Source: Malacoraja senta (Eukaryota). Taken from it: a DNA stretch of 64,000 bases. Location: assembly GCA_038087875.1 (NCBI GenBank), contig CM075984.1, forward strand, positions 9,672,001 through 9,736,000. Direction: 5' to 3'. Below are positions 1 through 64,000 of this stretch, one piece after another (position 1 is the stretch's first letter; each line of letters opens with the position of its first letter). Both the position numbers and the translations under genes were made by a program. The notes below the pieces were generated by a model. The model saw only the letters and a list, made by a program, of their open reading frames with translations, searched no databases and was not told the DNA's origin.

Positions 1-1111
1 ATCACCAAACTCAGCGACCTGGGTATCGACCCCTCCCTCTGCAACTGGATACTGGACTTTCTAACTAACAGACCCCAGTCTGTTAGGTTGGACAACCACA
101 CCTCTTCAACCTTCACCCTGAACACCGGCGTTCCACAGGGCTGTGTGCTGAGCCCCCTCCTCTACTCCCTCTTCACCTTCGACTGCACACCTGTACATGG
201 TACTAACACCATCATCAAGTATGCAGATGATACAATGGTGATTGGCCTCATCAGCGACAACGATGAGTCGACCTATAGGGAGGAGGTCCAGCTCCTAGCA
301 GCATGGTGCGCTGACAACAACCTGGCCCTTAACTCCAAGAAGACCAAGGAGCTCATTGTGGACTACAGAAGGTCTAGGGGCGGAACGCACACCCCCATCC
401 ATATTAACGGGACGGAGGTGGAACGCGTTTCCAGCTTCAGGTTTCTGGGGGTCAACATCTCTGATGACCTCTCTTGGACCCACAATACCTCAACTCTGGT
501 CAAGAAGGCTCACCAGCGTCTCTTCTTCCTGAGGAGACTAAAGAAGGTCCATCCGTCTCCTCAGATTCTGGTGAACTTCTACCGCTGCACCATCGAGAGC
601 ATCCTTACCAACTGTATCACAGTATGGTATGGCAACTGCTCTGTCTCCAACCGGAAAGCACTGCAGAGGGTGGTGAAAACTGCCCAACGCATCACCGGTT
701 CCTCACTCCCCTCCATTGAGTCTGTCCAAAGCAAGCGATGTCTGCGAAGGGCGCGCAGCATCGTCAAGGACTGCTCTCACCCCAGCCACAGACTGTTTAC
801 CCTCCTCCCATCCGGGAGGCGCTACAGGTCTCTCCGTTGCCGGACCAGCAGGTTCAGGAACAGCTTCCTCCCTGCGGCTGTTACACTACTTAACTCTGCA
901 CCTTGGTGATTGCCAGTCACCCCCCCTGGACACTCCTTCCCCCAGAAAAATTGCACTACTGCTACTGTTTGTACATATATATATTTTACTGTTCCATTAT
1001 TCTATGTTCGCTCTTCTGGGTGAGATGCTAACTGCATTTCGTTGTCTCTATACTGTACACTGCACAATGACAATAAAGATTGAGTAAAGATTGAATCTGA
1101 ATCTGAATCTG
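1..1111 (+). mobile_element. 3' part of a Rex1/Babar-type non-LTR retrotransposon (RT C-terminus, 3' UTR, microsatellite tail)
   Basis: ORF 88-909 contains [15 protein letters not shown] and IKYADD, plus the [23 protein letters not shown]-terminal block. Ends in ACAATAAA and a (GAATCT)n tail. Runs off the window start. Confidence 0.9.
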
Positions 1112-1396
1112 AAAAATGTTGTTTACTTTTTTTAAAAGTTCTGTCACAGGACTAATGATTCCTTTACCTCTTCGACTTGTTTTGAAACAGGCCACAGCTG
1201 ATGGCCTGAAAGTTGAATGCCTCTACTAGCTGTTGCCCTTCCATGCATGATAGCAGTCCAAAAGTGCAGAAGTCCCAACGGTAGCCAAAAGAAAATCCAT
1301 ATTGGCAATGGCAAAATATAAATGCATTGGTGCAGAAAGCCATTTTTTCAGTCTGTTGTTAAGGCATCGCTGAGACAAAATAGAGTGAACTTTACA

Positions 1397-1580
1397 AAGT
1401 GCTGGAATAACTCAGTGGGTCAGGCAGCATCTTTGGGGAACGTAGATAGGTGATATTTTGGGTCAAGAAGGGGTCCCGACCCAAAACATCACCTATCTAT
1501 ATAGAGCTGTTGTCTGACCAACTGAGTTACTCCAGCACATTGTGCCTTTTTTTTGTAAACCAGCATCTGCAATTTCTTGT
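1397..1580. mobile_element. Head-to-head pair of Penelope-derived pseudo-LTR fragments
   Basis: tgctggaataactcagtgggtcaggcagcatct ... ctgagttactccagca forms an inverted pair. The same module recurs at about 3392, 7800, 8630, 15805, 26300, 30950 and 35260. Confidence 0.65.
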
Positions 1581-2117
1581 GTTAAATAGTGAACTTTGAA
1601 CTCCATAAAGGCATCATTTAACTTTCCTGGGAATTCTCAAAACTAAGTTGTAACAAAATTTGAAATAACTAATTTTCAAGTCTGATAGCTTTCATCTTGG
1701 AATATTAAATTAAACAATAAAACCCATTGGGATTTCAGAGACACTTGAAGTACAGATGTGTGCGACTTTTCAACAAAATAAATCTTAGAAGTAATAATTT
1801 TAGCCTTACATAAAACTTCAATTTCTGTTGCCTAACAGTGTTGATTAGTGTAATCAGCAGAAACAAGACCATCCATCTGGTATTTTGTGTCTGTAATGCT
1901 AAGATGATTAGTAACCTCTGATCTCTTTTATATTAAGGAAGTGGAGTTTTCGGTACTTAAAAGGGTACACAATAAAAAAAGGACATCTTGATGGATTTTC
2001 AACTTGTTACTGCCAGCATGTAAGACATAAAGGAAACAGCGTTCTATTCCATAAGTTATCACTTCAAGTTTCACAACACAAGCTGAAAGCTTCAAGATTA
2101 GATCGAAATGGACTCAC

Positions 2118-2205
2118 CTTCTACAACAGCATAATGCACACATTTTCCTGGAGTGACTTTAAGAAATTCCACCAACTGCTTGTTGATTTGAAATTGTGGG
2201 GCTTC
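2118..2205 (-). CDS. mul1a: MUL1-family (mul1a-like) E3 ligase, coding exon 2
   Basis: ttataattag|GAA...GAA G|gtgagt, 88 nt, encodes EAPQFQINKQLVEFLKVTPGKCVHYAVVE(G). Matches the recalled MUL1 segment ..SEAPGKCVPYAVIEG and is in phase with the upstream exon. Later exons lie beyond the window start. Confidence 0.92.
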
Positions 2206-2260
2206 CTAATTATAATGAAAGAAAGAAATGATGTAATGGGAAATCCAGAAGCAGAGCACA

Positions 2261-2540
2261 GCACGGTGGCGTAGTGGTAGAGTTGCTGTCTTACAGCGCC
2301 AGAGACCCGGATTCGATCCTGACTACGGGTGCGGAGTTTGTACATCCACCCTGTGGGTTTTCTCCAGGTGCTCCAGGTTTCCTCCCACATTCCAAAGACG
2401 TGAGAGTATGTAGGTTAATTGGCTTCTGTAAATTGTCCCTTGTGTGATAGAACTAGTGTGTGGGCAATTGTTAGTCGGAGTGGACACGATGGGCCGATGA
2501 GCCTGTTTCCATGCTGTATCTCTAAAACTAAAACCTAAAA
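2261..2540 (+). mobile_element. tRNA-derived SINE (elasmobranch HE1/V-SINE type)
   Basis: A box (TGGCGTAGTGG), B box (GATTCGATCC), central domain and CR1-like tail ending in (AAACT)n. Related copies at 8812-9103(-), 16480-16720(-), 18670-18920(+), 23015-23230(+) and 62590-62795(-). Confidence 0.85.
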
Positions 2541-3019
2541 CAGAGTGTGCCATTTAGAGTCTATCTTTTCAATCAGAAATTTGTAAAGTTCACTTCAATC
2601 CTCTTCCCCACATTCTTCCATATCCTTACCCAAAAGAAACAAGATCTAGTGAAACTATTCAGTCTCTATTGTACGATCATTAAATTTTTTTCCCCCAGAG
2701 AGGTGTGGCACAAACAAAACTGATGGATTACTCCTTAAGAATCGAATGATATAACCAACTGCAGTGTTGCAACATTGTTTGGTGCAGAACTTTTTAGAGC
2801 CTGTCAATATGTAGAACAATATTAAGAAACTGCTAAAAAGCTTACTTATTTAATAAAGTACCCTAGTTATTAGTTTTAAGTGCTGATTACTTGGCACCAG
2901 CCGGGATGAGCATGGCAATGGACAGCAGGAAGAGAGAGGAGCACGAGACAAGCAACAGAGAGATCCACAATCCATGATGACATTAACAAGTTTGGTTATT
3001 TTCTGCTGCACCCTCATGA

Positions 3020-3540
3020 CTTAAGAAGTCACACTGCAGCTTTATAATACTTTGGATAGGCCGCATTTGAAGTAATGTGTGTGGTTCATGATTCCCTATT
3101 GCAGGATGTGGCGGCTTTCGAGAGGGCGTAGAAGAGGTTTGGCATAATGCTGCCTCAATTAGTGAGTAGTAGTAATAAGGAGAGATTGGACAAATTTGTT
3201 TCTCCAGAGCAATGGAGGCCGAGGGAAATATAACATTATGAGATGCATACATTGGGTAGACCGTCAGAATCCTTCTCCTAGGGTGGAAATGTCAAAGACT
3301 AGAGAGCATAGCTTTAATGCGAGAGGGAAACTTTAAGGGAGATATGCTGGGCAAGTATTGTTTTAAGCAGAGAGTGGCAGTAGAATCATAGGTAGACATA
3401 AAATGCTGGAGGAACTCAGCGGGTGAGGCAGCATCTCTGGAGAGCAGGGATGGGCGATATTTCGGGTCAAGACCCTTCTTCAGACTGATGGAATCATGAT
3501 AGGAGCATTTAATATGCTTTTAAATAGGTACATGGAGACA
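3020..3540 (+). mobile_element. Degenerate CR1 LINE 3' fragment with a Penelope pLTR insert (about 3392-3490)
   Basis: Decayed RPHLEYCVQFW/LYSLE-type CR1 nucleotide motifs. Confidence 0.6.
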
Positions 3541-4539
3541 ATTAAAGGCCTATTAAAATGTTTCAGACGAAAGAAATACAAAAGGCTCCGAATGTTCCAA
3601 AACATATTATATTTTAGGGTAAAAATGCAGCAATGTATACAATTATGAAAAACACAATTATATAAATGAAGATAATAAAAGAAAATGCAGATGCTGGAAT
3701 AAGATCAAAATGGAAATCATGCAGGGACAAAGATGAAAGTTCTGAGACCTAAAATGTTAACTTTTTCTCTTTTTACAGATGCTGCCTGAATTGCCTGAGT
3801 TTTTATAGAACATAGAACAGTACAGCACAGGAACAGGCCATTTGGCCCACAATGTCTGTGTGAACAATTATGCCAAGACCAGCATTTGCTGGTGCACGAT
3901 TACATGAACTGTTTTAGTATTTCTAAGCCTAACAAGGTTACATTTACATTCACCCAGGCTGAACACAATCAACATAATTGGAATTCCAATTTCAATCCTG
4001 ATCAGGAATTTGAGATGGAATATTTAGTTGCTCTAAAGTAAATAAAAATTATCTTGCAAAAAATCACCAAGAAATTAGGGGTCAGGAAAAGGATGTCACC
4101 TGTATTATTTGAAAAGCACCCCCCGCTACAACCATAATACACCACTGGCACTATATTGGTCAACAATTCTATCGGTTGTACATGGATAGGACAGGTTTGG
4201 GGGGAGATGGACCAAACGCAGGCTGTGGGACTAGTGTAGCTGGGACACATTGGCCGTTGTGGGCAAGTTGGGCTGAAGGGCCTGTTTCAAACTGTATCAC
4301 TCTATAACTCTATTTCTATGACTCAATTATTTTAACAATCCATCCTCTCAAGGTTCAAAACAAATAGTGACTCAAGTGACATGCTTAGAGTATTGATTCA
4401 AGGGTGGAAGTGTTTTTAGTCACAATTATTATACTAGTTATTCCCTCACATTTATATCAAAAAGACTTCTAACTACCAAGAATATTTTGGAATGAGAAAG
4501 AAGGTGTGGTGGAAACAACTGGAAAAATATATTTCTTAC

Positions 4540-4656
4540 CTTCAGCACTTCCACGGTTGTTCTTTTCCTTCTATACAAGTAGTAAAACAACCCAGAAAAT
4601 GCAAAGCTAGACCCCAAGCAGATCAGTTCTACGGTTGACACTGGAATCCTGTCCAT
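4540..4656 (-). CDS. mul1a: MUL1-family (mul1a-like) E3 ligase, first coding exon (N-terminal TM1)
   Basis: ATG at 4656; 117 nt encoding MDRIPVSTVELICLGSSFAFSGLFYYLYRRKRTTVEVLK, then AAG|gtaaga. An acceptor ttttctttttgaagttag at 4681-4682 implies an upstream non-coding exon. The paralogue assignment (mul1a rather than MUL1) is from recall. Confidence 0.9.
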
Positions 4657-6418
4657 ATTGCAGCTATGATCAAGCAATGTCTAACTTCAAAAAGAAAACA
4701 TACTGTTAAACAAATTGAAAAGCAATATTTGTTTTTGTTCTTCTGATGGCAAGGCTGCTTGTATTGATCAGCTCTGATTATCCAGTATTTATGACCTTCA
4801 ATTGTCACAAGGGTGTTGGAACAATGGTGAGAGCGGACAAATTCTACAATACTAAAACAGACAACTATGCAGTGTTGATATGTCCCAGTCATATGAAATA
4901 GTTGCACATCCATCAACACTGGGGTAGGGAGGTGCAGCAAGAATAACTTCGGGAAAGTCAAAATATGTTCGGTCACTTGTACAAACAACTACTTCACAAG
5001 TGGTGCATATCTAATCCAATGGCAGAGGATGAAAAAAAAGGAAAATAAATAAAGCTATTCCCATGCATGCAAGTAGCACTGCTTGCAATTTTTAACATAG
5101 TAAAGATGTTTCAAAGTCCTAAGAGAAGCAAAATCTGATGTTGAAGCAAATTTAAAACTGCATTGAAGATGGAGAGGGATTTTAGAAGTTACATGCTTAG
5201 GGGCTAGGTGAGAGTATTCAACACCAGATGTGTAGACAAGAGATCAAAATTGGCCAAATACAGAGAATTTGGATGGTTACCAAGCTAGTACAAAGGTTAC
5301 CTACACAAGGGGGGTGAGATGCCATTAAGAGATTTAGAAACAAGAATGATAAAATCAGGCTGGTAGCAGATTTGGAAGATTGTTTAGGTTACAAGCGCAG
5401 GATTGATCATCCAGTAGGCATGGAAAGGATTAGCTCCTCTACCCCACCTGCCCGCCACTCAACCACTAACTTAGGTGCTTTTGCCCTCCTTTATCCTCCC
5501 TGCATCATAAAACTCTAACATCCAATTTTGATGGAAGGAATTTAATCCTGAACCATCAACTCCGTTCTCCTCGGCATCGATGCAGCTAAACTAGCTGAGT
5601 ATTTTTTAGCATTGTGTTTTATTTCAAAATTACAATGGCTTGCTTTTAGCCCAGGAGCAATGAAAGGATGGTGGAAATTTATATACAGATTTTTGGAAGA
5701 GTTCAAGTTGAAAGAGAGTACACTGGAAAAGTGAAATCTAGAGCAGGTAACGGTACTGATGAAAGTTTCAGCAGAAGGACTGATACAGGGTGGAAAATGG
5801 ACAATGTTACGCTGTTAAAGGTGTGCTGTAAATTTGGACGGATGCAAATGACCAAAATGGAAATTACAAGTCAGAAGAATAAAAATTACTAAAATAATAT
5901 GGCATGGGAAAGTTTCTCTCAGGATGACACATATTGGAAAGATGCAAACCATAATGCTTAACCTTAAACATTAGCCAGAAATGGGAAGGAAAATGTGTTT
6001 GGGCAATAAAGTTTGTAGCATCTGAAGACAATAACTATTGTCTTTGCACAATTCGTTTTTCGGAAATTTCTGCCTTCCTATCCTTGATCTCATCAGAATC
6101 AGAATCACACTTTATTCGGCAAGTATGCTTTGCAACATACGAGGAATTTCATTGGCCATACAAAAAGCATGAGCGATTGGGACTATGGAGCAGGGTCAAG
6201 GGAGTGCACTGAGATAAATCAATGTACATGTGTGGACCTGGATGGTGTTCCCATGGGACAAGTAGCTGACAACTAATGACCAAAGATAAATCCTTTGTAA
6301 TGATGCAGGAATGGGTAGAGAAATTATTGCTATCAATTCTCTAGCTACAACTTAGAAGGAATGGAACCCAAGGCCACTACCAGTCAGGTCAGAAACATCT
6401 AACGTTTCCCTATTCTGA

Positions 6419-6967
6419 TAGACAATAGGTGCAGGAGTAGGCCATTCGGCCCTTCAAGCCAGCACCGCCATTCAATGTGATCATGGCTGATCATCCACAA
6501 TCAGTACCCCGTTCCTGCCTTCTCCCCATATCCCCTGACTCCGCTATCTTCAAGAACCCTATCTAGCTCTCTTGAAAGTATCCAGAGAACCGGTCTCCAC
6601 TGCCCTCTGAGGCAAAGAATTCCACACACTCACAACTCTGTGTGAAAAAGTGTTTCATCATCTCTGTTCGAAATAGCTTACCCCTTATTCTTAAACTGTG
6701 GCCCCTGGTTCTGGACTCCTCCATCATCGGGAACATGTTTCCTGCCTCTAGCGTGTCCAAACCCTTAATAATCTTATATGTTTGAATAAGATATCCTCTC
6801 ATCCTTCTAAATTCCAGAGTATACAAGCCCAGCCACTCCATTCTCTCATCATATGACAGTCCTGCCATCCTGGGAATTAAGCTTGTGAACCTACGCTGCA
6901 CTCCCTCAATAGCAAGAATGTCCTTCCTCAAATTTGGAGACCAAAACTGCACACAATACTCCAGATG
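6419..6967 (-). mobile_element. Young CR1 LINE 3' fragment
   Basis: ORF 6563-6970 [28 protein letters not shown], plus the conserved 3' UTR and (ATTGTCT)n-type tail. Confidence 0.9.
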
Positions 6968-8079
6968 CAAGGTAATTGAACTGAAATTATAGCTCCTATT
7001 CTACAAGTGCAGCCTATTTTCTGAATATTTCCCATGCTTTATATGGCAAGTTTTCTAAGCAATAGCCAAAGATTGTAACTCAAGGCCAAGAGCATAACTA
7101 CAAGGTTTGCAGATCAAAATACACAACTATTAGATATTTCACAATGTACCTGTTGCTCACCTGAAATAGCTACAAACTACCCATAATGACAAGCATCATT
7201 TACCTTGCTATTACTTTGAACATAAAATCTCACCAAATATTGTGAGCTGTGAAAACAAGATAACGACATCCATGCGATGACACAGGCCTTACCAGAGGTT
7301 TGCAGTAATGTACTGCAGAGCCAGGTTGATGATGAGCCTGTAACGATTCATTTATTGCACAGCACACCCTTTCAAAGTAAAATGGACCAAATACCAGAAT
7401 TAAGAAAGTACGGTATATATTTAAATTATATGGGGAGACTGGGGGAGGAGCAGAGATTGTGCTCCTCGGTGCAGGTGCATTGGAAATTTGATAAGAAGCT
7501 TAAATAGTAAAATGACGATCAGTAAATCTCATGTGAAAACAAAGAGAAGGAAACATTTCGGTTTATGCAGTCATTGTAATCTGGAATACACTGCCCAAAA
7601 TGTGGTTGGTGCAGATTTATCAGTAACTTTCAAGAGTTGGTCAAACACGAAGGGGGTATGAAGGTAAAATAATAATTTGGCACACGGAACAGTCCTACAA
7701 CAGTCACAATGTGTGGTAGATCTGAAGGGCTTTCTTCCACGTTTAATTATGGAACAAAACATTGAAGAGTGCATCAGCACGGATGATATTTTGCCTAGAT
7801 AGATACACAATGCTGGAGTAACTCAGCGGGACAGGCAGCATCTCAGGAGAGAAGGAATGGGTGATGTTTTGGGTCGAGACTTCTTCAGACATTCTGCCTA
7901 TATATCTTCCCCTCATCACACCATCCCACCACCCATCTCTGGGATTTTAGTTGCTGCATTCGCCCATTCATCATCCTTTAGAGACCCCCCTGCACTGTGG
8001 CTCTCAACCTGGCGGGTCAGTGTACCCTTGGAGCCTTTGCAAGCCCAATGCCTTGTTGCACAGCGACCCCCAGCTCCTG

Positions 8080-8600
8080 GCCGCGGGCAAACCGTGCGAC
8101 CCTGCACCAAACCATCCAGTGCGGCCCACAGACAGAGCGGGGCCCCAGAGCCGCCCCGATGCTCCTGCCGACAGAGCGGGCCCCCCAGAAGTCAGGTTGC
8201 CGGGTAACGACGCGCACCTCAACACTGTAGGTCGCCTCTGACAACAACTAATCCTTGCTCCTTTACAGCGGACACACGATGTCCTCCAGGCCCGCACCGG
8301 TAAACTTCCCCCATGACAGAAACAATCCAGAGCCGATAGGGACCAGCTGCGGGATTCTGGGACTTGTAGTCCCTTTGGCCCATAGTGCACCATGCTGCGA
8401 CTATACGCATGCGCAAGAACACCACCGCGGGATTCTGGGATTGTAGTCCATCAGCGGCCCATAGTGCGCCTCTTGGTAACGCTGCGCATGCGTTCAGCCC
8501 ATGCTGCGGGTTTCCGTCAAATCGGCCCATTGTACACCACGCGGTGACACAACTCATGCGCACGGATCATGCCGTGGGATTCTGGGACTTGTAGTCTATT
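8080..8600 (-). promoter_or_regulatory. CpG-rich housekeeping promoter, probably of mul1a
   Basis: Three ACTACA(A)NTCCCAGAAT ZNF143/THAP11 motifs (8349-8371, 8427-8448, 8574-8596, minus orientation); NRF1-type GCGCATGCG (8405-8415, 8483-8492); X-box GTTGCCGGGTAAC (8196-8208). Lies 3.5 kb upstream of the ATG exon. A weak candidate donor GAG|gtgcgc sits at 8218/8217. Confidence 0.75.
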
Positions 8601-8624
8601 GACGATGCATCTTCCAATCATGGA

Positions 8625-10065
8625 CAATGCCTGAATAACTCAGCGGGACATGCAGCATCTCTGGAGAGAAGGAATGGGTGACTTTTCGGGTCGAGACCCT
8701 TCTTCAGACTGGGAGTCAGGGGAGAGGGAGTTTAAAGGCATGGCAGGGTAAGGTGTGAAAACGAGAGATCAAAGCAGACGTTGAAGTAGGAAATGTAGAA
8801 TAGTGCATTGTTTAGTTTAGAGATACACCGAGTCCACCGGTGTCCACACCGTCCAGCGATCCCCGCACATTAACACTATTCTACACACACTAGGGACAAT
8901 TTTACACTTATACCGAGCCAATTAACCTACAAACCTGTAAGTCTTTGGAGTGTGGGATGAAACTGAAGATCTCGGAGAAAACCCATGGGGAGAAAGTACA
9001 AACTCCGTACAGACAGAACCCGCAGTCGGGATCGAACCCGGGTCTCTGGCGCTGCAAGCGCTGTAAGGCAGCAACTCTACTGCTGCGTCACCTTGCTGCC
9101 CCACTCAGCTTGTTAGCTGAGAGGATGATGACAACGAGGCATACAATCAGTAAAGTTAATCAGGAGGACAGTGGAACTAGGGTGGGGGAGGGATGGAGAG
9201 AGAGAGAGGAAAAGTAAGGGTTAGTTGAAGTTAGAGAAATTTGTGGTGTGGCGGCACCTATCGGCAGCGACTCGACTACAGTCCGTCAGTCTTTTTTAAA
9301 TTTTTGTTGTCTCGTTAAATGTATGTCTTGACTCTAGTTTGTATTTTTTTTCAGCTGTGTTTATGTGGGGGATGGGGATGTGGGGGGGGGGGGGATGTTA
9401 ATCTCTTCCCTGCACGGGGACCCGACTAACTGGTCCCCAATGTCGTTGGGCCTGACATCGTGGAGCCGGCGGCGGCCTCCGGCTGGGACCAGCCTGAGGG
9501 TTCCAGTCGCAGAGCCTGCGTACCTGACATTGCGGAGTTGGCCGACTTCGGAACGGGAAGAGCTGTGGTGGCGCTCGGCTGCGACCCGACTTCAGAGCTT
9601 CGGAGGCTCCGACCGCAGGCCCAGTGGACAGGAACATCGGGAGCTCGCAGGTCCCTGGTGGGAGACCGCTTTTCGGAGCTCCCGCAATGGCAACTTCTCC
9701 CGCTGGAATAAAGGACTCGTATTGGGGCCTAACATCGCCCGGCGTGGCTTAAACGGCCACAGGACTTACCATCGCCCGCCGAGGGCTTTAACATCAGAGC
9801 CCTAGTTCGCCTCGACACTGCTAGACCGCGTGAGAAGAACAAAGGGAAGAGATAAGACTTTGCCTTCCATCACAGTGAGGAGGTGTTGGAGATCCACTGT
9901 GATGGATGTTTATGTCTTGGTTTTTTTTGTAATGTAAGACTAGAAAATGCAATTTTGTTCAAACCAAGCTGTTTGAATGACAATAAAAGGCATTCCATTC
10001 TATTCTATCAATATTGATACCGCTGGATTGTAAGCTGTTCAAGTGAAATATGAGGTGCTGTTCAG
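8625..10065 (-). mobile_element. Penelope-like element 3' end, interrupted by a SINE (8812-9103) and a GC-rich repeat (9245-10007)
   Basis: pLTR at 8625-8710. The GIY-YIG C-terminal nucleotide stretch stops at about 9240 (gttagagaaat) and resumes at about 10008 (tcaatattgataccgctgg). Confidence 0.6.
9245..10007 (+). mobile_element. GC-rich non-coding dispersed repeat (probably a non-autonomous LINE derivative)
   Basis: Shares head and body motifs (cctaacatcg, ggagctcc, gccttccatcacagtg) and a GACAATAAA + short-repeat tail with copies at 12985-13730, 26700-27620, 47725-48395 and 61850-62570(-). Confidence 0.6.
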
Positions 10066-10094
10066 GAAATGTGCAGAATTTTCAAGGAAATGTG

Positions 10095-10690
10095 CAGAAG
10101 TAGGCCATTTGGCCTATTGAGTCTACTCCTCCATTCAATCATGTATGATCTATCGTTCCTTTCAACCCGTCCCCTGCCTTCTACCCATAAGCCTTGACAC
10201 CCGTACTAATCAAGAATCTGTCAATCTTCGCCTTAAAAATACCCATTAACGGCCTCCACAGCTGTCTGTGGCAATGAATTCCACAGATTCATCACCCTCT
10301 GACTAAAAATGTTCCTCTACATCTTAGTTCTAAAGGGGCGTCCTTTTATTCTGAGGCTATGCCCTCTGATCCTGGACTCCCCATTATTGGAAACATCCTT
10401 TCCGCATCCAATCAATCCAGGCCTTTCACTATTTGGTAAGTTTCAATGATGACCCCCCTCATCCTTCTAAACTCCAGCGAGTACAGACCCAGTGACATTA
10501 AACTCGTAAACCTCTTCTGGAACTTCTCCAACACCAGCACATTCTCCCTCAGATATGGGGCCCAAAGTTGCTCACAATATTCCACATGCAGTCTGACCAG
10601 TGCCTCTTAAAGCCTCTGTATTACATCCCTGTTTTTATACTCCAGTCCTCTCTCGAAATAAGTGCTAACATTGCCTTTGCCTTCCATACT
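10095..10690 (-). mobile_element. CR1 LINE 3' fragment
   Basis: Diverged copy of the same CR1 3' region as 6419-6967. Confidence 0.75.
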
Positions 10691-10714
10691 GCCAAATCAA
10701 AGTATACAGTTGAT

Positions 10715-12042
10715 GGCAAGACCCTTTGTGGTCGTTGGAAGCTTGAGAGCCCCTTGTGATTGGTGCAGTGTGAGTGGCATTGTGACATCATCACTGGAAG
10801 CTCCTGGAAAAAGGGCTGTCTGTGAGAAGGCAGTTTTGGCTTAAAAAAAAACACTTTAATCATGAATAACGTTTGAAATATAGCATGAAATCTGAAGTGA
10901 ACCTGATTACGGCGTGGAGGGGAATCAGAAGTTGAGGAGCAGCTTCTTCAGATATTAGTACAGTGGCAGCTGTACCATTGGCAACATCCCATTGTGATGT
11001 CATTTGTAAATGAGATCCATTGTGATTGGACGTCTGTGAGATGGCATTGTGACATAACCACTGGAAGGTGCTGCAAGAGTCTGCCACTGAAAAGCAGTTA
11101 ATTTTTTTCAAATGTTGCTTTAAAAAAAAACTTTAATCATGAATAACTTTTGAAATATAGCTTGAAATCTTAAGTGAAGCTGAGTATGGTGTGGGACCAA
11201 AATGCAACCAGAACTTAAGGAGAAGCCCCTTCAGATATTGGTTGAGGGACAGGAACCTCGTTACCATTGGCAACGTCCCATTGTGATATCATTGTGGCAA
11301 TCGGCAGCCACCTTGAGAGGCCATTGTGATTGGTGCACTGTGAGAGGTGCACTTGTGACATAATCACTGGGAGCTCTCTGTGAGAAGGCAGATTTGGCTT
11401 TTTCTAAAACTTTAATCATGAATAACTTTTGAAATATAGCATGAAGTGTGAAGCAAACCGCCAGGGAGATCGCCCCCACCCCCACCCCCCCCCCCCCCCC
11501 TCTGATCGGCCCTCCCCACTCCCTACCTTGTGCCCAAACACCAGGATCGTGGGACCAAAATACAACCAGAACTTGATGAGCTGCCCTTTCAGATATTGGT
11601 AGAGGGGCAGCAACCTCGTTACCGTTGGTAATGTCCCACTGTGATGTCATTGTGGCAGTTGTCAGCCGGCTTGAGAACCCATTGTTACCGTTGGCAACAT
11701 CCCATTGTGATGTCATTGTGGCAGTCGGCAGCCAGCTTGAGAGCCCATTGTGATTGGTGCACTGTGAGAGGCATTGTGACATCATCATTGTGAGAAGGCT
11801 GGAAGCTGTCTGCGAAAAGGCGGTTTTGGCTGTTATTAAAATTTCAACGATTAATAACTTCGGAAATATAGGTGGAAATGCGACTGGAAGATGTTTATCG
11901 CCATCACTGGAACAATGTGAGTAGGATGTGTGAAAATGGGAAGGCTGTAGCCTAGCGTTTGGAAGAAGATAGGAATTAACCAGATTAACACAGAGACACA
12001 TCTTGGGCATAAACAAGACAAAGACTTATAGTTATATAGAGA
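10715..12042 (-). mobile_element. Non-autonomous Helitron-like element with internal ~270-300 bp repeats
   Basis: Minus-strand terminus A|TCTCTATATAACTATAAG at 12042 (Helitron-type 5' TC end). Repeated blocks AAAACTTTAATCATGAATAAC..GAAATATAGC and CCCATTGTGATGTCAT. No 3' CTAG end found. Confidence 0.55.
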
Positions 12043-12044
12043 TT

Positions 12045-12650
12045 ATACAGCAAGGAAACAGATCTTTAGGACCAACTCATCTATGCTGACCAAAATGCCT
12101 ATCTCACTTAATCTCTTTTGACTGCATTTGGACGATATCCTTTTAAACCTTTCCAATCTGTTTACCTGTCAAAATCTCTCTTAAACATTGTAATTGTATC
12201 CGCCTCTACCATCTCCTCTGGCAGCTCATTTCATACACCCTCTACCCTTGTCCGAAAACTTGCTCCTGAGTTCCCCTTTAAATCTTTCCACTCTCACATT
12301 AAACCTGTGCTCTCCAGTACTCTACACTCACTTACACTAGTAAAAAATAATGTGGCTATCTACTCTATGTATTTCCCTTATAATTTTATAAATCTACATA
12401 AGATCACCTCTCAATCTCCATTGTTCCAGGGAAAACAGACCCCGCGTATCCAACTACTCCTTATACTCAAGGCCTCCAGTCCTGGAAACTGTACCCTCTC
12501 TCACATCCTTCCTGTAATGTAGCAACCAGATCTGTACACAATAGGCTAAGTGTGGTTTAACCATGTTGTTTTCAACTGTAACACGATGTACCAATTCCAG
12601 TCCATAAACCTTTGGTCGATGAAGGCAGCTTTGCCATACACCTTCTTCAC
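12045..12650 (-). mobile_element. Old CR1 LINE fragment
   Basis: ORF 12454-12672 contains KPHLAYCVQIW; decayed 3' UTR. Confidence 0.65.
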
Positions 12651-12984
12651 CTTCCTTCATCAAACTGCACATGAGTACAACAGGTGGTGCAAAGAGAAAG
12701 GAAACAGAGTGAAGAATATGGTGTTACAGCTACAGAGAAACTGCAGATTTTTTTTAAATTGCAAGGTCTCCAACAAGGTAGATTGGAGGAGTCTGGAATA
12801 CATCCCTTAGGTTGTCAGCAGTTTGTTCAAGAATCTGACAGCAATAGGGAAGAAACTGATCTTGAATATAATTTTACGTGCTTTCAAGCTTTTGTATCTT
12901 CTGGTTGATGGAGAGGGGAAAAGAGGGGTGGTATGGGTGTTGTTGGCTGCAGGGACTACTGGTCTCCAGAGGGCTAGTATGGAC

Positions 12985-13730
12985 TGGGCAAGCCGGCAGC
13001 CCTGTCAGCAGCGTGTTAGTTTTTTTCTACTTTTTTTTGTTTTTTTTAGTGTGTCTTAATGTGTGTTTTTAATGTCTCTCTGTGTGTCTTGTGCGGGGGA
13101 GTGAGGGGGAAACCGCTTTGGTCGCCTCCTCCACGGAGAGGCGACTGTTTCCATGTCGCCTCCCCCGTGGCCTAACATCGAGGATTGGGTGGCATTTCCT
13201 GGAGACGCGCCTGGGCCTTCAGCCGCGGGCGCAGCGTGGACTCTCGTCGCGGAGTGGGCGAGCCCTCGCCAGGGCTCGCCGGAGGGGAGCGCTCCGTTTC
13301 TCTGGCCCGCGGCAGCCGGCAGCCTGAAGTCGCGGTCTGCGGAGCTCCAGCTGGCGTGGCATCCACAGCCTGGGATCCCTTGTGAGGGACCTGGGAGGAG
13401 AAGAGCTCCGACCGCCGGCCCACGGCCAACTTCTACCGCGGGCCCGGCGGCGACTTACCATCAGAAGCGGGGTCCCTCGCCGGGGATCCCTGGAGGGGAG
13501 CCTCGACCGCCGGCCCTGCGGTCTGCGGTGCTTCTGGCTGCGGCGCGACGGGGACTGTAAATCTTCGACCGCCGGCTTGCGGTCTACACCAACCTGAAGC
13601 CACGGTCTCCGGTGGGGGAGGCACCGTTTTAGGACTTACCTTGACTTTCACTCATCTGGATGCCCGCAGCGATGGCTGCGGAGGGTTGAGGTCCCGACCA
13701 CGGGGGAAAATGGAGGAGGACTGGCCAAAT
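12985..13730 (+). mobile_element. GC-rich dispersed repeat (same family group as 9245-10007)
   Basis: Shared head (T-rich stretch, gggggaaac, cctaacatcg). The overlapping ORFs are GC-content artefacts. Confidence 0.55.
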
Positions 13731-14864
13731 TTATTTGCACTGCATTTTTACTTCAACCCAAACCCCCCAAACAATCATTTGCACTGCCTTTTTACTTCAA
13801 CCCAAACCCCTCCCCACACAAACATTTGCACTGCCTTTTTACTTCAACCCAAACCCCCCAAGCAACCATTTACACTGCCTTTTTACTTCAACCCAAACCC
13901 CCCAAACAACCATTTGCACTGCCTTTTTACTTCAACCCAAAAACCCCCCAAACAACCAATTGCAGTGCCTTTTTACTTCAAACCAACCCCCCCCCCAAAC
14001 AACCATTTGCACTGCCTTTTTACTTCAACCCAAAACCCCCCCAAACAACCATTTGCACTGCCTTTTTACTTCAACCCAAACCCCCCCAAACAACCATTTG
14101 CACTGCCTTTTTACTTCAACCCAAACCCCCCCAAACAACCATTTGCACTGCCTTTTTACTTCAACCCCAAAAAAACCAAACAACCATTTGCACTGCCTTT
14201 TTACTTCAACCCCCCCCCCCAAAAAAAAACAACCATTTGCACTGCCTTTTTACTTCAACCCAAAACCCCCCCAAACAACCATTTGCACTGCATTTTTACT
14301 TCAACCCAAACCCCCCAAACAATCATTTGCACTGCCTTTTTACTTCAACCCAAACCCCCCAAGCAACCATTTGCACTGCCTTTTTACTTCAACCCAAACC
14401 CCCCCAAACAACCATTTGCACTGCCTTTTTACTTCAACCCAAAAAAAACCCAAACAACCATTTGCAGTGCCTTTTTACTTCAAACCAACCATATTTTCAT
14501 TTTCAAACCACATTAAGGGCACTCACAGTTGAGGAGACGTGTGTTCAGTGTTATTCAGAGCTCAGAGAGACGTGAACCTCTCGCTTGCTCCATCTTGCAG
14601 AGACTGAGTGAGGCACACCACTTCCGGGTTTTATAGTCCCTCCTCCCTCCCACCAGCAGGGGCAGCAGAGAGAATGGCAACATTTTTAGAAACATTAATA
14701 TATCTCTGATTTTTCATCGATGGGAAAAATCCTCCAGTCCTGGCAGGCGGAGGGGGGCTCTGAGCGAGGTGGCCAAAAATGACGGCCGTAGGTGGCCGTG
14801 TTCTCTCGGAAATCACAGCACAGCGAGCCAAAAGCGGTCAAGATCAGACTTTTAGTAATATAGA
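13731..14864 (-). mobile_element. Non-autonomous Helitron-like element carrying a minisatellite
   Basis: Minus-strand terminus A|TCTATATTACTAAAAGTCTG at 14864, followed by ~370 bp unique body and then the tandem array. 3' end not visible. Confidence 0.6.
13732..14490. repeat. ~39-bp minisatellite, about 19 copies (AAACAACCATTTGCACTGCCTTTTTACTTCAACCCAAACCCCCC)
   Basis: Directly visible. It explains the three repetitive ORFs at 13641-14575. Confidence 0.95.
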
Positions 14865-15804
14865 TTACAAAGCTGTCCCACTCCAAAGCTTTGAGACAAG
14901 CTGAATATCCTTAGTCTTAGTCCTAGAGCCCTACCATTCACTGTGTACATCATGGCCTGGTTTAACTTCCCAAATGCATAATTTCCCTCTCTGAGCAGAA
15001 ATGTCTGATCACCGTCTTAAGGGGATGATTCCTTGCTCTGAACCGAATCTAGATAATCCCACAGGGAGAAGCATCTTTTTACTTCCGTCCCTGTCAATCC
15101 CTCTCAGAATGTATGTGCTTCAATAGATTACTTCTTGCAGTTGTGATGCAGATCTATAGAACTTTGGTTAGGCTCCATTTGGAGTATTGCGTGCAGTTCT
15201 GGATGCCCCATGACAAGAAATATGTGGAAGCTTTGGAGAGGGTGTAGAGGAGGTTTCCCAGAATGCTGCCTGGATTAGAGGGTTTCAGCTACAGGGAGAG
15301 GTTGGATAGACTGATTATTTTCTCTGGAACTGAGGTTGAGGGGAGACTTGACAGAAGTGTATAAAATTATGGGAGGCATAGATAGTGTAGACAGACAGAA
15401 CCTTTTCCCATGGTGGAAATATTCAGTTTGGCGCAAACATTGTGGGCTGAACCCTCTGTTCCTTTGTTGCACTGTTCTATGTTCTCCACAGAGTGTAGAC
15501 TAAATTTACTCAACCGCTTCTCATTCGACCACTGAACCTTTGTTGAACTCCTTCTAATGGAAGTATATCATTGCTTAATTATAGAGTCAGGAACTGTATC
15601 CAGTATGCTAAATATAGTCTCAGCTATGTCCTATAAAGTTACACCAAAATATATTTACTTTTATAGTATACAGCCTATAGTAAAGGTCAACATTCCAAAA
15701 GCCTTTTTAATTACTTGTTACATTGTGTTTCATACACCAGGACTCCTAGATCCTATCGTACTACAACAATCATAGTCTCCCTGCTTGTAACTAATTCTTT
15801 TTCG

Positions 15805-15840
15805 GGTCTGAAGAAGGGTCTCGACCCGAAACATCACCCA
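15805..15840 (+). ncRNA. Minimal hammerhead ribozyme motif in a Penelope pLTR
   Basis: CTGAAGA (15808-14) A GGGTC-TC-GACCC (helix II) GAAAC (15828-32) ATC, i.e. the CUGANGA/GAAA/NUH core. Sister copies on the minus strand at about 3455-3486, 8679-8710 and 26393-26423. Confidence 0.55.
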
Positions 15841-15989
15841 TTCCTTCTCTCCAGAAATGCTGTCGGTCCCGCTGAGTTACTCCAGTTTTTTGTGTCTATC
15901 TTTGGTTTAAACCAGCATCTGCAGATCCTTCCTACACAGTTATTTTTTAATTGTTCCTTCCAAAGTGAATCTCACTTTGAATGGTCTTA

Positions 15990-16450
15990 TGCCAAGGATC
16001 TCCATAGTCTTGGGCCAAGGATTTCCAGGAGTCAGCAGAGAAGTTGTACTTTCTTCAAGGAGACTTCCCTGTGTCCACCTGGTAACCTATTTCTGCATCG
16101 GAACTCAATATAGAGCATCAGCATCAGGAGTTGAGTGTTGGGCATGTGAATGAGTTGGCCTGCCCAGAGGAGCTGATTGAATGAAACTTCGACCTCTCCA
16201 TGCCAGTGTTGGCTTGGGAGAGGATGCTAGCTAGTTTGCTTATCTTGTCAGATGGGTTTTTCTGAGATAAAATTGGTGAAATGCTTCCAAGAACAAGTCA
16301 GTGATTATTTAAGCTCAGCCTCTGAATGTGCACATTACAACTGTCATTTTAGCTTGGCTGCTGAAGTTGGTGCAACCTACTGAAGTCCACTGAAGGTCGT
16401 TCATATCTCAGAAGCATTTAGGAGAGTTGGGCATCCCATGAGGTCCAAGC
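15990..16450 (-). mobile_element. Degenerate RTE-clade LINE fragment
   Basis: Minus-strand translation resembles QLxWAGH..MP..RLP..LY.E...G.R.PGG ... WESLAQD, with many stops. Confidence 0.55.
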
Positions 16451-16894
16451 CAGGTTTGAGACTTTTAGACTTTAGACTTTAAAAATATAGAGTGGAAACA
16501 GGCCCTTCGGCCAACTGAGTCCGCGACGACCCGCGATCACCCCATACACTATCACTATCCTACATACTAGGGACAATTTTACAACTTACCAGAGCACCTG
16601 AGAAAACCCACATGGTAACAGGGATAATGTACAAACTCTGTATAGACAGCACCTACAGTCAGGATGGAACCCAGGTCGCTAGTGCTGTAAGGCAGCAACT
16701 GTATCACTGCACCACTGTGCTGACCTTCATCCTATCTTCAAACAGCCTTTTCACTAGTCAACAAAACCCATGCTCCCAAGATATTGAACCTGATAGACAT
16801 TGTTTAGGGCATAATGGGAAACTATTCTTCCTCCACTATTCTTCACTCCTCCACAGTGGCGCCGCGTTAGAGTTGCTGCTTTACAAGTTGTGAG

Positions 16895-18667
16895 GTTATT
16901 GTCATGTGTCCCTGATAGGACAATGAAATTCTTGCTTTGCTTCAGCACAAAAGAACATAGAAGGCATTGACTACAAAACAGATCAGTGTGTCCATATACC
17001 ATTATATAAATATATACACACATGAATAAATAAACTGATGAAGTGCAAATAACACATAATGGGCTATTAATGTTCAGAGTTTTGTCCGAGCCAAGTTTAA
17101 TAGCCTGATGGCTGTGGGGAAGTAGCTATTCCTGAACCTGGTCGTAGCAGTCTTCAGGCTCCTGTACCTTCTACCTGAAGGTAGCAGGGAGATGAGTGTG
17201 TGGCCAGGATGGTGTGGGTCCTTGATGATGCTGCCAGCCTTTTTGAGGCAGCGACTGATAGATCCCCTCGATGGAAGGAAGGTCAGAGCCGATGATGGAC
17301 TGGGCAGTGTTTACTACTTTTTGTAGTCTTTTCCTCTCCAGGGCGCTCAAGTTGCCGAACTAAGCCACGATGCAACCGGTCAGCATGCTCTCTACTGTGC
17401 ACTCGTAGAAGTTAGAGAGAGTCCTCCTTGACAAACCGACTCTCCGTAATCTTCTCAGGAAGTAGAGGCGCTGATGTGCTTTCTTAATAATGGCATCAGT
17501 GTTCCCGGACCAGGAAAGATCTTCAGAGATGTGCACGCCCAGGAATTTGAAGCTCTTGACATTTTCAACCATCGACCCGTTGATATAAATGGGACAGTGG
17601 GTCCCCATCCTACTCCTTCCAAAGTCCACAATCAGTTCCTTGGTTTTGCTGGTGTTGAGGGCCAGGTTATTGTGCTGGCACCATATGGACAGTTGCTCGA
17701 TCTCTCTTCTATACTCAGACTCATCCCCATCAGTGATACGTCCCACAACAGTGGTGTCATCAGCGAACTTGATGGAGTTCGCACTATGACCGGCTACGCA
17801 GTCATGAGTATAGAGTGAGTACAGCATGGGGCTGAGCACGCAGCCTTGAGGTGCTCCCGTGCTGATTGTTATCGAGTCTGACACATTTCCACCAATCCGA
17901 ACAGACTGTGGTCTGTGAATGAGGAAGTCGAAGATCCAATTGCAGAGGGATGTGCAGAGACCCAGTTCTGCGAGTTTGGTAACCAGCTTGGAGGGGATGA
18001 TTGTATTAAATGCTGAGCTGTAATCAATGAATAACAGCCTGACATATGAGTTTTTGTTGTCCAAGTGGTCCAGGGTGGAGTGGAGGGCCAGCGAGATCGC
18101 ATCCACCGTTGATCTGTTGTGGCGGTAAGCGAACTGCAGTGGGTCCAGGTTTTTGTCGAGGTAGGAGTTGATTTGCGCCATGATCAACCTCTCAAAGTAC
18201 TTCATCACCACAGGCGTTAGTGCCACAGGTCGATAGTCATTGAGGCACGTCACCTTACTCTTCTTGGGCACTGGTATAATTGATGCCCTTTTGAAGCAGG
18301 TGGGAACCTCAGACCTCAGAAGTGAGAGGTTGAAAATGTCCGTAAAAACTCCAGCCAGTTGGTTTTTAGAACACGACCAGGTATACCATCAGGTCCAGGC
18401 ACTTTTCGAGGGTTCACCCCTCTGAAGGATTTCCTGACGTCGGCCTCTGAGACTGAGACTGAAATACCATCACAGCGAATGGGGGCTCGGGAAGGCACAT
18501 CGGTGTTCTCCCTATCAAAGCGTGCGTAAAACGCATTGAGCTCATCAGGAAGTGATGTTTCGCCGACATTCGAGCTGCCTCCTGATTTCGCCTTGTAGGA
18601 GGTGATTATATTCAGGCCCCGCCACAGCTGCTGAACATCTGTCTCTTCCTCCAGTTTGGAGCAGACG
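16895..18667 (-). mobile_element. Rex1/Babar-type LINE, 5'-truncated RT
   Basis: ORF 17360-18271 [43 protein letters not shown]; upstream frameshifted segment [11 protein letters not shown]. Confidence 0.92.
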
Positions 18668-19408
18668 TTTACAGCGCTTACAGCATCAGAGACCCGGGTT
18701 CAATCCCAACTATGGGTAACCACGTGGGTTTTTTCCGAGATCTTCAGTTTCCTCCTACACTCCAAAGATGTACAGGTTTGTACGTTAATTGGCTTGGTAT
18801 AAATTATCCCATGTATGTGTAGGATAGTGTTAATGTGCGGGGATCGCTGGTCCGTGCGGACTCGGTGGACCGAAGGGCCTGTTTCCACGCTGTATCTCTA
18901 AACTCAACTCAACTAAACTATTCTGCCACCACTTCAGAAGCAGGAATTTGCCAATCTCAGCAGTGAACTGAAGTACACAGATTTTACACGTATGCAAGCT
19001 GAGAGGCTGAGCTTCACGTCATCATCAACGTATCTACTGAAGTATATGGGGCAGTCTAGCAGAGACCCTCTGGCAGAGCCGCCTCTCAGAGGATGTGCGT
19101 TACACTCAACAATTGCAAAACAAAGAATACATAAGATAAGAAATGTGAGCACAAGAGACCAATCGGCCCCTCAAGACTGCTCTGCCATCCAATAAGAAAA
19201 TGTGTGATCCAAACTTCTCATCAATACCATTTTCTCTGCACTTCACTGTGTATGTGACGAATAAATCTGACTATTGACTATTCTCCTGACCTCCCCATCC
19301 CCCTTAATTTCCCCCCTGCCCCTGTGTACAAATCTGGCCTCTGACAAGTCCCACTGTGTGGTTGACTTGTAATTGGCCTCAAAATAACCTAGTGATTCTC
19401 TCTGTTGA

Positions 19409-19804
19409 NNNNNNNNNNNNNNNNNNNNNNNNNNNNNNNNNNNNNNNNNNNNNNNNNNNNNNNNNNNNNNNNNNNNNNNNNNNNNNNNNNNNNNNNNNNN
19501 NNNNNNNNNNNNNNNNNNNNNNNNNNNNNNNNNNNNNNNNNNNNNNNNNNNNNNNNNNNNNNNNNNNNNNNNNNNNNNNNNNNNNNNNNNNNNNNNNNNN
19601 NNNNNNNNNNNNNNNNNNNNNNNNNNNNNNNNNNNNNNNNNNNNNNNNNNNNNNNNNNNNNNNNNNNNNNNNNNNNNNNNNNNNNNNNNNNNNNNNNNNN
19701 NNNNNNNNNNNNNNNNNNNNNNNNNNNNNNNNNNNNNNNNNNNNNNNNNNNNNNNNNNNNNNNNNNNNNNNNNNNNNNNNNNNNNNNNNNNNNNNNNNNN
19801 NNNN
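19409..19804. other. Assembly gap (396 N)
   Basis: Run of N. Confidence 1.
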
Positions 19805-21423
19805 TGCTCCGGTTTGCGAGGTTTTTCTATTTGCGCAAAAGCGGTACGCGATAGCATTGCGATTTTTGTGCCCCCTTACTCACCATTCTCCTGTGCTGCG
19901 AGTGCAACAAGTTTCGTTCCGATCGATGGTATATTGTAATAGTTATCGAGGTTTAAAAAATCGTAAACATTGCACTTGTGCAGATTGCTGTGAGTTGCCG
20001 CCACGCAGATTGCTCTCCTCTCCTGTCACTCAGGAAGGGGCGTCGCCGGGAACATCGCCGCACTGATTGGCCACGTCCGTTGTCAATCGGCTGGAGGTCG
20101 CCATGGTGAAGGAGTACATGGTGGGGAGGGTGGTGCCGCGGGCCGAGCCCGAGGATTGGGACTGGGACTGGGACTGGGCCTGGGCTAGAGCCGTCGACCG
20201 AGCCCCGGGACTGGAGTCAAGGATGAGCCCGGGGACTGGGCGTGGGCTGGAGCCGTCGACCGAGCCCGGGGACTGGAGCCAAGGATGAGCCCGGGGACTG
20301 GGCCTGGGCTGGAGCCGTGGGCTGAGCCTGGGGACTGGGCCTGGGCTGGAACCAAGGACGAGCCTGGGGCTGGGGTCAGGGACGAGCCCGTAGATTGTCG
20401 GGGCCTGGACTGGACCGCAGGCGGTGGCCGAGCTGAGGGCTGGAGTCGTGCCCAAGCCCGGGGCCTGGTCAAGGTGTACCAGCACCTCGGGGGCCGCCCG
20501 GCCGCCGCCATCCTGCAGCACAGCCTTCGCTTCCTGCTCTGTGGGCAATTCTGGCTCAGCCGTCCACTGCCCTCACCCCGTCCCCGGCACAGAGAGCCCG
20601 GCTCCGTCGAGGCCCAGGTCTGCGAGCGCTTCGGGCGCCTACAGGCAGGGCCGGGCTGAGTACGAGAACCAGGCCGAGTTCCAGGCCCTGGTGCTGCTCT
20701 ATGACCTAGCTAGGTGCTGGATGGGGGTGAGGGAAGGAGGATGAGAGAAATGGGGAGGAGGAAGATGGGGTGGGAGAGGGATATGGGGTGGTAGAGGGAT
20801 ATGGGGGTGGGGTTGGGGGGCGGGCAGCGCCGAGCCCCACTGTCTACCCGCTGGTGAGGGACACCGCGGGTCCCGGGACAGGCAGCGCCTCAGCGGCTCC
20901 TGCCTGCGGGCGCGGACACCGGGAGGGGCCCTAACGCACCGTAGCGTTACACGGAGAGAGGGAACGCTGCAGCCCGGCCCACAGCACTGGGTGGGGGGGA
21001 GAGAAGACGGAGGGAGGGGGGAGAGAGTGATGAGGGAGGGAGCGGGGAGAGACTGATGAGGGAGGGAGGTGGTGAGAGGGATAAGGAGGGGAGGGGCGAG
21101 GGATGAGGGAGGGAGAGGGGAGAGAGGAATGAGGGAGGGAGGGAGGGAGGGGGGAAAGAGGGAGGGAGTGGGGTAGATGGGTAGTGGAGTGCAGGGAGAG
21201 GGGTAGATAGGCAAGGTGGGATTGAGGGGGAAGTAGAGGAAGAGGGACAGGGAGGGGTGGATTTGATGGGAGGGGGATAGGCATGAGTGGAAGGATATTG
21301 CATTGGGGGAATGGATTGCGTTGGGGAAACGGGTGAGTGGTGGAATATTGCGTTGGGGAACGGGTTGCGTTGGGGACCAGGCCTCCCGTGTGCCAGGGAC
21401 CCAACGGGTCCCACCTAGTCTAG
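19805..21423 (+). mobile_element. Helitron-like element (3' terminus present, 5' end hidden in the gap)
   Basis: Hairpin GGGACCC-AAC-GGGTCCC (21396-21412), then CTAG (21420-21423) and a flanking T. Subterminal TTGCGTTGGGGAA repeats. 19805-20030 resembles the body of the other Helitron-like elements here. Confidence 0.6.
20088..20713 (+). pseudogene. SAC3D1-like (SAC3/GANP domain) gene fragment, internally deleted and frameshifted
   Basis: Collinear motifs RLEV..VKEY, QHLGGRPAAAILQHSLRFLL, VEAQVCERFG and YENQAEFQALVLLYDL match the recalled SAC3D1 motifs HRLEV..AVKEY, LQAQVQEGFGSL and RQPAFQGLFLLYNL. The intervening conserved blocks are missing, the frames are broken, and a GACTGG-based minisatellite lies at 20155-20410. 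Confidence 0.7.
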
Positions 21424-21839
21424 TAAGTAACAAATTCCAAATTAATTAAGCATAAGTACTGATACATTGGACTGGACCGAGCTCTAATGTGGGCTGCATT
21501 TCAGTGAGAATCCATTGATGCCTGTCCTCTGATATAAATAATATTCAGTTTAATGTCTGGACAGTCTTACAAAAAGTATTTTTACTGAAATCTTTATGGA
21601 TTGCTTAATGTTACTAAACTAAATGCAGCAAAGAATGCAGAAAGAAAGAACATATGGTTATATTCCATCGTGCTGATGGATTACAGCAGTTTTGGAATGT
21701 ATTAGCTAGAGAATTGTGCAAATATTTCTACCGCTATCTATTTGAACCATAACATACCAGTGTAATTATGATTATATTTTTGCCAGTTACCAATTGGACC
21801 AAAGCAGAATTTCAACCTCAAACATACCTATTATCCTTA

Positions 21840-22169
21840 TTAACTTTGATTGCACATGCCCAAGTGACAGGCTTCACAGAAGTCACTTTCATGAGGTGTA
21901 GTCTTCCGATGCATCCGAACTCTTCCTTCTTCGACCAGATTGGGAACACGATAGCAGTTTTGAGGATTTTTAAAATAAGTCTGTCAAGCACTTGGTCCAT
22001 TTGTTCGGAATTAACCTGTGGTTTGTGCAGAGTGGGGTTATTGCATTCTCTGCATTGCTGCCGGAGGAGGCGAAGCAAAACTAATCCACTTTTCTTTCTC
22101 AGGCGGTAATGAAACACCATACTGGCACGGGCTGAAGACCACGAATTTGAACAGCGAGGACAGGTAAAT
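21840..22169 (-). CDS. RTP-family (receptor-transporting protein, zf-3CxxC) last coding exon, with a 1-nt frame break
   Basis: cttccaacag|A TTT ACC TGT: FTCPRCSNSWSSARASMVFHYRL..LLRQQCREC..LILKILK. After a -1 shift at about 21958-21973 it continues NCYRVPNLVEEGRVRMHRKTTPHESDFCEACHLGMCNQS*, with TAA at 21840-42. PH..FCEAC..G.C is the RTP signature. Confidence 0.88.
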
Positions 22170-23244
22170 CTGTTGGAAGTAAGGGCAGGGTAGTTAGTGT
22201 TGATGAAGAACATGTCATTTCATGCTTGAAATTTCCTCTCTCTGCTTCTGAGTGCATTTAGAACAGCTTTGTAAGGGCTCACATCAGTGCCACGTACACC
22301 ACAGCAGCAAGATGAAATCTGATGCCAGAAATTTGAAATCAAAGCAGAACATGTCAGAAACACTCGGCAGATCAGGCAGCATCTGTGAAGAGAAAAGCTG
22401 TTTTCAAACTGATAACATTTCATCAGTGATGCGTATTTCCAGCATTTTCTGCATATGCATGAATTTACACATGAACATGTGTAACCGATAAACATATACA
22501 TAACCGTAACTCATAAACATGTGAAAAAGGTAAGTGGATATGCCAGGCAATAATATTAATCATAGACCAACAACACAGTACTAGTTCTGCTATAACTGTA
22601 CCAGAAGCTGCTTATTCTTTAGAAGTCTCTGCTTGGTTCTGGAACCCACACCTGAGGGAGGATATATGGAGGTTAGTGGAAGTGCACATTGAGCAGCTTG
22701 AGTGGCTTTTTTTTACACTTCATCTGTTCGATAACGAGCCTTTTCTCACAGGATAGAATGATAAACTGAATGTGCAAGCACATGAATTTCAAGGGAATCA
22801 AACACAACATGAATGACCCTGACATGTCATGGAAATGAAAGACTATCACGTCCCAAAACAAAACTTAAACAGAAAGCTAAAGGATGTCATCAGAAAGAAG
22901 GGACATTCATTTAAAGGCTACCAACACAATTAGAGCTGGCACTGATCTTAAGGTGGCAAACAGCTGAGAGGAAGATACACTGATTGTCCTTGACAAGAAC
23001 TGGCCCCCAAGGGTGTCACGGTGGCGCAATGGTAGAGTTGCTGGCTTATAGCGCTGGAGACCCGGGTTCGATTCCGACTATGGGTGTTGTCTATATGGAG
23101 TTTGTACGTTCTCCCCATGACCGCGCGGCGTTTCTCTGAGATCTTTGCTTTCCTCCCACACTCCAAAGGCATACAGGTACATAGGTTAATTGTCCCTAGT
23201 GTGTTTACCTGTTTCCACACTGTATCAAACTATGACTCTATAAG

Positions 23245-24725
23245 ATATAGGAGCCGATTTAAGCCGTTCGAGTCATCATGTCTGCAATGCCATGCAATCA
23301 TGGCTGATCTATTTTTCCCTCGTCCCCTTTTTTCCCCATTCCCTTGCTCCCATTCGTCCCAATCTTTGATACCTTATTAATCATGAAGCTATCAACCTCC
23401 GCTTTAAAATACCCAATGTCAGCCTCCACAGCCACCTGTGGCAATTAATTCCACAGATTCACCACCCTCTGGGTGAAGAAATTCCTCATCTCCATTCTAA
23501 AGGTACATTCTTTTATTCTGGGGCTGTGTCCCCAGACTCTCCCACTACTGGAAACATCCTCTCCACATCCACTTTGTCTAGGCCTTACATTATTCAGTAG
23601 GTTTCAATGAGATCCCCACTCTCCCTCTCATCCTTCTGAACTCCAGTGTGTACAGACTAGAGCCATCAAATGCTCCTCACACGATAACCCAATAATTCCT
23701 AGAATCATTTTCACAAACCTCCTCTGGACCTTTTCTAATGCCAGCATATCCTTCCTCAGAAGTGGGGCTCATAACTGTTCACAATATTATAAAGCCTCAG
23801 CAGCACATCTTTGTTTTTATATTCTTGTCCTAATGAAAGGAATGCTAACATTGCTTTTGACTGATTTGACCTGGAAATTGCCCTTTTGAGATTCCTGATG
23901 CAGTACTCCCAGGTCCCTTTGCACCTTTGATTTCTGAATCCTTTTCCCATTTAGAAAGTAGTCTATGCGTTATTCCTACTATTATATTATTGGCCAGCTT
24001 AGCTTTATATTTCATCTTTTTTTTAACCTTGTTCTTTTTTTAGTTGCCTTCTCTTAGTTTTTAAAAGCTATCTAATCCTCTAGCTTCCTGGTCATCTTTA
24101 CCATGTTATATGCCTTCTTTTTTACTTGTATACTATCTTTCCTTTGTCAGCCAAGGTCTCCTCATTCTGCCCTTAGTATGTTTCTTTCTCTTAAGGATGA
24201 AAAGATCTGCGTCTTCCAAATGACTCCCAGAAACTCCTGCCATTGTTACTCACCCGTCTTTGCTGCTCGGGTCGCCTTCCAATCAACTTTAGACAACTCC
24301 TCCTTCATGCATCTGTAGTTACATTTACTCAATAGTAATACCGATACATCTGATTTCATTTCTCCTTCTCAAATGGCAGGTTAATTTTGATCATATATGA
24401 TCATAGCCTCTTCTGGATTCCTTGCCTTTAAACTCCCTAGTCAAATCTGATTAATTACACAACACAGAATTGCCTTTTCCCTAGTGGGCTCGACCATGAG
24501 TTTCTCTAAAAAAAAGGCATCTCGTAGGCATTCTGAAAATTCCTTCTCTTTGGGATCCAGTGCAGGTAGATTTTTCCAGTCTACCTGCATATTGAAAACC
24601 CCCATGACCACTGTAACATTGCCTTTCTTACATGCCTTTTCTATCTCCTGATGTAATTTGGACCCAATATCCTGGCTAGTATTCAGAGGCTCGAATATAA
24701 CTCCCATCATGGTCTTTTGGTCCTT
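23245..24725 (-). mobile_element. Degenerate CR1 LINE (endonuclease remnant to 3' end, internally deleted)
   Basis: ORF 24441-24767 VVMGVFN..DW..EFSECLRDAF..EPTREKAIL; RT-tail motifs nearer 23.3-23.9 kb. Confidence 0.75.
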
Positions 24726-24877
24726 TTTACCACATATATATATTGGTAAATATATGGTATTGGTCACCTATCCATGTTCTCCAGAGATACTGTCTGACCT
24801 GCTGAGTCACTCCAGCACTTCGTAACCTTCTTTGAACTTCCTTTCTGAAAATGACGTGATACAAGATCAATAGTGTT

Positions 24878-25550
24878 AGACAATAGGTGCAGGAGTAGGC
24901 CATTCGGCCCTTCAAGCCAGCACCGCCATTCAATGTGATCATGACTGATCATCCACAATCAGTACCCCGTTCCTACCTTCTCCCCATATCCCCTGACTCT
25001 GCTATCTTTAAGAGCTCTATCTAACTCTCTCTTGAAAGCATCCAGAGAACCTGCCTCCACTGCCTTCTGAGGCTTAGACTTCCACATTCTCACAACTCTC
25101 TGTGTGGAAAAAGTTTTTCCTCGTCTCCGTTTTAAAATGGCTTACCCCTTATTCTCAAACTGTGGCCCCTTGTTCTGGACTCCCCAACATTGGGAACATG
25201 TTTCCTGCCTCTAGCGTGTCCAAACCCTTAATAATCTTATATGTTTCAATAAGATTCCCTCCCATCCTTCCAAATTCCAGAGTATACAAGCCCAGCCGCT
25301 CCATTCTATCAACATATGACAGTCCGTCATCCCCGGGAATTAACCTGCTGAACCAACGCTGCACTCCCTCAATAGCAAAAATGTCTTCCTCAAATTTGGA
25401 GACCAAAACTGCACACAATACTCCCGGTGTGGTCTCGCTAGGGCCCTGTACAACAGCAGAAGGACCTTTTTGCTCCTATACTCAACTCCCCTTGTTATGA
25501 ATGCCAACATGCCATTCGCTTTCTTCACTGCTGCTGTACCTGCATGCTTT
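24878..25550 (-). mobile_element. Young CR1 LINE 3' fragment
   Basis: ORFs 25340-25528 (KKANGMLAFI..RPHREYCVQFW) and 25155-25418. Confidence 0.9.
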
Positions 25551-26046
25551 GCTTTATATCTGAGATTGGTAGAGTTTTGTTAATCAAAGATACTGGGGAA
25601 AATAAGGTAAAAATGGATACATTAAATTAGCTCATGGATCAGCTAAATCTCCATGAATGGTGGAACGTCTTAAGTAACTGGCTGGCTTACTCCTACTAGA
25701 TTCCTATGCACTGTAGAAACATCAAAGGATTAATGCAAAGAAACAAGTCTATGCTTGGCAGGTATATGAATATTCCATAATTATTTTGAAGGACATTCAC
25801 ATCTGATATTTTATTATTCGGACAATGTTGAGGGGATTATGTGTATGAATTCATAAAAGTAACCATAATTCTGTAATGCACTCCTATTATGAACTTTTTC
25901 TATCAGGGAGAATATTTTGTTTCATTGCCATTTGCTTTCCAACTAAAAATGGATTGAGCAAGGCACCAAGTTTGTGCAAAACATTATTTTTCATAAAATA
26001 ACCCATGTCATTTGTACATTTGGCTCCAAAATATGTAATACCTTAC

Positions 26047-26219
26047 TTGGCAAATGATGATGTTAAATAAATCTTCCAACCTTCTGCTCTTCTCTGAGCA
26101 TCCAGTTCCTTTTGGAGGTTGTAATTGAAATTCAGTGTCCACCGTTCTTCAAGACCCTCTTCTTCTATACAGCTGGTGAAGTGAGTGAACCAAGGGTTTG
26201 TTCCAGGAACTTCTGCCAT
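26047..26219 (-). CDS. RTP-family gene, first coding exon
   Basis: ACAATGG start at 26219; MAEVPGTNPWFTHFTSCIEEEGLEERWTLNFNYNLQKELDAQRRAEGWKIYLTSSFA + AA|gtaagg. The phase-2 junction (AA+A = Lys) fits the next exon. Acceptor tttag|G at 26248/26247. Confidence 0.88.
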
Positions 26220-26699
26220 TGTGTACTGTCTTGAAATATGTAAAGACCTAAAGATGTTAGATCAGAGGGAAAGGGTATCAGTTCCCCAGACGTGTAGGAA
26301 AGAACTGCAGATGCTGGTTTAAATTAAAGGTAGACACAAAATGCTGGAGTAACTCAGCGTGTCAGGCAGCGTCTCTGGGGAGAAGGAATGGGTGACGTTT
26401 TGGGTCGAGACCCTTCTTCAGTCTGACTATCCCTTCGTCCATGAACCTCAAACACACCGTGGCTATCATCATCCCACCCTCACCCTACCTTCCCTGAACA
26501 TTATTAGGAGGTGATAGCAACCCACAGAAAAAAATCCCTCTGGTCCTCATGCATGTTGGTTGTTCCTAAGACTTGGATCAACTCAAAAGTGTCTCTCACT
26601 GAATTCAAGAGGAATGTGCACGTCATCATATGACAAATCTGTCTTTGAAATTAAGGCATGTTCAACTGAGCCTAGAGTGTAGAAAGCTCTGACTCATGA

Positions 26700-27620
26700 C
26701 ATGACAGCAGCCGTCCGTCAAATTCACTTTTTCTTTAGTTTTAGCTTTTTTTATTTCTCTGTTTTTTTGGGGAATTTTTACTTTTAATGTGGGGGGGTAA
26801 GGGGAAACTATTTCTAGGTCCCTACCTGGTCGGTGAGGCAGCTTTTTCTCCGGGCTGCCTCATCGACCCGTCCTCGTGGCCTACCAGCGGGCATGGAGCG
26901 CCGTTTCCTGACGGGGACCGCCCAGCACCTTCAGCTTCGGTCGGCGGCACAGCGCTGGAGTGCTATCGTGGAGCGTAGCGGCGATGCCTTGCCTGGGTCG
27001 CCGCGCTGGGTCGACGCGGTGGAGCTCCGGTATGCGGTGACCGCCGAGATCAACACCTCCAGGCTGCGGGTCTGCGGAGCGACCAGCCGCGGGCGGCGGC
27101 GCCGACTTTAACATCGGGAGCCTCGTGGCTCCAACTCGGCGCGGCCCTGTCGGCTTCAGGTGCCATCGACTCCGCTGGGAAACCGGCCGTTCCTGCCGCT
27201 GCGAGGACTCTCCCGACGGCCAGGAACATCGGGCCTCCGTAGAGGCAACTGTGGCGGCCTCGATGGGCCTGACTCTGGGGAGAACTGGGTTGGGGACTGG
27301 TCATTGTGCCTTCCCCCACAGTGGTAACCATTGTGGGGGGATGATTTTGTGTGCTGTGCCTGTTAGTCTGTGTGCAAGATGGCGGTCGGAGGGGAGAGTG
27401 GACGCTGGCGTGGTTTGGCTGCCGCTGCTCTCCTCAAATTGTGTTTCTTATTTTCTTTTTGTGCTTTTGTAATTGAATTCTGTCCTTGATTTGTGTACTG
27501 TGGTGTTTTTATATTTAATTTATTCCGATTATGTGATTTGTATTTTTGTGATTCTATGCCTTGTAAGGTGTCCTTGGGTTTTAGAAAGACGCCAGCAAAT
27601 AAAATGAATTATTACTATTA
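26700..27620 (+). mobile_element. GC-rich dispersed repeat, close relative of 61850-62570(-)
   Basis: Long near-identical blocks (ggtccctacctggtcgg...gggcctccgtagaggcaactgtgg...ggggactgg) shared with the reverse-strand copy; AATAAA and (ATT)n tail. Confidence 0.7.
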
Positions 27621-28014
27621 TTATTATTGTTTTTCATGAATGATCAACTTACTCATCTTATTGCCAAAGATCCTGCAGGAGTAACAGAATGAGTGACTGT
27701 TTTGATGGGCTTTCCCAAAAGATGCTGCTGGATTCCTTGGAAGCAGCAAAAAAAACTCCCAAAATCTAATGGGCAAATAAAAAATGAAACATTCTTTCAA
27801 ATTAATTACATAGCACAATCAACTTCATCTCTACCATTGGCTTTTATTTCAACACTATGATGGCATATCCATTTTAATATGAACACAATTTGAATATCGT
27901 ATTTGTAAGATTCCAAACTCATGCTAGATCTAAAGCATCCTGTCCGAAGATTTATCTGATCTCTTTTTAAGTCCTGACTGCTCAAGTTAGGAAGCCCAGC
28001 TCCAAGCTGAACCA

Positions 28015-29833
28015 GACAGGATATTGCACACATACATGATGGATGTGCTCACCAAAGTGGATTTTGGGGAGGGAATCAGGAATTGGATCCAACTGCTCTA
28101 CACCGATATCTGTTGTGCAGTCCAAATCAATGGGTGGGAATCAGACAGCTTCCCGTCGGGTCTGGAGTCAGGCAGGGTTGTCCTCTCTCACCTGTATTGT
28201 TTGTCTGTTGCATAGAACCTTTTGCCGAGTCCATCAGGAAGGACGTGAGCATAAGAGGAGTGACATTGCCAGGCAGTGGGGGCACTCAGGTCAAAACTTC
28301 CCTGTACATGGACGATGTCGCTGTCTTCTGCTCGGATCCCGGGTCGATCCGCAGATTGATTAGCATCTGCAACCAGTTTGAGTCGGCCACGGGGGCCAGG
28401 GTGAACCGCAGGAAGAGCGAGGCCATGCTCTTTGGCAACTGGCCCGACCGATCTTCCGTCCAATTCACCAGCCTGACTTCTTGAAGGTGCTGGGGATCTG
28501 GTTTGGGGGGGGGGGGGGGGGGGCTAGGGCGTGTGACAAGAATTGGCTGGAGTGGATAGCCAAGGTGGGGAAGAAACGAGCTGTGGAAGCAGCGCTCCCT
28601 CTCTATAACGGGGAAAAATCTGGTCATCAGGTGTGAGGAGCTCTTGGGGATGCTGTACTTGCACATGTGGCCTGTCCCTCCCTCCTACGCCACAGGGATC
28701 ACCCGGGCCGTCTTCCAGTTCATCTGGGGGTCGAGGATGGAATCGGTGCGACGTGCCACAATGCACAAGTCGGCAGACAACGGGGGTAAAAACGTGCCCA
28801 ACGTCGCCCTCACCCTGATGGCCACCTTCGTGTGTGGCTGCATCAGGCGGAGCGTAGAGCCAAGGCACATGGGCCCCGTGTCACTACCTGCTGAGGTTCT
28901 ACCTGTTCCCGGTGTGCGAAGGATGGGCCTGGCGCAGATGCCATGCAATGTGCCAGTCAGCTGCACCATCAGTTGTTCGTAGAATGGTTCTTCTGGATCA
29001 ATACCTTTGACCATGTCCATTGGGCAGTGGTCAGCACGGAACGTCCTGCAGGCACTGCAGGGAAATGACTCCATAAATCCAGTGGCATGGTTCCAAGAGC
29101 AGACTGCCCAGCTAGTCTGGCGCAATGCCTCAGAACTCACCAACAAACACCAAGACCTGGTTTGACTGGCGGTGAGGGGAGCCCTCCGTCAGATTCTTCC
29201 TGCACTGTCGGAACCTCACCACCAGCACACGCTGCCCTCAGCCGACTGCTATGGAGAGCAGACGGTTGCCCACCTCTTTGCAGAGTGGATTTTCAAAAAG
29301 AGTGGAGAGGTTTACAAGGGTCCCTGTCACGATTTATTTTGAACAGCTCCATAACAGAGTACTGTGATTTACCGACTGTTCCCAGGGACTCATTCAGAGA
29401 CGGACATCGAGTGCTGCTGCAAGGTCATCAACTTGGTGAAAGACGCTCTGGTCTGCCCGAGCTTTGTTGACTTCCCAGCAGAGCGAGATGTCTGTCGGGG
29501 AATGTTGCCGACTGGCCGCTGCAGACTGCAGGAGTACGTGCTGAGGGACGAACTGAAGCTTGGTGCAGCCAACGCCAAGGCTCTGTGGGGGAAGACCACA
29601 GTCTAGGGTCTTTGCACTGCTGGTCATTGGGGCAGGGTGTGGTGGAGATGCCCCTCAAAATTCACACCAGGGGGCCACATGAGTGGCAAGAGTGTGGGAT
29701 AAAGTTGTGTGATTTGTGTAAACAGTATTGAATGTTTGTATAGCCTCCAAGCATGTCGGATACATTTTTTGCGTGGTTCCTATATTGTACTTATTTTTTA
29801 CTTGAATAAAGTTTATTTTGATTTTTAGAAAAA
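28015..29833 (+). mobile_element. Tx1-type (L1 clade) LINE, 5'-truncated and frameshifted
   Basis: SGVRQGCPLSPVLF..IEP, LYMDD, FIWG..RATM, C-terminal CCHC-like ETVAHLF; AATAAA and an A-rich end. Confidence 0.88.
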
Positions 29834-30426
29834 GCGTGATAAATGCCCCATCCATCCAAGTTGTGAACTTCCTCTTTGAAGTACTATTTGCAATCTTCAA
29901 CCAACATTTGACTACATAAACTCTGGAAAAAATTAACTTTAACAGTAAGAATACAATTCAAGTTATGAAAGAATTACATGGTTTCTATATTCAATTGATC
30001 TATTGCTCGAAATAGATTTATCAATTATGAAATTTGGTTTGGTGGTGTATAAATAGCAATTGAACTTTTCGGTTTCAATTTTGTTTCAGTTCAAGCTGTG
30101 TTCTTTGGTTTTTAGTGGCATTTAGAAAATTCAGACACTTCCTATTATTTCAAAAAGCTTAATTCGAGATACACATTTTGGTCACAACAAAGCACAATGA
30201 AATCAAAAGCCAAATTAATAACAATTACTGGCTAACTTGAGTTTTACCTGAATTATTTCCTTGATTAACCTTTTTTCGTGCAATCATAAACTCCCTTTTG
30301 TTTTTTGCCCATCTCTGTTCCTGCTTTTACACGACTGGAATTTTTCACCACTGTCTCAACACCAATCCTGACATTCTCACCATGAGATCAGTCTACATTC
30401 TTCATGAGGATATTAATAGATACATG

Positions 30427-30815
30427 GACAATAGACAATAGACAATAGGTGCAGGAGTAGGCCATTCGGCCCTTCGAGCCAGCACCGCCATTCAATGTGA
30501 TCATGGCTGATCATCCCCAATCAGTACACCGTTCTCACCTTCTCCCCGTATCCCCTGACTCCGCTATCTTTAGGAGCCCTATCTAGCTCTCTCTTGAAAG
30601 TATCCAGAGAACAGGCCTCTACCGCCCTCCGAGGTAGAGAATTCCACAGACTCACAACTCTCTGTGAGAAAAAGTGTTTACTCGTCTCCGTTCTAAATGG
30701 CTTACCCCTTATTCTTAAACTGTGGCCCCTGCTTCTGGACTCCCCCAACATCGGGAACATGTTTTCTGCCTCTAGTATTTCCAAACCCTTAACAATCTTA
30801 TATGTTTCAATAATG
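30427..30815 (-). mobile_element. Young CR1 3' fragment
   Basis: ORF 30521-30784 SRGHSLRI..FFSQRVVSLWNSLP; (GACAATA)n tail. Confidence 0.9.
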
Positions 30816-31917
30816 TATTCTTAAGCAAATTGAATGATAACTTTTATTTCCATATGTTAATATTTCTCTCATCTTTACGACTGAAAACAAACAAAATAAG
30901 ATTTTCCAGGTTTGCCTTCCAAGGTGTTTCATCGGTTAAATCAATAGGATCAAGAAGGATCCTGACCCAAGACGTCGCCAAACCATGTTCTCTGCATATG
31001 CTGCCTGACACGCTGAGTTACTCCACAACTTTGTATCTTCTTTTGAAAACTAGCATCTGTAGTTCGTTTGTGTCTTATTTAAAATAGCTGGTCATGCTGA
31101 AAGCCAAGTGGATAGGCAGTTAAAATAGCCAATGCTACTAATCACCAGGCGAGGGCGTGGGTCGCACATGCTGCTTTCAAATGGAATTGGCACATTTGGA
31201 TTTTAAAAAATAAGTTCACTGTACATTTTATTACAGCAATGAAAGGGTTGGCTGGATCCCAAAGTGATGCTTCACTTTCTTTTGAAGGTAGACCTTGCAG
31301 AGAAGGGCTTAAAACCAGAACGGGAGCAGGGTTTCGGGTATTCAAGCATGGCTCCTCCTGGCTTAGCTGTTTCTCAGTTTCATTATCTTATCTATCCTTT
31401 AATACATTTATCCAGTCTGTCAGCCTCAGCTTTTGGATATTTCAGCAGCACAACATTAGTTCTGGATAAGGAGTTATTGCCACTTCAGTCCGCCATTTGT
31501 GGTAATATTGCTTCAAGATATTTCTAAAAAAGTAACCCTTTGCTGGCATTGGCAAATGTCAGTTTATAAGCCCTGGAATTTGAGAGAGTTGCCATCTAGT
31601 CCAATGCCACCTCTCTCCTAGTTGGCAGTCGTGATAGGATTCATAGCCAAGACTCCTCTTTTGGATCATTGGTTTCACCCTTATTTTGTGAACAAAATGG
31701 CTGCAGCATGTAGCATTCATGGGTTACTGGGTGTCCTGCAAAAATGTTGCTAAGTAGGTGAGAAACACGTTTGAATGATTGCAAAGCTGATCAATGCAGA
31801 ATTTGTAGTTTATGAGGGCGCGCTTACCGACAGATCCTAGATCTGATACAACAGCGTGCGTGCGTGTTGCATGTGCAGTTGACGCCGCGCACGAATGATT
31901 CACCGCTATATTTTGCC

Positions 31918-34290
31918 CGTCTCTGTAACCCCCCTCCCATCCAGTCCCCCTCCCCTCCCCCTCAATGTTCCGTCCCTCTCAATGTCCCTCCCCCTCAATG
32001 TCCCCTCCCCTCCATGTCCCCTCTCCCTCAATGTTCACTCCCCATCTCCCTCAATGTCCAGTCCCGTCAACTCCCCGCCCCCCTCTCACCCTGTCCCCTC
32101 CCATACCCTCCTCCTCTCCCTTAATATCCTCCCTCCTTCACTCTCCTCCCCCACCGCACCCTCACGGTGTTGTCCCATCTCCCTCTCTCCTCCCCTCCCC
32201 TCCCCATCGCCTCTCCCTCCCCCTCTCCCTCTCCCTTCTCACCCATCTCCCTCCCCCTCCATGTCCCCTCTCCCCACCCCTCGCATTCCCTCCCGTCCCA
32301 TCGAATCAGTCCTGGGATACAGAGTCACACAGCGTGGAAAGAGGCCCTTCGAACCAATGTTCCCACAACGACCAATGTCTCCTCCCCTCCTCTCAACATC
32401 CCCTCACCTTCAATTTCCTCTCCCCCTCAATGTCTGCTCCCCTCCCCTTCCCCTCAATGTCCCCTCCCCTCAATGTCCCTTCCCCTCCCCTCCCCATCAG
32501 CGTCCCCTTCCCCTCAATGTCCCCTCTTCCTCATTGACCCCTCTCCCTCCCCCTCAATGTCCCCTCCTCTCCCCCTCAATCGGGTCCCACATAAGAGATT
32601 AGCATATAAACTTAAAGCAAATGGTATTGCGGGTTCAGTATTGATGTGGATAGAGACTGGCTGGCAGACAGGAAGCAAAGAGTAGGAGTAAATGGGTCCT
32701 TTTTCCAGAATGGCAGGCAGTGACTAGTGGGTACCGCAAGGCTCAGTGCTGGGACCCCAGCTATTTACAATATATATTAATGAGCTGGATGAGGAATTGA
32801 ATGCAACATCTCCAAGTTTGCAGATGACACAAAGCTGGGGGCAGTGTTAGCTGTGAGGAGAATGCTAGGAGGCTGCAAGGTGGCTTGGATAGGTTGGGTG
32901 AGTGGGCAAAGGCATGGCAGATGCAGTATAATGTGGATAAATGTGAGGTTATCCACTTTGGTGGCAAAAACAGGAAAGTAGACTATTATCTGAATGGTGG
33001 CCGATTAGGAAAAGGGGAGATGCAATGAGACCTGGGTGTCATGGTACACCAGTCATTGAAAGTAGGAATGCAGGTGCAGCAGGCAGTGAAGAAAGCCAAT
33101 GGTATGTTAGCATTCATAGCAAAAGGATTTGAGTATAAGAGCAGGGAGGTTCTACTGCAGTTGTACAGGGTCTTGGTGAGACCACACCTGGATATGCATA
33201 CAGTTTTGATTTCCTAATCTGAGGAAAGACATTCTTGCCATAGAGGAGTACAGAGAAGGTTCACCAGACTGATTCCTGGGATGGAAGGACTTTCATATGA
33301 AGAAAGACTGGATAGACTCGGCTTGTACACGTTGGAATTCAGAAGACTGAGGGGGGATCTTATAGAAATTCTTAAGGGTTGGACAGGCTAGATGCAGGAA
33401 GATTATTCCCGATGTTGGGGAAGTCCAGAACTAGGGTCACAGTTTAAGGATAAGAGGGAAGACTTTTAGGACCGAGATGAGGAAATCATTTTTTTTACAC
33501 AGAGAGTGGTGAATCTGTGGAATTCTCTGCCACAGAAGGTAGTTGAGGCCAGTTCATTGGCTATATTTAAGAGGGAGTTAGATGTGGCCCTTGTGGCTAA
33601 AGGGATCAGGGGGTATGGAGAGAAGGCAGGGATGGGATACTGAGTTGGATGATCAGCCATGATCATATCAAATGGCGGTGCAGGCTCGAAGGGCCGAATG
33701 GCCTACTCCTGCACCTATTTTCTATGTTTCTATGTTTCAATGTCCCATCCCCCTCAATGTTCCCTCTCCCTCAATGTCCCCTCCCCCTCCCCCTCAATGT
33801 GCCCTCTCCCTCAATGTCCCCTCCCCTCAATGTCCCTCCCCCTCAATGTCACTCCCCCTACCCTCCCGACCCCCTCTCTCCCATCTCTGTAACCCCCTCC
33901 CCCTCCCGTCCCCTCTCCCTCAATGTCCCGTTATCTCTCCCTCCCATACCGTCCCCTCCCGTTCCCTCCTCCTCTCCTCAATATACCCCCCTCCTCCACT
34001 CTCCTCTCTACCTACGCACTGCGCCCCTCACAGCCCCATCCCATCTCCCTCCCCTCGCGTCCCCTCCACTGTCCTTCCCTCCCCTCTCCCTTAATATCCT
34101 CCACTCTCCTCCCCACCATGCCCCTCAGGGTGCTGTCCCATCATCCCCTCCCCTTTCCATCCCCCTCCCATCCCTCTTTCTCCCCTCCCCCTCCCCATCC
34201 CCACTCCCTCCCCCTCTCCTTCCTCACCCCTCTCCCCCACCCTTAGCATTCCCTCCCGTCTCATCAACTCAGTCCTGGGATACAGTCACA
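31918..34290. repeat. C-rich (CCCTCAATGT-based) low-complexity tandem region, duplicated and split by a CR1
   Basis: 31918-32340 and 33882-34290 are similar blocks, both ending in tcagtcctgggatacag. Confidence 0.8.
32582..33737 (+). mobile_element. CR1 LINE RT 3' fragment
   Basis: PQGSVLGP..FADDT..RPHL motifs with frameshifts; (TTCTATGT)n tail. Confidence 0.9.
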
Positions 34291-34712
34291 CCGGCCCAAC
34301 GTTCCCACACCTGCCCCGTCTACACTAGTCCTTATTGTCCCTTACATGCCACGTCCTACACTCACCTTTTGTCCCTTATTTGGGAGTGAGGAAGTTGGAA
34401 ACCCTCTATGTTGGCGATATTGTCTTGTGCATTAATAATGTTAGAAAAATGCCAGCTCATTAAATTGAATTGCACCCGGGAAGTCTTCAATTCAATTTCC
34501 CAAATTGTCAGGTCTTTATGTTGAAATGCATTTTTAATGTGATTTTCAATTAATGTATATTGACTCATTTTCAAGGCCTTTATGTTTTCTAAGCAGCCAA
34601 ATTACATTCCTGCAGAAAGATTTCTCATAAAACAGAGTAGGTAATGTCTGTAAAAGTCACACATTGGCAAAAGAACTATAATTGAAAATTACAGAAGATA
34701 AAATGTCCTTAC

Positions 34713-34850
34713 CTTTCACTTTGCCGATTCTTCCAACACAATGAAATAATTATATCTGTAAGCAAATTTCCTTGGCTCTGTAACAAATTGGATTGTTTTG
34801 TTCTGGAGAGGAGTTGCTCTCTTTACAAAATATATTCAGAAAGCTGGATG
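34713..34850 (-). other. Probable non-coding first exon of the RTP gene
   Basis: Strong donor AAG|gtaagg at 34713/34712, about 155 bp downstream of the ISRE. The 5' boundary is a guess. Confidence 0.45.
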
Positions 34851-34868
34851 GTGATCAGTTCTAGACTA

Positions 34869-35080
34869 AGTTTCACTTTCCTATGTCATTTCCAAGAAAT
34901 CACATGACAGTAAAATTTGAGCAATATTTAAATTTGATTGGACTTTATATAGCATTCGTAAAAAGGCTAACTTTATTAAAATTGGGCATTATAAACTAAT
35001 CTTCCCAGCCATAAATTAAAGATGTAATTTTGCACACTGCTTGTTTTTACTTTATCTTAACATTGGTGGAAAATGAAACT
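34869..35080. promoter_or_regulatory. Interferon-response module: ISRE + GAS + second ISRE
   Basis: AGTTTCACTTTCC (34869-81), TTCCAAGAA (34890-98) and GGAAAATGAAACT (35068-80), all consensus matches in unique AT-rich DNA. Confidence 0.7.
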
Positions 35081-36091
35081 GGGTGTTAAATAAATAGATT
35101 AGTTGGAGTTGCCATTAATATCGCATATTCCATCTGTGTACTCTGTAGCATTTGGTTACAAATTCTAGAGCATAACTTCTAAAACAGGGTATATATAGTT
35201 GATAATCAACTTTTCCTGGAGCAATACTATTGTTCTATTTTCATGTGTCTGTTAGGCAATACACAAAATGATGGAGTAACTCAGCGGACAGGCAGCATCT
35301 CGGGAGAGAAGGAATGGGTGATGTTTCGGATCGAGTCATTCTTTAGATTGTCTCTCAGGCATTTGACTCTTGGATTTTCAGCGAGCTTATTTACTGGAAA
35401 AATATGTGCCAAATGATATTAACAGTGTTCAACACAACAATTGTCTGCAGTGAGAATTTTAAATTCTTATTTATCTACTGGACAACCCTCCATGCTTTGC
35501 CCTCAGTGTGATATATGATCTTCTCTGATGTTAAGTAATGCCTCACATGTCTGTCTAGATAGCATTATCTGTGAGAGCCAAAGGCACACTCAGCTTCCCG
35601 GCCCCAGTATTACTCCTGGTTGCGTGCCTAGGGGAGGTACTGCTGCTTAAATATCTTATACTGCTGCATAAGTGAGTCCAAACAACTTCCCGGTCAAGAA
35701 CGAAAAACATGTACGATTCCTTTAGCCACAAGATCAGTCAGAGCAGGTAAGGTGCTTGCCTTACCCATAGTGTGGGCTTTCTAGATTGTGTTGGGTTTCT
35801 CCTGAAGCAACATCCTGTCCAAAACTCTGTCTGATTTCTACCTCGCACAAGAGACATATCTCTTCCCAGTTATTGTACTGTGCTAGCTTGTGTCATACTG
35901 TGCATGAGATTCGGGAATAATATTCCAACCTTCTTTCTCATCATTGTAATATCCATTCACTGAGAAACAATTCTCCTTTGATTCCAGCTCATCACTGCTT
36001 GTTATTGTAGTATTCCTTTATGTTAGCTGTACAGATTGTATGTGCTGGACAAAATGGACAAAATGGACAAAATGTCTATAATGCTAGATAT

Positions 36092-39000
36092 TGTAGCGCC
36101 ACCCGGTGGTGGCTCTGGGGATTCGAACCCTCATGATTGGCTGGAGGAGTCTCATGAGCGCGGGTGTTCTATTGGCAGTGTTTTTATGCTGTAACTATCA
36201 GTAACTGTCAGTCTAGCGCCCATACTTGTGGAAGCAACATTATTTTTGGCTGTCTTATCGACGGATGACACATTGTTTGTGTTCTAAAATAAAGAACTTT
36301 TCGTACACCCTAGGGTCTCGACTCGCCAAAGTGGTGACTCCGCTAGTCCGGACGGATTTAGGACTTTCAACATGCTAGCCGCCGCCATCCCGATTCCCTG
36401 AAAAACGCTGTGGGACTGAAGCTGCCCGTGTTCTGGGCAGAGCAGCCTCAAGTGTGGTTTGCCCACAAAGAGGCCCAGTTTCATCTCTGCAATGTTGTGG
36501 TCGATGACACCCAGTACTTTTACTTCGTCGGGGCGCTCAACCAAGAGACGGCCTCACGGTTGCTGCCCTACTTACAGGACCCCACCGGCGTTTGGCAAGT
36601 ACAACGGCCTCAAGGCCCTACTGTTCTGCACCTTCGGGCTCAGCCCCCGGGAGCGCACCGCCCACCTCCTCCACATGGACGGCCTCGGCGACCGCAAACC
36701 GACCGCCTTAATGAGCGAGATGTTCACCTTGATGGACGGCCATCGACCATGCCTGCTCTTCGAATGGACATCGGATGACATCCACTTGCTGCTCGTCGGC
36801 TCCGACTTTGCCGACAAATTGTGGCTCGCGAAGCGGCAGGACGGCGGGTCATCAGCCGGGTGTCCGCGCCTGCCCGCCAACCGCCCCGCAGAGATGTCCA
36901 GCCCGCCGCAACCGTCGCCGAGCCACAGCCACACGCCAGGGACCGGGATAAACTCCAGTAGTGCCTTTATCACCTCCGCCGAGGCACTGAGGCCCACCGA
37001 TGCCGGCACCCCTGCACGTTCGGGAAATGCCTCGACCGATCGGTAGTGGGGGCTATCACGATTGGCCACAACAACTGCCACTCTGGATTGCATTTCCTGG
37101 TGGACCCGGGGCCATCGTGAACATCCTCCCCCTGACTGGGCTGGACACCCGTGCCGGTAAGCGGGGCCCTGTCCTCAAGGCTGTCAACCGCTGTACTATC
37201 CGCACCTACGGGACGCGGACCCAATCCGCGTTTTTCGAGTCTTTCGACTCCCGCCCGTACGTTTGGACATTATCGTCGCAGCGGTGGCCCAGCCGCTCCT
37301 GGGCACTGACTTCCTTCGGGCCTTTTTCCCTCATGGTGGACGTATGGGGCGGGCGCCTCATTCCACCAGGCGTTCCAGCGCCTAATGGACATAGTCGGTG
37401 GGGGATTGAACTTTCTCTACATTTACCTCGATGACATCCTGGTCTTGAGCCGCTCCCAACAGGAGCACCTCACACACCTGCGGACGCCATTCCAGCGGCT
37501 CCGCGACCATGGACTTATCGTCAATCCCGCGAAGTGCCAGTTTGGACTCTGCACGATTTCGTTCCTGGGCCACAACGTCACCTCGCAGGGCGCCATCCCA
37601 TTGCCGTCTAAGGTGGAGGCCATCCGGCAGTTCCCCAGGCCGCTAACTGTGAAAGGCCTACAGGAGTTTGTCGGTATGGTAAACATCTACCACCGTTTCG
37701 TGCCGGCGGCGGCCAGAATCATGCGCCCCCTTTTCCAGTGCCACGCCGGTAAGCCACGGGAACTCGTGTGGTCCACTGAGGCGGAGGCCGCATTCGAAGG
37801 TGCAAAAACTGCGCTAGCTGGAGCCACCATGCTGGTGCACCCGCGGGCCGCTGCCCTGACGGCTCTCACTGTGGATGCCTCTGATACGGCCGTAGGCGGG
37901 GTCTTGGAACAGCTCATTGACGGACGCTGGCAGCCGCTAGCCTTTTTCAACCGTCAACTGAGGCCCCCCGAGCGCAACTATAGTGCATTTGACCGAGAGC
38001 TCCTCGCCCTCTACCTGGCCATCCGGCAATTTCGCTACTTCCTGGGGGCCAGGCCGTATCCGCCTTCACCGACTGCAAGCCCTTGACGTTTGCCTTGGGG
38101 TAAGGTGTCTGACCCATGGTCCGCCCGGCAGCAACGACACCTGGCATTTGTCTCGGAATTTACGACGGACGTTCGGCATGTGGCCGGGAAGTCCAACACA
38201 GTCGCCGGCGCCCTGTCCCGCCCGGCCCTCCCAGCTGTGGCGGCTGTGGACCACGGCGTCAATTACGTGGAGTTGGCTGCAGCACAGCGCGCAACTGACG
38301 GGATGGCGGACTACAGAACAGCCGTTTCTGGGCTGCGGTTGGTCAACGTTCCACTTGGTCTCACGGGAGCGTTGGTGCCGTGCGACGTCTCCACCGGGCG
38401 ACCTCGTCCCATGGTTCCCATCACCTGGGGCAGCTGGATTTTCGACACCATCCATGGCCTGGCCCACACTTCAATCCGGGCGACTTCCGCGCTGGTGGCG
38501 GACAATTTCGTTTGGCACGGTCTCCGCAAACAGGTCACGGTTTGGGCTAGGGCCTGCGTCCCGTGCCAGACATCCAAGGTGCAGCGCCTTGTGCGGGCCC
38601 CGGTGCAAGACTTTGTGGTTCCCTCGGGCCGCTTCCATCACATTCACGTGGATTTAGTGGGCCCGTTGCCGCCGTCTGCATCTACTCACGGTGGTGGATC
38701 AATTCACGAGCTGGCCCGAGGCTATCCCTCTGTCAGACACCTCTGCCGAGTCTTGTTCCCAGGCCCTCGCGGCGAATTGGATTGCTCTGTTTGAGGGTCC
38801 GGCAGACATTACAACCGACCCGGCTCAATTCACGTCCTCGTTGCGGGCTTCGCTGGTGAAGTTGTACGGGGCACAGTTGCACCACACCATCCCCTATCAC
38901 CCCCAGGCAAACGGCCTCGTGGAGCGGTTCCACCGCCACTTGAAAGCGGCCCTGATGGGACGGGTCCAGACTGGGTCGACCAGTTGCCTTGGGTCCACTT

Positions 39001-39442
39001 AGGCATTCGCATGGCCCCCAAGACGGACTTGGATGCTTCGTCCGCCGAATTGGTCTACGGCTCGGCTTTGCGGGTACCCGCGGATTTCCCCCCTGTGGTT
39101 CGAGGGCAGCCGGAAGACACCCCGGCGGTGTTGGCGATTCTCCATCAGCGAGTGGGCGGCCTGGCTCCTGTGCCTGCCTCGTGGCATGGAACATGTCGTG
39201 GTCCATGTGCCGCCGGACCTTAAAAACTGCTTGTTTATTATTGTTTTGCAGGGATGCCCACCGATCTCCACTCCAGTGAGTTTACGAGGTGCCGTTCTGG
39301 GTGTTGCGTGATGGCCTCGCTACGTTTATATTGGATGTGTGGGGCCGAGAGGACATCGTCTCTGTCGCCCGGCTCAAGCCGGCCAATGTGGATGTGTACA
39401 GTCTGATGGTGGTTGTACACCCTAGAGTCTCGACTCGCCAAA
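36092..39442 (+). mobile_element. Degenerate Gypsy LTR retrotransposon, CsRn1-like clade
   Basis: 5' LTR about 36092-36330 (TGTAG..CGCCAAA) and PBS TGGTGACTCCG (tRNA-Trp-like). Gag LKLPVFWAEQPQVWF with CHCC motif CLYH-x9-C-x3-C; RT YLDD; RNase H DAS..RELLA; integrase H..H..CVPC, YHPQANGLVERFH. Only the last ~28 bp of the 3' LTR remain (39414-39442). TSD ATAT/ATGT. Confidence 0.88.
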
Positions 39443-39526
39443 ATGTCCATTTCATTTTTCTTATAATTCCTAGCAAATGACTAGCAAAAAATTAAGGTTT
39501 TATTGCTTCCAGCCTCTTGCAACTTA

Positions 39527-39817
39527 AAGCCCTGCCCACTGTACAAGTTCATTCAAGAGTTCTCCCGAGTTTGCCCTGATTCGAACTCGGAGATTTACGG
39601 TAATTTACGGACATTTTTCAACATGTTGAAAAATCTTCCCGAGTCTTCCCGAGCTTACCGCGTTTCCCGATTACCTGCCGTTAGCGTTACGAGCCGCTAA
39701 TAGACGTCCCTGAGCTCTGACATACACGCTACGTACATTCTACGTGCTTCCACGAGTTTGATTTTTTTTTAAACTCGGGAGAGCTCTTGAATGAACTCGT
39801 ACAGTGGGACAGGGCTA
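39527..39817. mobile_element. PIF/Harbinger-type MITE
   Basis: Long imperfect TIRs (AGCCCTG.CCCACTGTAC.AGTTCATTCAAGAG.TCTCCCGAGTTT) flanked by TTA on both sides (39524-26, 39818-20). Confidence 0.8.
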
Positions 39818-40511
39818 TTAGTTGGAAATATTCAAATGTTCTGACCCCCTGGTGATTTAGTTTCTTATTTATGGACTCTATCAGATATATCACTATGTGA
39901 TAAAACACTGAAAAACAAGCAGATGATCCAAATTCATAATTGTTTCTCCAACCTTACTGCTTTGGTACAGAGAGGGGATACAAAAATAATAAACAAGACT
40001 GAAGACTAAAGAAATTTTCAGACAGGTTCCTTCGATACTGTTTCATGATTGCTCCACTGGGGTCAAGGAAAGAGCGTTCACGTCGCGGCCCTGTTTCCAC
40101 CAATCTATCCACCACACGCACAAGAAGCACAAGAAGCGCAAGACAGACACCATTGTGCAGATGCCGAGATGTGTGTTCAGCTCTGGCTGAACAACTTCTA
40201 ATCTTGTGTGTGGACTCGATATAAATGAAGAATGCTCCAGTGAACCTTTGGACAAACATTAATAAAATGAGTAGGATCAGGGTTCAATTGTTATCTAATA
40301 AGGTATCTGATCGGAGATGCTCCAGTTGCCTTGTTTTCAAATGCTCTAACAAACTTCAACAGATGTACAGTAGAAGGAATCCTGACTGGTTGCGATATAG
40401 CCTCATATTGCAATTTCCATGAACAGGAATGCAGAGGTTGTCCATCACAGGCACTGCCCTAGGGAAAACATCCAAATGAAGCCCTGCCTCAGGAAGGTGG
40501 CATCTATGTGC

Positions 40512-43500
40512 TGTCACATCTTCGCCTAAGATGTGGAATAATAATACTGATACAATATTTACAGGTTACATTCCTTTGCCTCCATGTTTATTATCTCCGC
40601 CGGGCCATGGCCTCCTGCCTTGGCTTACACAGCTCACACCCGATCTGACCACCGAGGCAGCTGATACAAATGTCAAGATATTTGCATATCATTATCATGA
40701 CTCATCATCGTGACATCCCTCCTTTACCAGAATTAAACTTTAAATTAATATGTGTTCTTTCTAATATACTTTCCAATTAAATTCTTACAAAGCATATTTG
40801 TGTTTTCATTTGTGTTCCAATAACTCACGAAACAGATGCATTACAAAACAAATGCAATGCAACTGTCTTTTTTTTCCAAACCCTTTCATCCTATTTCTTT
40901 AAATGCAACAATGCAACTTTTTACACTCTTGTAACCTTAATAAACTCCTTGATCATAATAAACAGTGTCATAATAAACAGTGTGCTATTGACACAGCTGC
41001 ACAATTAAACAATTCTTTACCCTTAAAAATTATTATGTTGGCTTTATTAGCCAAATACACCATGGCACTAACTAAAAACCTGTACAAGTACAAACAAATT
41101 ATTTGTTTTCCCTTAGTACAAATAATAACCTGTAGGCTTCCTTTGCCTCTAAACAAATGTCATATTCATCTGTATAATTACTAAGCAAAACTATAGCCTA
41201 TAACACAAAATTGTTGTATCGCTTGGGGACTCTCCTTTCACGTTTTGGTCTACCAGCTGGCGCAGGAGCATCAGAGCCTGTTGAATCTGCCAAGGTTTTG
41301 TCACCCAGACGCCTTCTCTGCTCACCACCTGCATTACAGCGTGCTGCCACTGGAACTCTGGTCACCACCTCGGAAATGCTGGTTGTCTCAGGAACAGCGG
41401 TCACCACCTCAGGGATGTCGTCTGGCCCCTCTGAATCGGTAGCTCTTGGTGGATTTTGAGCCACCTCGTTTTGAGTGTCTCTGGACATGTACTTTTTGAC
41501 GCTCGATACATTTCTCTTGTAGATAACACCTTCTGGAGACTTGACTGTCACCATGCAGCCGCTCCCCGATACAACATTGTCTGGCTGGTAATAGTAAGCA
41601 GTGTCTATCTTACCGCCATCATCTTGCCTCACAAGCACGTCATCACCAGGCATTATTTCAGGGTGCCTAGCTCCTCGTTTCAAGTCAGCATACCATTTTG
41701 CAACACCTTTCTTTTCGGCATCACAGTCTCAGCTCCTGGTCTTCCGTGATATCTCGCACTTCTGGTATTTTAGTGCGAATTTTCCTTCCAAACAAGGCTT
41801 CTGCTGGGCTTTTCCCTTTCGTTGAGTGAGTGATCGCCCGATATACAGCTACGTATACTCACAGTGCCTCCTTCCAGTTTTTCCCTTCGGCATGATCGAT
41901 TCGTATCCTCTTCTCTATGGACTGGTTTTGCCTCTCTACTTCTCCATTAGCTTGTGGCCATTTCGGAGTCACCTTGTGATGATGGATGCCTGTGATTCTC
42001 ATGTATTCACCAAATGTCTCGGAAACAAACTGTGGCCCATTGTCAGAATACAATGTAACAGGCAACCCGTGTCTGGCGAAGATCTCTGCTAATGTCTGTA
42101 CAGTTTTTTCTGCTGTAGACTTCATCACTGCATACTCGTAGTACCTGTTATAGTAGTCTACCACTACCATAATTGATTCACCTGTTGGAAGTGGTCCAAG
42201 AAAGTTAACAGCTACGTCAACCCATGGTCCTGTTGGTAACTTTGTACTTCTAATTGGTTCTGGTGGGTTGCTCCTGCTTGTGATTTGGCATCCGTGACAT
42301 GTCTTGACCTCCTGTCATGTTCTTCACGAATTAATGCATGGACGATGATGTCATCTGATATGTTTGCTGCTCCTGGTACACCTTGAATCACTCTGTGGAT
42401 TTCGTACTGATAGATCTTGGGGGCAGCATTGATTCCGAACATCAGTCTTTTGTACAGGTATAATCCACAGTGAGTGATGAATGTTGTCACCTCTCTTGAC
42501 TCTGGATGTAATTCCAACTTATGATATCCCCACTTGAGATCAATTTTGGAAACATCTTTACTGGTTGATAACTCATGTAGCACCTCATCGACCGTAGAAA
42601 TTGGGTGTCTTTCTCTGATTATTGCCTCAATGGTTCTCCTCATGTCTACGCACAGTCTGATGTCATCATTGGGTTTCGGCACAATCATTACTGGACTCAC
42701 CCATGGTGTCGAATGTTCAACTGGTTCAATAATGTCCTGATCAATCAACTCCTTGATTTTAACTGCGACTTTTCCACGAAGTCCAAATGGCGTTCTCCGC
42801 ACCGGTTGAGCTATCGGCTTGACATTTTAATCAATGGCTAACTTCACTTGCCAGCCTTTCAATTTTCCAACCCCTTGGAATACTGAGTGAAATTCCTGCC
42901 TCATGTCATCATATGACTGCACTGAATTGACATGCACTCCGATGTGAAGCATTCCCAGCTCTCGAGCTGTACTTCTATTCAGCAGAGGTTCTCCCTTCTC
43001 CACTATCACCATGAATTCTGCTTCAGTTTCTCTATCTCCCACTTCTACTTTAGCCGTGAAGCATCCAATGGTCTGCAATGGTTTAGTTGCAGTGCATGGA
43101 TATAACTTCCTACTACACCTCCTTGACGTGCACTTGATTTTCTGCTGTTTCAAGCATTCCCAAAGTGATCTGTCAATTACGTTGCTGTCACTACCAGAAT
43201 CTACAATCACTGGCACCGTAACACTTCCGATGGTCACTGCAACTTTTTCGTGATGGCTCTCATTCAATGCAAACTGATAATTCCTTTGAACAGCATGCTC
43301 ACCAGCTTCATCACTGTCTTCATCACTTCCGAAATCACCTTCTACGTGACGGACATGACCCTTCTTTTTCTGCCAAGGTCTGTCTTTCTTTTCACTGGAC
43401 TTCCCTTTCTTGTTGTAATCACTTGTCTTGTCCATGGCCTTACTTTTACATTTCTTTGGAAAATGATCTTTGTCTGCACATTTCCTACATGTTCTTCCTT

Positions 43501-44481
43501 TTGCTGGACAACATGCATCTTTCCCTATGTGACCCTTGTTGCCACACCTGTAACACTCGATCTCACGTTCAGGCATACTTCTTGGTCTAACGTTGGACAG
43601 CTGGTTAACTTGCCCAGTCTTGGAATCTTTCAATTTCATGCTGCGAAATTGTCCCTCAACAGCTTCCAGTGCCGCCGCAATCGACAAAGCATCATTAAGG
43701 TTTAACTCACCCCCTTTTTCTAGCAGCCTTCTCCTGAGATGTCTGACCTGCAATGCTGGACAACCTGATCCAATATCTGCTTTTCCACATCAGCAGCCAC
43801 ATACTTGCATCCTACAGACACCTGTCTCAACTGTCTCACAAATTGAGCAACAGTCTCGTCCTCTTCCTGCATTGTTTTGCGGAATAAATGGTGTTGAAAT
43901 GTAGCGTTCGGCACCACCACATAATGACTGTTCAAAGCATCAATTGCTTTATTCCTCCTTCATTCCGGTGTCAGGTTTTAAACATTTCTCGAACCGCTGG
44001 CCCCGCGAACAAGAGAAGCAACGCTCTCCGCTGCGCCTTCTAACCTGGCGTACTCTCCTCAAGAAAGAGCCCACGACTGATGGTGTAGGCCTCGAATTCC
44101 TCCAGCCAAGCGTTCCACTTCACACTGACGGTACTCGCATCACCCGTCGGATCGAAGTGTGGAACTCCACGAAGTGCTAAGAAATCAGCTCCAGCGACTG
44201 CCATTATGAAACCTTTTCCTTATCTTTTTCCAGCTCGTAGCCACGGATTCAGAATCCAAAATATCCTCGTCGCCAATGTCACATCTTCGCCTAAGATGTG
44301 GAATAATAATACTGACACAATATTTACAGGCTACATTCCTTTGTCTCCATGTTTATTATCTCCCCCCGGGCCATGGCCTCCCGCCTTGGCTTACACAGCG
44401 CACATCCGATCTGACCTCCAAGTCAGCTGATACAAAGGTCAAGATATTTGCATCTCATTATCATGACTCATCGTCATGACA
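40512..44481 (-). mobile_element. Gypsy LTR retrotransposon (Mag/SURL-like), both LTRs present, pol internally deleted
   Basis: LTRs 40512-40715 and 44277-44481 (TGTCA..TGACA); 5-bp TSD TGTGC; PBS TGGCGACGAGGAT (tRNA-Ser); PPT AAAGGAGGGA. Gag with two CCHC-like knuckles, protease VDSGS, RT ISDDII, integrase SDNGPQF..PQANGEVER. Confidence 0.95.
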
Positions 44482-45107
44482 TGTGCCAGGATCCCACCAC
44501 CTGGGCCATGCTCTCTTCTCACTGCTACCATTGAGCAGGAGGTACAGAAGCTTGAAGTCTCACAGCATCAGGTTCAGGAACTGCTACCTTCCCAGAGCTA
44601 GCAGGTTCTTAAACCAACGTATACTCCTACCTCAGTAATAGAACATCTGTGCTACCATGGACATTTATTTTTCTAATTATGGTTTTGTACTAATGTCTTG
44701 ATATTTGCAAAGGCTTCTCTCTTTTATAATGTGATGTGTAATTTACATCTAATTCATGCACAGTGAGTTTTAGTATGGTTCTTTGAATGTATGTGCTTGC
44801 GATGCCGTTGCAATTAAGAAGTACCCCACTGTACCTGCATATATGACCATAGACTTGAACTTGACCTTGATTCTGTGTTTTTCTTGTTGGATGAATTTGC
44901 GCATCACTCATACTCAGAGTCAGAGAGTTATACAGCACAGAAAAGGGCCTTCGGTCCAACCTGCCCATGCCGACCAAAATGCCCCATCAACGCGAGTCCC
45001 ACCTGCCTGAGTTTGGCCCATATCCCTCTACTTTCCTATTCATGTACCCGTCCAAAGGACATTTAAATATTGCTGTAGTACAGCCTCAACTACCTCTTCT
45101 GGAAGCA

Positions 45108-45920
45108 CATGTGGATAAATGTCAGGTTATCCACTTTGGTTGCAAGAACAAGAAGGCAGATTATTACTTGAATGGTGTCAGATTAGGAAAAGGGGAAGTG
45201 CAACAAGACCTAGGTGTCCTTGTACATCAGTCACTGAAAGTAAGCATGCAGGTACAGCAGGAAGTGAAGAAAGCTAATGGCATGTTGGCCTTCATAGTGA
45301 GAGGATTTGAGTATAGGAGCAAATAAGTCATTCTGCAGTTGTACAGGGCCCTGGTGAGACCACACCTGGAGTATTGTGTGCAGTTTTGGGCTCCTAATTT
45401 GAGGAAGGACATTCTTGCTATTGAGGGAGTGCAGCGTAGGTTCATAAAGTTAATTCCCGGGATGGCGGGACTGTCATATTCTGAGAGAATGGAACGACTG
45501 GGCTCGTAATCACAGGAATTTAGAAGGATGAGAGGGCATCTTATAGAAACATATAAAATGATTAAGGGATTGGACACGCTAGATACAGGAAACATGTTCC
45601 CGGTGTTGGGAGAGTCCAGAGCCAGGGGCCACAGTTTAAGAATAAAGGGTAGGCCATTTAGAACTGAGATGAGGAAAAACTTTTTCACCCAGAGCGTTGT
45701 GAATTTGTGGAATTCTCTGCCTCAGAAGGCAGAGTAGGGCGATTCACTGGATGCATTCAAACGAGAGTTAAATAGAGCTCTTAGGGCTAGCGGAATCAAG
45801 GGATATGGGGAGAAGACAAGAACGGGGTACTGATTGTGGATGATCAGCCATGATCACATTGAATGGCGGTGCTGGCTCGAAGGGCTGAATGGCCTACTCC
45901 TGCACCTATTTTCTATGTAT
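45108..45920 (+). mobile_element. Young CR1 3' fragment nested in the older CR1
   Basis: DKCQVIHFG..KKANGMLAFI..RPHLEYC, opposite orientation to the host element. Confidence 0.88.
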
Positions 45921-47724
45921 CTATGCCATACACTCACCACGTTCTGTGTGAAAAACTTTCCCCTAGGATTCTTATTAAATCTTCCTCCTCTCACCTTAAA
46001 TCTATGTCCTCGGGTTTTTGATTTTTCTACCCTGGGTAAAAGACGCTGCATTTACCCTATCTATTCCCCTCACAATCTTACACACCTCTGTAAGAACACC
46101 CCTCATCCTCTTACACGTATGAACAAAACTGAACGCAATACTCCAAATGCAACCTCACCAACATCTTGTAAAGCAGTAACGTAACATCCCAATTTCTATA
46201 CTCAATTCCTAGACTGATGAAGGCCAATGTACCGAAACCTTTGACCACTCTATCTGCCTGTGCAATTCGTTTAAAGAACAAGGTACCTGCACTCGTAGAT
46301 CCCTCTACTCTACAACACTCCCCAGGGCTCTGCCATTCACTGTGTAGGTCCTGCCCTGGTTTGACTTCCCAAAATGCAACACCTCACACTTATCTGCATT
46401 AAACTCCATTAATTATTCCTCAGCCCACTTGCCCGACTGATCAAGATCCTGCTGTAATTTTTGACAACCATCTTCACTATCTATGATGCCACACACTTTA
46501 ATGTCATCTGCAAACTTACCAATCATGCCTTCTACATTCTGATCCAAATCATTGATATAAACCACAAACAGCGACGGGCTCAGCACTGATCCCTGAGACA
46601 CACCACTAGTCACAAGCCTCTAGTCCAACAAACAATCTTCCACTATCACCCACTACTTCCTTCCATGAAGCCAATCCGCTATCCAGTTGGCTCGCTCTCC
46701 CTGGATCCCATGTGAACTAACCTTCTTGAGCAGCCTACCATGCGGAATCATATTAAATGCCTTGCTGAAGTCCATAAAGACAACATCTACACTTTGACTT
46801 CCTCTACCTTTATGGTTTCTTCTTCAAAATTCTTCAGATTCATAAGGCATGATTCCAACATACAAAACCATGCTGACTATACCTCATCGGCCCCTGTCTA
46901 TGCAAATGCCAACGATTCTCTATATATAGTATCCCTCAGAATACTCTCCAGTAACTTGCCTACCACAGATGTTAGGTTCATTGCTCCATAGTTCCCAGGC
47001 TTTTCTTTGCATCCTTCTTATATATTTGTGGAAGAAATTAATTTAGAGGGAAATAAAAGGAAAAATGAAAAGTTACAGACTTCGCATGTTTGCTTCAAGA
47101 GACTTTATTGCATGATGTCATGGAGAGATGGCGGCAGAAAACTGCTCACCAGTTCTGCGACTTCACAGCAAAATTAGCCGACAGAATTAGTTATACTGTG
47201 CAGTAAACAACTTTTGTTTTTTGTTAGATACAGACATATGAAAATGTACCATCTACTACATGGGTACCAATTATTTCATTAGTCACAACATACTTTTCAC
47301 TTATGTTAATCTTATTCAAACACCGGATTGTTAATACAAGTCAATACAAGGGCATCTTGTCATTATTCTATCTCACCTATCAGGCGGCTCACGCCACCAT
47401 CCCCTCTCTGAGCCAATCATAAACCTCGCATTTACTGCAATGCTACTAGCGGTAGGGGGCGTAGGTGATCTACTGTAAATTCTCACAAAGGAAAACAAAC
47501 TTCCTTATCTCCTCTACTATTTAATATTTCCCCATTCAACACATTCCCAGACAAGAGGTAATACGTCTATTCTTACTTTGCCGATTCCCAGAACCTCTTC
47601 TGCACCTGGTCAAGCGAGAACTTCCAATTGTCACTTCCAAAACACCCTTTCGTTACCTTATTCAATTCCAATCAAAATTAAGTAAGGAAGGATATTAATT
47701 TTTCTTCCACAATATTCCACCGGG

Positions 47725-48395
47725 TGGCGCCAGCAATGGTTGCCTCGCCAACAGTCAGTCTGTCTTTTCCTTCTTTGTGTTTTAATTGTATGTGTTTTAG
47801 TGTTCTTTAGCTTGTTTTATGTGGGGGGTGGGGGTTGGGGGAAACTTTTTCTAATCTCTTACTTTGACGGAATGCGATTTTTTTCTGTATCGTATCTCCC
47901 TCCGCACTGCGGCCTAACATCGAGTAGTTGGCGGCCTTTGCTGGGCACCGCGGAGCCTGTGGACTTACCATCACGGAGCCCGTGATCCCTTTGCCAGGGA
48001 TCAACCTCGAAGATCCACCCATGGGTGCTTGTGGACTATAACATCATGGAGCCCACGGTCTTTGGTCAGAGACCGACATCGGGAACTCCAAGCTGCAGGA
48101 GTTTCGATTGTCCTGACGCGGGAGTTTCCATCGCCCCGACGCGGGAATTTAGATCGACTCGATGCGGGAGCTTCGATCGCCGGATGCAGGAGGTATGATC
48201 GTCCCGCTGGATGGTTCGACTGCCCCAACCGCGGGAGAATAAAGAGGAAGAAAATTGGAATTTTGTGGTGTGGTGGATGTTTATGTTAACTTTTATGTAG
48301 TTGTGTGCCTTGTTTTTTTTTCCGTGTGGCTGTATGGTAATTCGCATATCACTGTACCATAATTGGTACACTTGACAATAAAAGACCTTTGAAAC
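47725..48395 (+). mobile_element. GC-rich dispersed repeat with LINE-like tail
   Basis: Head ggtggcgcc..atggttgcctcgccaacag; tail gacaataaaagacctttgaa. Confidence 0.6.
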
Positions 48396-48649
48396 CATTG
48401 ATATAGAGGCACAGCACCAGTCACCCTCTAGTCTTCTGGCACCTCCACCTGGGTCTGAAGACGATTCATATATCTCAGCCAGGGCACCTGCAATGTCTTC
48501 TCTGGCTTCCATGAATGTCGTCAGCTATATCTGATCAGGCCCGGACGATTTATCTACCTTCATATGCCTCAGGACACTTAGACCCTCAACCGGAATATGG
48601 ACTGTCCTCAAGATATTTCCATTAACTGTCCCACGTTCTCCACTCTTCA

Positions 48650-48992
48650 TAATAATAATAATAATGGATTGGATTTATATAGCGCCTTTCTAATACTCAA
48701 GGCACTTTACATCGCATTATTCATTCACTCCTCAGTCACACTCGGTGGTGGTGAGCTACTTCTGTAGCCACAGCTGCCCTGGGGCAGACTGACGGAAGCG
48801 TGGCTGCTAATCTGCGCCTACGGCCCCTCTGACCACCACCAATCACTCACACACATTCACACACATTCACACGCAGGCAAAGGTGGGTGAAGTGTCTTGC
48901 CCAAGGACACAACGACAGTATGCACTCCAAGCGGGATTCGAACCGGCTACCTTCCGGTTGCCAGCCGAACACTTAGCCCATTGCGCCATCTG
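48650..48992 (-). mobile_element. tRNA-derived CORE-like SINE with L2-type tail
   Basis: Minus strand: A box TGGCGCAATGG, B box GGTTCGAATCC, core GTGTCCTTGGGCAAGACAC, tail AAGGCGCTATATAAAT..(ATT)n. Confidence 0.75.
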
Positions 48993-50329
48993 TCACCCAC
49001 AGCTATTGTCCACAGTAAAAACAGAGGAGAAATCCTAATTGAGGACCTGGCCCATCTTCTTCGGCTCCATACAGAGATGACCGCTTTGATTTCTGAGAGG
49101 CCTAGTCTCTCTCTAGTTATCCTCTCTCTTAATGTATTTATAAAATCTCTTTGGATTTTCCTTAATATTAACTGCCATAGCTATCTCCTGCCCCCTTTTT
49201 TGCCTTCCTGGTTACCTTCTTAAGTACGCTCCTCAGTTCCTGAAACTTCTCCAGGGATACATAATCCCAGCTGCCAATGCCTGTCCCATGCCTTTTTCCT
49301 GACCAGAGTCTCACTATCTCTCATCATCGAAGCTTCCTTACTCCCACCTGCCTTGCCCTTCCCTTTAACAGGAACATGCATGTCCTGAACTTTTGTCATC
49401 ACACTTTTAAAAGCATCCCACTTTCTACATGTTCCATTGCCTGTAAACAACCTACACCAATCAACTTGAGCGAGTTCCTGTCTAAGACCATTAAAGGTGG
49501 CCTTGCCCCAATTCAGAATTTTAACACGTAAGCCCACCCTGTCTTTTATCCATAACTATTTTAAAGTTAATAGAACAGTGGCCGATTGTACCCAAAGGCT
49601 CACACACAGATACTTCAGTCACTTGCCTCTCCCCATTTCCTAAGAATAGATTATGCTTCACCTTCTCCTGTGTTGAGCCCTTTATATATTGCCTGAGGAA
49701 ACTTTCCTGAACACATTTGACAAATTCCACCCCATCTAAGTCCTTGGCACTCTGACAATCCCAGTCTGCAGTGGAAAAGTTCAAATCCCCCTACTCTGGT
49801 AATCATATTAGTCTTGCAGCTACCTGTAATCTTCTGTCATATTTGCTATTCTAATCCCTGTTGACTATATGGGGCCGTACAGTACATTCACACAAGGTGA
49901 TCATCCTCTTTTTATTTCTAGCTCCACCCATGTAGCCTCACAGGATGAACCATCAGTAACATCATCTCGGACTACTGCTGTGACAATCTCCTTAATCAAT
50001 AAAGCAACAACCCTTCCTCTTTACGCCCACCTCTATATCTCCTGTAGCACCTGTATCCTGAAATTAAGCTGCCAGTCCTGTTTAGCCAGATTTCCATAAT
50101 GTCCATTTGCATGTACCTATCCACACCCTGAGTTCATCCGCCTTACCTGTCAGGCCTCTCGTTTGAACATAAATGTAACTCAATCCCACAGTGCTTCCTC
50201 GCTTCCTGCCTATTCTGTCATAGAATATTCTTTCATTCCCTTCCATACTGACTTCCAGCCTCTCATCTGGCTCAGTCCTGCATTGAATTCTGCCCCCCTG
50301 CCGATCTAGTTTAATCCAATCTAGTTTAA

Positions 50330-51400
50330 ATGAAAGACAGGTCGGATTCGGATTGGGAGGAGAAGTTGAAGTGCTGGGCCACCGGGAGATCAGGTTGGTT
50401 AGTGCAAACCGAGCGGAGGTCTTGGGTGAAGCGATCACCAAGCCTATGCTTGGTCTCACCGATGTAGAGCAGCTGACACCTAGAGCAGCGAATGCAATAG
50501 ATGAGGTTGGCGGAGGTGCAGTTGAACCTCTGCCTCACCTGGAAAGACTGCTTGGGTCCTTGGATGGAGTCGAGGGGGGAGGTAAAGCGACAAGTGTAGC
50601 ATTTCCTGCGGTTGCAAGGGAAAGTACCAGTGGAGGGGGTGGTTTGGGTGGGAAGGGACGAATTGGCCAGGGAGTAATGGAAGGAATGGTCTCTGCGGAA
50701 AGCAGACAGGGGGGGGGGAGATGGGAAGATGTGGCCAGTGGTGGGATCCCGTTGGAGGTGGCGAAAATGTCGCAGGATTATCTGTTGTATGTGACGGCTG
50801 GTGGGGTGGAAGGTGAGGACAACGGGGACTCTGTCCTTGTTAAAGTGGAGGGATGGGGAGTGAGAGCGGAGCTACGGTATATAGAGGAGACCCTGGTGAG
50901 AGCTTCATCTATAGTAGAAGAGGGGAAGTTAGTGGTTAGTTCCCTAAAGAATGAGGACATCTCCGATGCTCTGGTTTGGAACACCTCATCCTGGGTGCAG
51001 ATGCGGCGTGGACTGAGGAATTGGGAGTAGGGGATAGAGTCCTTACAGGAAGCAGGGTGGGAAGAAGTGTAGTCCAGGTGGCCATGGGAGTCAGTGGGTT
51101 TGTAGTCTGTTACCTGAGATGGAGATAGCGAGGTCTAGAAATGGTAGGGAGATGTCGGAAATGGTCCAGGTGAATTTGAGTGCCGGATGGAAGTTAGTGG
51201 TGAAATGGATGAAGTCAGTGAGTTCTGCATGGGTGCAGGAGGTAGCACCAATGCAATCGTCAATGTAGCGGAGGTAGAGTTCGGGGATAGGGCCATGGTA
51301 CGCCTCGAACAAGGATTGTTCGACATACCCTACAAAGAGGTAGGCTTAGCCAGGGTCCAAGCGCGTGCCCATAGCTACGCCTTGGATTTGGAGGAAATGG
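50330..51400 (-). mobile_element. Penelope-like element RT/GIY-YIG fragment
   Basis: YLRYIDDC..FHPALKFT..LPFLDL and NLIYCIRCSRCQLLYIGET..LGDRF. Confidence 0.9.
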
Positions 51401-51850
51401 GAAATACCACTCGGGATCACTTGTTTTGTCTGCAGCCGACCTGGCCTTCACCTGGGAATGTACCTCACGGTTCATCCATGGTTTCCGATTGGGAAACACT
51501 CAGATTGTCTTCTTCGACACGCACTCCTCTACGCACTTGCTGATGAAGTCAGTCACGGCAGTGGTGAACTCATTTAGGTTGACTGCAGAATCTATGAACA
51601 TGGACCAGTCCACTGACTTAAAGCAGTTGCGTAGGATGTCATCCATGTCCGCCGACCAGCATTGTACAAATCTCTGAACCAGATATTCCTGCTTCAGTTT
51701 TGTTTATAGACAGGGAGTAGAAGCACAACTTGACAATCAGATTTTCTGAAATTGTTACCGAGGAACAAGGCAGTTTTTATTAACATGTAGCAGGGGTTGA
51801 TGGTGTTCTGGCCTCTGGTGGGAAATGAGACATGCAGGTAATACTTTGGT
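51400..51850 (-). mobile_element. Rex/Babar LINE endonuclease-region fragment
   Basis: FPNRKPWMN motif (ORF 51260-51499), fused directly to the Penelope fragment. Confidence 0.6.
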
Positions 51851-54079
51851 AGTACTCTGTCATTTCTTATTTAAATCTGTCATTATAACCTTTTATTTAT
51901 TTCTCCCTCATCTACTTGTCAGTCTTCCTTTAAAACGTTGTGTGAGTATTGGGTTCATCTTTCCACATACTGTTATTATTACCTTGTCAGGTCTGGGATA
52001 GGCCATGATTTCCAACAGAAATGAATCCATCATCTTCAAGTCCCCTCACAAGCACTGGGCTCTTTCTTTATCATACAATTGGGATCAATAACATCAGAGA
52101 ATTGAGTCATGGCTCAAAGACTAACTACTTGCGACCTTGTCAAGTTACGTTTATTGTCATTTACTCAAGTGCAGTGAGGTACAACTGCAATAACAACATT
52201 GCTTGCAGCTGCTTCACTGCCATATTGCACGCTGAATGAAAATTATAGATTTAAATTGTACATGCATTATATGTCAAAAACATGTTACAATGTCATATGT
52301 CACAATGTCATATGTCACAATGTTAAAATTCTGAAAAAAAGCTGAAGCCATGCAAAGCTGGGTATCACACATCTTTAGATAGCGTCTCTGGGGAACACCA
52401 TGCTGCGGGATTCTCGCTTCCACCCTGCCATTTGGTTCCATTCTGATACATGCTGATTCAGAAATCGCACATTCGCATTCGGTATGTGTGTAAACTGATA
52501 CCGACGTGTAAACTTAATGTCGACGCAGTCCACGCCTCATCTTCATCATGCCAGCATCGTTTGTGTGTGAATTAAAACGACTTAGTATAGAGTCATGCAG
52601 CACGGAAACAGGCCCTTCAGCCCAACTTGCTCATGCCGACCCATCTGCACTAGTCCCTCCTGCCCGTGATTGGCCCATATCTTAATCTTTCCTATTCTGA
52701 TACGGGGTACTGATTTTGAATGATCAGCCATGATCATATTGAATGGCGGTGCTGGCTCAAAGGGCCGAATGGCCTACTCCTGCACCTATATATTATATGT
52801 ATATGAAAGCAAAAAAGACATGTAAAATAACAAGCCATTCGTGCAAAAACACAAATCAGAAACATATTCATGGTAGTACAAGAGATGGCAGTGTTCTGTT
52901 GCTCCAGTAGGATTAGAACCATGGTATAATTTTGCAGCCTTGAAATGATCTTCCAATCCCATATCTTCCTATCCAAGCAGTTGGAGACTTCAATGTGACA
53001 CTCAACTGGGCTCAACCTAGGCCATCCTTTGTTAGACTCTTAAATGCACCCTTGGCACCTCAAGAATCATTAATCTTAATATTTTCTTGGCTTATCTTCC
53101 ATCCTACACACTCCATCGACCAACTAATACATTTTTGCTAGTCTGCTCAGTCCTGAATACCTAATTCCAGCTTTTACTGACTTAACCAGCTACTTCAAAT
53201 TTCTAAACCCTGTCTGTGTATTTAATTGCTTTATATTGTCCTTTAACTTTGTCAATGTCTCCAGGCCTACACATTCCGTCCCACAAAATGTTCCAATTTT
53301 GTGATCATTGCTCCTTCCTTTGCCCCATTACAAGCAACTCACCTCTTAGGCATCTCGGCATCCCTTCCATAAATCCTCTCATCTCTCCAGTTTTCTCTGC
53401 TTCTCAGAGGTTCTTCATAAAACCCAGCTTGCTGAGATGAGAAAGCTCTCAGTGATCCATCCAGACATCTCCCTGAATTGAATTGAATACTTTATTGTCA
53501 CATGTGACAAGTCACAGTGAAATTATTTGATTACATACCCAAGGTATGTAAATAGTCGCCCATTAAAGGCACTTACAAAGTTACAAAGTACCTCCGCACC
53601 GGATCCCCCTTTGTTTACCCCCCCTCCCCCACCCCCACCTCCCCCACTCCCTCATGGCGGTCCCCCCCCTGCCGGTTCCACCATTGTCCATTGTTCTTCC
53701 CCCTGCCTCACGCCGTTCCCCCCACGCCAGGTCCTCCTTTGTTCCTTCCACATTGTCCGTTCACGTCCGTCGGTCGGCGCCATCATCGACCGCTGCACAG
53801 ACCTCTCCACTATCGCTGCCGGGTTCTCTCCGGATGCCTCCGTGGCGTTAGTGTCTTCTCTTTGACCTCAGTGTCAGTTTACTCTTAATGTGTCCATGTC
53901 AGAGTTACTACATAAATGTTTGCCGGACTGTATATTTGTTTTGTATCAATTTTTTTCTATCAGGTGTGTTGTCATTCATCTGTATTTAAGAGATTAAAAA
54001 TACGGGGATGGATCTGTCCCCATGTGTGCAACAGATCTACAAACCTTGCACACAGATCTCTCTTTTGACTGCTTTCACA

Positions 54080-55060
54080 ATGAATACGTTTATTGGCCAA
54101 GTATTCACATACAAGGAATTTGCCTTGGTGCTCCGCCCACAAGTGACAACATGACATACAGTGACAGTTAAGAATGATGCATAAAACATTAAACATTAAT
54201 AATAAAACATTATTGATTAAATATGTGAATTAAATAATATACCAGAGCAAAAGGAGGCTACAGAATTTTGGTTATTGAGTAGAGCTACTACTCGTGGAAA
54301 AAAGCTGTTTTTATGTCTGGCTGTGGCAGCTTTGACAGTCCGGAGTCGCCTTCCAGAGGGAAGTGATTCAAAGAGTTTGTGGCCAGGGTGAGAGGGGTCA
54401 GAGATGATCTTACCCACTCGCTTCCTGGCCCTTGCAGTGTACAGTTCGTCAATGGAGGGAAGGTTGCAGTCAATAACCTTCTCAGCTGATCGGACGATTT
54501 GCTGCAGCCTCCAGGTGTCGTGCTTGGTGGCTGAGCCAAACCAGACCATGATGGAGAAGGTGAGGACAGACTCTATGATGGCTGTGTAGAATTGGACCAT
54601 CATTGCCTGTGGCAGATTGTGCTTCCTCAGCTGCCGTAGGAAGTACATCCTCTGTTGTGCCTTTTTGACTGTGGAATCGATGGTAGCCCCCCCACTTAAG
54701 GTCCTTGGAGATGATGGTTCCAGGAACTTTAAGAGTCCACAGATGTGACTGTGGTGTTGTTGATGGTGAGAGGGGTGAGGGGAGGGGGAGCTCTCATAAC
54801 CTCTACAATCAATTCCACTGTCTAAAGAGCATTGAGCTCCAGGTTGTTGCGATGGCACCAGGACGCCAGCTGTGACACTTCCTGTCTGTAGGCAGATTCT
54901 TCCCCATCCTGGATCAGTCCAATCAGGGTTGTGTCGTCCGCAAACTTGAGAAGCTTGACATAGGAGTCAGTGGAGGTGCAGTCATTGGTGTAGAGAGAGT
55001 AGAGGAGAGGAGAGAGTACGCAGCCTTGCGGTGCTCCTATGCTGAGGGTCTGCGGGTCCA
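54080..55060 (-). mobile_element. Rex1/Babar-type LINE 3' fragment
   Basis: [20 protein letters not shown]; KAQQRMYFLRQL..FYTAIIES. Confidence 0.9.
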
Positions 55061-55149
55061 GCTTCACATTAAAGGTGTAGCCATGAGCACTTGCATGGGA
55101 CTCAGCAATGCTTGCCTTTCTGTTGGTTGCTTCAAACACTCCTTGTTCT

Positions 55150-56190
55150 AAATGTACACTGGCACCGACTCCCTACTCTTTCTCTGCTACATAGATGACT
55201 GCATCGGGGCTGCCTCCTACACCTGTGCAAAACTCATTGATTTCATTAACCTTACCACTAACTTCCATTTGCCCTCAAATTCACAGACTCTCTCTGACAC
55301 CTCTCTCTCATATTCTTAACCTTTCTGCCGCCATCACAGTGGACAGACTATCAACTGACATCTACTACAAACCTACTGACCGCAACAATTATCTGCATTA
55401 TACTTCCTCCCACCATGCCTGTTGCAAAGACTCTCTATTCCTTACTTTTAATTTCTGCCGCATCTGCTCCTTAGAGGAGGCTTTCCATTCGAGGACATCC
55501 GAGATGTCCTCTTTCTTCAGTAAACGTGGATTCTCCCATGCAGTTATAGATGGACCCTCACCCACATCTCCTCTGTGTCACATAGTTCTGCTTTGCTCCC
55601 CCTCTCCCAGACGGAACAAGAACAGAGTTCACCTGGTCCTCACCTCACAAGCCTCCGCATCCAATACATCCTTCTCCAACATTTCTGCCACCTCCAACGT
55701 GATCCCATCACCAGTCACATCTTCCAACCCCCACCCCTTTCCACCTTCCACAGAGTCCCTCCACAACTCATTGGTTCGCATCCCTTCCCATCCAAACCAT
55801 CCCGTCCCGTAGTCTGCAACTACAGGAGATGGAACAACCGGCAACTACACTTCCACCCTTACATTCATCCATGGACTCCAGCAGTCCTTCCAGGTGAGAC
55901 AACGCTTTATGTGCATCTCCTGTATCCTCATCTGCTGCATTTGTTGTTTCTGATTTGGCTTCCTTTACATTGGTGAGACCAAGCATAGACTCAGCCACTG
56001 TTTTGCTGAACACTTGCACTTGGTTGGCATTTTAACTCCCCTTCCCATGCCCATACTGACATTTGACCTGAGCCTCCCCCATTGCCAGACTGAGGTCACA
56101 CGCAAACTGGAGAAACAGCACCTCACATTCCTCTTGGGTAGTCAATAAGCATTAAAGCATATGAGCATTAAATTCTCCAATTTTAGGTAA
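55150..56190 (+). mobile_element. Degenerate Penelope-like RT/GIY-YIG fragment
   Basis: STDIYYKPTD..YL.Y.S.H; YIGETKHRL at about 55966-55992. Confidence 0.85.
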
Positions 56191-57114
56191 CTAACCTACA
56201 AACAACCCCCCCCCCCTCCTTCCCTCCCTGCCCCCCTCTCTTCCTTATGCCCCACCTTGGCGTGCACCCATTTCCCCCCTCCTCCAGTCTTTTCCACCGA
56301 CATTCTTTCCTCAATTCTTCTTTCCCTATCTCAAACCTTTTGTCTTTTCATCTCTTGTCTTTCTGCAAACATCTGCCTATCAACCACCCCCCCCCCTCCT
56401 CCGCCTCCTCCCTGTATCAGCTGTTATCAGGCAACTGAATCATCCTATCACAACTAGAGAGCTTAGTTACCTCAACTACTATCTACTTCATTGGTGACTC
56501 TCGGACTATCTTTGATCAGACTTTACTGGCTTTACCTCACACTAAACGTTATTCTCTTATCATGTATCTTGACACTGTAATGGCTTGATTGTAATCATGT
56601 ACTGTCTTTCCACTGGCTGGATAGCACGCGACAAAAAGCTTTTCACTGTTCCTCGGTACACATGACAATAAACTAAACTGAACTGAACAGGGTCTCTACA
56701 TTGTTTCATTTGAAGCCATGGAACCTGACCTGTGATCCTCAGAGCATTAGTGCACTGTAGTAACGGGCTATACATTCCTCTCCAAGACACACATCACACT
56801 AACCTGAACGTATTTCACTGTTCTTTCCTGAACGTGAACCTGCTGGAATTCATTACCAAGAGAACAATGGGAGTACCTTCCACTGCAGACTATAACAGTT
56901 GAAAATATACAGCTCACCACCATTCCATCAGTCAGGGAAGGGGCAATAAATGGCAGCTTTATCATAGACACCCATGTCCCGTGAACAAATTATATACTTT
57001 TAAAATTACACTTTTCTTCTGCGGCATAGGTTAGGATAACGTTTGTTTAAAGAAAGTGATACATTTTTTGGCATTTGGAACTTAGTGGAGCAGAAATATG
57101 CAGATTTGCTGGAC

Positions 57115-57187
57115 ATGGCACCTATTGATGTCTCTATTTTAGTTTTATCAGTAACCTGTTTGGTGTGGTTTGGATTTTTCATTGCTG
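57115..57187 (+). CDS. Candidate signal-peptide exon of an unidentified gene
   Basis: GACATGG Kozak context; MAPIDVSILVLSVTCLVWFGFFIA + G|gtaaat (phase 1) in unique sequence. No downstream exon identified. Confidence 0.25.
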
Positions 57188-58149
57188 GTAAATTTTGGCT
57201 AAGGCTCAAAGCTGCTCACATTTCCAACAGCATCACGTGATGTCACAAAACGAACACAGGAAGGAAGTGCAAACAGGAGGAAGACATTTGGTCAGTTGAT
57301 TAAGATCACAACCAGAGGAAACCGTAGAAGCAGCTTCAGCATGGCCTAGATTAAAGTCTAGTTTGCTAACCACAGGAGGATGATAAATAATAACATTCGT
57401 GATGATGGTGTTGTTTGTTGGTTAAGATGTGGGCAAATGGAAAAGCTGCATTGAGTCAGCCTGCTCTTATTTACAGGAATGAAGTTGAAGGTATTTGCCG
57501 CTGAGAGGATTATTCCATCACTTCATTAAATTTTACATAAAGTAATGAATGAAAACTTTTGTTCGGCAGATCTTGTGGTTTTTATCCTTGACACAAATGA
57601 AGTTCTTATTTCTGCCTGATTGCAAGATAACTTGCAGTAATAGCTTTATCGCTTATCTCTTGAAGAAAACATCTTATTCTGCCTGCCCGACTCCACACAC
57701 ATGCATCAGCACTTCAAATGCACACTAAATAAATAGAACTTGGAACCTCAGTCCAAGTCTGTTTAGTTAATACATTCCAGACAGCTGGGACCTGTCCCAA
57801 TAGGACAGGTTGCACCACAACTTGATTCAGACCAATCTCCTGGTGGGGATTTTGGGGAGGGGGGGGGGGGAGGGTGGGGGGAGGGGATGTGCTAGTGTCA
57901 TTGGAGTGGATTTAAATCAGTTTGTAGAGAATAAAAAAGGGAATTCAGGAAGAAGAAAAACAAAGCAGGAAGAGCAAAATGGAAAAGTATTAAGTGAAAT
58001 AAAAAAATGTCAAAAACAGAGTTGGGTAGCAAAGATGGCTAAAAGTATTAGAAGGACAAAATTAAAGGCGCTTAATTTTGAGTTTCTCTTCACAAATAAA
58101 GATACAAAACCAACCTTGCTTCCATTGACTTCATTTATACCTCACGCTG

Positions 58150-58545
58150 CCTCGGCAAGGCCAGCAGCATAATCAAGGACGAGTTGCACCCTGGCCACTC
58201 CCTCTTCTCCCCTATCCCATCGGGCAAAAGGTATAGAACTGTGAAAATGCACGCCTCCAGATTCAGGGACAGTTTCTTCCCAGCTGTTATCAGGCAACTG
58301 AACCATCCTACCACAACCAGAGAACAGCCCTGAACTATTATCTATCTCATTGGCGACCCTCGGACTATCTTTGATTGGACTTTACTGGCTTTATCTTGCA
58401 CTAAACATTATTCCCTTATCATGTATCTTTACGCTGTGACTGGCTTGACTGTAATCATGTATTGTCATTCCACTGACTGGTTAGCACACAACAAAAGCTT
58501 TTTACTGTACATGTGACAATAAAGTAAACGGAACTGAACTGAACT
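58150..58545 (+). mobile_element. Rex/Babar-type 3' end
   Basis: HPGHSLF..PSGKRYR..RFRDSFFP coding remnant; GACAATAAA (GAACT)n tail. A sister tail lies at 56420-56690. Confidence 0.75.
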
Positions 58546-58928
58546 GGCTGATATATTCGAGAACCATTGGTCTAGGATGATCTACAGCCCAGAGTTCTGA
58601 CAGAGGTGGCTTTGTATACAGTGGGTGCTCTTGTTATCATCTTACTTTAGAGATACAGTGTGGAAAAAGGCCCTTCGGCCCGCCAAGTCCATGCCATCCT
58701 ACGATCACCCGAACACTGGTTCAAAGGTCAAAGGTCAAAGGTATTTTATTTGTCACATTCACATACACCCAGGTGTAGTGAAGTGAAATGCTTCTTGCCA
58801 TTTTTGCAGCACACAAAAAAAAGAGAATACAGACATAACACCAATAAGAGTCTTAAACACAAAGAACATCCCCCCACAATGGCTCCCACCATGAGGGAAG
58901 GCACAAAGTCCAGTCCCCAACCCCAGTT

Positions 58929-59128
58929 NNNNNNNNNNNNNNNNNNNNNNNNNNNNNNNNNNNNNNNNNNNNNNNNNNNNNNNNNNNNNNNNNNNNNNNN
59001 NNNNNNNNNNNNNNNNNNNNNNNNNNNNNNNNNNNNNNNNNNNNNNNNNNNNNNNNNNNNNNNNNNNNNNNNNNNNNNNNNNNNNNNNNNNNNNNNNNNN
59101 NNNNNNNNNNNNNNNNNNNNNNNNNNNN
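58929..59128. other. Assembly gap (200 N)
   Basis: Run of N. Confidence 1.
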
Positions 59129-59649
59129 CTTTTGATGAACTCCAATGTGGGTGGTTGGCAATTCACGCAATAAGTGTAATGCAGCAGTGCAGATAGAGAA
59201 TAGGCACAGTTTGAGAATATGTCGGGCCATTTAGGACTAGATGAGAAAAACATTCTTCATTCAGAGGGACGTGACCCTTTGGAATTCTCTACCCAGGAAG
59301 GCTGCAGAGGCTGATTGATAGATTTCTGGAGATTATGAGAATCAAACGGTACAATGATAGGACTGGACATGGTACTGAGATAGAAGTTCAGTCATGACCT
59401 GCCTCTATTTGTGTTTTGTGCTGCAGAAGAGCAGCGTAACTCAGTTCCAGTGACTTGGGTTCCATTTTGCTCTCTGTGGGGAACCTTCCACGAGCACATC
59501 CTCCCTGTGACTGTGTGGGTTCCTCACACTCGATCAGGTTTTCAACCGCCTGCTGTTGAGTGGTTGTTGTCACTGTAAATTAGCCTGTGTGTGAGGGGAG
59601 GTAAAAACATTGAAGAATGGGGTGGGTGGGAGCAAAGAGTGTTCACAAG

Positions 59650-60850
59650 TTCACAAGTTATAGGAGTAGAATTACGCCATTCGGCCCATCAAGTCTACTC
59701 AGCCATTCAATCATGGCTGATCTCTGCCGCCTAATCCCATTTTCCTGCCTTCTCGCCATAACCCCTGACTCCCGTATTAAGCAAGAATCTATCTTTCTCT
59801 GCCTTAAGAATGTCCGTTGACTTGGCCCCCACAGCCCTCTGTGGCAATGAGTTCCACAGATTAACTACCCTCTGATAAGGGAAGAAGATAAGACTTTATT
59901 GCCTTCCATCACAGTGCGCTGTAGTGGATGTTTATGTTAATTTTTATGTAGTTGTGTGTCTTGTTGCTTTTTTGGTATCTCTATGGTCAAATTCCTATCA
60001 AATTCCTTATATGTTCTTACATACTTGGCTAATAAATTATTTATATCTTGTATCGTGCATCTTGTATCTCCGCATTACATTTCTGTTTTTGTATTCCAAC
60101 CTCTTGATATAAATGCTAGCATTCAATTTGCCTTCCTTTTACCGATTCGACTCGCAAATGAACTCTTTGGGAATTCTGCACCAGCACTCCCATGTCACTT
60201 TGCACCTCTGATTTCTGGATTCTCTTTCCATTTAGAAAATAATCTACGCCTTTATTCTTATTACCAAAAGGCATGATTCTGCACTTTGCTGCACTGAATC
60301 TCATCTGCCACTTCTCTGCACATTCTCCTAACCTGCCCCTCCACCTATCTTAGCATCATCTGCACACTTGGCCACAAAGCCTTCAATCCCCTTATCCAAA
60401 TCATTAATATACAACGTGAAGAGAAGCGGCCCCAGCACCGACCCTTGCGGAACTCCACTTGTCATTGGCAGCCAACCTGAAAAAACGCCTTTTATTGCAA
60501 ATCTTTGCCTTCTGTCATCCAGCCAACTTGCCATCCATGCAAGTATCTCCCTTTAATACCATGGGCTCCCATCTTCCCTAGCAGCCTGATGTGTGGCATC
60601 TTATCGAAGGCCTTCTGAAAATCTAGGGAAACAACATCTGCAGCCTACACTCTGTCTGTCCTGCTATTAACTACCTCAAAGAACTCCAGCAGATTCATCA
60701 GGCAAGATCTTCCCTTCACAAAACCATGCTGACTTCAGCCAATTTTATCATGAAGGTCTAGGTACTGCGTAACATCATCCTTTATAATTGACTCTAAAAT
60801 CTTACCAGCCACTGAAGTCAGGCTAATCGGCCTATAGTTTCCGCTCTTCT
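59650..60850 (-). mobile_element. CR1 LINE fragments
   Basis: ORF 60328-60534 SGVPQGSVLGPLLF..CADD. Confidence 0.8.
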
Positions 60851-63800
60851 GCTTTGGAGGTGTGTTAATGTGTATACTGCAGAGCATGGATTAAATAGAG
60901 GAATAGGAGTGATAGTTTTGCCCTGTGATCTGGCATAAACTCGATGGGCTGAATAGCCTCCTTCTATGTGGTGAGAAAATATGAGAATGATAATGCACAC
61001 AGCCCACTCCTGTTCCTACCTATTATGTTTGCACATTATGGTTGGCCTTTTCGCCTCATTTTCAGTTTGACTGTCTGTTTGGGACTGTGCTGACTCGGTT
61101 CCATTGTTAACCTGTGTGTCATAGCCAGAAATTAAAGGTTCAATGGTATTTTATTGCCACATGTACCTAGCTACGGAAAAATTACGTACAATTTTTATGT
61201 AGAGTTCTGTAACAATTCATTATACACAATCATACTTAGCACAAGATAGTTACAATTACATAGTACACAAGAGTCGCCACTTTTTAAGCACTGTCTTGTA
61301 CACTTCAAGTTCAGAGATGTGAGTCTTAACTTGTCTTAACTTGGCCATGAAGGCCTGTTGTCCTGTAGGCGGCGTTGGGTTGGTGTTGCAGGGGACGGCC
61401 TGGGCCGGGCGATACTACCGGTGACTTTCACCACTGCTCCACCGCTCCCTGCCGCTGCAGGCTATGTCTGATCCACGCACTCAGCGATTTGGAGCGGCGC
61501 CCGATCTAAACGGAACTGAACTGAACTGGCTGATATATTCGAGAACCATTGGTCTAGGATGATCTACAGCCCAGAGTTCTGACAGAGGTGGCTTTGTATA
61601 CAGTGGGTGCTCTTGTTATCATCTTACTTTAGAGATACAGTGTGGAAAAAGGCCCTTCGGCCCGCCAAGTCCATGCCATCCAACGATCACCCGAACACTG
61701 GTTCAAAGGTCAAAGGTCAAAGGTATTTTATTTGTCACATTCACATACACCCAGGTGTAGTGAAGTGAAATGCTTCTTGCCATTTTTGCAGCACACAAAA
61801 AAAAGAGAATACAGACATAACACCAATAAGAGTCTTAAACACAAAAAACATCCCCCCCACAATGGCTCCCACCATGAGGGAAGGCACAAAGTCCAGTCCC
61901 CAACCCCAGTTCACCCATAGTCGGGCCCATTGAGGCCTCCACAGTTGCCTCTACGGAGGCCCGATGTTCCAGGCCATTCTCGCCGGGTGATGTTCCTCCG
62001 GCGTCGGGAGAGTCCTCCCAGCGGCCTGGGAATCCTGGAACGGCCGCTTCTGCACTGGAGGCCGCGGTTTCCGAAGCCAACAAGGCCGCGCCGGTTGGAG
62101 CTCCACAACTGGCGATCTCATCTAGAGATCCCAGGCTCCCGGTGTAAAGTTCAGCGCCACCGCCCGCAGCTGGTCGCTCCACAGTCCCGCAGCTCCGCGA
62201 TGTTTTCCCCAGCGATCCTCAGCTCACCGGAGCTCCAGCGCGGCGACCCGGGCAAGGCATCGCCCGCTCCGCGATAGCGCTCCAGCGCTGTGCCGCCGCC
62301 AAAGCCGAGGTTCTGGGTGGTCCCCGACAGGAAACGCCGCTCCAGGCCCGCTGGTAGGCCGCGAGGACGGGTCGAAGCTGCAGCCTGGAGAAAAGCTGCC
62401 TCTCCGACCAGGTAGGGACCCTGAAAGGTAGTTTCCCCCTTCCCCACCCCCCACCCCCCACATAAAAAAGTCTAGACCTCCAAACAAAACACTTAACTAA
62501 CTAAAATAAAAAATAAAAAGATGAAGAGACAGACAGCTGCTGGCTGGGCAGCCATGCACAGGACAGCGCCCCCTAGAGCGCTGTCCTGCACACTAGGGAC
62601 AATTCTATAGAAGCCAATTAGCCAATAAGCTTACATGTCTCTGGAATGTGGGTAGAAACTGGAGCACCTGGAGAAAACCCACACAGTCACAGGGAGAACG
62701 TACAAACTCCGCACAGACAGCACCCATAATCAGGATGGAACCTAGATCTCTGGTGCTGTAAGGCAGCAACTCGACCTCTGCACCACTGTGCCGCATCTTT
62801 CATGTTTCTATAGAGTCTGGAATTGATCCTGTGTGTTGGAGAGTGGCAATTGTGACCCGGCCATTTAACAAAAGAGGGGGAGAGAAAGTAGGGAACAACT
62901 GACCTGGTGGTTAACATCAGTGGTAACAATCAATGCTAGAATCTATGATGAAAAGAATAATTAGATTGACTAGATACATCATGTTAAATCTACTGGATTT
63001 CTTTGAGGATATGACCGGTTGATCAGATAAGAGAGAAACAGCGACTGGGTTGTACTGTATTTTCAGAAGGCTTTTGATGAACTCCAATGTGGGTGGTTGG
63101 CAATTCACGCAATAAGTGTAATGCAGCAGTGCAGATAGAGAATAGGCACAGTTTGAGAATATGTCGGGCCATTTAGGACTAGATGAGAAAAACATTCTTC
63201 ATTCAGAGGGACGTGACCCTTTGGAATTCTCTACCCAGGAAGGCTGCAGAGGCTGATTGATAGATTTCTGGAGATTATGAGAATCAAACGGTACAATGAT
63301 AGGACTGGACATGGTACTGAGATAGAAGTTCAGTCATGACCTGCCTCTATTTGTGTTTTGTGCTGCAGAAGAGCAGCGTAACTCAGTTCCAGTGACTTGG
63401 GTTCCATTTTGCTCTCTGTGGGGAACCTTCCACGAGCACATCCTCCCTGTGACTGTGTGGGTTCCTCACACTCGATCAGGTTTTCAACCGCCTGCTGTTG
63501 AGTGGTTGTTGTCACTGTAAATTAGCCTGTGTGTGAGGGGAGGTAAAAACATTGAAGAATGGGGTGGGTGGGAGCAAAGAGTGTTCACAAGTTCACAAGT
63601 TATAGGAGTAGAATTACGCCATTCGGCCCATCAAGTCTACTCAGCCATTCAATCATGGCTGATCTCTGCCGCCTAATCCCATTTTCCTGCCTTCTCGCCA
63701 TAACCCCTGACTCCCGTATTAAGCAAGAATCTATCTTTCTCTGCCTTAAGAATGTCCGTTGACTTGGCCCCCACAGCCCTCTGTGGCAATGAGTTCCACA

Positions 63801-64000
63801 GATTAACTACCCTCTGATAAGGGAAGAAGATAAGACTTTATTGCCTTCCATCACAGTGCGCTGTAGTGGATGTTTATGTTAATTTTTATGTAGTTGTGTG
63901 TCTTGTTGCTTTTTTGGTATCTCTATGGTCAAATTCCTATCAAATTCCTTATATGTTCTTACATACTTGGCTAATAAATTATTTATATCTTGTATCGTGC

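What the first reader, a model, noticed from the sequence alone, without database searches (positions are those of the whole stretch)
19805..21423. Helitron-like element apparently carrying a captured SAC3D1 (SAC3/GANP) gene fragment
Seen: a Helitron-type 3' end (perfect 7-bp GC hairpin, then CTAG|T at 21420-24), and upstream of it a GC-rich segment whose broken frames spell collinear SAC3D1-like motifs (RLEV..VKEY; AAAILQHSLRFLL; EAQVCERFG; NQAEFQALVLLYDL). The segment ends near a possible donor and is followed by purine-rich intron-like DNA. Known: Helitrons capture host exons at the DNA level in maize, bats and insects. Inference: this is rolling-circle gene capture in a cartilaginous fish, which I do not recall being described. 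It places a CpG-island-like block about 400 bp from the RTP stop codon.
Basis: partly seen in the sequence, partly recalled or inferred. Interest (0 to 1): 0.75.

Follow-up and report, generated by a model that had tools for sequence, protein, structure and literature searches.

The report
Helitron copy carrying SAC3D1 fragment
This is one old, dead copy of an abundant rolling-circle transposon (Helitron) of skates that carries a stolen, broken piece of the host gene SAC3D1. It is a well-known kind of event, seen here in a little-studied lineage, and this scan has already met it elsewhere in the same genome.

Summary
Both parts of the observation hold.

**SAC3D1 cargo.** Window 20091-20709 derives from exon 1 of skate SAC3D1. 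A phmmer search gave E 2.5e-18 to a Rhinoraja longicauda SAC3D1-like protein, and tblastn gave E down to 1.9e-34. The DNA match (84-87%) runs across the exon 1/intron 1 junction, so this is a DNA-level copy and not a retrocopy. It is dead: it lacks about 25 codons at the 5' end, has four internal deletions and a mutated splice donor, and exon 2 is nowhere in the 64 kb.

**Element end.** The block ends at 21423 with a 7-bp hairpin, 11 nt and CTAG, followed by T. That boundary is real. Rhinoraja longicauda has an empty site that joins the two flanks and reads A|T. Amblyraja radiata has the same element at the same place.

**Family.** The backbone parts flanking the cargo are high-copy in four genomes. 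Dozens of distinct contigs carry the cargo. Relatives of the 5' backbone lie at other Rhinoraja loci.

**Not shown.** The 5' terminus lies in the N run and was not read. An autonomous RepHel partner was not tested.

**Verdict.** Helitron gene capture is supported (0.85). It is a new member of a known kind. I found no paper describing it in skates, but this scan has already reported this family and cargo on other DNA of the same genome.

The parts
19409..19804 (.). N run (396). By comparison with relatives it should hide about 19 nt of host flank, the 5' terminus of this unit, and probably one or more upstream tandem units. It was not read or filled.
   Evidence: the N run. The Rhinoraja empty site has about 21 nt between the flank matches. 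In the A. radiata ortholog the family 5' motif lies 13 nt left of the base matching 19805 (22 nt as a gapless offset), and at least 5.5 kb of tandem array lies upstream.
19805..20044 (+). Helitron 5' backbone, the family-shared part. It is CpG-rich.
   Evidence: 89.6% identical to the A. radiata ortholog. About 70% identical to two non-orthologous copies in Rhinoraja L002, with the core CCTTACTCACCATT shared. Summed contig depth is about 186,000 against about 20 for unique flank. CpG o/e of 19805-20090 is 1.27.
20045..20090 (+). Short GC-rich joint with an ATTGG (CCAAT-box-like) motif. Its origin is unknown.
   Evidence: No match in the SAC3D1 parent loci. It lies inside the 20045-20545 stretch that the A. 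radiata ortholog lacks.
20091..20709 (+). Cargo derived from SAC3D1 exon 1, from about codon 26 to the last exon base. It is broken: deletions of 9, 81, 43 and 11 nt relative to the parent, and at least two frame changes. It contains a diverged 62-nt tandem repeat (20170-20338) at the place of the parent's 54-nt coding repeat.
   Evidence: phmmer E 2.5e-18 to P0001. P0001 and P0002 carry PF03399. tblastn E 1e-27 to 1.9e-34. DNA 86.6% to Rhinoraja and 83.7% to A. radiata exon 1. Alignment A3. TRF.
20710..20830 (+). Start of SAC3D1 intron 1, carried along with the exon. The donor is mutated GT to CT at 20710-20711. A G-rich minisatellite follows, as in the parent intron.
   Evidence: The DNA match runs 9 nt (Rhinoraja L001) and 43 nt (A. 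radiata L007) past the exon end. The parent intron starts with the same kind of G-rich repeat. Beyond about 20755 homology cannot be told apart from low complexity.
20831..20990 (+). Non-repetitive GC-rich segment of unknown origin, either further cargo or backbone.
   Evidence: Conserved in the A. radiata ortholog. Absent from the SAC3D1 loci of both relatives. Depth is about 70-100 times the unique level.
20991..21278 (+). G-rich minisatellite (periods 22-26 nt).
   Evidence: TRF. Direct-repeat family D10. Lowest depth of the block.
21297..21376 (+). 17-nt tandem repeat (ATTGCGTTGGGGAATGG, 4.8 copies) in the 3' subterminal region.
   Evidence: TRF. Highest depth of the block, about 754,000, with many repeat-number joints.
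21396..21412 (+). Subterminal hairpin with a 7-bp perfect stem and a 3-nt loop.
   Evidence: The 5' arm is decayed in the A. radiata ortholog.
21413..21423 (+). 3' terminal 11 nt, ACCTAGTCTAG, ending in CTAG. Host T follows at 21424.
   Evidence: The Rhinoraja empty site resumes exactly at 21424. The same end is present in A. radiata. The same-species unique contig starts at 21401, and contigs of other species start at 21419 or reach 21385.
21840..22172 (-). Neighbour, not part of the element: the last exon of an RTP3-like (zf-3CxxC) gene, convergent with the cargo. The exon start (about 22172) was read by eye from the sequence and not tested. As assembled it has a 1-nt frame slip near 21957.
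   Evidence: All four runs' contigs have an extra T after 21957.

Best explanation
Window 19805-21423, plus a short hidden stretch to its left, is one decayed unit of a non-autonomous Helitron family of skates.

Shown:
- It is an insertion with a precise 3' boundary (hairpin, 11 nt, CTAG|T) into a site that reads A|T where it is empty.
- Its inside holds a DNA-level copy of host SAC3D1, from about codon 26 of exon 1 through the splice donor into intron 1.
- The flanking backbone parts are very high-copy. The cargo is present in dozens of sequence variants in each of four genomes.
- The insertion is shared with Amblyraja radiata and absent from Rhinoraja longicauda.

Inferred, from the established Helitron mechanism (Grabundzija 2016, PMC4778049; I cite it for its abstract only): an ancestral element lying in or next to SAC3D1 was mobilised by a RepHel transposase. 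The 3' stop signal was missed, or a new one was used, so host exon and intron DNA was copied along between the 5' backbone and a 3' end. The chimeric element then spread by rolling-circle ('peel-and-paste') transposition.

This copy is inert. The cargo has four deletions, frame changes, a dead donor and no exon 2. It has no shown function. It leaves a CpG-island-like block about 400 bp past the 3' end of a convergent RTP3-like gene.
For: SAC3D1 origin:
- phmmer of window 20189-20656 against 1.84 billion proteins gives only two hits. Both are SAC3D1 of batoids (E 2.5e-18 and 2e-7), and both carry PF03399.
- tblastn of eight elasmobranch SAC3D1 proteins hits only 20104-20708 (E to 1.9e-34).

DNA-level copy:
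- 86.6% identity over 269 nt and 83.7% over 307 nt, crossing the exon 1/intron 1 junction of the Rhinoraja and A. radiata genes.

Not the real gene:
- Exon 2 is absent from the 64 kb.
- The intact genes lie on other chromosomes than the RTP3-like locus in both relatives.

Insertion:
- Rhinoraja L003 joins the left flank (up to 19406, 93%) to the right flank (from 21424, 94.6%) and reads ...GTTGAA|TAAATAAC. It does so twice, in a local duplication.
- The A. radiata ortholog (flank 92.8%) has the element with the same end.

Helitron features:
- The hairpin plus CTRR|T motif is unique in the window, with 0.05 expected.
- No terminal inverted repeats.
- Family relatives in Rhinoraja L002 and in the A. 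radiata ortholog show TC-initiated 5' motifs and the same type of 3' end, head to tail.

Copy number:
- Unique flank depth is 20-80. The 5' backbone reaches about 186,000 and the 3' region about 754,000.
- Between 11 and 43 distinct contigs cover cargo position 20627 in each of four organisms.
- A shared deletion variant (20446 joined to 20639) is present in all four.

The scan's earlier notes report the same family and cargo elsewhere in this genome. I treat these as leads only.
Against: - The 5' terminus and the 5' junction of this copy are inside the N run. So 5'-TC, the host A and the absence of a target-site duplication are not seen here.
- In the relatives two candidate 5' ends are possible (TCTAGTATATTA... 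or TCTCATCTTGT...). I could not decide between them with three copies.
- Depth from Logan contigs is a rough, summed measure. It is inflated by microsatellite-like stretches, so copy numbers are orders of magnitude only.
- In A. radiata the unit sits at the end of a tandem array of at least 5.5 kb. Part of the family's abundance may therefore come from tandem duplication and not from transposition, and the indel relative to Rhinoraja may be more than one event.
- The region 20831-20990 is unexplained.
Confidence: 0.85

Rival explanations
1. This is an unprocessed SAC3D1 pseudogene fragment made by ordinary segmental or tandem duplication. It merely lies between two unrelated repeats, and no transposon carried it.
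For: The A. radiata ortholog lies at the end of a tandem array with periods of about 1.8 and 3.6 kb. Depth is very uneven along the block. The 5' end is unseen.
Against: - The whole block is a single clean indel relative to the Rhinoraja empty site, ending exactly at a hairpin-CTAG.
- The cargo exists in dozens of distinct contigs in each of four genomes, with a shared deletion subfamily.
- Upstream array units in A. radiata carry no SAC3D1, so tandem duplication at this locus did not multiply the cargo.
- The 5' backbone and the 3' end type recur together at unrelated Rhinoraja loci.
Confidence: 0.07
2. The carrier is another class of mobile element, such as a TIR 'Pack'-type DNA transposon or LINE-mediated 3' transduction of unspliced RNA, and not a Helitron.
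For: The 5' end is hidden, so TIRs and target-site duplications cannot be fully excluded. Gene-fragment capture is also known for MULE, CACTA and hAT elements in plants (my own knowledge).
Against: - No inverted repeat of the 3' end is found in the visible 5' part or the left flank.
- The 3' end has the Helitron-specific combination of subterminal hairpin, CTRR and host T, and the empty site reads A|T.
- There is no poly-A or LINE tail at either visible end.
- Head-to-tail units with 3' and 5' motifs 13-14 nt apart occur in two species.
Confidence: 0.05
3. This is the real SAC3D1 locus, with exon 1 garbled by poor assembly of GC-rich DNA next to a gap.
For: An N run lies directly upstream. The block is 64-73% GC. 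The same assembly has a 1-nt slip in the neighbouring RTP exon.
Against: - Exon 2 is absent from the 64 kb.
- The first 25 codons and the promoter of the parent are absent.
- The independent A. radiata assembly has the same broken copy at the same place, with the same 11-nt deletion and donor mutation, and also has an intact gene on another chromosome.
- Rhinoraja has nothing at this site.
Confidence: 0.01

Closest known systems
Helibat / HelibatN families of vespertilionid bats, which amplified the promoter and first exon-intron of NUBPL and other genes (Pritham & Feschotte 2007 and Thomas et al. 2014, as cited in PMC5381603; the NUBPL detail is from my own knowledge)
   Same: A non-autonomous vertebrate Helitron with a 3' hairpin and CTAG end. 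It carries a DNA-level copy of the 5' part of a host gene (first exon plus start of the intron) and has multiplied it many times.
   Different: The host lineage is skates (Rajiformes). The cargo is SAC3D1, without its promoter or start codon. The copy sits in or next to a tandem array of units. No chimeric transcript or exaptation is shown here.
Maize gene-fragment-carrying Helitrons (PMC2575219, PMC4528327)
   Same: Capture of exon-intron fragments between conserved termini, with interchangeable cargo within one family.
   Different: Maize elements often carry pieces of several genes and are transcribed into chimeric RNAs. Here one identified fragment plus one unexplained GC-rich segment is present, and transcription was not examined.
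Helraiser mechanism (PMC4778049)
   Same: [quoted passage not shown] This matches the cargo lying between the 5' backbone and the 3' hairpin-CTAG.
   Different: The mechanism is transferred by analogy. Nothing about transposase activity or end recognition was tested for the skate family.
The same Helitron family with SAC3D1 cargo at other loci of this genome (scan notes s1-177993, s1-191403, s1-177980)
   Same: The same cargo (most of exon 1 with its donor and intron 1 sequence) and the same kind of termini, as those notes describe them.
   Different: This locus adds an empty site in R. longicauda, a filled ortholog in A. radiata, and the parent gene structure. Those notes are AI notes that I could not re-examine.

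Membership tests
Helitron (canonical, Helitron1-type) | 3' terminus CTRR | tested here: met
   CTAG at 21420-21423. The boundary is fixed by the Rhinoraja empty site, by the A. radiata ortholog and by the contig starts.
Helitron (canonical, Helitron1-type) | GC-rich hairpin about 10-12 nt upstream of the 3' end | tested here: met
   A 7-bp perfect stem with a 3-nt loop at 21396-21412, 11 nt from the end. The composite motif occurs once in the window, with 0.05 expected.
Helitron (canonical, Helitron1-type) | Insertion between host A and T | tested here: met
   Host T at 21424. The empty site in R. longicauda reads ...GTTGAA|TAAATAAC in two local copies. The host A of the filled site itself is inside the N run.
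Helitron (canonical, Helitron1-type) | 5' terminus TC | tested here: inconclusive
   Relatives (Rhinoraja L002 at 15985 and 18019; the A. radiata ortholog) show 5' motifs that begin with TC under either of two possible readings. The exact terminus is not settled.
Helitron (canonical, Helitron1-type) | No target-site duplication and no terminal inverted repeats | tested here: inconclusive
   No inverted repeat of the 3' end is found in the visible part or the left flank. The 5' junction is unseen, so a target-site duplication cannot be excluded.
Helitron (canonical, Helitron1-type) | Multi-copy family with shared termini and variable inside | tested here: met
   Depth at the two ends is thousands of times that of the unique flank and much lower in the middle. 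Relatives with the same backbone but other cargo occur in Rhinoraja L002.
Helitron (canonical, Helitron1-type) | Autonomous partner encoding Rep/helicase with matching termini in the same genome | not tested
Scan notes s1-175015 and s1-175104 claim one exists. This is unchecked.
Functional SAC3D1 (SAC3/GANP family, PF03399) | Complete SAC3_GANP domain in an open frame across two exons | tested here: not met
   Pfam finds nothing in the stop-free pieces. Four deletions and frame changes are present. Exon 2 is absent. This is a fragment, not a gene.
Processed pseudogene (retrocopy) | Intron-less copy of mRNA with a poly-A tail | tested here: not met
   The copy keeps the exon 1/intron 1 junction and intron sequence. 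There is no poly-A.

The most novel reading that the evidence does not exclude
The family-shared 5' backbone keeps a CpG o/e of 1.27 in an insertion old enough to be shared by two skate genera. This would fit germline hypomethylation. If that is so, this Helitron family would be spreading promoter-like CpG islands, some with captured gene 5' parts, through skate genomes. At this locus the island would point convergently at an RTP3-like gene and could give antisense transcripts or small RNAs against SAC3D1 or the RTP gene.
Probability: 0.07. Interest if true: 0.6.

Novelty: new member of a known kind. Interest (0 to 1): 0.3.

Why it matters
Helitron gene capture is textbook biology in maize and bats, so the mechanism is not new. 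Three things are worth recording.

1. It occurs in cartilaginous fishes. Four full-text searches found no paper that describes Helitron gene capture there.
2. This locus gives a clean natural experiment, with an empty site in one skate genus and a filled, co-decaying ortholog in another. That proves mobility and brackets the age of the insertion.
3. Annotators should know that skate genomes hold many SAC3D1-like exon fragments that can seed false gene models.

For this scan it is a repeat sighting of a family already reported on other windows of the same genome.

Tried and rejected
- **Pfam and PDB phmmer on the three stop-free pieces**: no SAC3 hit, because the pieces are too short and broken. 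This is not evidence against homology, as one search showed.
- **The search for homologous proteins with the 156-aa piece**: nothing. The length filter excludes full-length SAC3D1.
- **Protein atlas on residues 90-156**: only hits of 0.71 or lower to unnamed clusters. Uninformative.
- **Rfam on 17000-24000**: no RNA family. The idea that the block is an rDNA or snRNA spacer unit was dropped.
- **Fold of the 3' end as a whole**: z = -1.05, not exceptional. Only the local hairpin matters.
- **Search for other copies in the window**: none. The G-rich arrays at 31.9-34.3 kb match only as low complexity.
- **Search for TIRs**: none.
- **Left junction in A. radiata**: the window's left flank is not within 5.5 kb upstream there, where a tandem array intervenes. 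The 5' junction could not be examined in that species either.
- **5' terminus from a Rhinoraja copy inserted in a SINE** (read by eye): ambiguous.
- **RNA evidence:** none. The single run search returned runs of unknown kind or guessed DNA, with flat coverage of the unique flank as genomic DNA gives, kept as contigs.

Full report
**What is there.** The stretch 19805-21423 lies directly to the right of a 396-N run (19409-19804). It is 57-73% GC, against about 40% in the flank. A 7-bp perfect hairpin (GGGACCC, loop AAC, GGGTCCC) lies at 21396-21412. It is followed by 11 nt ending in CTAG at 21423, with T at 21424. A composite search for a GC-rich 7-bp hairpin, a CTRR end 9-13 nt further on and a following T finds this site only in the 64 kb, on either strand. 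Markov-1 simulations give 0.05 per window.

**Is the SAC3D1 likeness real?**
- Pfam and PDB phmmer on the three stop-free pieces found nothing. A length-filtered protein search also found nothing.
- An exhaustive phmmer of the 156-aa piece (window 20189-20656) against 1.84 billion representatives returned just two proteins: P0001 (E 2.5e-18) and P0002 (E 2e-7).
- These are 'SAC3 domain-containing protein 1(-like)' of Rhinoraja longicauda and Mobula birostris. Both carry PF03399 SAC3_GANP, at E 4.7e-69 and 3.6e-59.
- tblastn of eight elasmobranch SAC3D1 proteins against the window hits only 20104-20708 (E 1e-27 to 1.9e-34). Nothing matches exon 2 anywhere in the 64 kb.

**It is a DNA-level copy of a gene piece.**
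- The Rhinoraja gene (L001) and the Amblyraja radiata gene (L007) each have two exons. Exon 1 encodes residues 1-284/285 and is followed by an intron that opens with a G-rich minisatellite.
- Window 20463-20720 matches L001 1073-1341 at 86.6%. Window 20463-20755 matches L007 3599-3898 at 83.7%. The matches run 9 and 43 nt past the exon end into intron 1.
- Alignment A3 places the start of homology at window 20091 (the RLEV codons, about codon 26).
- The same alignment shows deletions of 9, 81, 43 and 11 nt relative to the parent genes. These explain the frame changes.
- It also shows the ancestral donor GT changed to CT at 20710-20711.
- The parent's first 25 codons and promoter are absent, and nothing in the parent loci matches 19805-20090 or 21250-21423.
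- In the well-aligned part the cargo is 88-90% identical to the two genes. The genes are 94-95% identical to each other.

**It is an insertion with a precise end.** I fetched RTP3-like loci of relatives through the neighbouring gene.
- *Empty site in R. longicauda (L003).* The window's left flank (18921-19406, 87-93%) and right flank (from exactly 21424, 94.6%) lie about 21 nt apart. The site reads ...GTTGAA|TAAATAAC, that is A|T. This is seen twice, because of a local 288-bp duplication.
- *Filled ortholog in A. radiata (L004).* The flank is 92.8% identical and the element is present at the same place with the same end (...CCCACTTAGTCTAG|TAAATAAC). It shares the 11-nt deletion and the donor mutation. 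It lacks window 20045-20545.
- *Contigs from sequencing runs.* The same-species unique contig starts at 21401. Contigs of two other organisms start at 21419 or carry 21385-21423.
- *Real gene elsewhere.* The intact SAC3D1 genes lie on other chromosomes than the RTP3-like locus in both relatives: CM021394 against CM021378, and CM130190 against CM130175. A mis-assembled real locus is therefore excluded.

**It belongs to an abundant family.** These figures come from Logan contigs of four organisms, laid at 85% likeness or better.
- The unique flank has a flat depth of about 20, 50, 82 and 20.
- The block ranges from about 290 to about 754,000. The peaks are at the 5' backbone (19805-19938, about 186,000) and at the 3' subterminal 17-nt repeat region (21279-21412). 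The cargo and minisatellite parts are much lower.
- At cargo position 20627, 43, 34, 11 and 27 distinct contigs overlap in the four runs. A deletion variant (20446 joined to 20639) is present in all four.
- These depths are summed and rough, so I read them as orders of magnitude only.

Relatives of the 5' backbone lie just downstream of the SAC3D1 gene in Rhinoraja L002, with 5' motifs at 15985 and 18019, the shared core CCTTACTCACCATT, and other cargo. One is preceded 13 nt upstream by a 3' end of the same type (...CACTTGGTCTAG). The A. radiata ortholog shows the same head-to-tail arrangement just to the left of the base matching window 19805. Upstream of that lies a tandem array of at least 5.5 kb, with periods of about 1.8 and 3.6 kb and no SAC3D1.

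The 5' terminus of this unit must therefore lie inside the N run, which probably stands for such an array. I did not fill the N run. I saw letters of the other two species next to the corresponding places, and I use them only to describe those species.

**Classification.**
- *Met here:* the CTRR end, the subterminal hairpin at 11 nt, host T with an A|T empty site, and a multi-copy family with shared ends and variable inside.
- *Inconclusive:* the 5'-TC terminus, which begins with TC in relatives under either of two readings, and the absence of a target-site duplication.
- *Partly met:* the absence of TIRs. No TIR is visible, but the 5' end is unseen.
- *Not tested:* a RepHel partner.

Retrocopy and functional-gene readings fail their defining tests. 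I put Helitron-mediated capture at 0.85. The main rival is an ordinary duplication lying between unrelated repeats (0.07).

**How it most likely arose (inferred).** The explanation follows the Helitron model, in which a 3' hairpin acts in transposition and gene fragments are captured and mobilised (PMC4778049, abstract as listed). In that reading, host DNA next to an ancestral element in SAC3D1 was copied between the 5' backbone and a 3' end. The chimera was then spread by a transposase supplied in trans. Nothing suggests present function. The cargo is broken and convergent with the RTP3-like gene, whose ortholog-supported stop is at 21840-21842.

**CpG content.** The block qualifies numerically as a CpG island (GC 0.64, o/e 0.64). 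The backbone has an o/e of 1.27. That value is unexplained and is the basis of the 'novel case'.

**Novelty.** Four full-text searches and three papers read gave no description of Helitron gene capture in cartilaginous fishes. No listed paper has 'Helitron' together with a skate genus. Earlier notes of this scan already report this family, with SAC3D1, HTRA2 and ALG13 cargo, at other places in the same genome. They agree with my reading but are unchecked AI notes. This finding is therefore a further copy of something the scan has met before. It is a new member of a known kind and of modest interest.

Noticed in passing
window 21941-21974 (RTP3-like last exon, minus strand): The assembly seems to lack one base. 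Contigs of all four runs, including the same-species run, have an extra T after 21957. With it the frame would follow the orthologs (P0013, P0014, P0016) to a stop at 21840-21842 in place of 21818.
   Followed up: partly
L001 700-1020; L007 about 3190-3550 (SAC3D1 exon 1 of skates): Skate SAC3D1 genes carry an in-frame tandem repeat (54 nt in Rhinoraja) inside the SAC3 domain. This gives 444-446 aa, against 309-391 aa in other rays and sharks. Its effect on the protein is unknown.
   Followed up: no
L002 15985-16813, about 17600-18007, 18019-about 18470 (R. longicauda, just 3' of the SAC3D1 gene): Several head-to-tail units of the same Helitron family carry other cargo: promoter-like DNA rich in CCAAT boxes and exon-like pieces ending in GTGAGT. 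They sit directly downstream of the gene that supplied the cargo of the window's copy.
   Followed up: partly
L008 (A. radiata), the 5.5 kb on the side corresponding to the window's N run: A tandem array with periods of about 1.78 and 3.57 kb, C-rich minisatellites and repeated hairpin-CTAG motifs lies upstream of the orthologous unit. The window's left flank is not found within it. Helitron units may be forming satellite-like arrays.
   Followed up: partly
window 19805-20090: CpG o/e is 1.27 (23 CpGs in 286 nt) in an old insertion, and many CpGs are kept in the A. radiata ortholog. This is unusual for a decayed transposon.
   Followed up: no
window 31900-32600 and 33700-34300 (G-rich on the minus strand): Arrays of GGGACATTGAGGG-type repeats resemble the G-rich part of the block and of SAC3D1 intron 1 at 60-68% identity, with a SINE tail inside one of them. 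Whether they are kin or merely similar low-complexity DNA is open.
   Followed up: partly
window 58525-58824 = 61507-61806 and 59129-59428 = 63071-63370: Two pairs of 100% identical 300-nt direct repeats lie around the second N run (58929-59128). They could be a recent duplication or an assembly artefact.
   Followed up: no
window 13700-14500: A 44-47-nt tandem array (about 17 units), C/A-rich, gives long spurious ORFs in three frames.
   Followed up: no
L003 8150-8437 and 6936-7223 (R. longicauda): A 288-bp segment holding the empty site is duplicated at 98.6% identity, together with part of the RTP exon. This is a local tandem duplication of the RTP3-like 3' region in that species.
   Followed up: no

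What the first reader, a model, noticed from the sequence alone, without database searches (positions are those of the whole stretch)
21840..35080. Hidden anchor-less RTP/3CxxC gene under an ISRE-GAS-ISRE promoter: candidate elasmobranch antiviral ISG
Seen: two phase-compatible coding exons that give, after repairing one base, a 167-aa protein with CPRC, CREC and PH..FCEAC..G.C. It stops four residues after the last Cys, so it has no C-terminal TM helix. An acceptor precedes the ATG, and a strong donor at 34713 lies next to consensus ISRE/GAS sites. Known: mammalian RTP1-4 have C-terminal TMs, and RTP4 is an interferon-induced RNA-binding antiviral effector whose zinc-finger domain matters for activity. 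Inference: a soluble, zinc-finger-only ancestral-type RTP effector.
Basis: partly seen in the sequence, partly recalled or inferred. Interest (0 to 1): 0.7.

Follow-up and report, generated by a model that had tools for sequence, protein, structure and literature searches.

The report
Skate RTP zinc-finger gene beside PD-1
This is an intact skate gene for a soluble RTP zinc-finger protein, of a kind already annotated in sharks and rays and already known to lack a membrane anchor in fish; it is likely switched on by interferon and may act against viral RNA, but neither step has been tested.

Summary
The gene is real; the novelty is small. Three exons on the minus strand encode a 167-aa 3CxxC (PF13695) RTP protein. 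The one-base break is an assembly error: contigs of 3 of 4 runs carry the extra T, and the fourth is clipped there. Orthologues of 163-175 aa without a TM helix are annotated in 17 elasmobranch species, plus one 293-aa model. The thorny skate orthologue (81% identical) is in a 2021 paper stating that fish RTPs lack a TM (PMC8172065). The ISRE pair is real and rare; the GAS is weak, and the proximal ISRE probably lies in the transcribed leader. Additions here: a relative's RNA shows an exon-2-skipping junction; the gene lies about 70 kb from PD-1; trees split jawed-vertebrate RTPs into two old clades. The skate gene sits in the TM-less clade A, while the frog RTPs shown to be antiviral, and by inference RTP4, sit in clade B. 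It is therefore likely an RTP4 paralogue, and antiviral activity is untested. Interest low.

The parts
35069..35080 (+). distal ISRE-like site GAAAATGAAACT
   Evidence: single-copy DNA
34946..34951 (-). TATA-like box (inferred)
   Evidence: consensus match only
34890..34898 (.). GAS consensus TTCN3GAA (weak: 88 in 264 kb)
34869..34882 (-). strict ISRE AGGAAAGTGAAACT, probably at or just inside the transcript 5' end
   Evidence: an RNA contig of a relative covers 34713-34884; thorny skate model has a 207-nt leader
34713..34890 (-). non-coding exon 1 (5' end approximate), donor AAG|GTAAG; AAAGTGAAA IRF-like site at its 3' end
26047..26247 (-). exon 2 (201 nt), ATG at 26219, residues 1-58; skipped in one isoform of a relative
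21840..22169 (-). coding part of exon 3 with all three CxxC motifs; stop TAA 21842-21840
21958..21961 (.). homopolymer one base short in the assembly (error, not a pseudogene lesion)
   Evidence: 20 gaps against 5 substitutions in the 8 listed X1 contigs, 5904 bases
21549..21839 (-). 3' UTR, colinear with exon 3, ATTAAA at 21554
   Evidence: RNA contig 21588-22169

Best explanation
An intact, single-copy, spliced skate gene encodes a 167-aa RTP zinc-finger protein without a membrane anchor, which is likely induced by interferon through its ISRE pair and would act in the cytosol as an RNA-binding antiviral effector. Shown: gene structure, open frame, no TM, ISRE cluster, splicing in a relative, membership of TM-less clade A. 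Inferred: IRF/ISGF3 binding at the ISREs raises transcription (about 0.8). Inferred: the Cys/His sites bind zinc and the basic domain (net +6) binds viral RNA in replication complexes, as shown for RTP4 and Xenopus RTPgammaS (about 0.55). Inferred: the exon-2-skipped mRNA lacks the start codon and the first CxxC and is probably unproductive.
For: Frame intact in reads. All three CxxC motifs present; C61, C64, C97, C100, C130, H151, C156 and C159 invariant in 72 aligned homologues. The model of the little skate orthologue has pLDDT 90.8 and one compact domain. The ISRE pair is unique in 264 kb. PMC8172065: several fish RTPs are IFN-induced, 10 of 11 Xenopus RTPs are poly(I:C)-induced, RTPgammaS binds viral RNA and needs its zinc finger. 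Xenopus deltaS, which by eye carries the clade-A N-terminus, is among the induced ones. The TM is dispensable for human RTP4 activity (PMC10470548). RTP3 is repeatedly among the most virus-induced genes in sole and sea bass (PMC8875540; clade of those genes not determined).
Against: No induction or antiviral data exist here for this gene, and three literature searches listed none for an elasmobranch RTP. The frog RTPs shown to be antiviral (gammaS, gammaL, alphaL1) look like clade B by eye. The clade-A-like frog protein deltaS was undetectable on westerns and not scored antiviral, and it is mainly intestinal. Clade-A-like salmon RTP 3 shows dN/dS 0.255 without consistent positive selection. 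RTP1 and RTP2 share the domain and are receptor chaperones. The fold match to the ZAR1 RNA-binding domain is weak (Z 5.1, rmsd 3.8, 89 aligned).
Confidence: 0.6

Rival explanations
1. An interferon-induced gene whose product modulates signalling or host RNA rather than binding viral RNA directly.
For: Same promoter evidence. Bat RTP3 was judged to act indirectly, and RTPgammaS also binds host RNA. Clade-A-like salmon RTP 3 lacks an arms-race signature. An RTP4-TBK1 inhibitory role is recalled, not read here.
Against: The domain is the one that carries direct antiviral activity in RTP4 and frog RTPs.
Confidence: 0.25
2. A soluble GPCR-trafficking chaperone like RTP1/2, with ISRE-like sites that are incidental.
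For: PMC8172065 notes the TM is dispensable for receptor trafficking. Frog deltaS is tissue-restricted.
Against: The ISRE pair arose in 0 of 5000 shuffles and is the only pair in 264 kb; fish and frog RTPs are widely virus- or poly(I:C)-induced.
Confidence: 0.1
3. A pseudogene or null allele with a true frameshift.
For: The assembly reads out of frame after residue 127. X1 may not be the assembled individual.
Against: X1 carries the extra base at full depth, as do two relatives. The assembly is indel-rich here: 20 gaps against 5 substitutions. The rest of the frame is intact, with 148 of 167 residues identical to little skate.
Confidence: 0.03

Closest known systems
Elasmobranch 'receptor-transporting protein 3-like' (little skate XP_055501533.1; thorny skate XP_032887963.1 / XM_033032072.1)
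   Same: 148 of 167 and 136 of 167 residues identical; same length, no TM, same short tail. The thorny skate PD-1 accession (XP_032887962) is consecutive with its RTP, in line with the same neighbourhood. The thorny skate gene is in the 303-RTP set of PMC8172065.
   Different: Only species-level divergence; this assembly has a one-base error.
TM-less clade-A RTPs of bony vertebrates (coelacanth XP_006003147.1, teleost and frog RTP3-like; by eye Xenopus RTPdeltaS and salmon RTP 3)
   Same: One clade, support 100/98; T[KSRT]PH motif in 19 of 19 rows against 0 of 31 clade-B rows; no TM.
   Different: 38-46% identity in the three rows measured; promoters not compared.
Mammalian RTP4 and the antiviral Xenopus RTPgammaS/alphaL1
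   Same: PF13695 zinc-finger domain, which carries activity; TM dispensable in RTP4; IFN/poly(I:C) induction predicted here.
   Different: RTP4 has a disordered region and a TM. These proteins belong to clade B (frog by eye, RTP4 by inference), so they are likely paralogues, not orthologues.
ZAR1 RNA-binding domain (PDB 9jko)
   Same: 3CxxC family (PMC12431671); structural match Z 5.1, 19% identity.
   Different: Z below the tool's trust level; ZAR1 is an oocyte mRNA regulator (recalled).

Membership tests
RTP / zf-3CxxC (PF13695) | 3CxxC domain over the Pfam cut-off | tested here: met
   50.7 bits against cut-off 23 on the first frame alone; second frame covers the rest of the profile
RTP / zf-3CxxC (PF13695) | three CxxC motifs plus PH and final Cys | tested here: met
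   C61-64, C97-100, P150-H151, C156-159, C164
RTP / zf-3CxxC (PF13695) | nests among vertebrate RTPs in a rooted tree | tested here: met
   elasmobranch clade 100/99 within clade A 100/98
fish-type TM-less RTP | no C-terminal TM and no downstream TM exon | tested here: met
   max KD19 0.47; RNA contig runs colinear 250 nt past the stop; 18 of 18 elasmobranch species' models under 1.6
RTP4 orthologue | disordered region plus C-terminal TM | tested here: not met
   3-residue tail
RTP4 orthologue | same clade as amniote RTPs | tested here: not met
   named amniote rows fall in clade B; AU rejects one bony-vertebrate clade, p 0.011; no row was identified by name as mammalian RTP4
interferon-stimulated gene | ISRE near the transcript start | tested here: met
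   transcript 5' region
interferon-stimulated gene | induction by IFN or poly(I:C) | not testable with these tools
   only assembled contigs were served
antiviral RNA-binding RTP | binds viral RNA and restricts replication | not testable with these tools
   needs CLIP and infection assays
ZAR1-like fold | structural match | tested here: inconclusive
   Z 5.1, tied with unrelated zincin rows; no Foldseek hit at E <= 0.001

The most novel reading that the evidence does not exclude
Jawed vertebrates had two RTP genes before sharks and bony fish split. Clade B gave mammalian RTP1-4 and every RTP so far shown to be antiviral. Clade A, anchor-less and apparently lost in amniotes, is the only RTP this skate has and is a separate, untested interferon effector beside PD-1, tuned by skipping of its start-codon exon. 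This revises the published view that RTP copies come mostly from recent duplications.
Probability: 0.4. Interest if true: 0.42.

Novelty: new member of a known kind. Interest (0 to 1): 0.2.

Why it matters
As first framed it matters little: the orthologue is annotated and published, and TM-less fish RTPs are known. It gives a clean candidate marker for interferon responses in skates and rays, where ISG data are thin. If the two-clade reading holds, function cannot be carried over from RTP4 to fish 'RTP3-like' genes by name, and one whole old branch of the family has no shown antiviral activity; a single-copy skate gene is a simple place to test it.

Tried and rejected
Pseudogene: rejected. Downstream TM exon: rejected by the colinear 3' UTR contig and by orthologues. 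Further RTP copies in G000: PF13695, a clade-A protein and the clade-B Callorhinchus protein each found only this locus at meaningful E (5-7 candidates scored each, so not proof of absence). A search with the Callorhinchus protein returned only itself among 8 candidates, uninformative. Repeat-derived promoter: no second copy of 34700-35150 found. No RNA holder of the window's own organism was listed as RNA; X24 showed no piece on the exons in the listed rows; neither is evidence. PDB sequence search: 0 hits. Foldseek: no hit at E <= 0.001. Sialidase and Gal-3-O-sulfotransferase searches gave no close neighbour. Atlas naming of one clade-B row gave only 'RTP3', so mammalian RTP5 could not be placed; a search for RTP5/CXXC11/PDCD1/RTP3/paralog listed 0 papers. 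Earlier scan findings: none. No other host gene was found in the window: 104 ORFs of 105 aa or more gave only retroelement domains; short exons would be missed.

Full report
Verdict. It is the skate member of the RTP (zf-3CxxC) family, already annotated across sharks and rays. What remains open is function, and which branch of the family it represents.

Gene structure. On the minus strand, exon 2 (26247-26047, ATG 26219) joins exon 3 (acceptor 22169) in phase 2. PF13695 matches profile positions 6-72 in one frame of exon 3 and 69-100 in another. The shift lies in a four-T run at 21958-21961. Of 4 runs laid on 21450-22240, three carry one more T behind 21957: X1 (99+% alike, depth 20.4 of 20.4), X19 and X2; X22 is clipped at 21958. 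The 8 listed X1 contigs over the gene show 20 gaps and 5 substitutions in 5904 bases, the pattern of an indel-prone assembly. With that base the product is 167 aa, ends NQS after the last Cys, has net charge +6 and no hydrophobic helix. Searches of G000 found no second RTP (few candidates scored).

Splicing. X19, a run of a related organism guessed to be RNA, has contigs that stop at the predicted borders: 34713-34884, 26047-26245 with overhangs of 32 and 30 letters, and 21588-22169. The two exon-2 junctions are inferred from these ends and overhang lengths, not read letter by letter. One junction was read: a 60-letter contig joins exon 3 to letters identical to 34715-34742, so exon 1 also splices straight to exon 3. 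Its depth is 4 against 6.2 for the exon-2 contig, a rough figure from one low-depth run. That isoform has no in-frame ATG in exon 1 and would start at Met75, without the first CxxC; mutating that finger destabilises human RTP4 (PMC10470548, passages), so it is probably unproductive. The exon-3 contig runs 250 nt past the stop, so no TM exon follows.

Promoter. In transcription order: ISRE-like 35080-35069, TATA-like 34951, GAS 34898-34890, strict ISRE 34882-34869. In 264 kb of window plus flanks the strict pattern occurs 3 times and the looser one 9 times; this is the only pair within 250 bp. In 5000 dinucleotide shuffles of 34701-35200, 4 gave a strict site and 0 gave two looser sites (region chosen after the fact). 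GAS matches number 88, and 3 of the 9 looser sites have one within 50 bp, so the GAS is weak. The stretch is single-copy. The relative's contig covers the proximal ISRE, and the thorny skate model has a 207-nt leader, which would map to about 34891 if colinear. The proximal ISRE is thus probably at or just inside the 5' end; contigs cannot show a start.

Known relatives. Named RTP-like proteins from 18 elasmobranch species were returned: 17 of 163-175 aa and one 293-aa model with a non-TM extension. Of the 85 proteins then held, 84 have no window at KD 1.6 or more; the exception is N-terminal. The window protein shares 148 of 167 residues with little skate and 136 of 167 with thorny skate. PMC8172065 (Results, Discussion, supplement files 4 and 6 in part; figures not visible) says that all amniote RTPs have a TM, fish RTPs lack one and amphibians vary, and lists the thorny skate gene. 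The central 'anchor-less' point is therefore in print.

Neighbourhood. A MUL1-like GIDE plus RING exon lies about 26 kb downstream and an Ig V exon about 70 kb upstream, both on the same strand (143 of 547 non-repeat flank ORFs scanned). By eye the V exon is near-identical to thorny skate PD-1 in supplement 1 of PMC12151841 (passages). PMC11599192 (section 21) already names rtp as a pdcd1-linked marker in Chondrichthyes and tetrapods. An SS1-type somatostatin exon is on the same contig, 9.6 Mb away. That human RTP5 adjoins PDCD1 is recalled, not checked.

Phylogeny. A profile search gave 484 representatives at E <= 0.001, of which 150 were listed. A quick tree of 187 near-full domains from the 228 proteins held and a careful tree of 56 chosen rows rooted on amphioxus, hagfish and four unnamed rows show two clades. 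Clade A (100/98) holds elasmobranchs, one coelacanth RTP, teleosts and amphibians, none with a TM tail. Clade B (93/92, unstarred) holds Callorhinchus, the other coelacanth RTP (with TM), other teleosts, other amphibians and the named amniotes; 59 of its 94 rows have a TM-like tail. On 29 of the 56 rows, AU tests reject one clade for chondrichthyans (p 0.025), bony vertebrates (0.011), the two coelacanth genes (0.005) and teleosts (0.002). The groups were named after seeing the tree, the domain is short, and Callorhinchus and hagfish are long branches. Motifs agree: T[KSRT]PH in 19 of 19 A rows and 0 of 31 B rows. No named amniote fell in A, but most B rows are unnamed and none was identified as RTP4. 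By eye, Xenopus deltaS and salmon 3 in the supplement have A-type N-termini, and frog alpha, beta, gamma, epsilon and bat RTP1 B-type. PMC8172065 instead describes one anamniote cluster and mostly recent duplications. My searches listed no paper on this split; subscription journals and bioRxiv supplements were not visible.

Mechanism. The model of the little skate orthologue is one compact alpha/beta domain (pLDDT 90.8). Its match to the human ZAR1 RNA-binding domain is weak (Z 5.1, rmsd 3.8, 89 aligned) and tied with unrelated rows. Direct antiviral action through this domain is shown for human, mouse and bat RTP4 and for frog RTPs (PMC10470548, PMC12431671 passages; PMC8172065). Teleost RTP3 is strongly virus-induced (PMC8875540 passages), clade unknown. 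For clade A the evidence is thinner: deltaS is poly(I:C)-induced but was not detected as protein and not antiviral in the screen, and salmon 3 is mainly under purifying selection. I put interferon induction at about 0.8 and direct RNA-binding restriction at about 0.55, both inferred.

Score. New member of a known kind; interest 0.2. The two-clade reading with an untested, amniote-lost branch is the only part that could surprise a specialist.

Noticed in passing
L019:175-606 minus (G000:C8:9776175-9776606): Ig V-set exon near-identical by eye to thorny skate PD-1; same strand as the RTP gene, about 70 kb upstream.
   Followed up: partly
L005:4960-5754 minus (G000:C8:9666960-9667754): MUL1-like exon (GIDE plus RING), about 26 kb downstream; the only GIDE match in G000 at first look. 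Its upstream exons may lie in the window and were not mapped.
   Followed up: partly
window 34713>22169: Exon-2-skipping junction in run X19; the isoform lacks the start codon and first CxxC. A whale shark RefSeq isoform (P0021) also lacks the first Cys motif.
   Followed up: partly
P0002-P0020: The first 'CxxC' is CxC in 13 of 18 elasmobranch species.
   Followed up: no
P0086, P0087: Bombina bombina models with 3-4 tandem RTP domains; may be merged gene models.
   Followed up: no
P0018: Heptranchias RTP model has a 127-aa Cys-rich non-TM tail that resembles a GIY-YIG retroelement piece (recalled resemblance).
   Followed up: no
P0173: A bdelloid rotifer 3CxxC protein of 161 aa with RTP-like architecture, on a long branch.
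   Followed up: no
window 36362-38999 plus and 41862-43789 minus; 1-906, 17363-18388, 28011-28481, 54220-55172: Fragmented LTR-type elements upstream of the promoter and LINE reverse-transcriptase pieces, one inside intron 1. Flanks hold a LINE with a 1269-aa open frame (L006:2-3808) and DIRS-like elements (L006, L008).
   Followed up: no
window 22006: C>T in X1 against the assembly changes Glu to Lys in exon 3; allele or error.
   Followed up: no
model of P0007 against PDB 9kbo: Weak structural row for human Shiftless, another interferon-induced zinc protein (Z 3.7, 63 aligned); below trust level.
   Followed up: no
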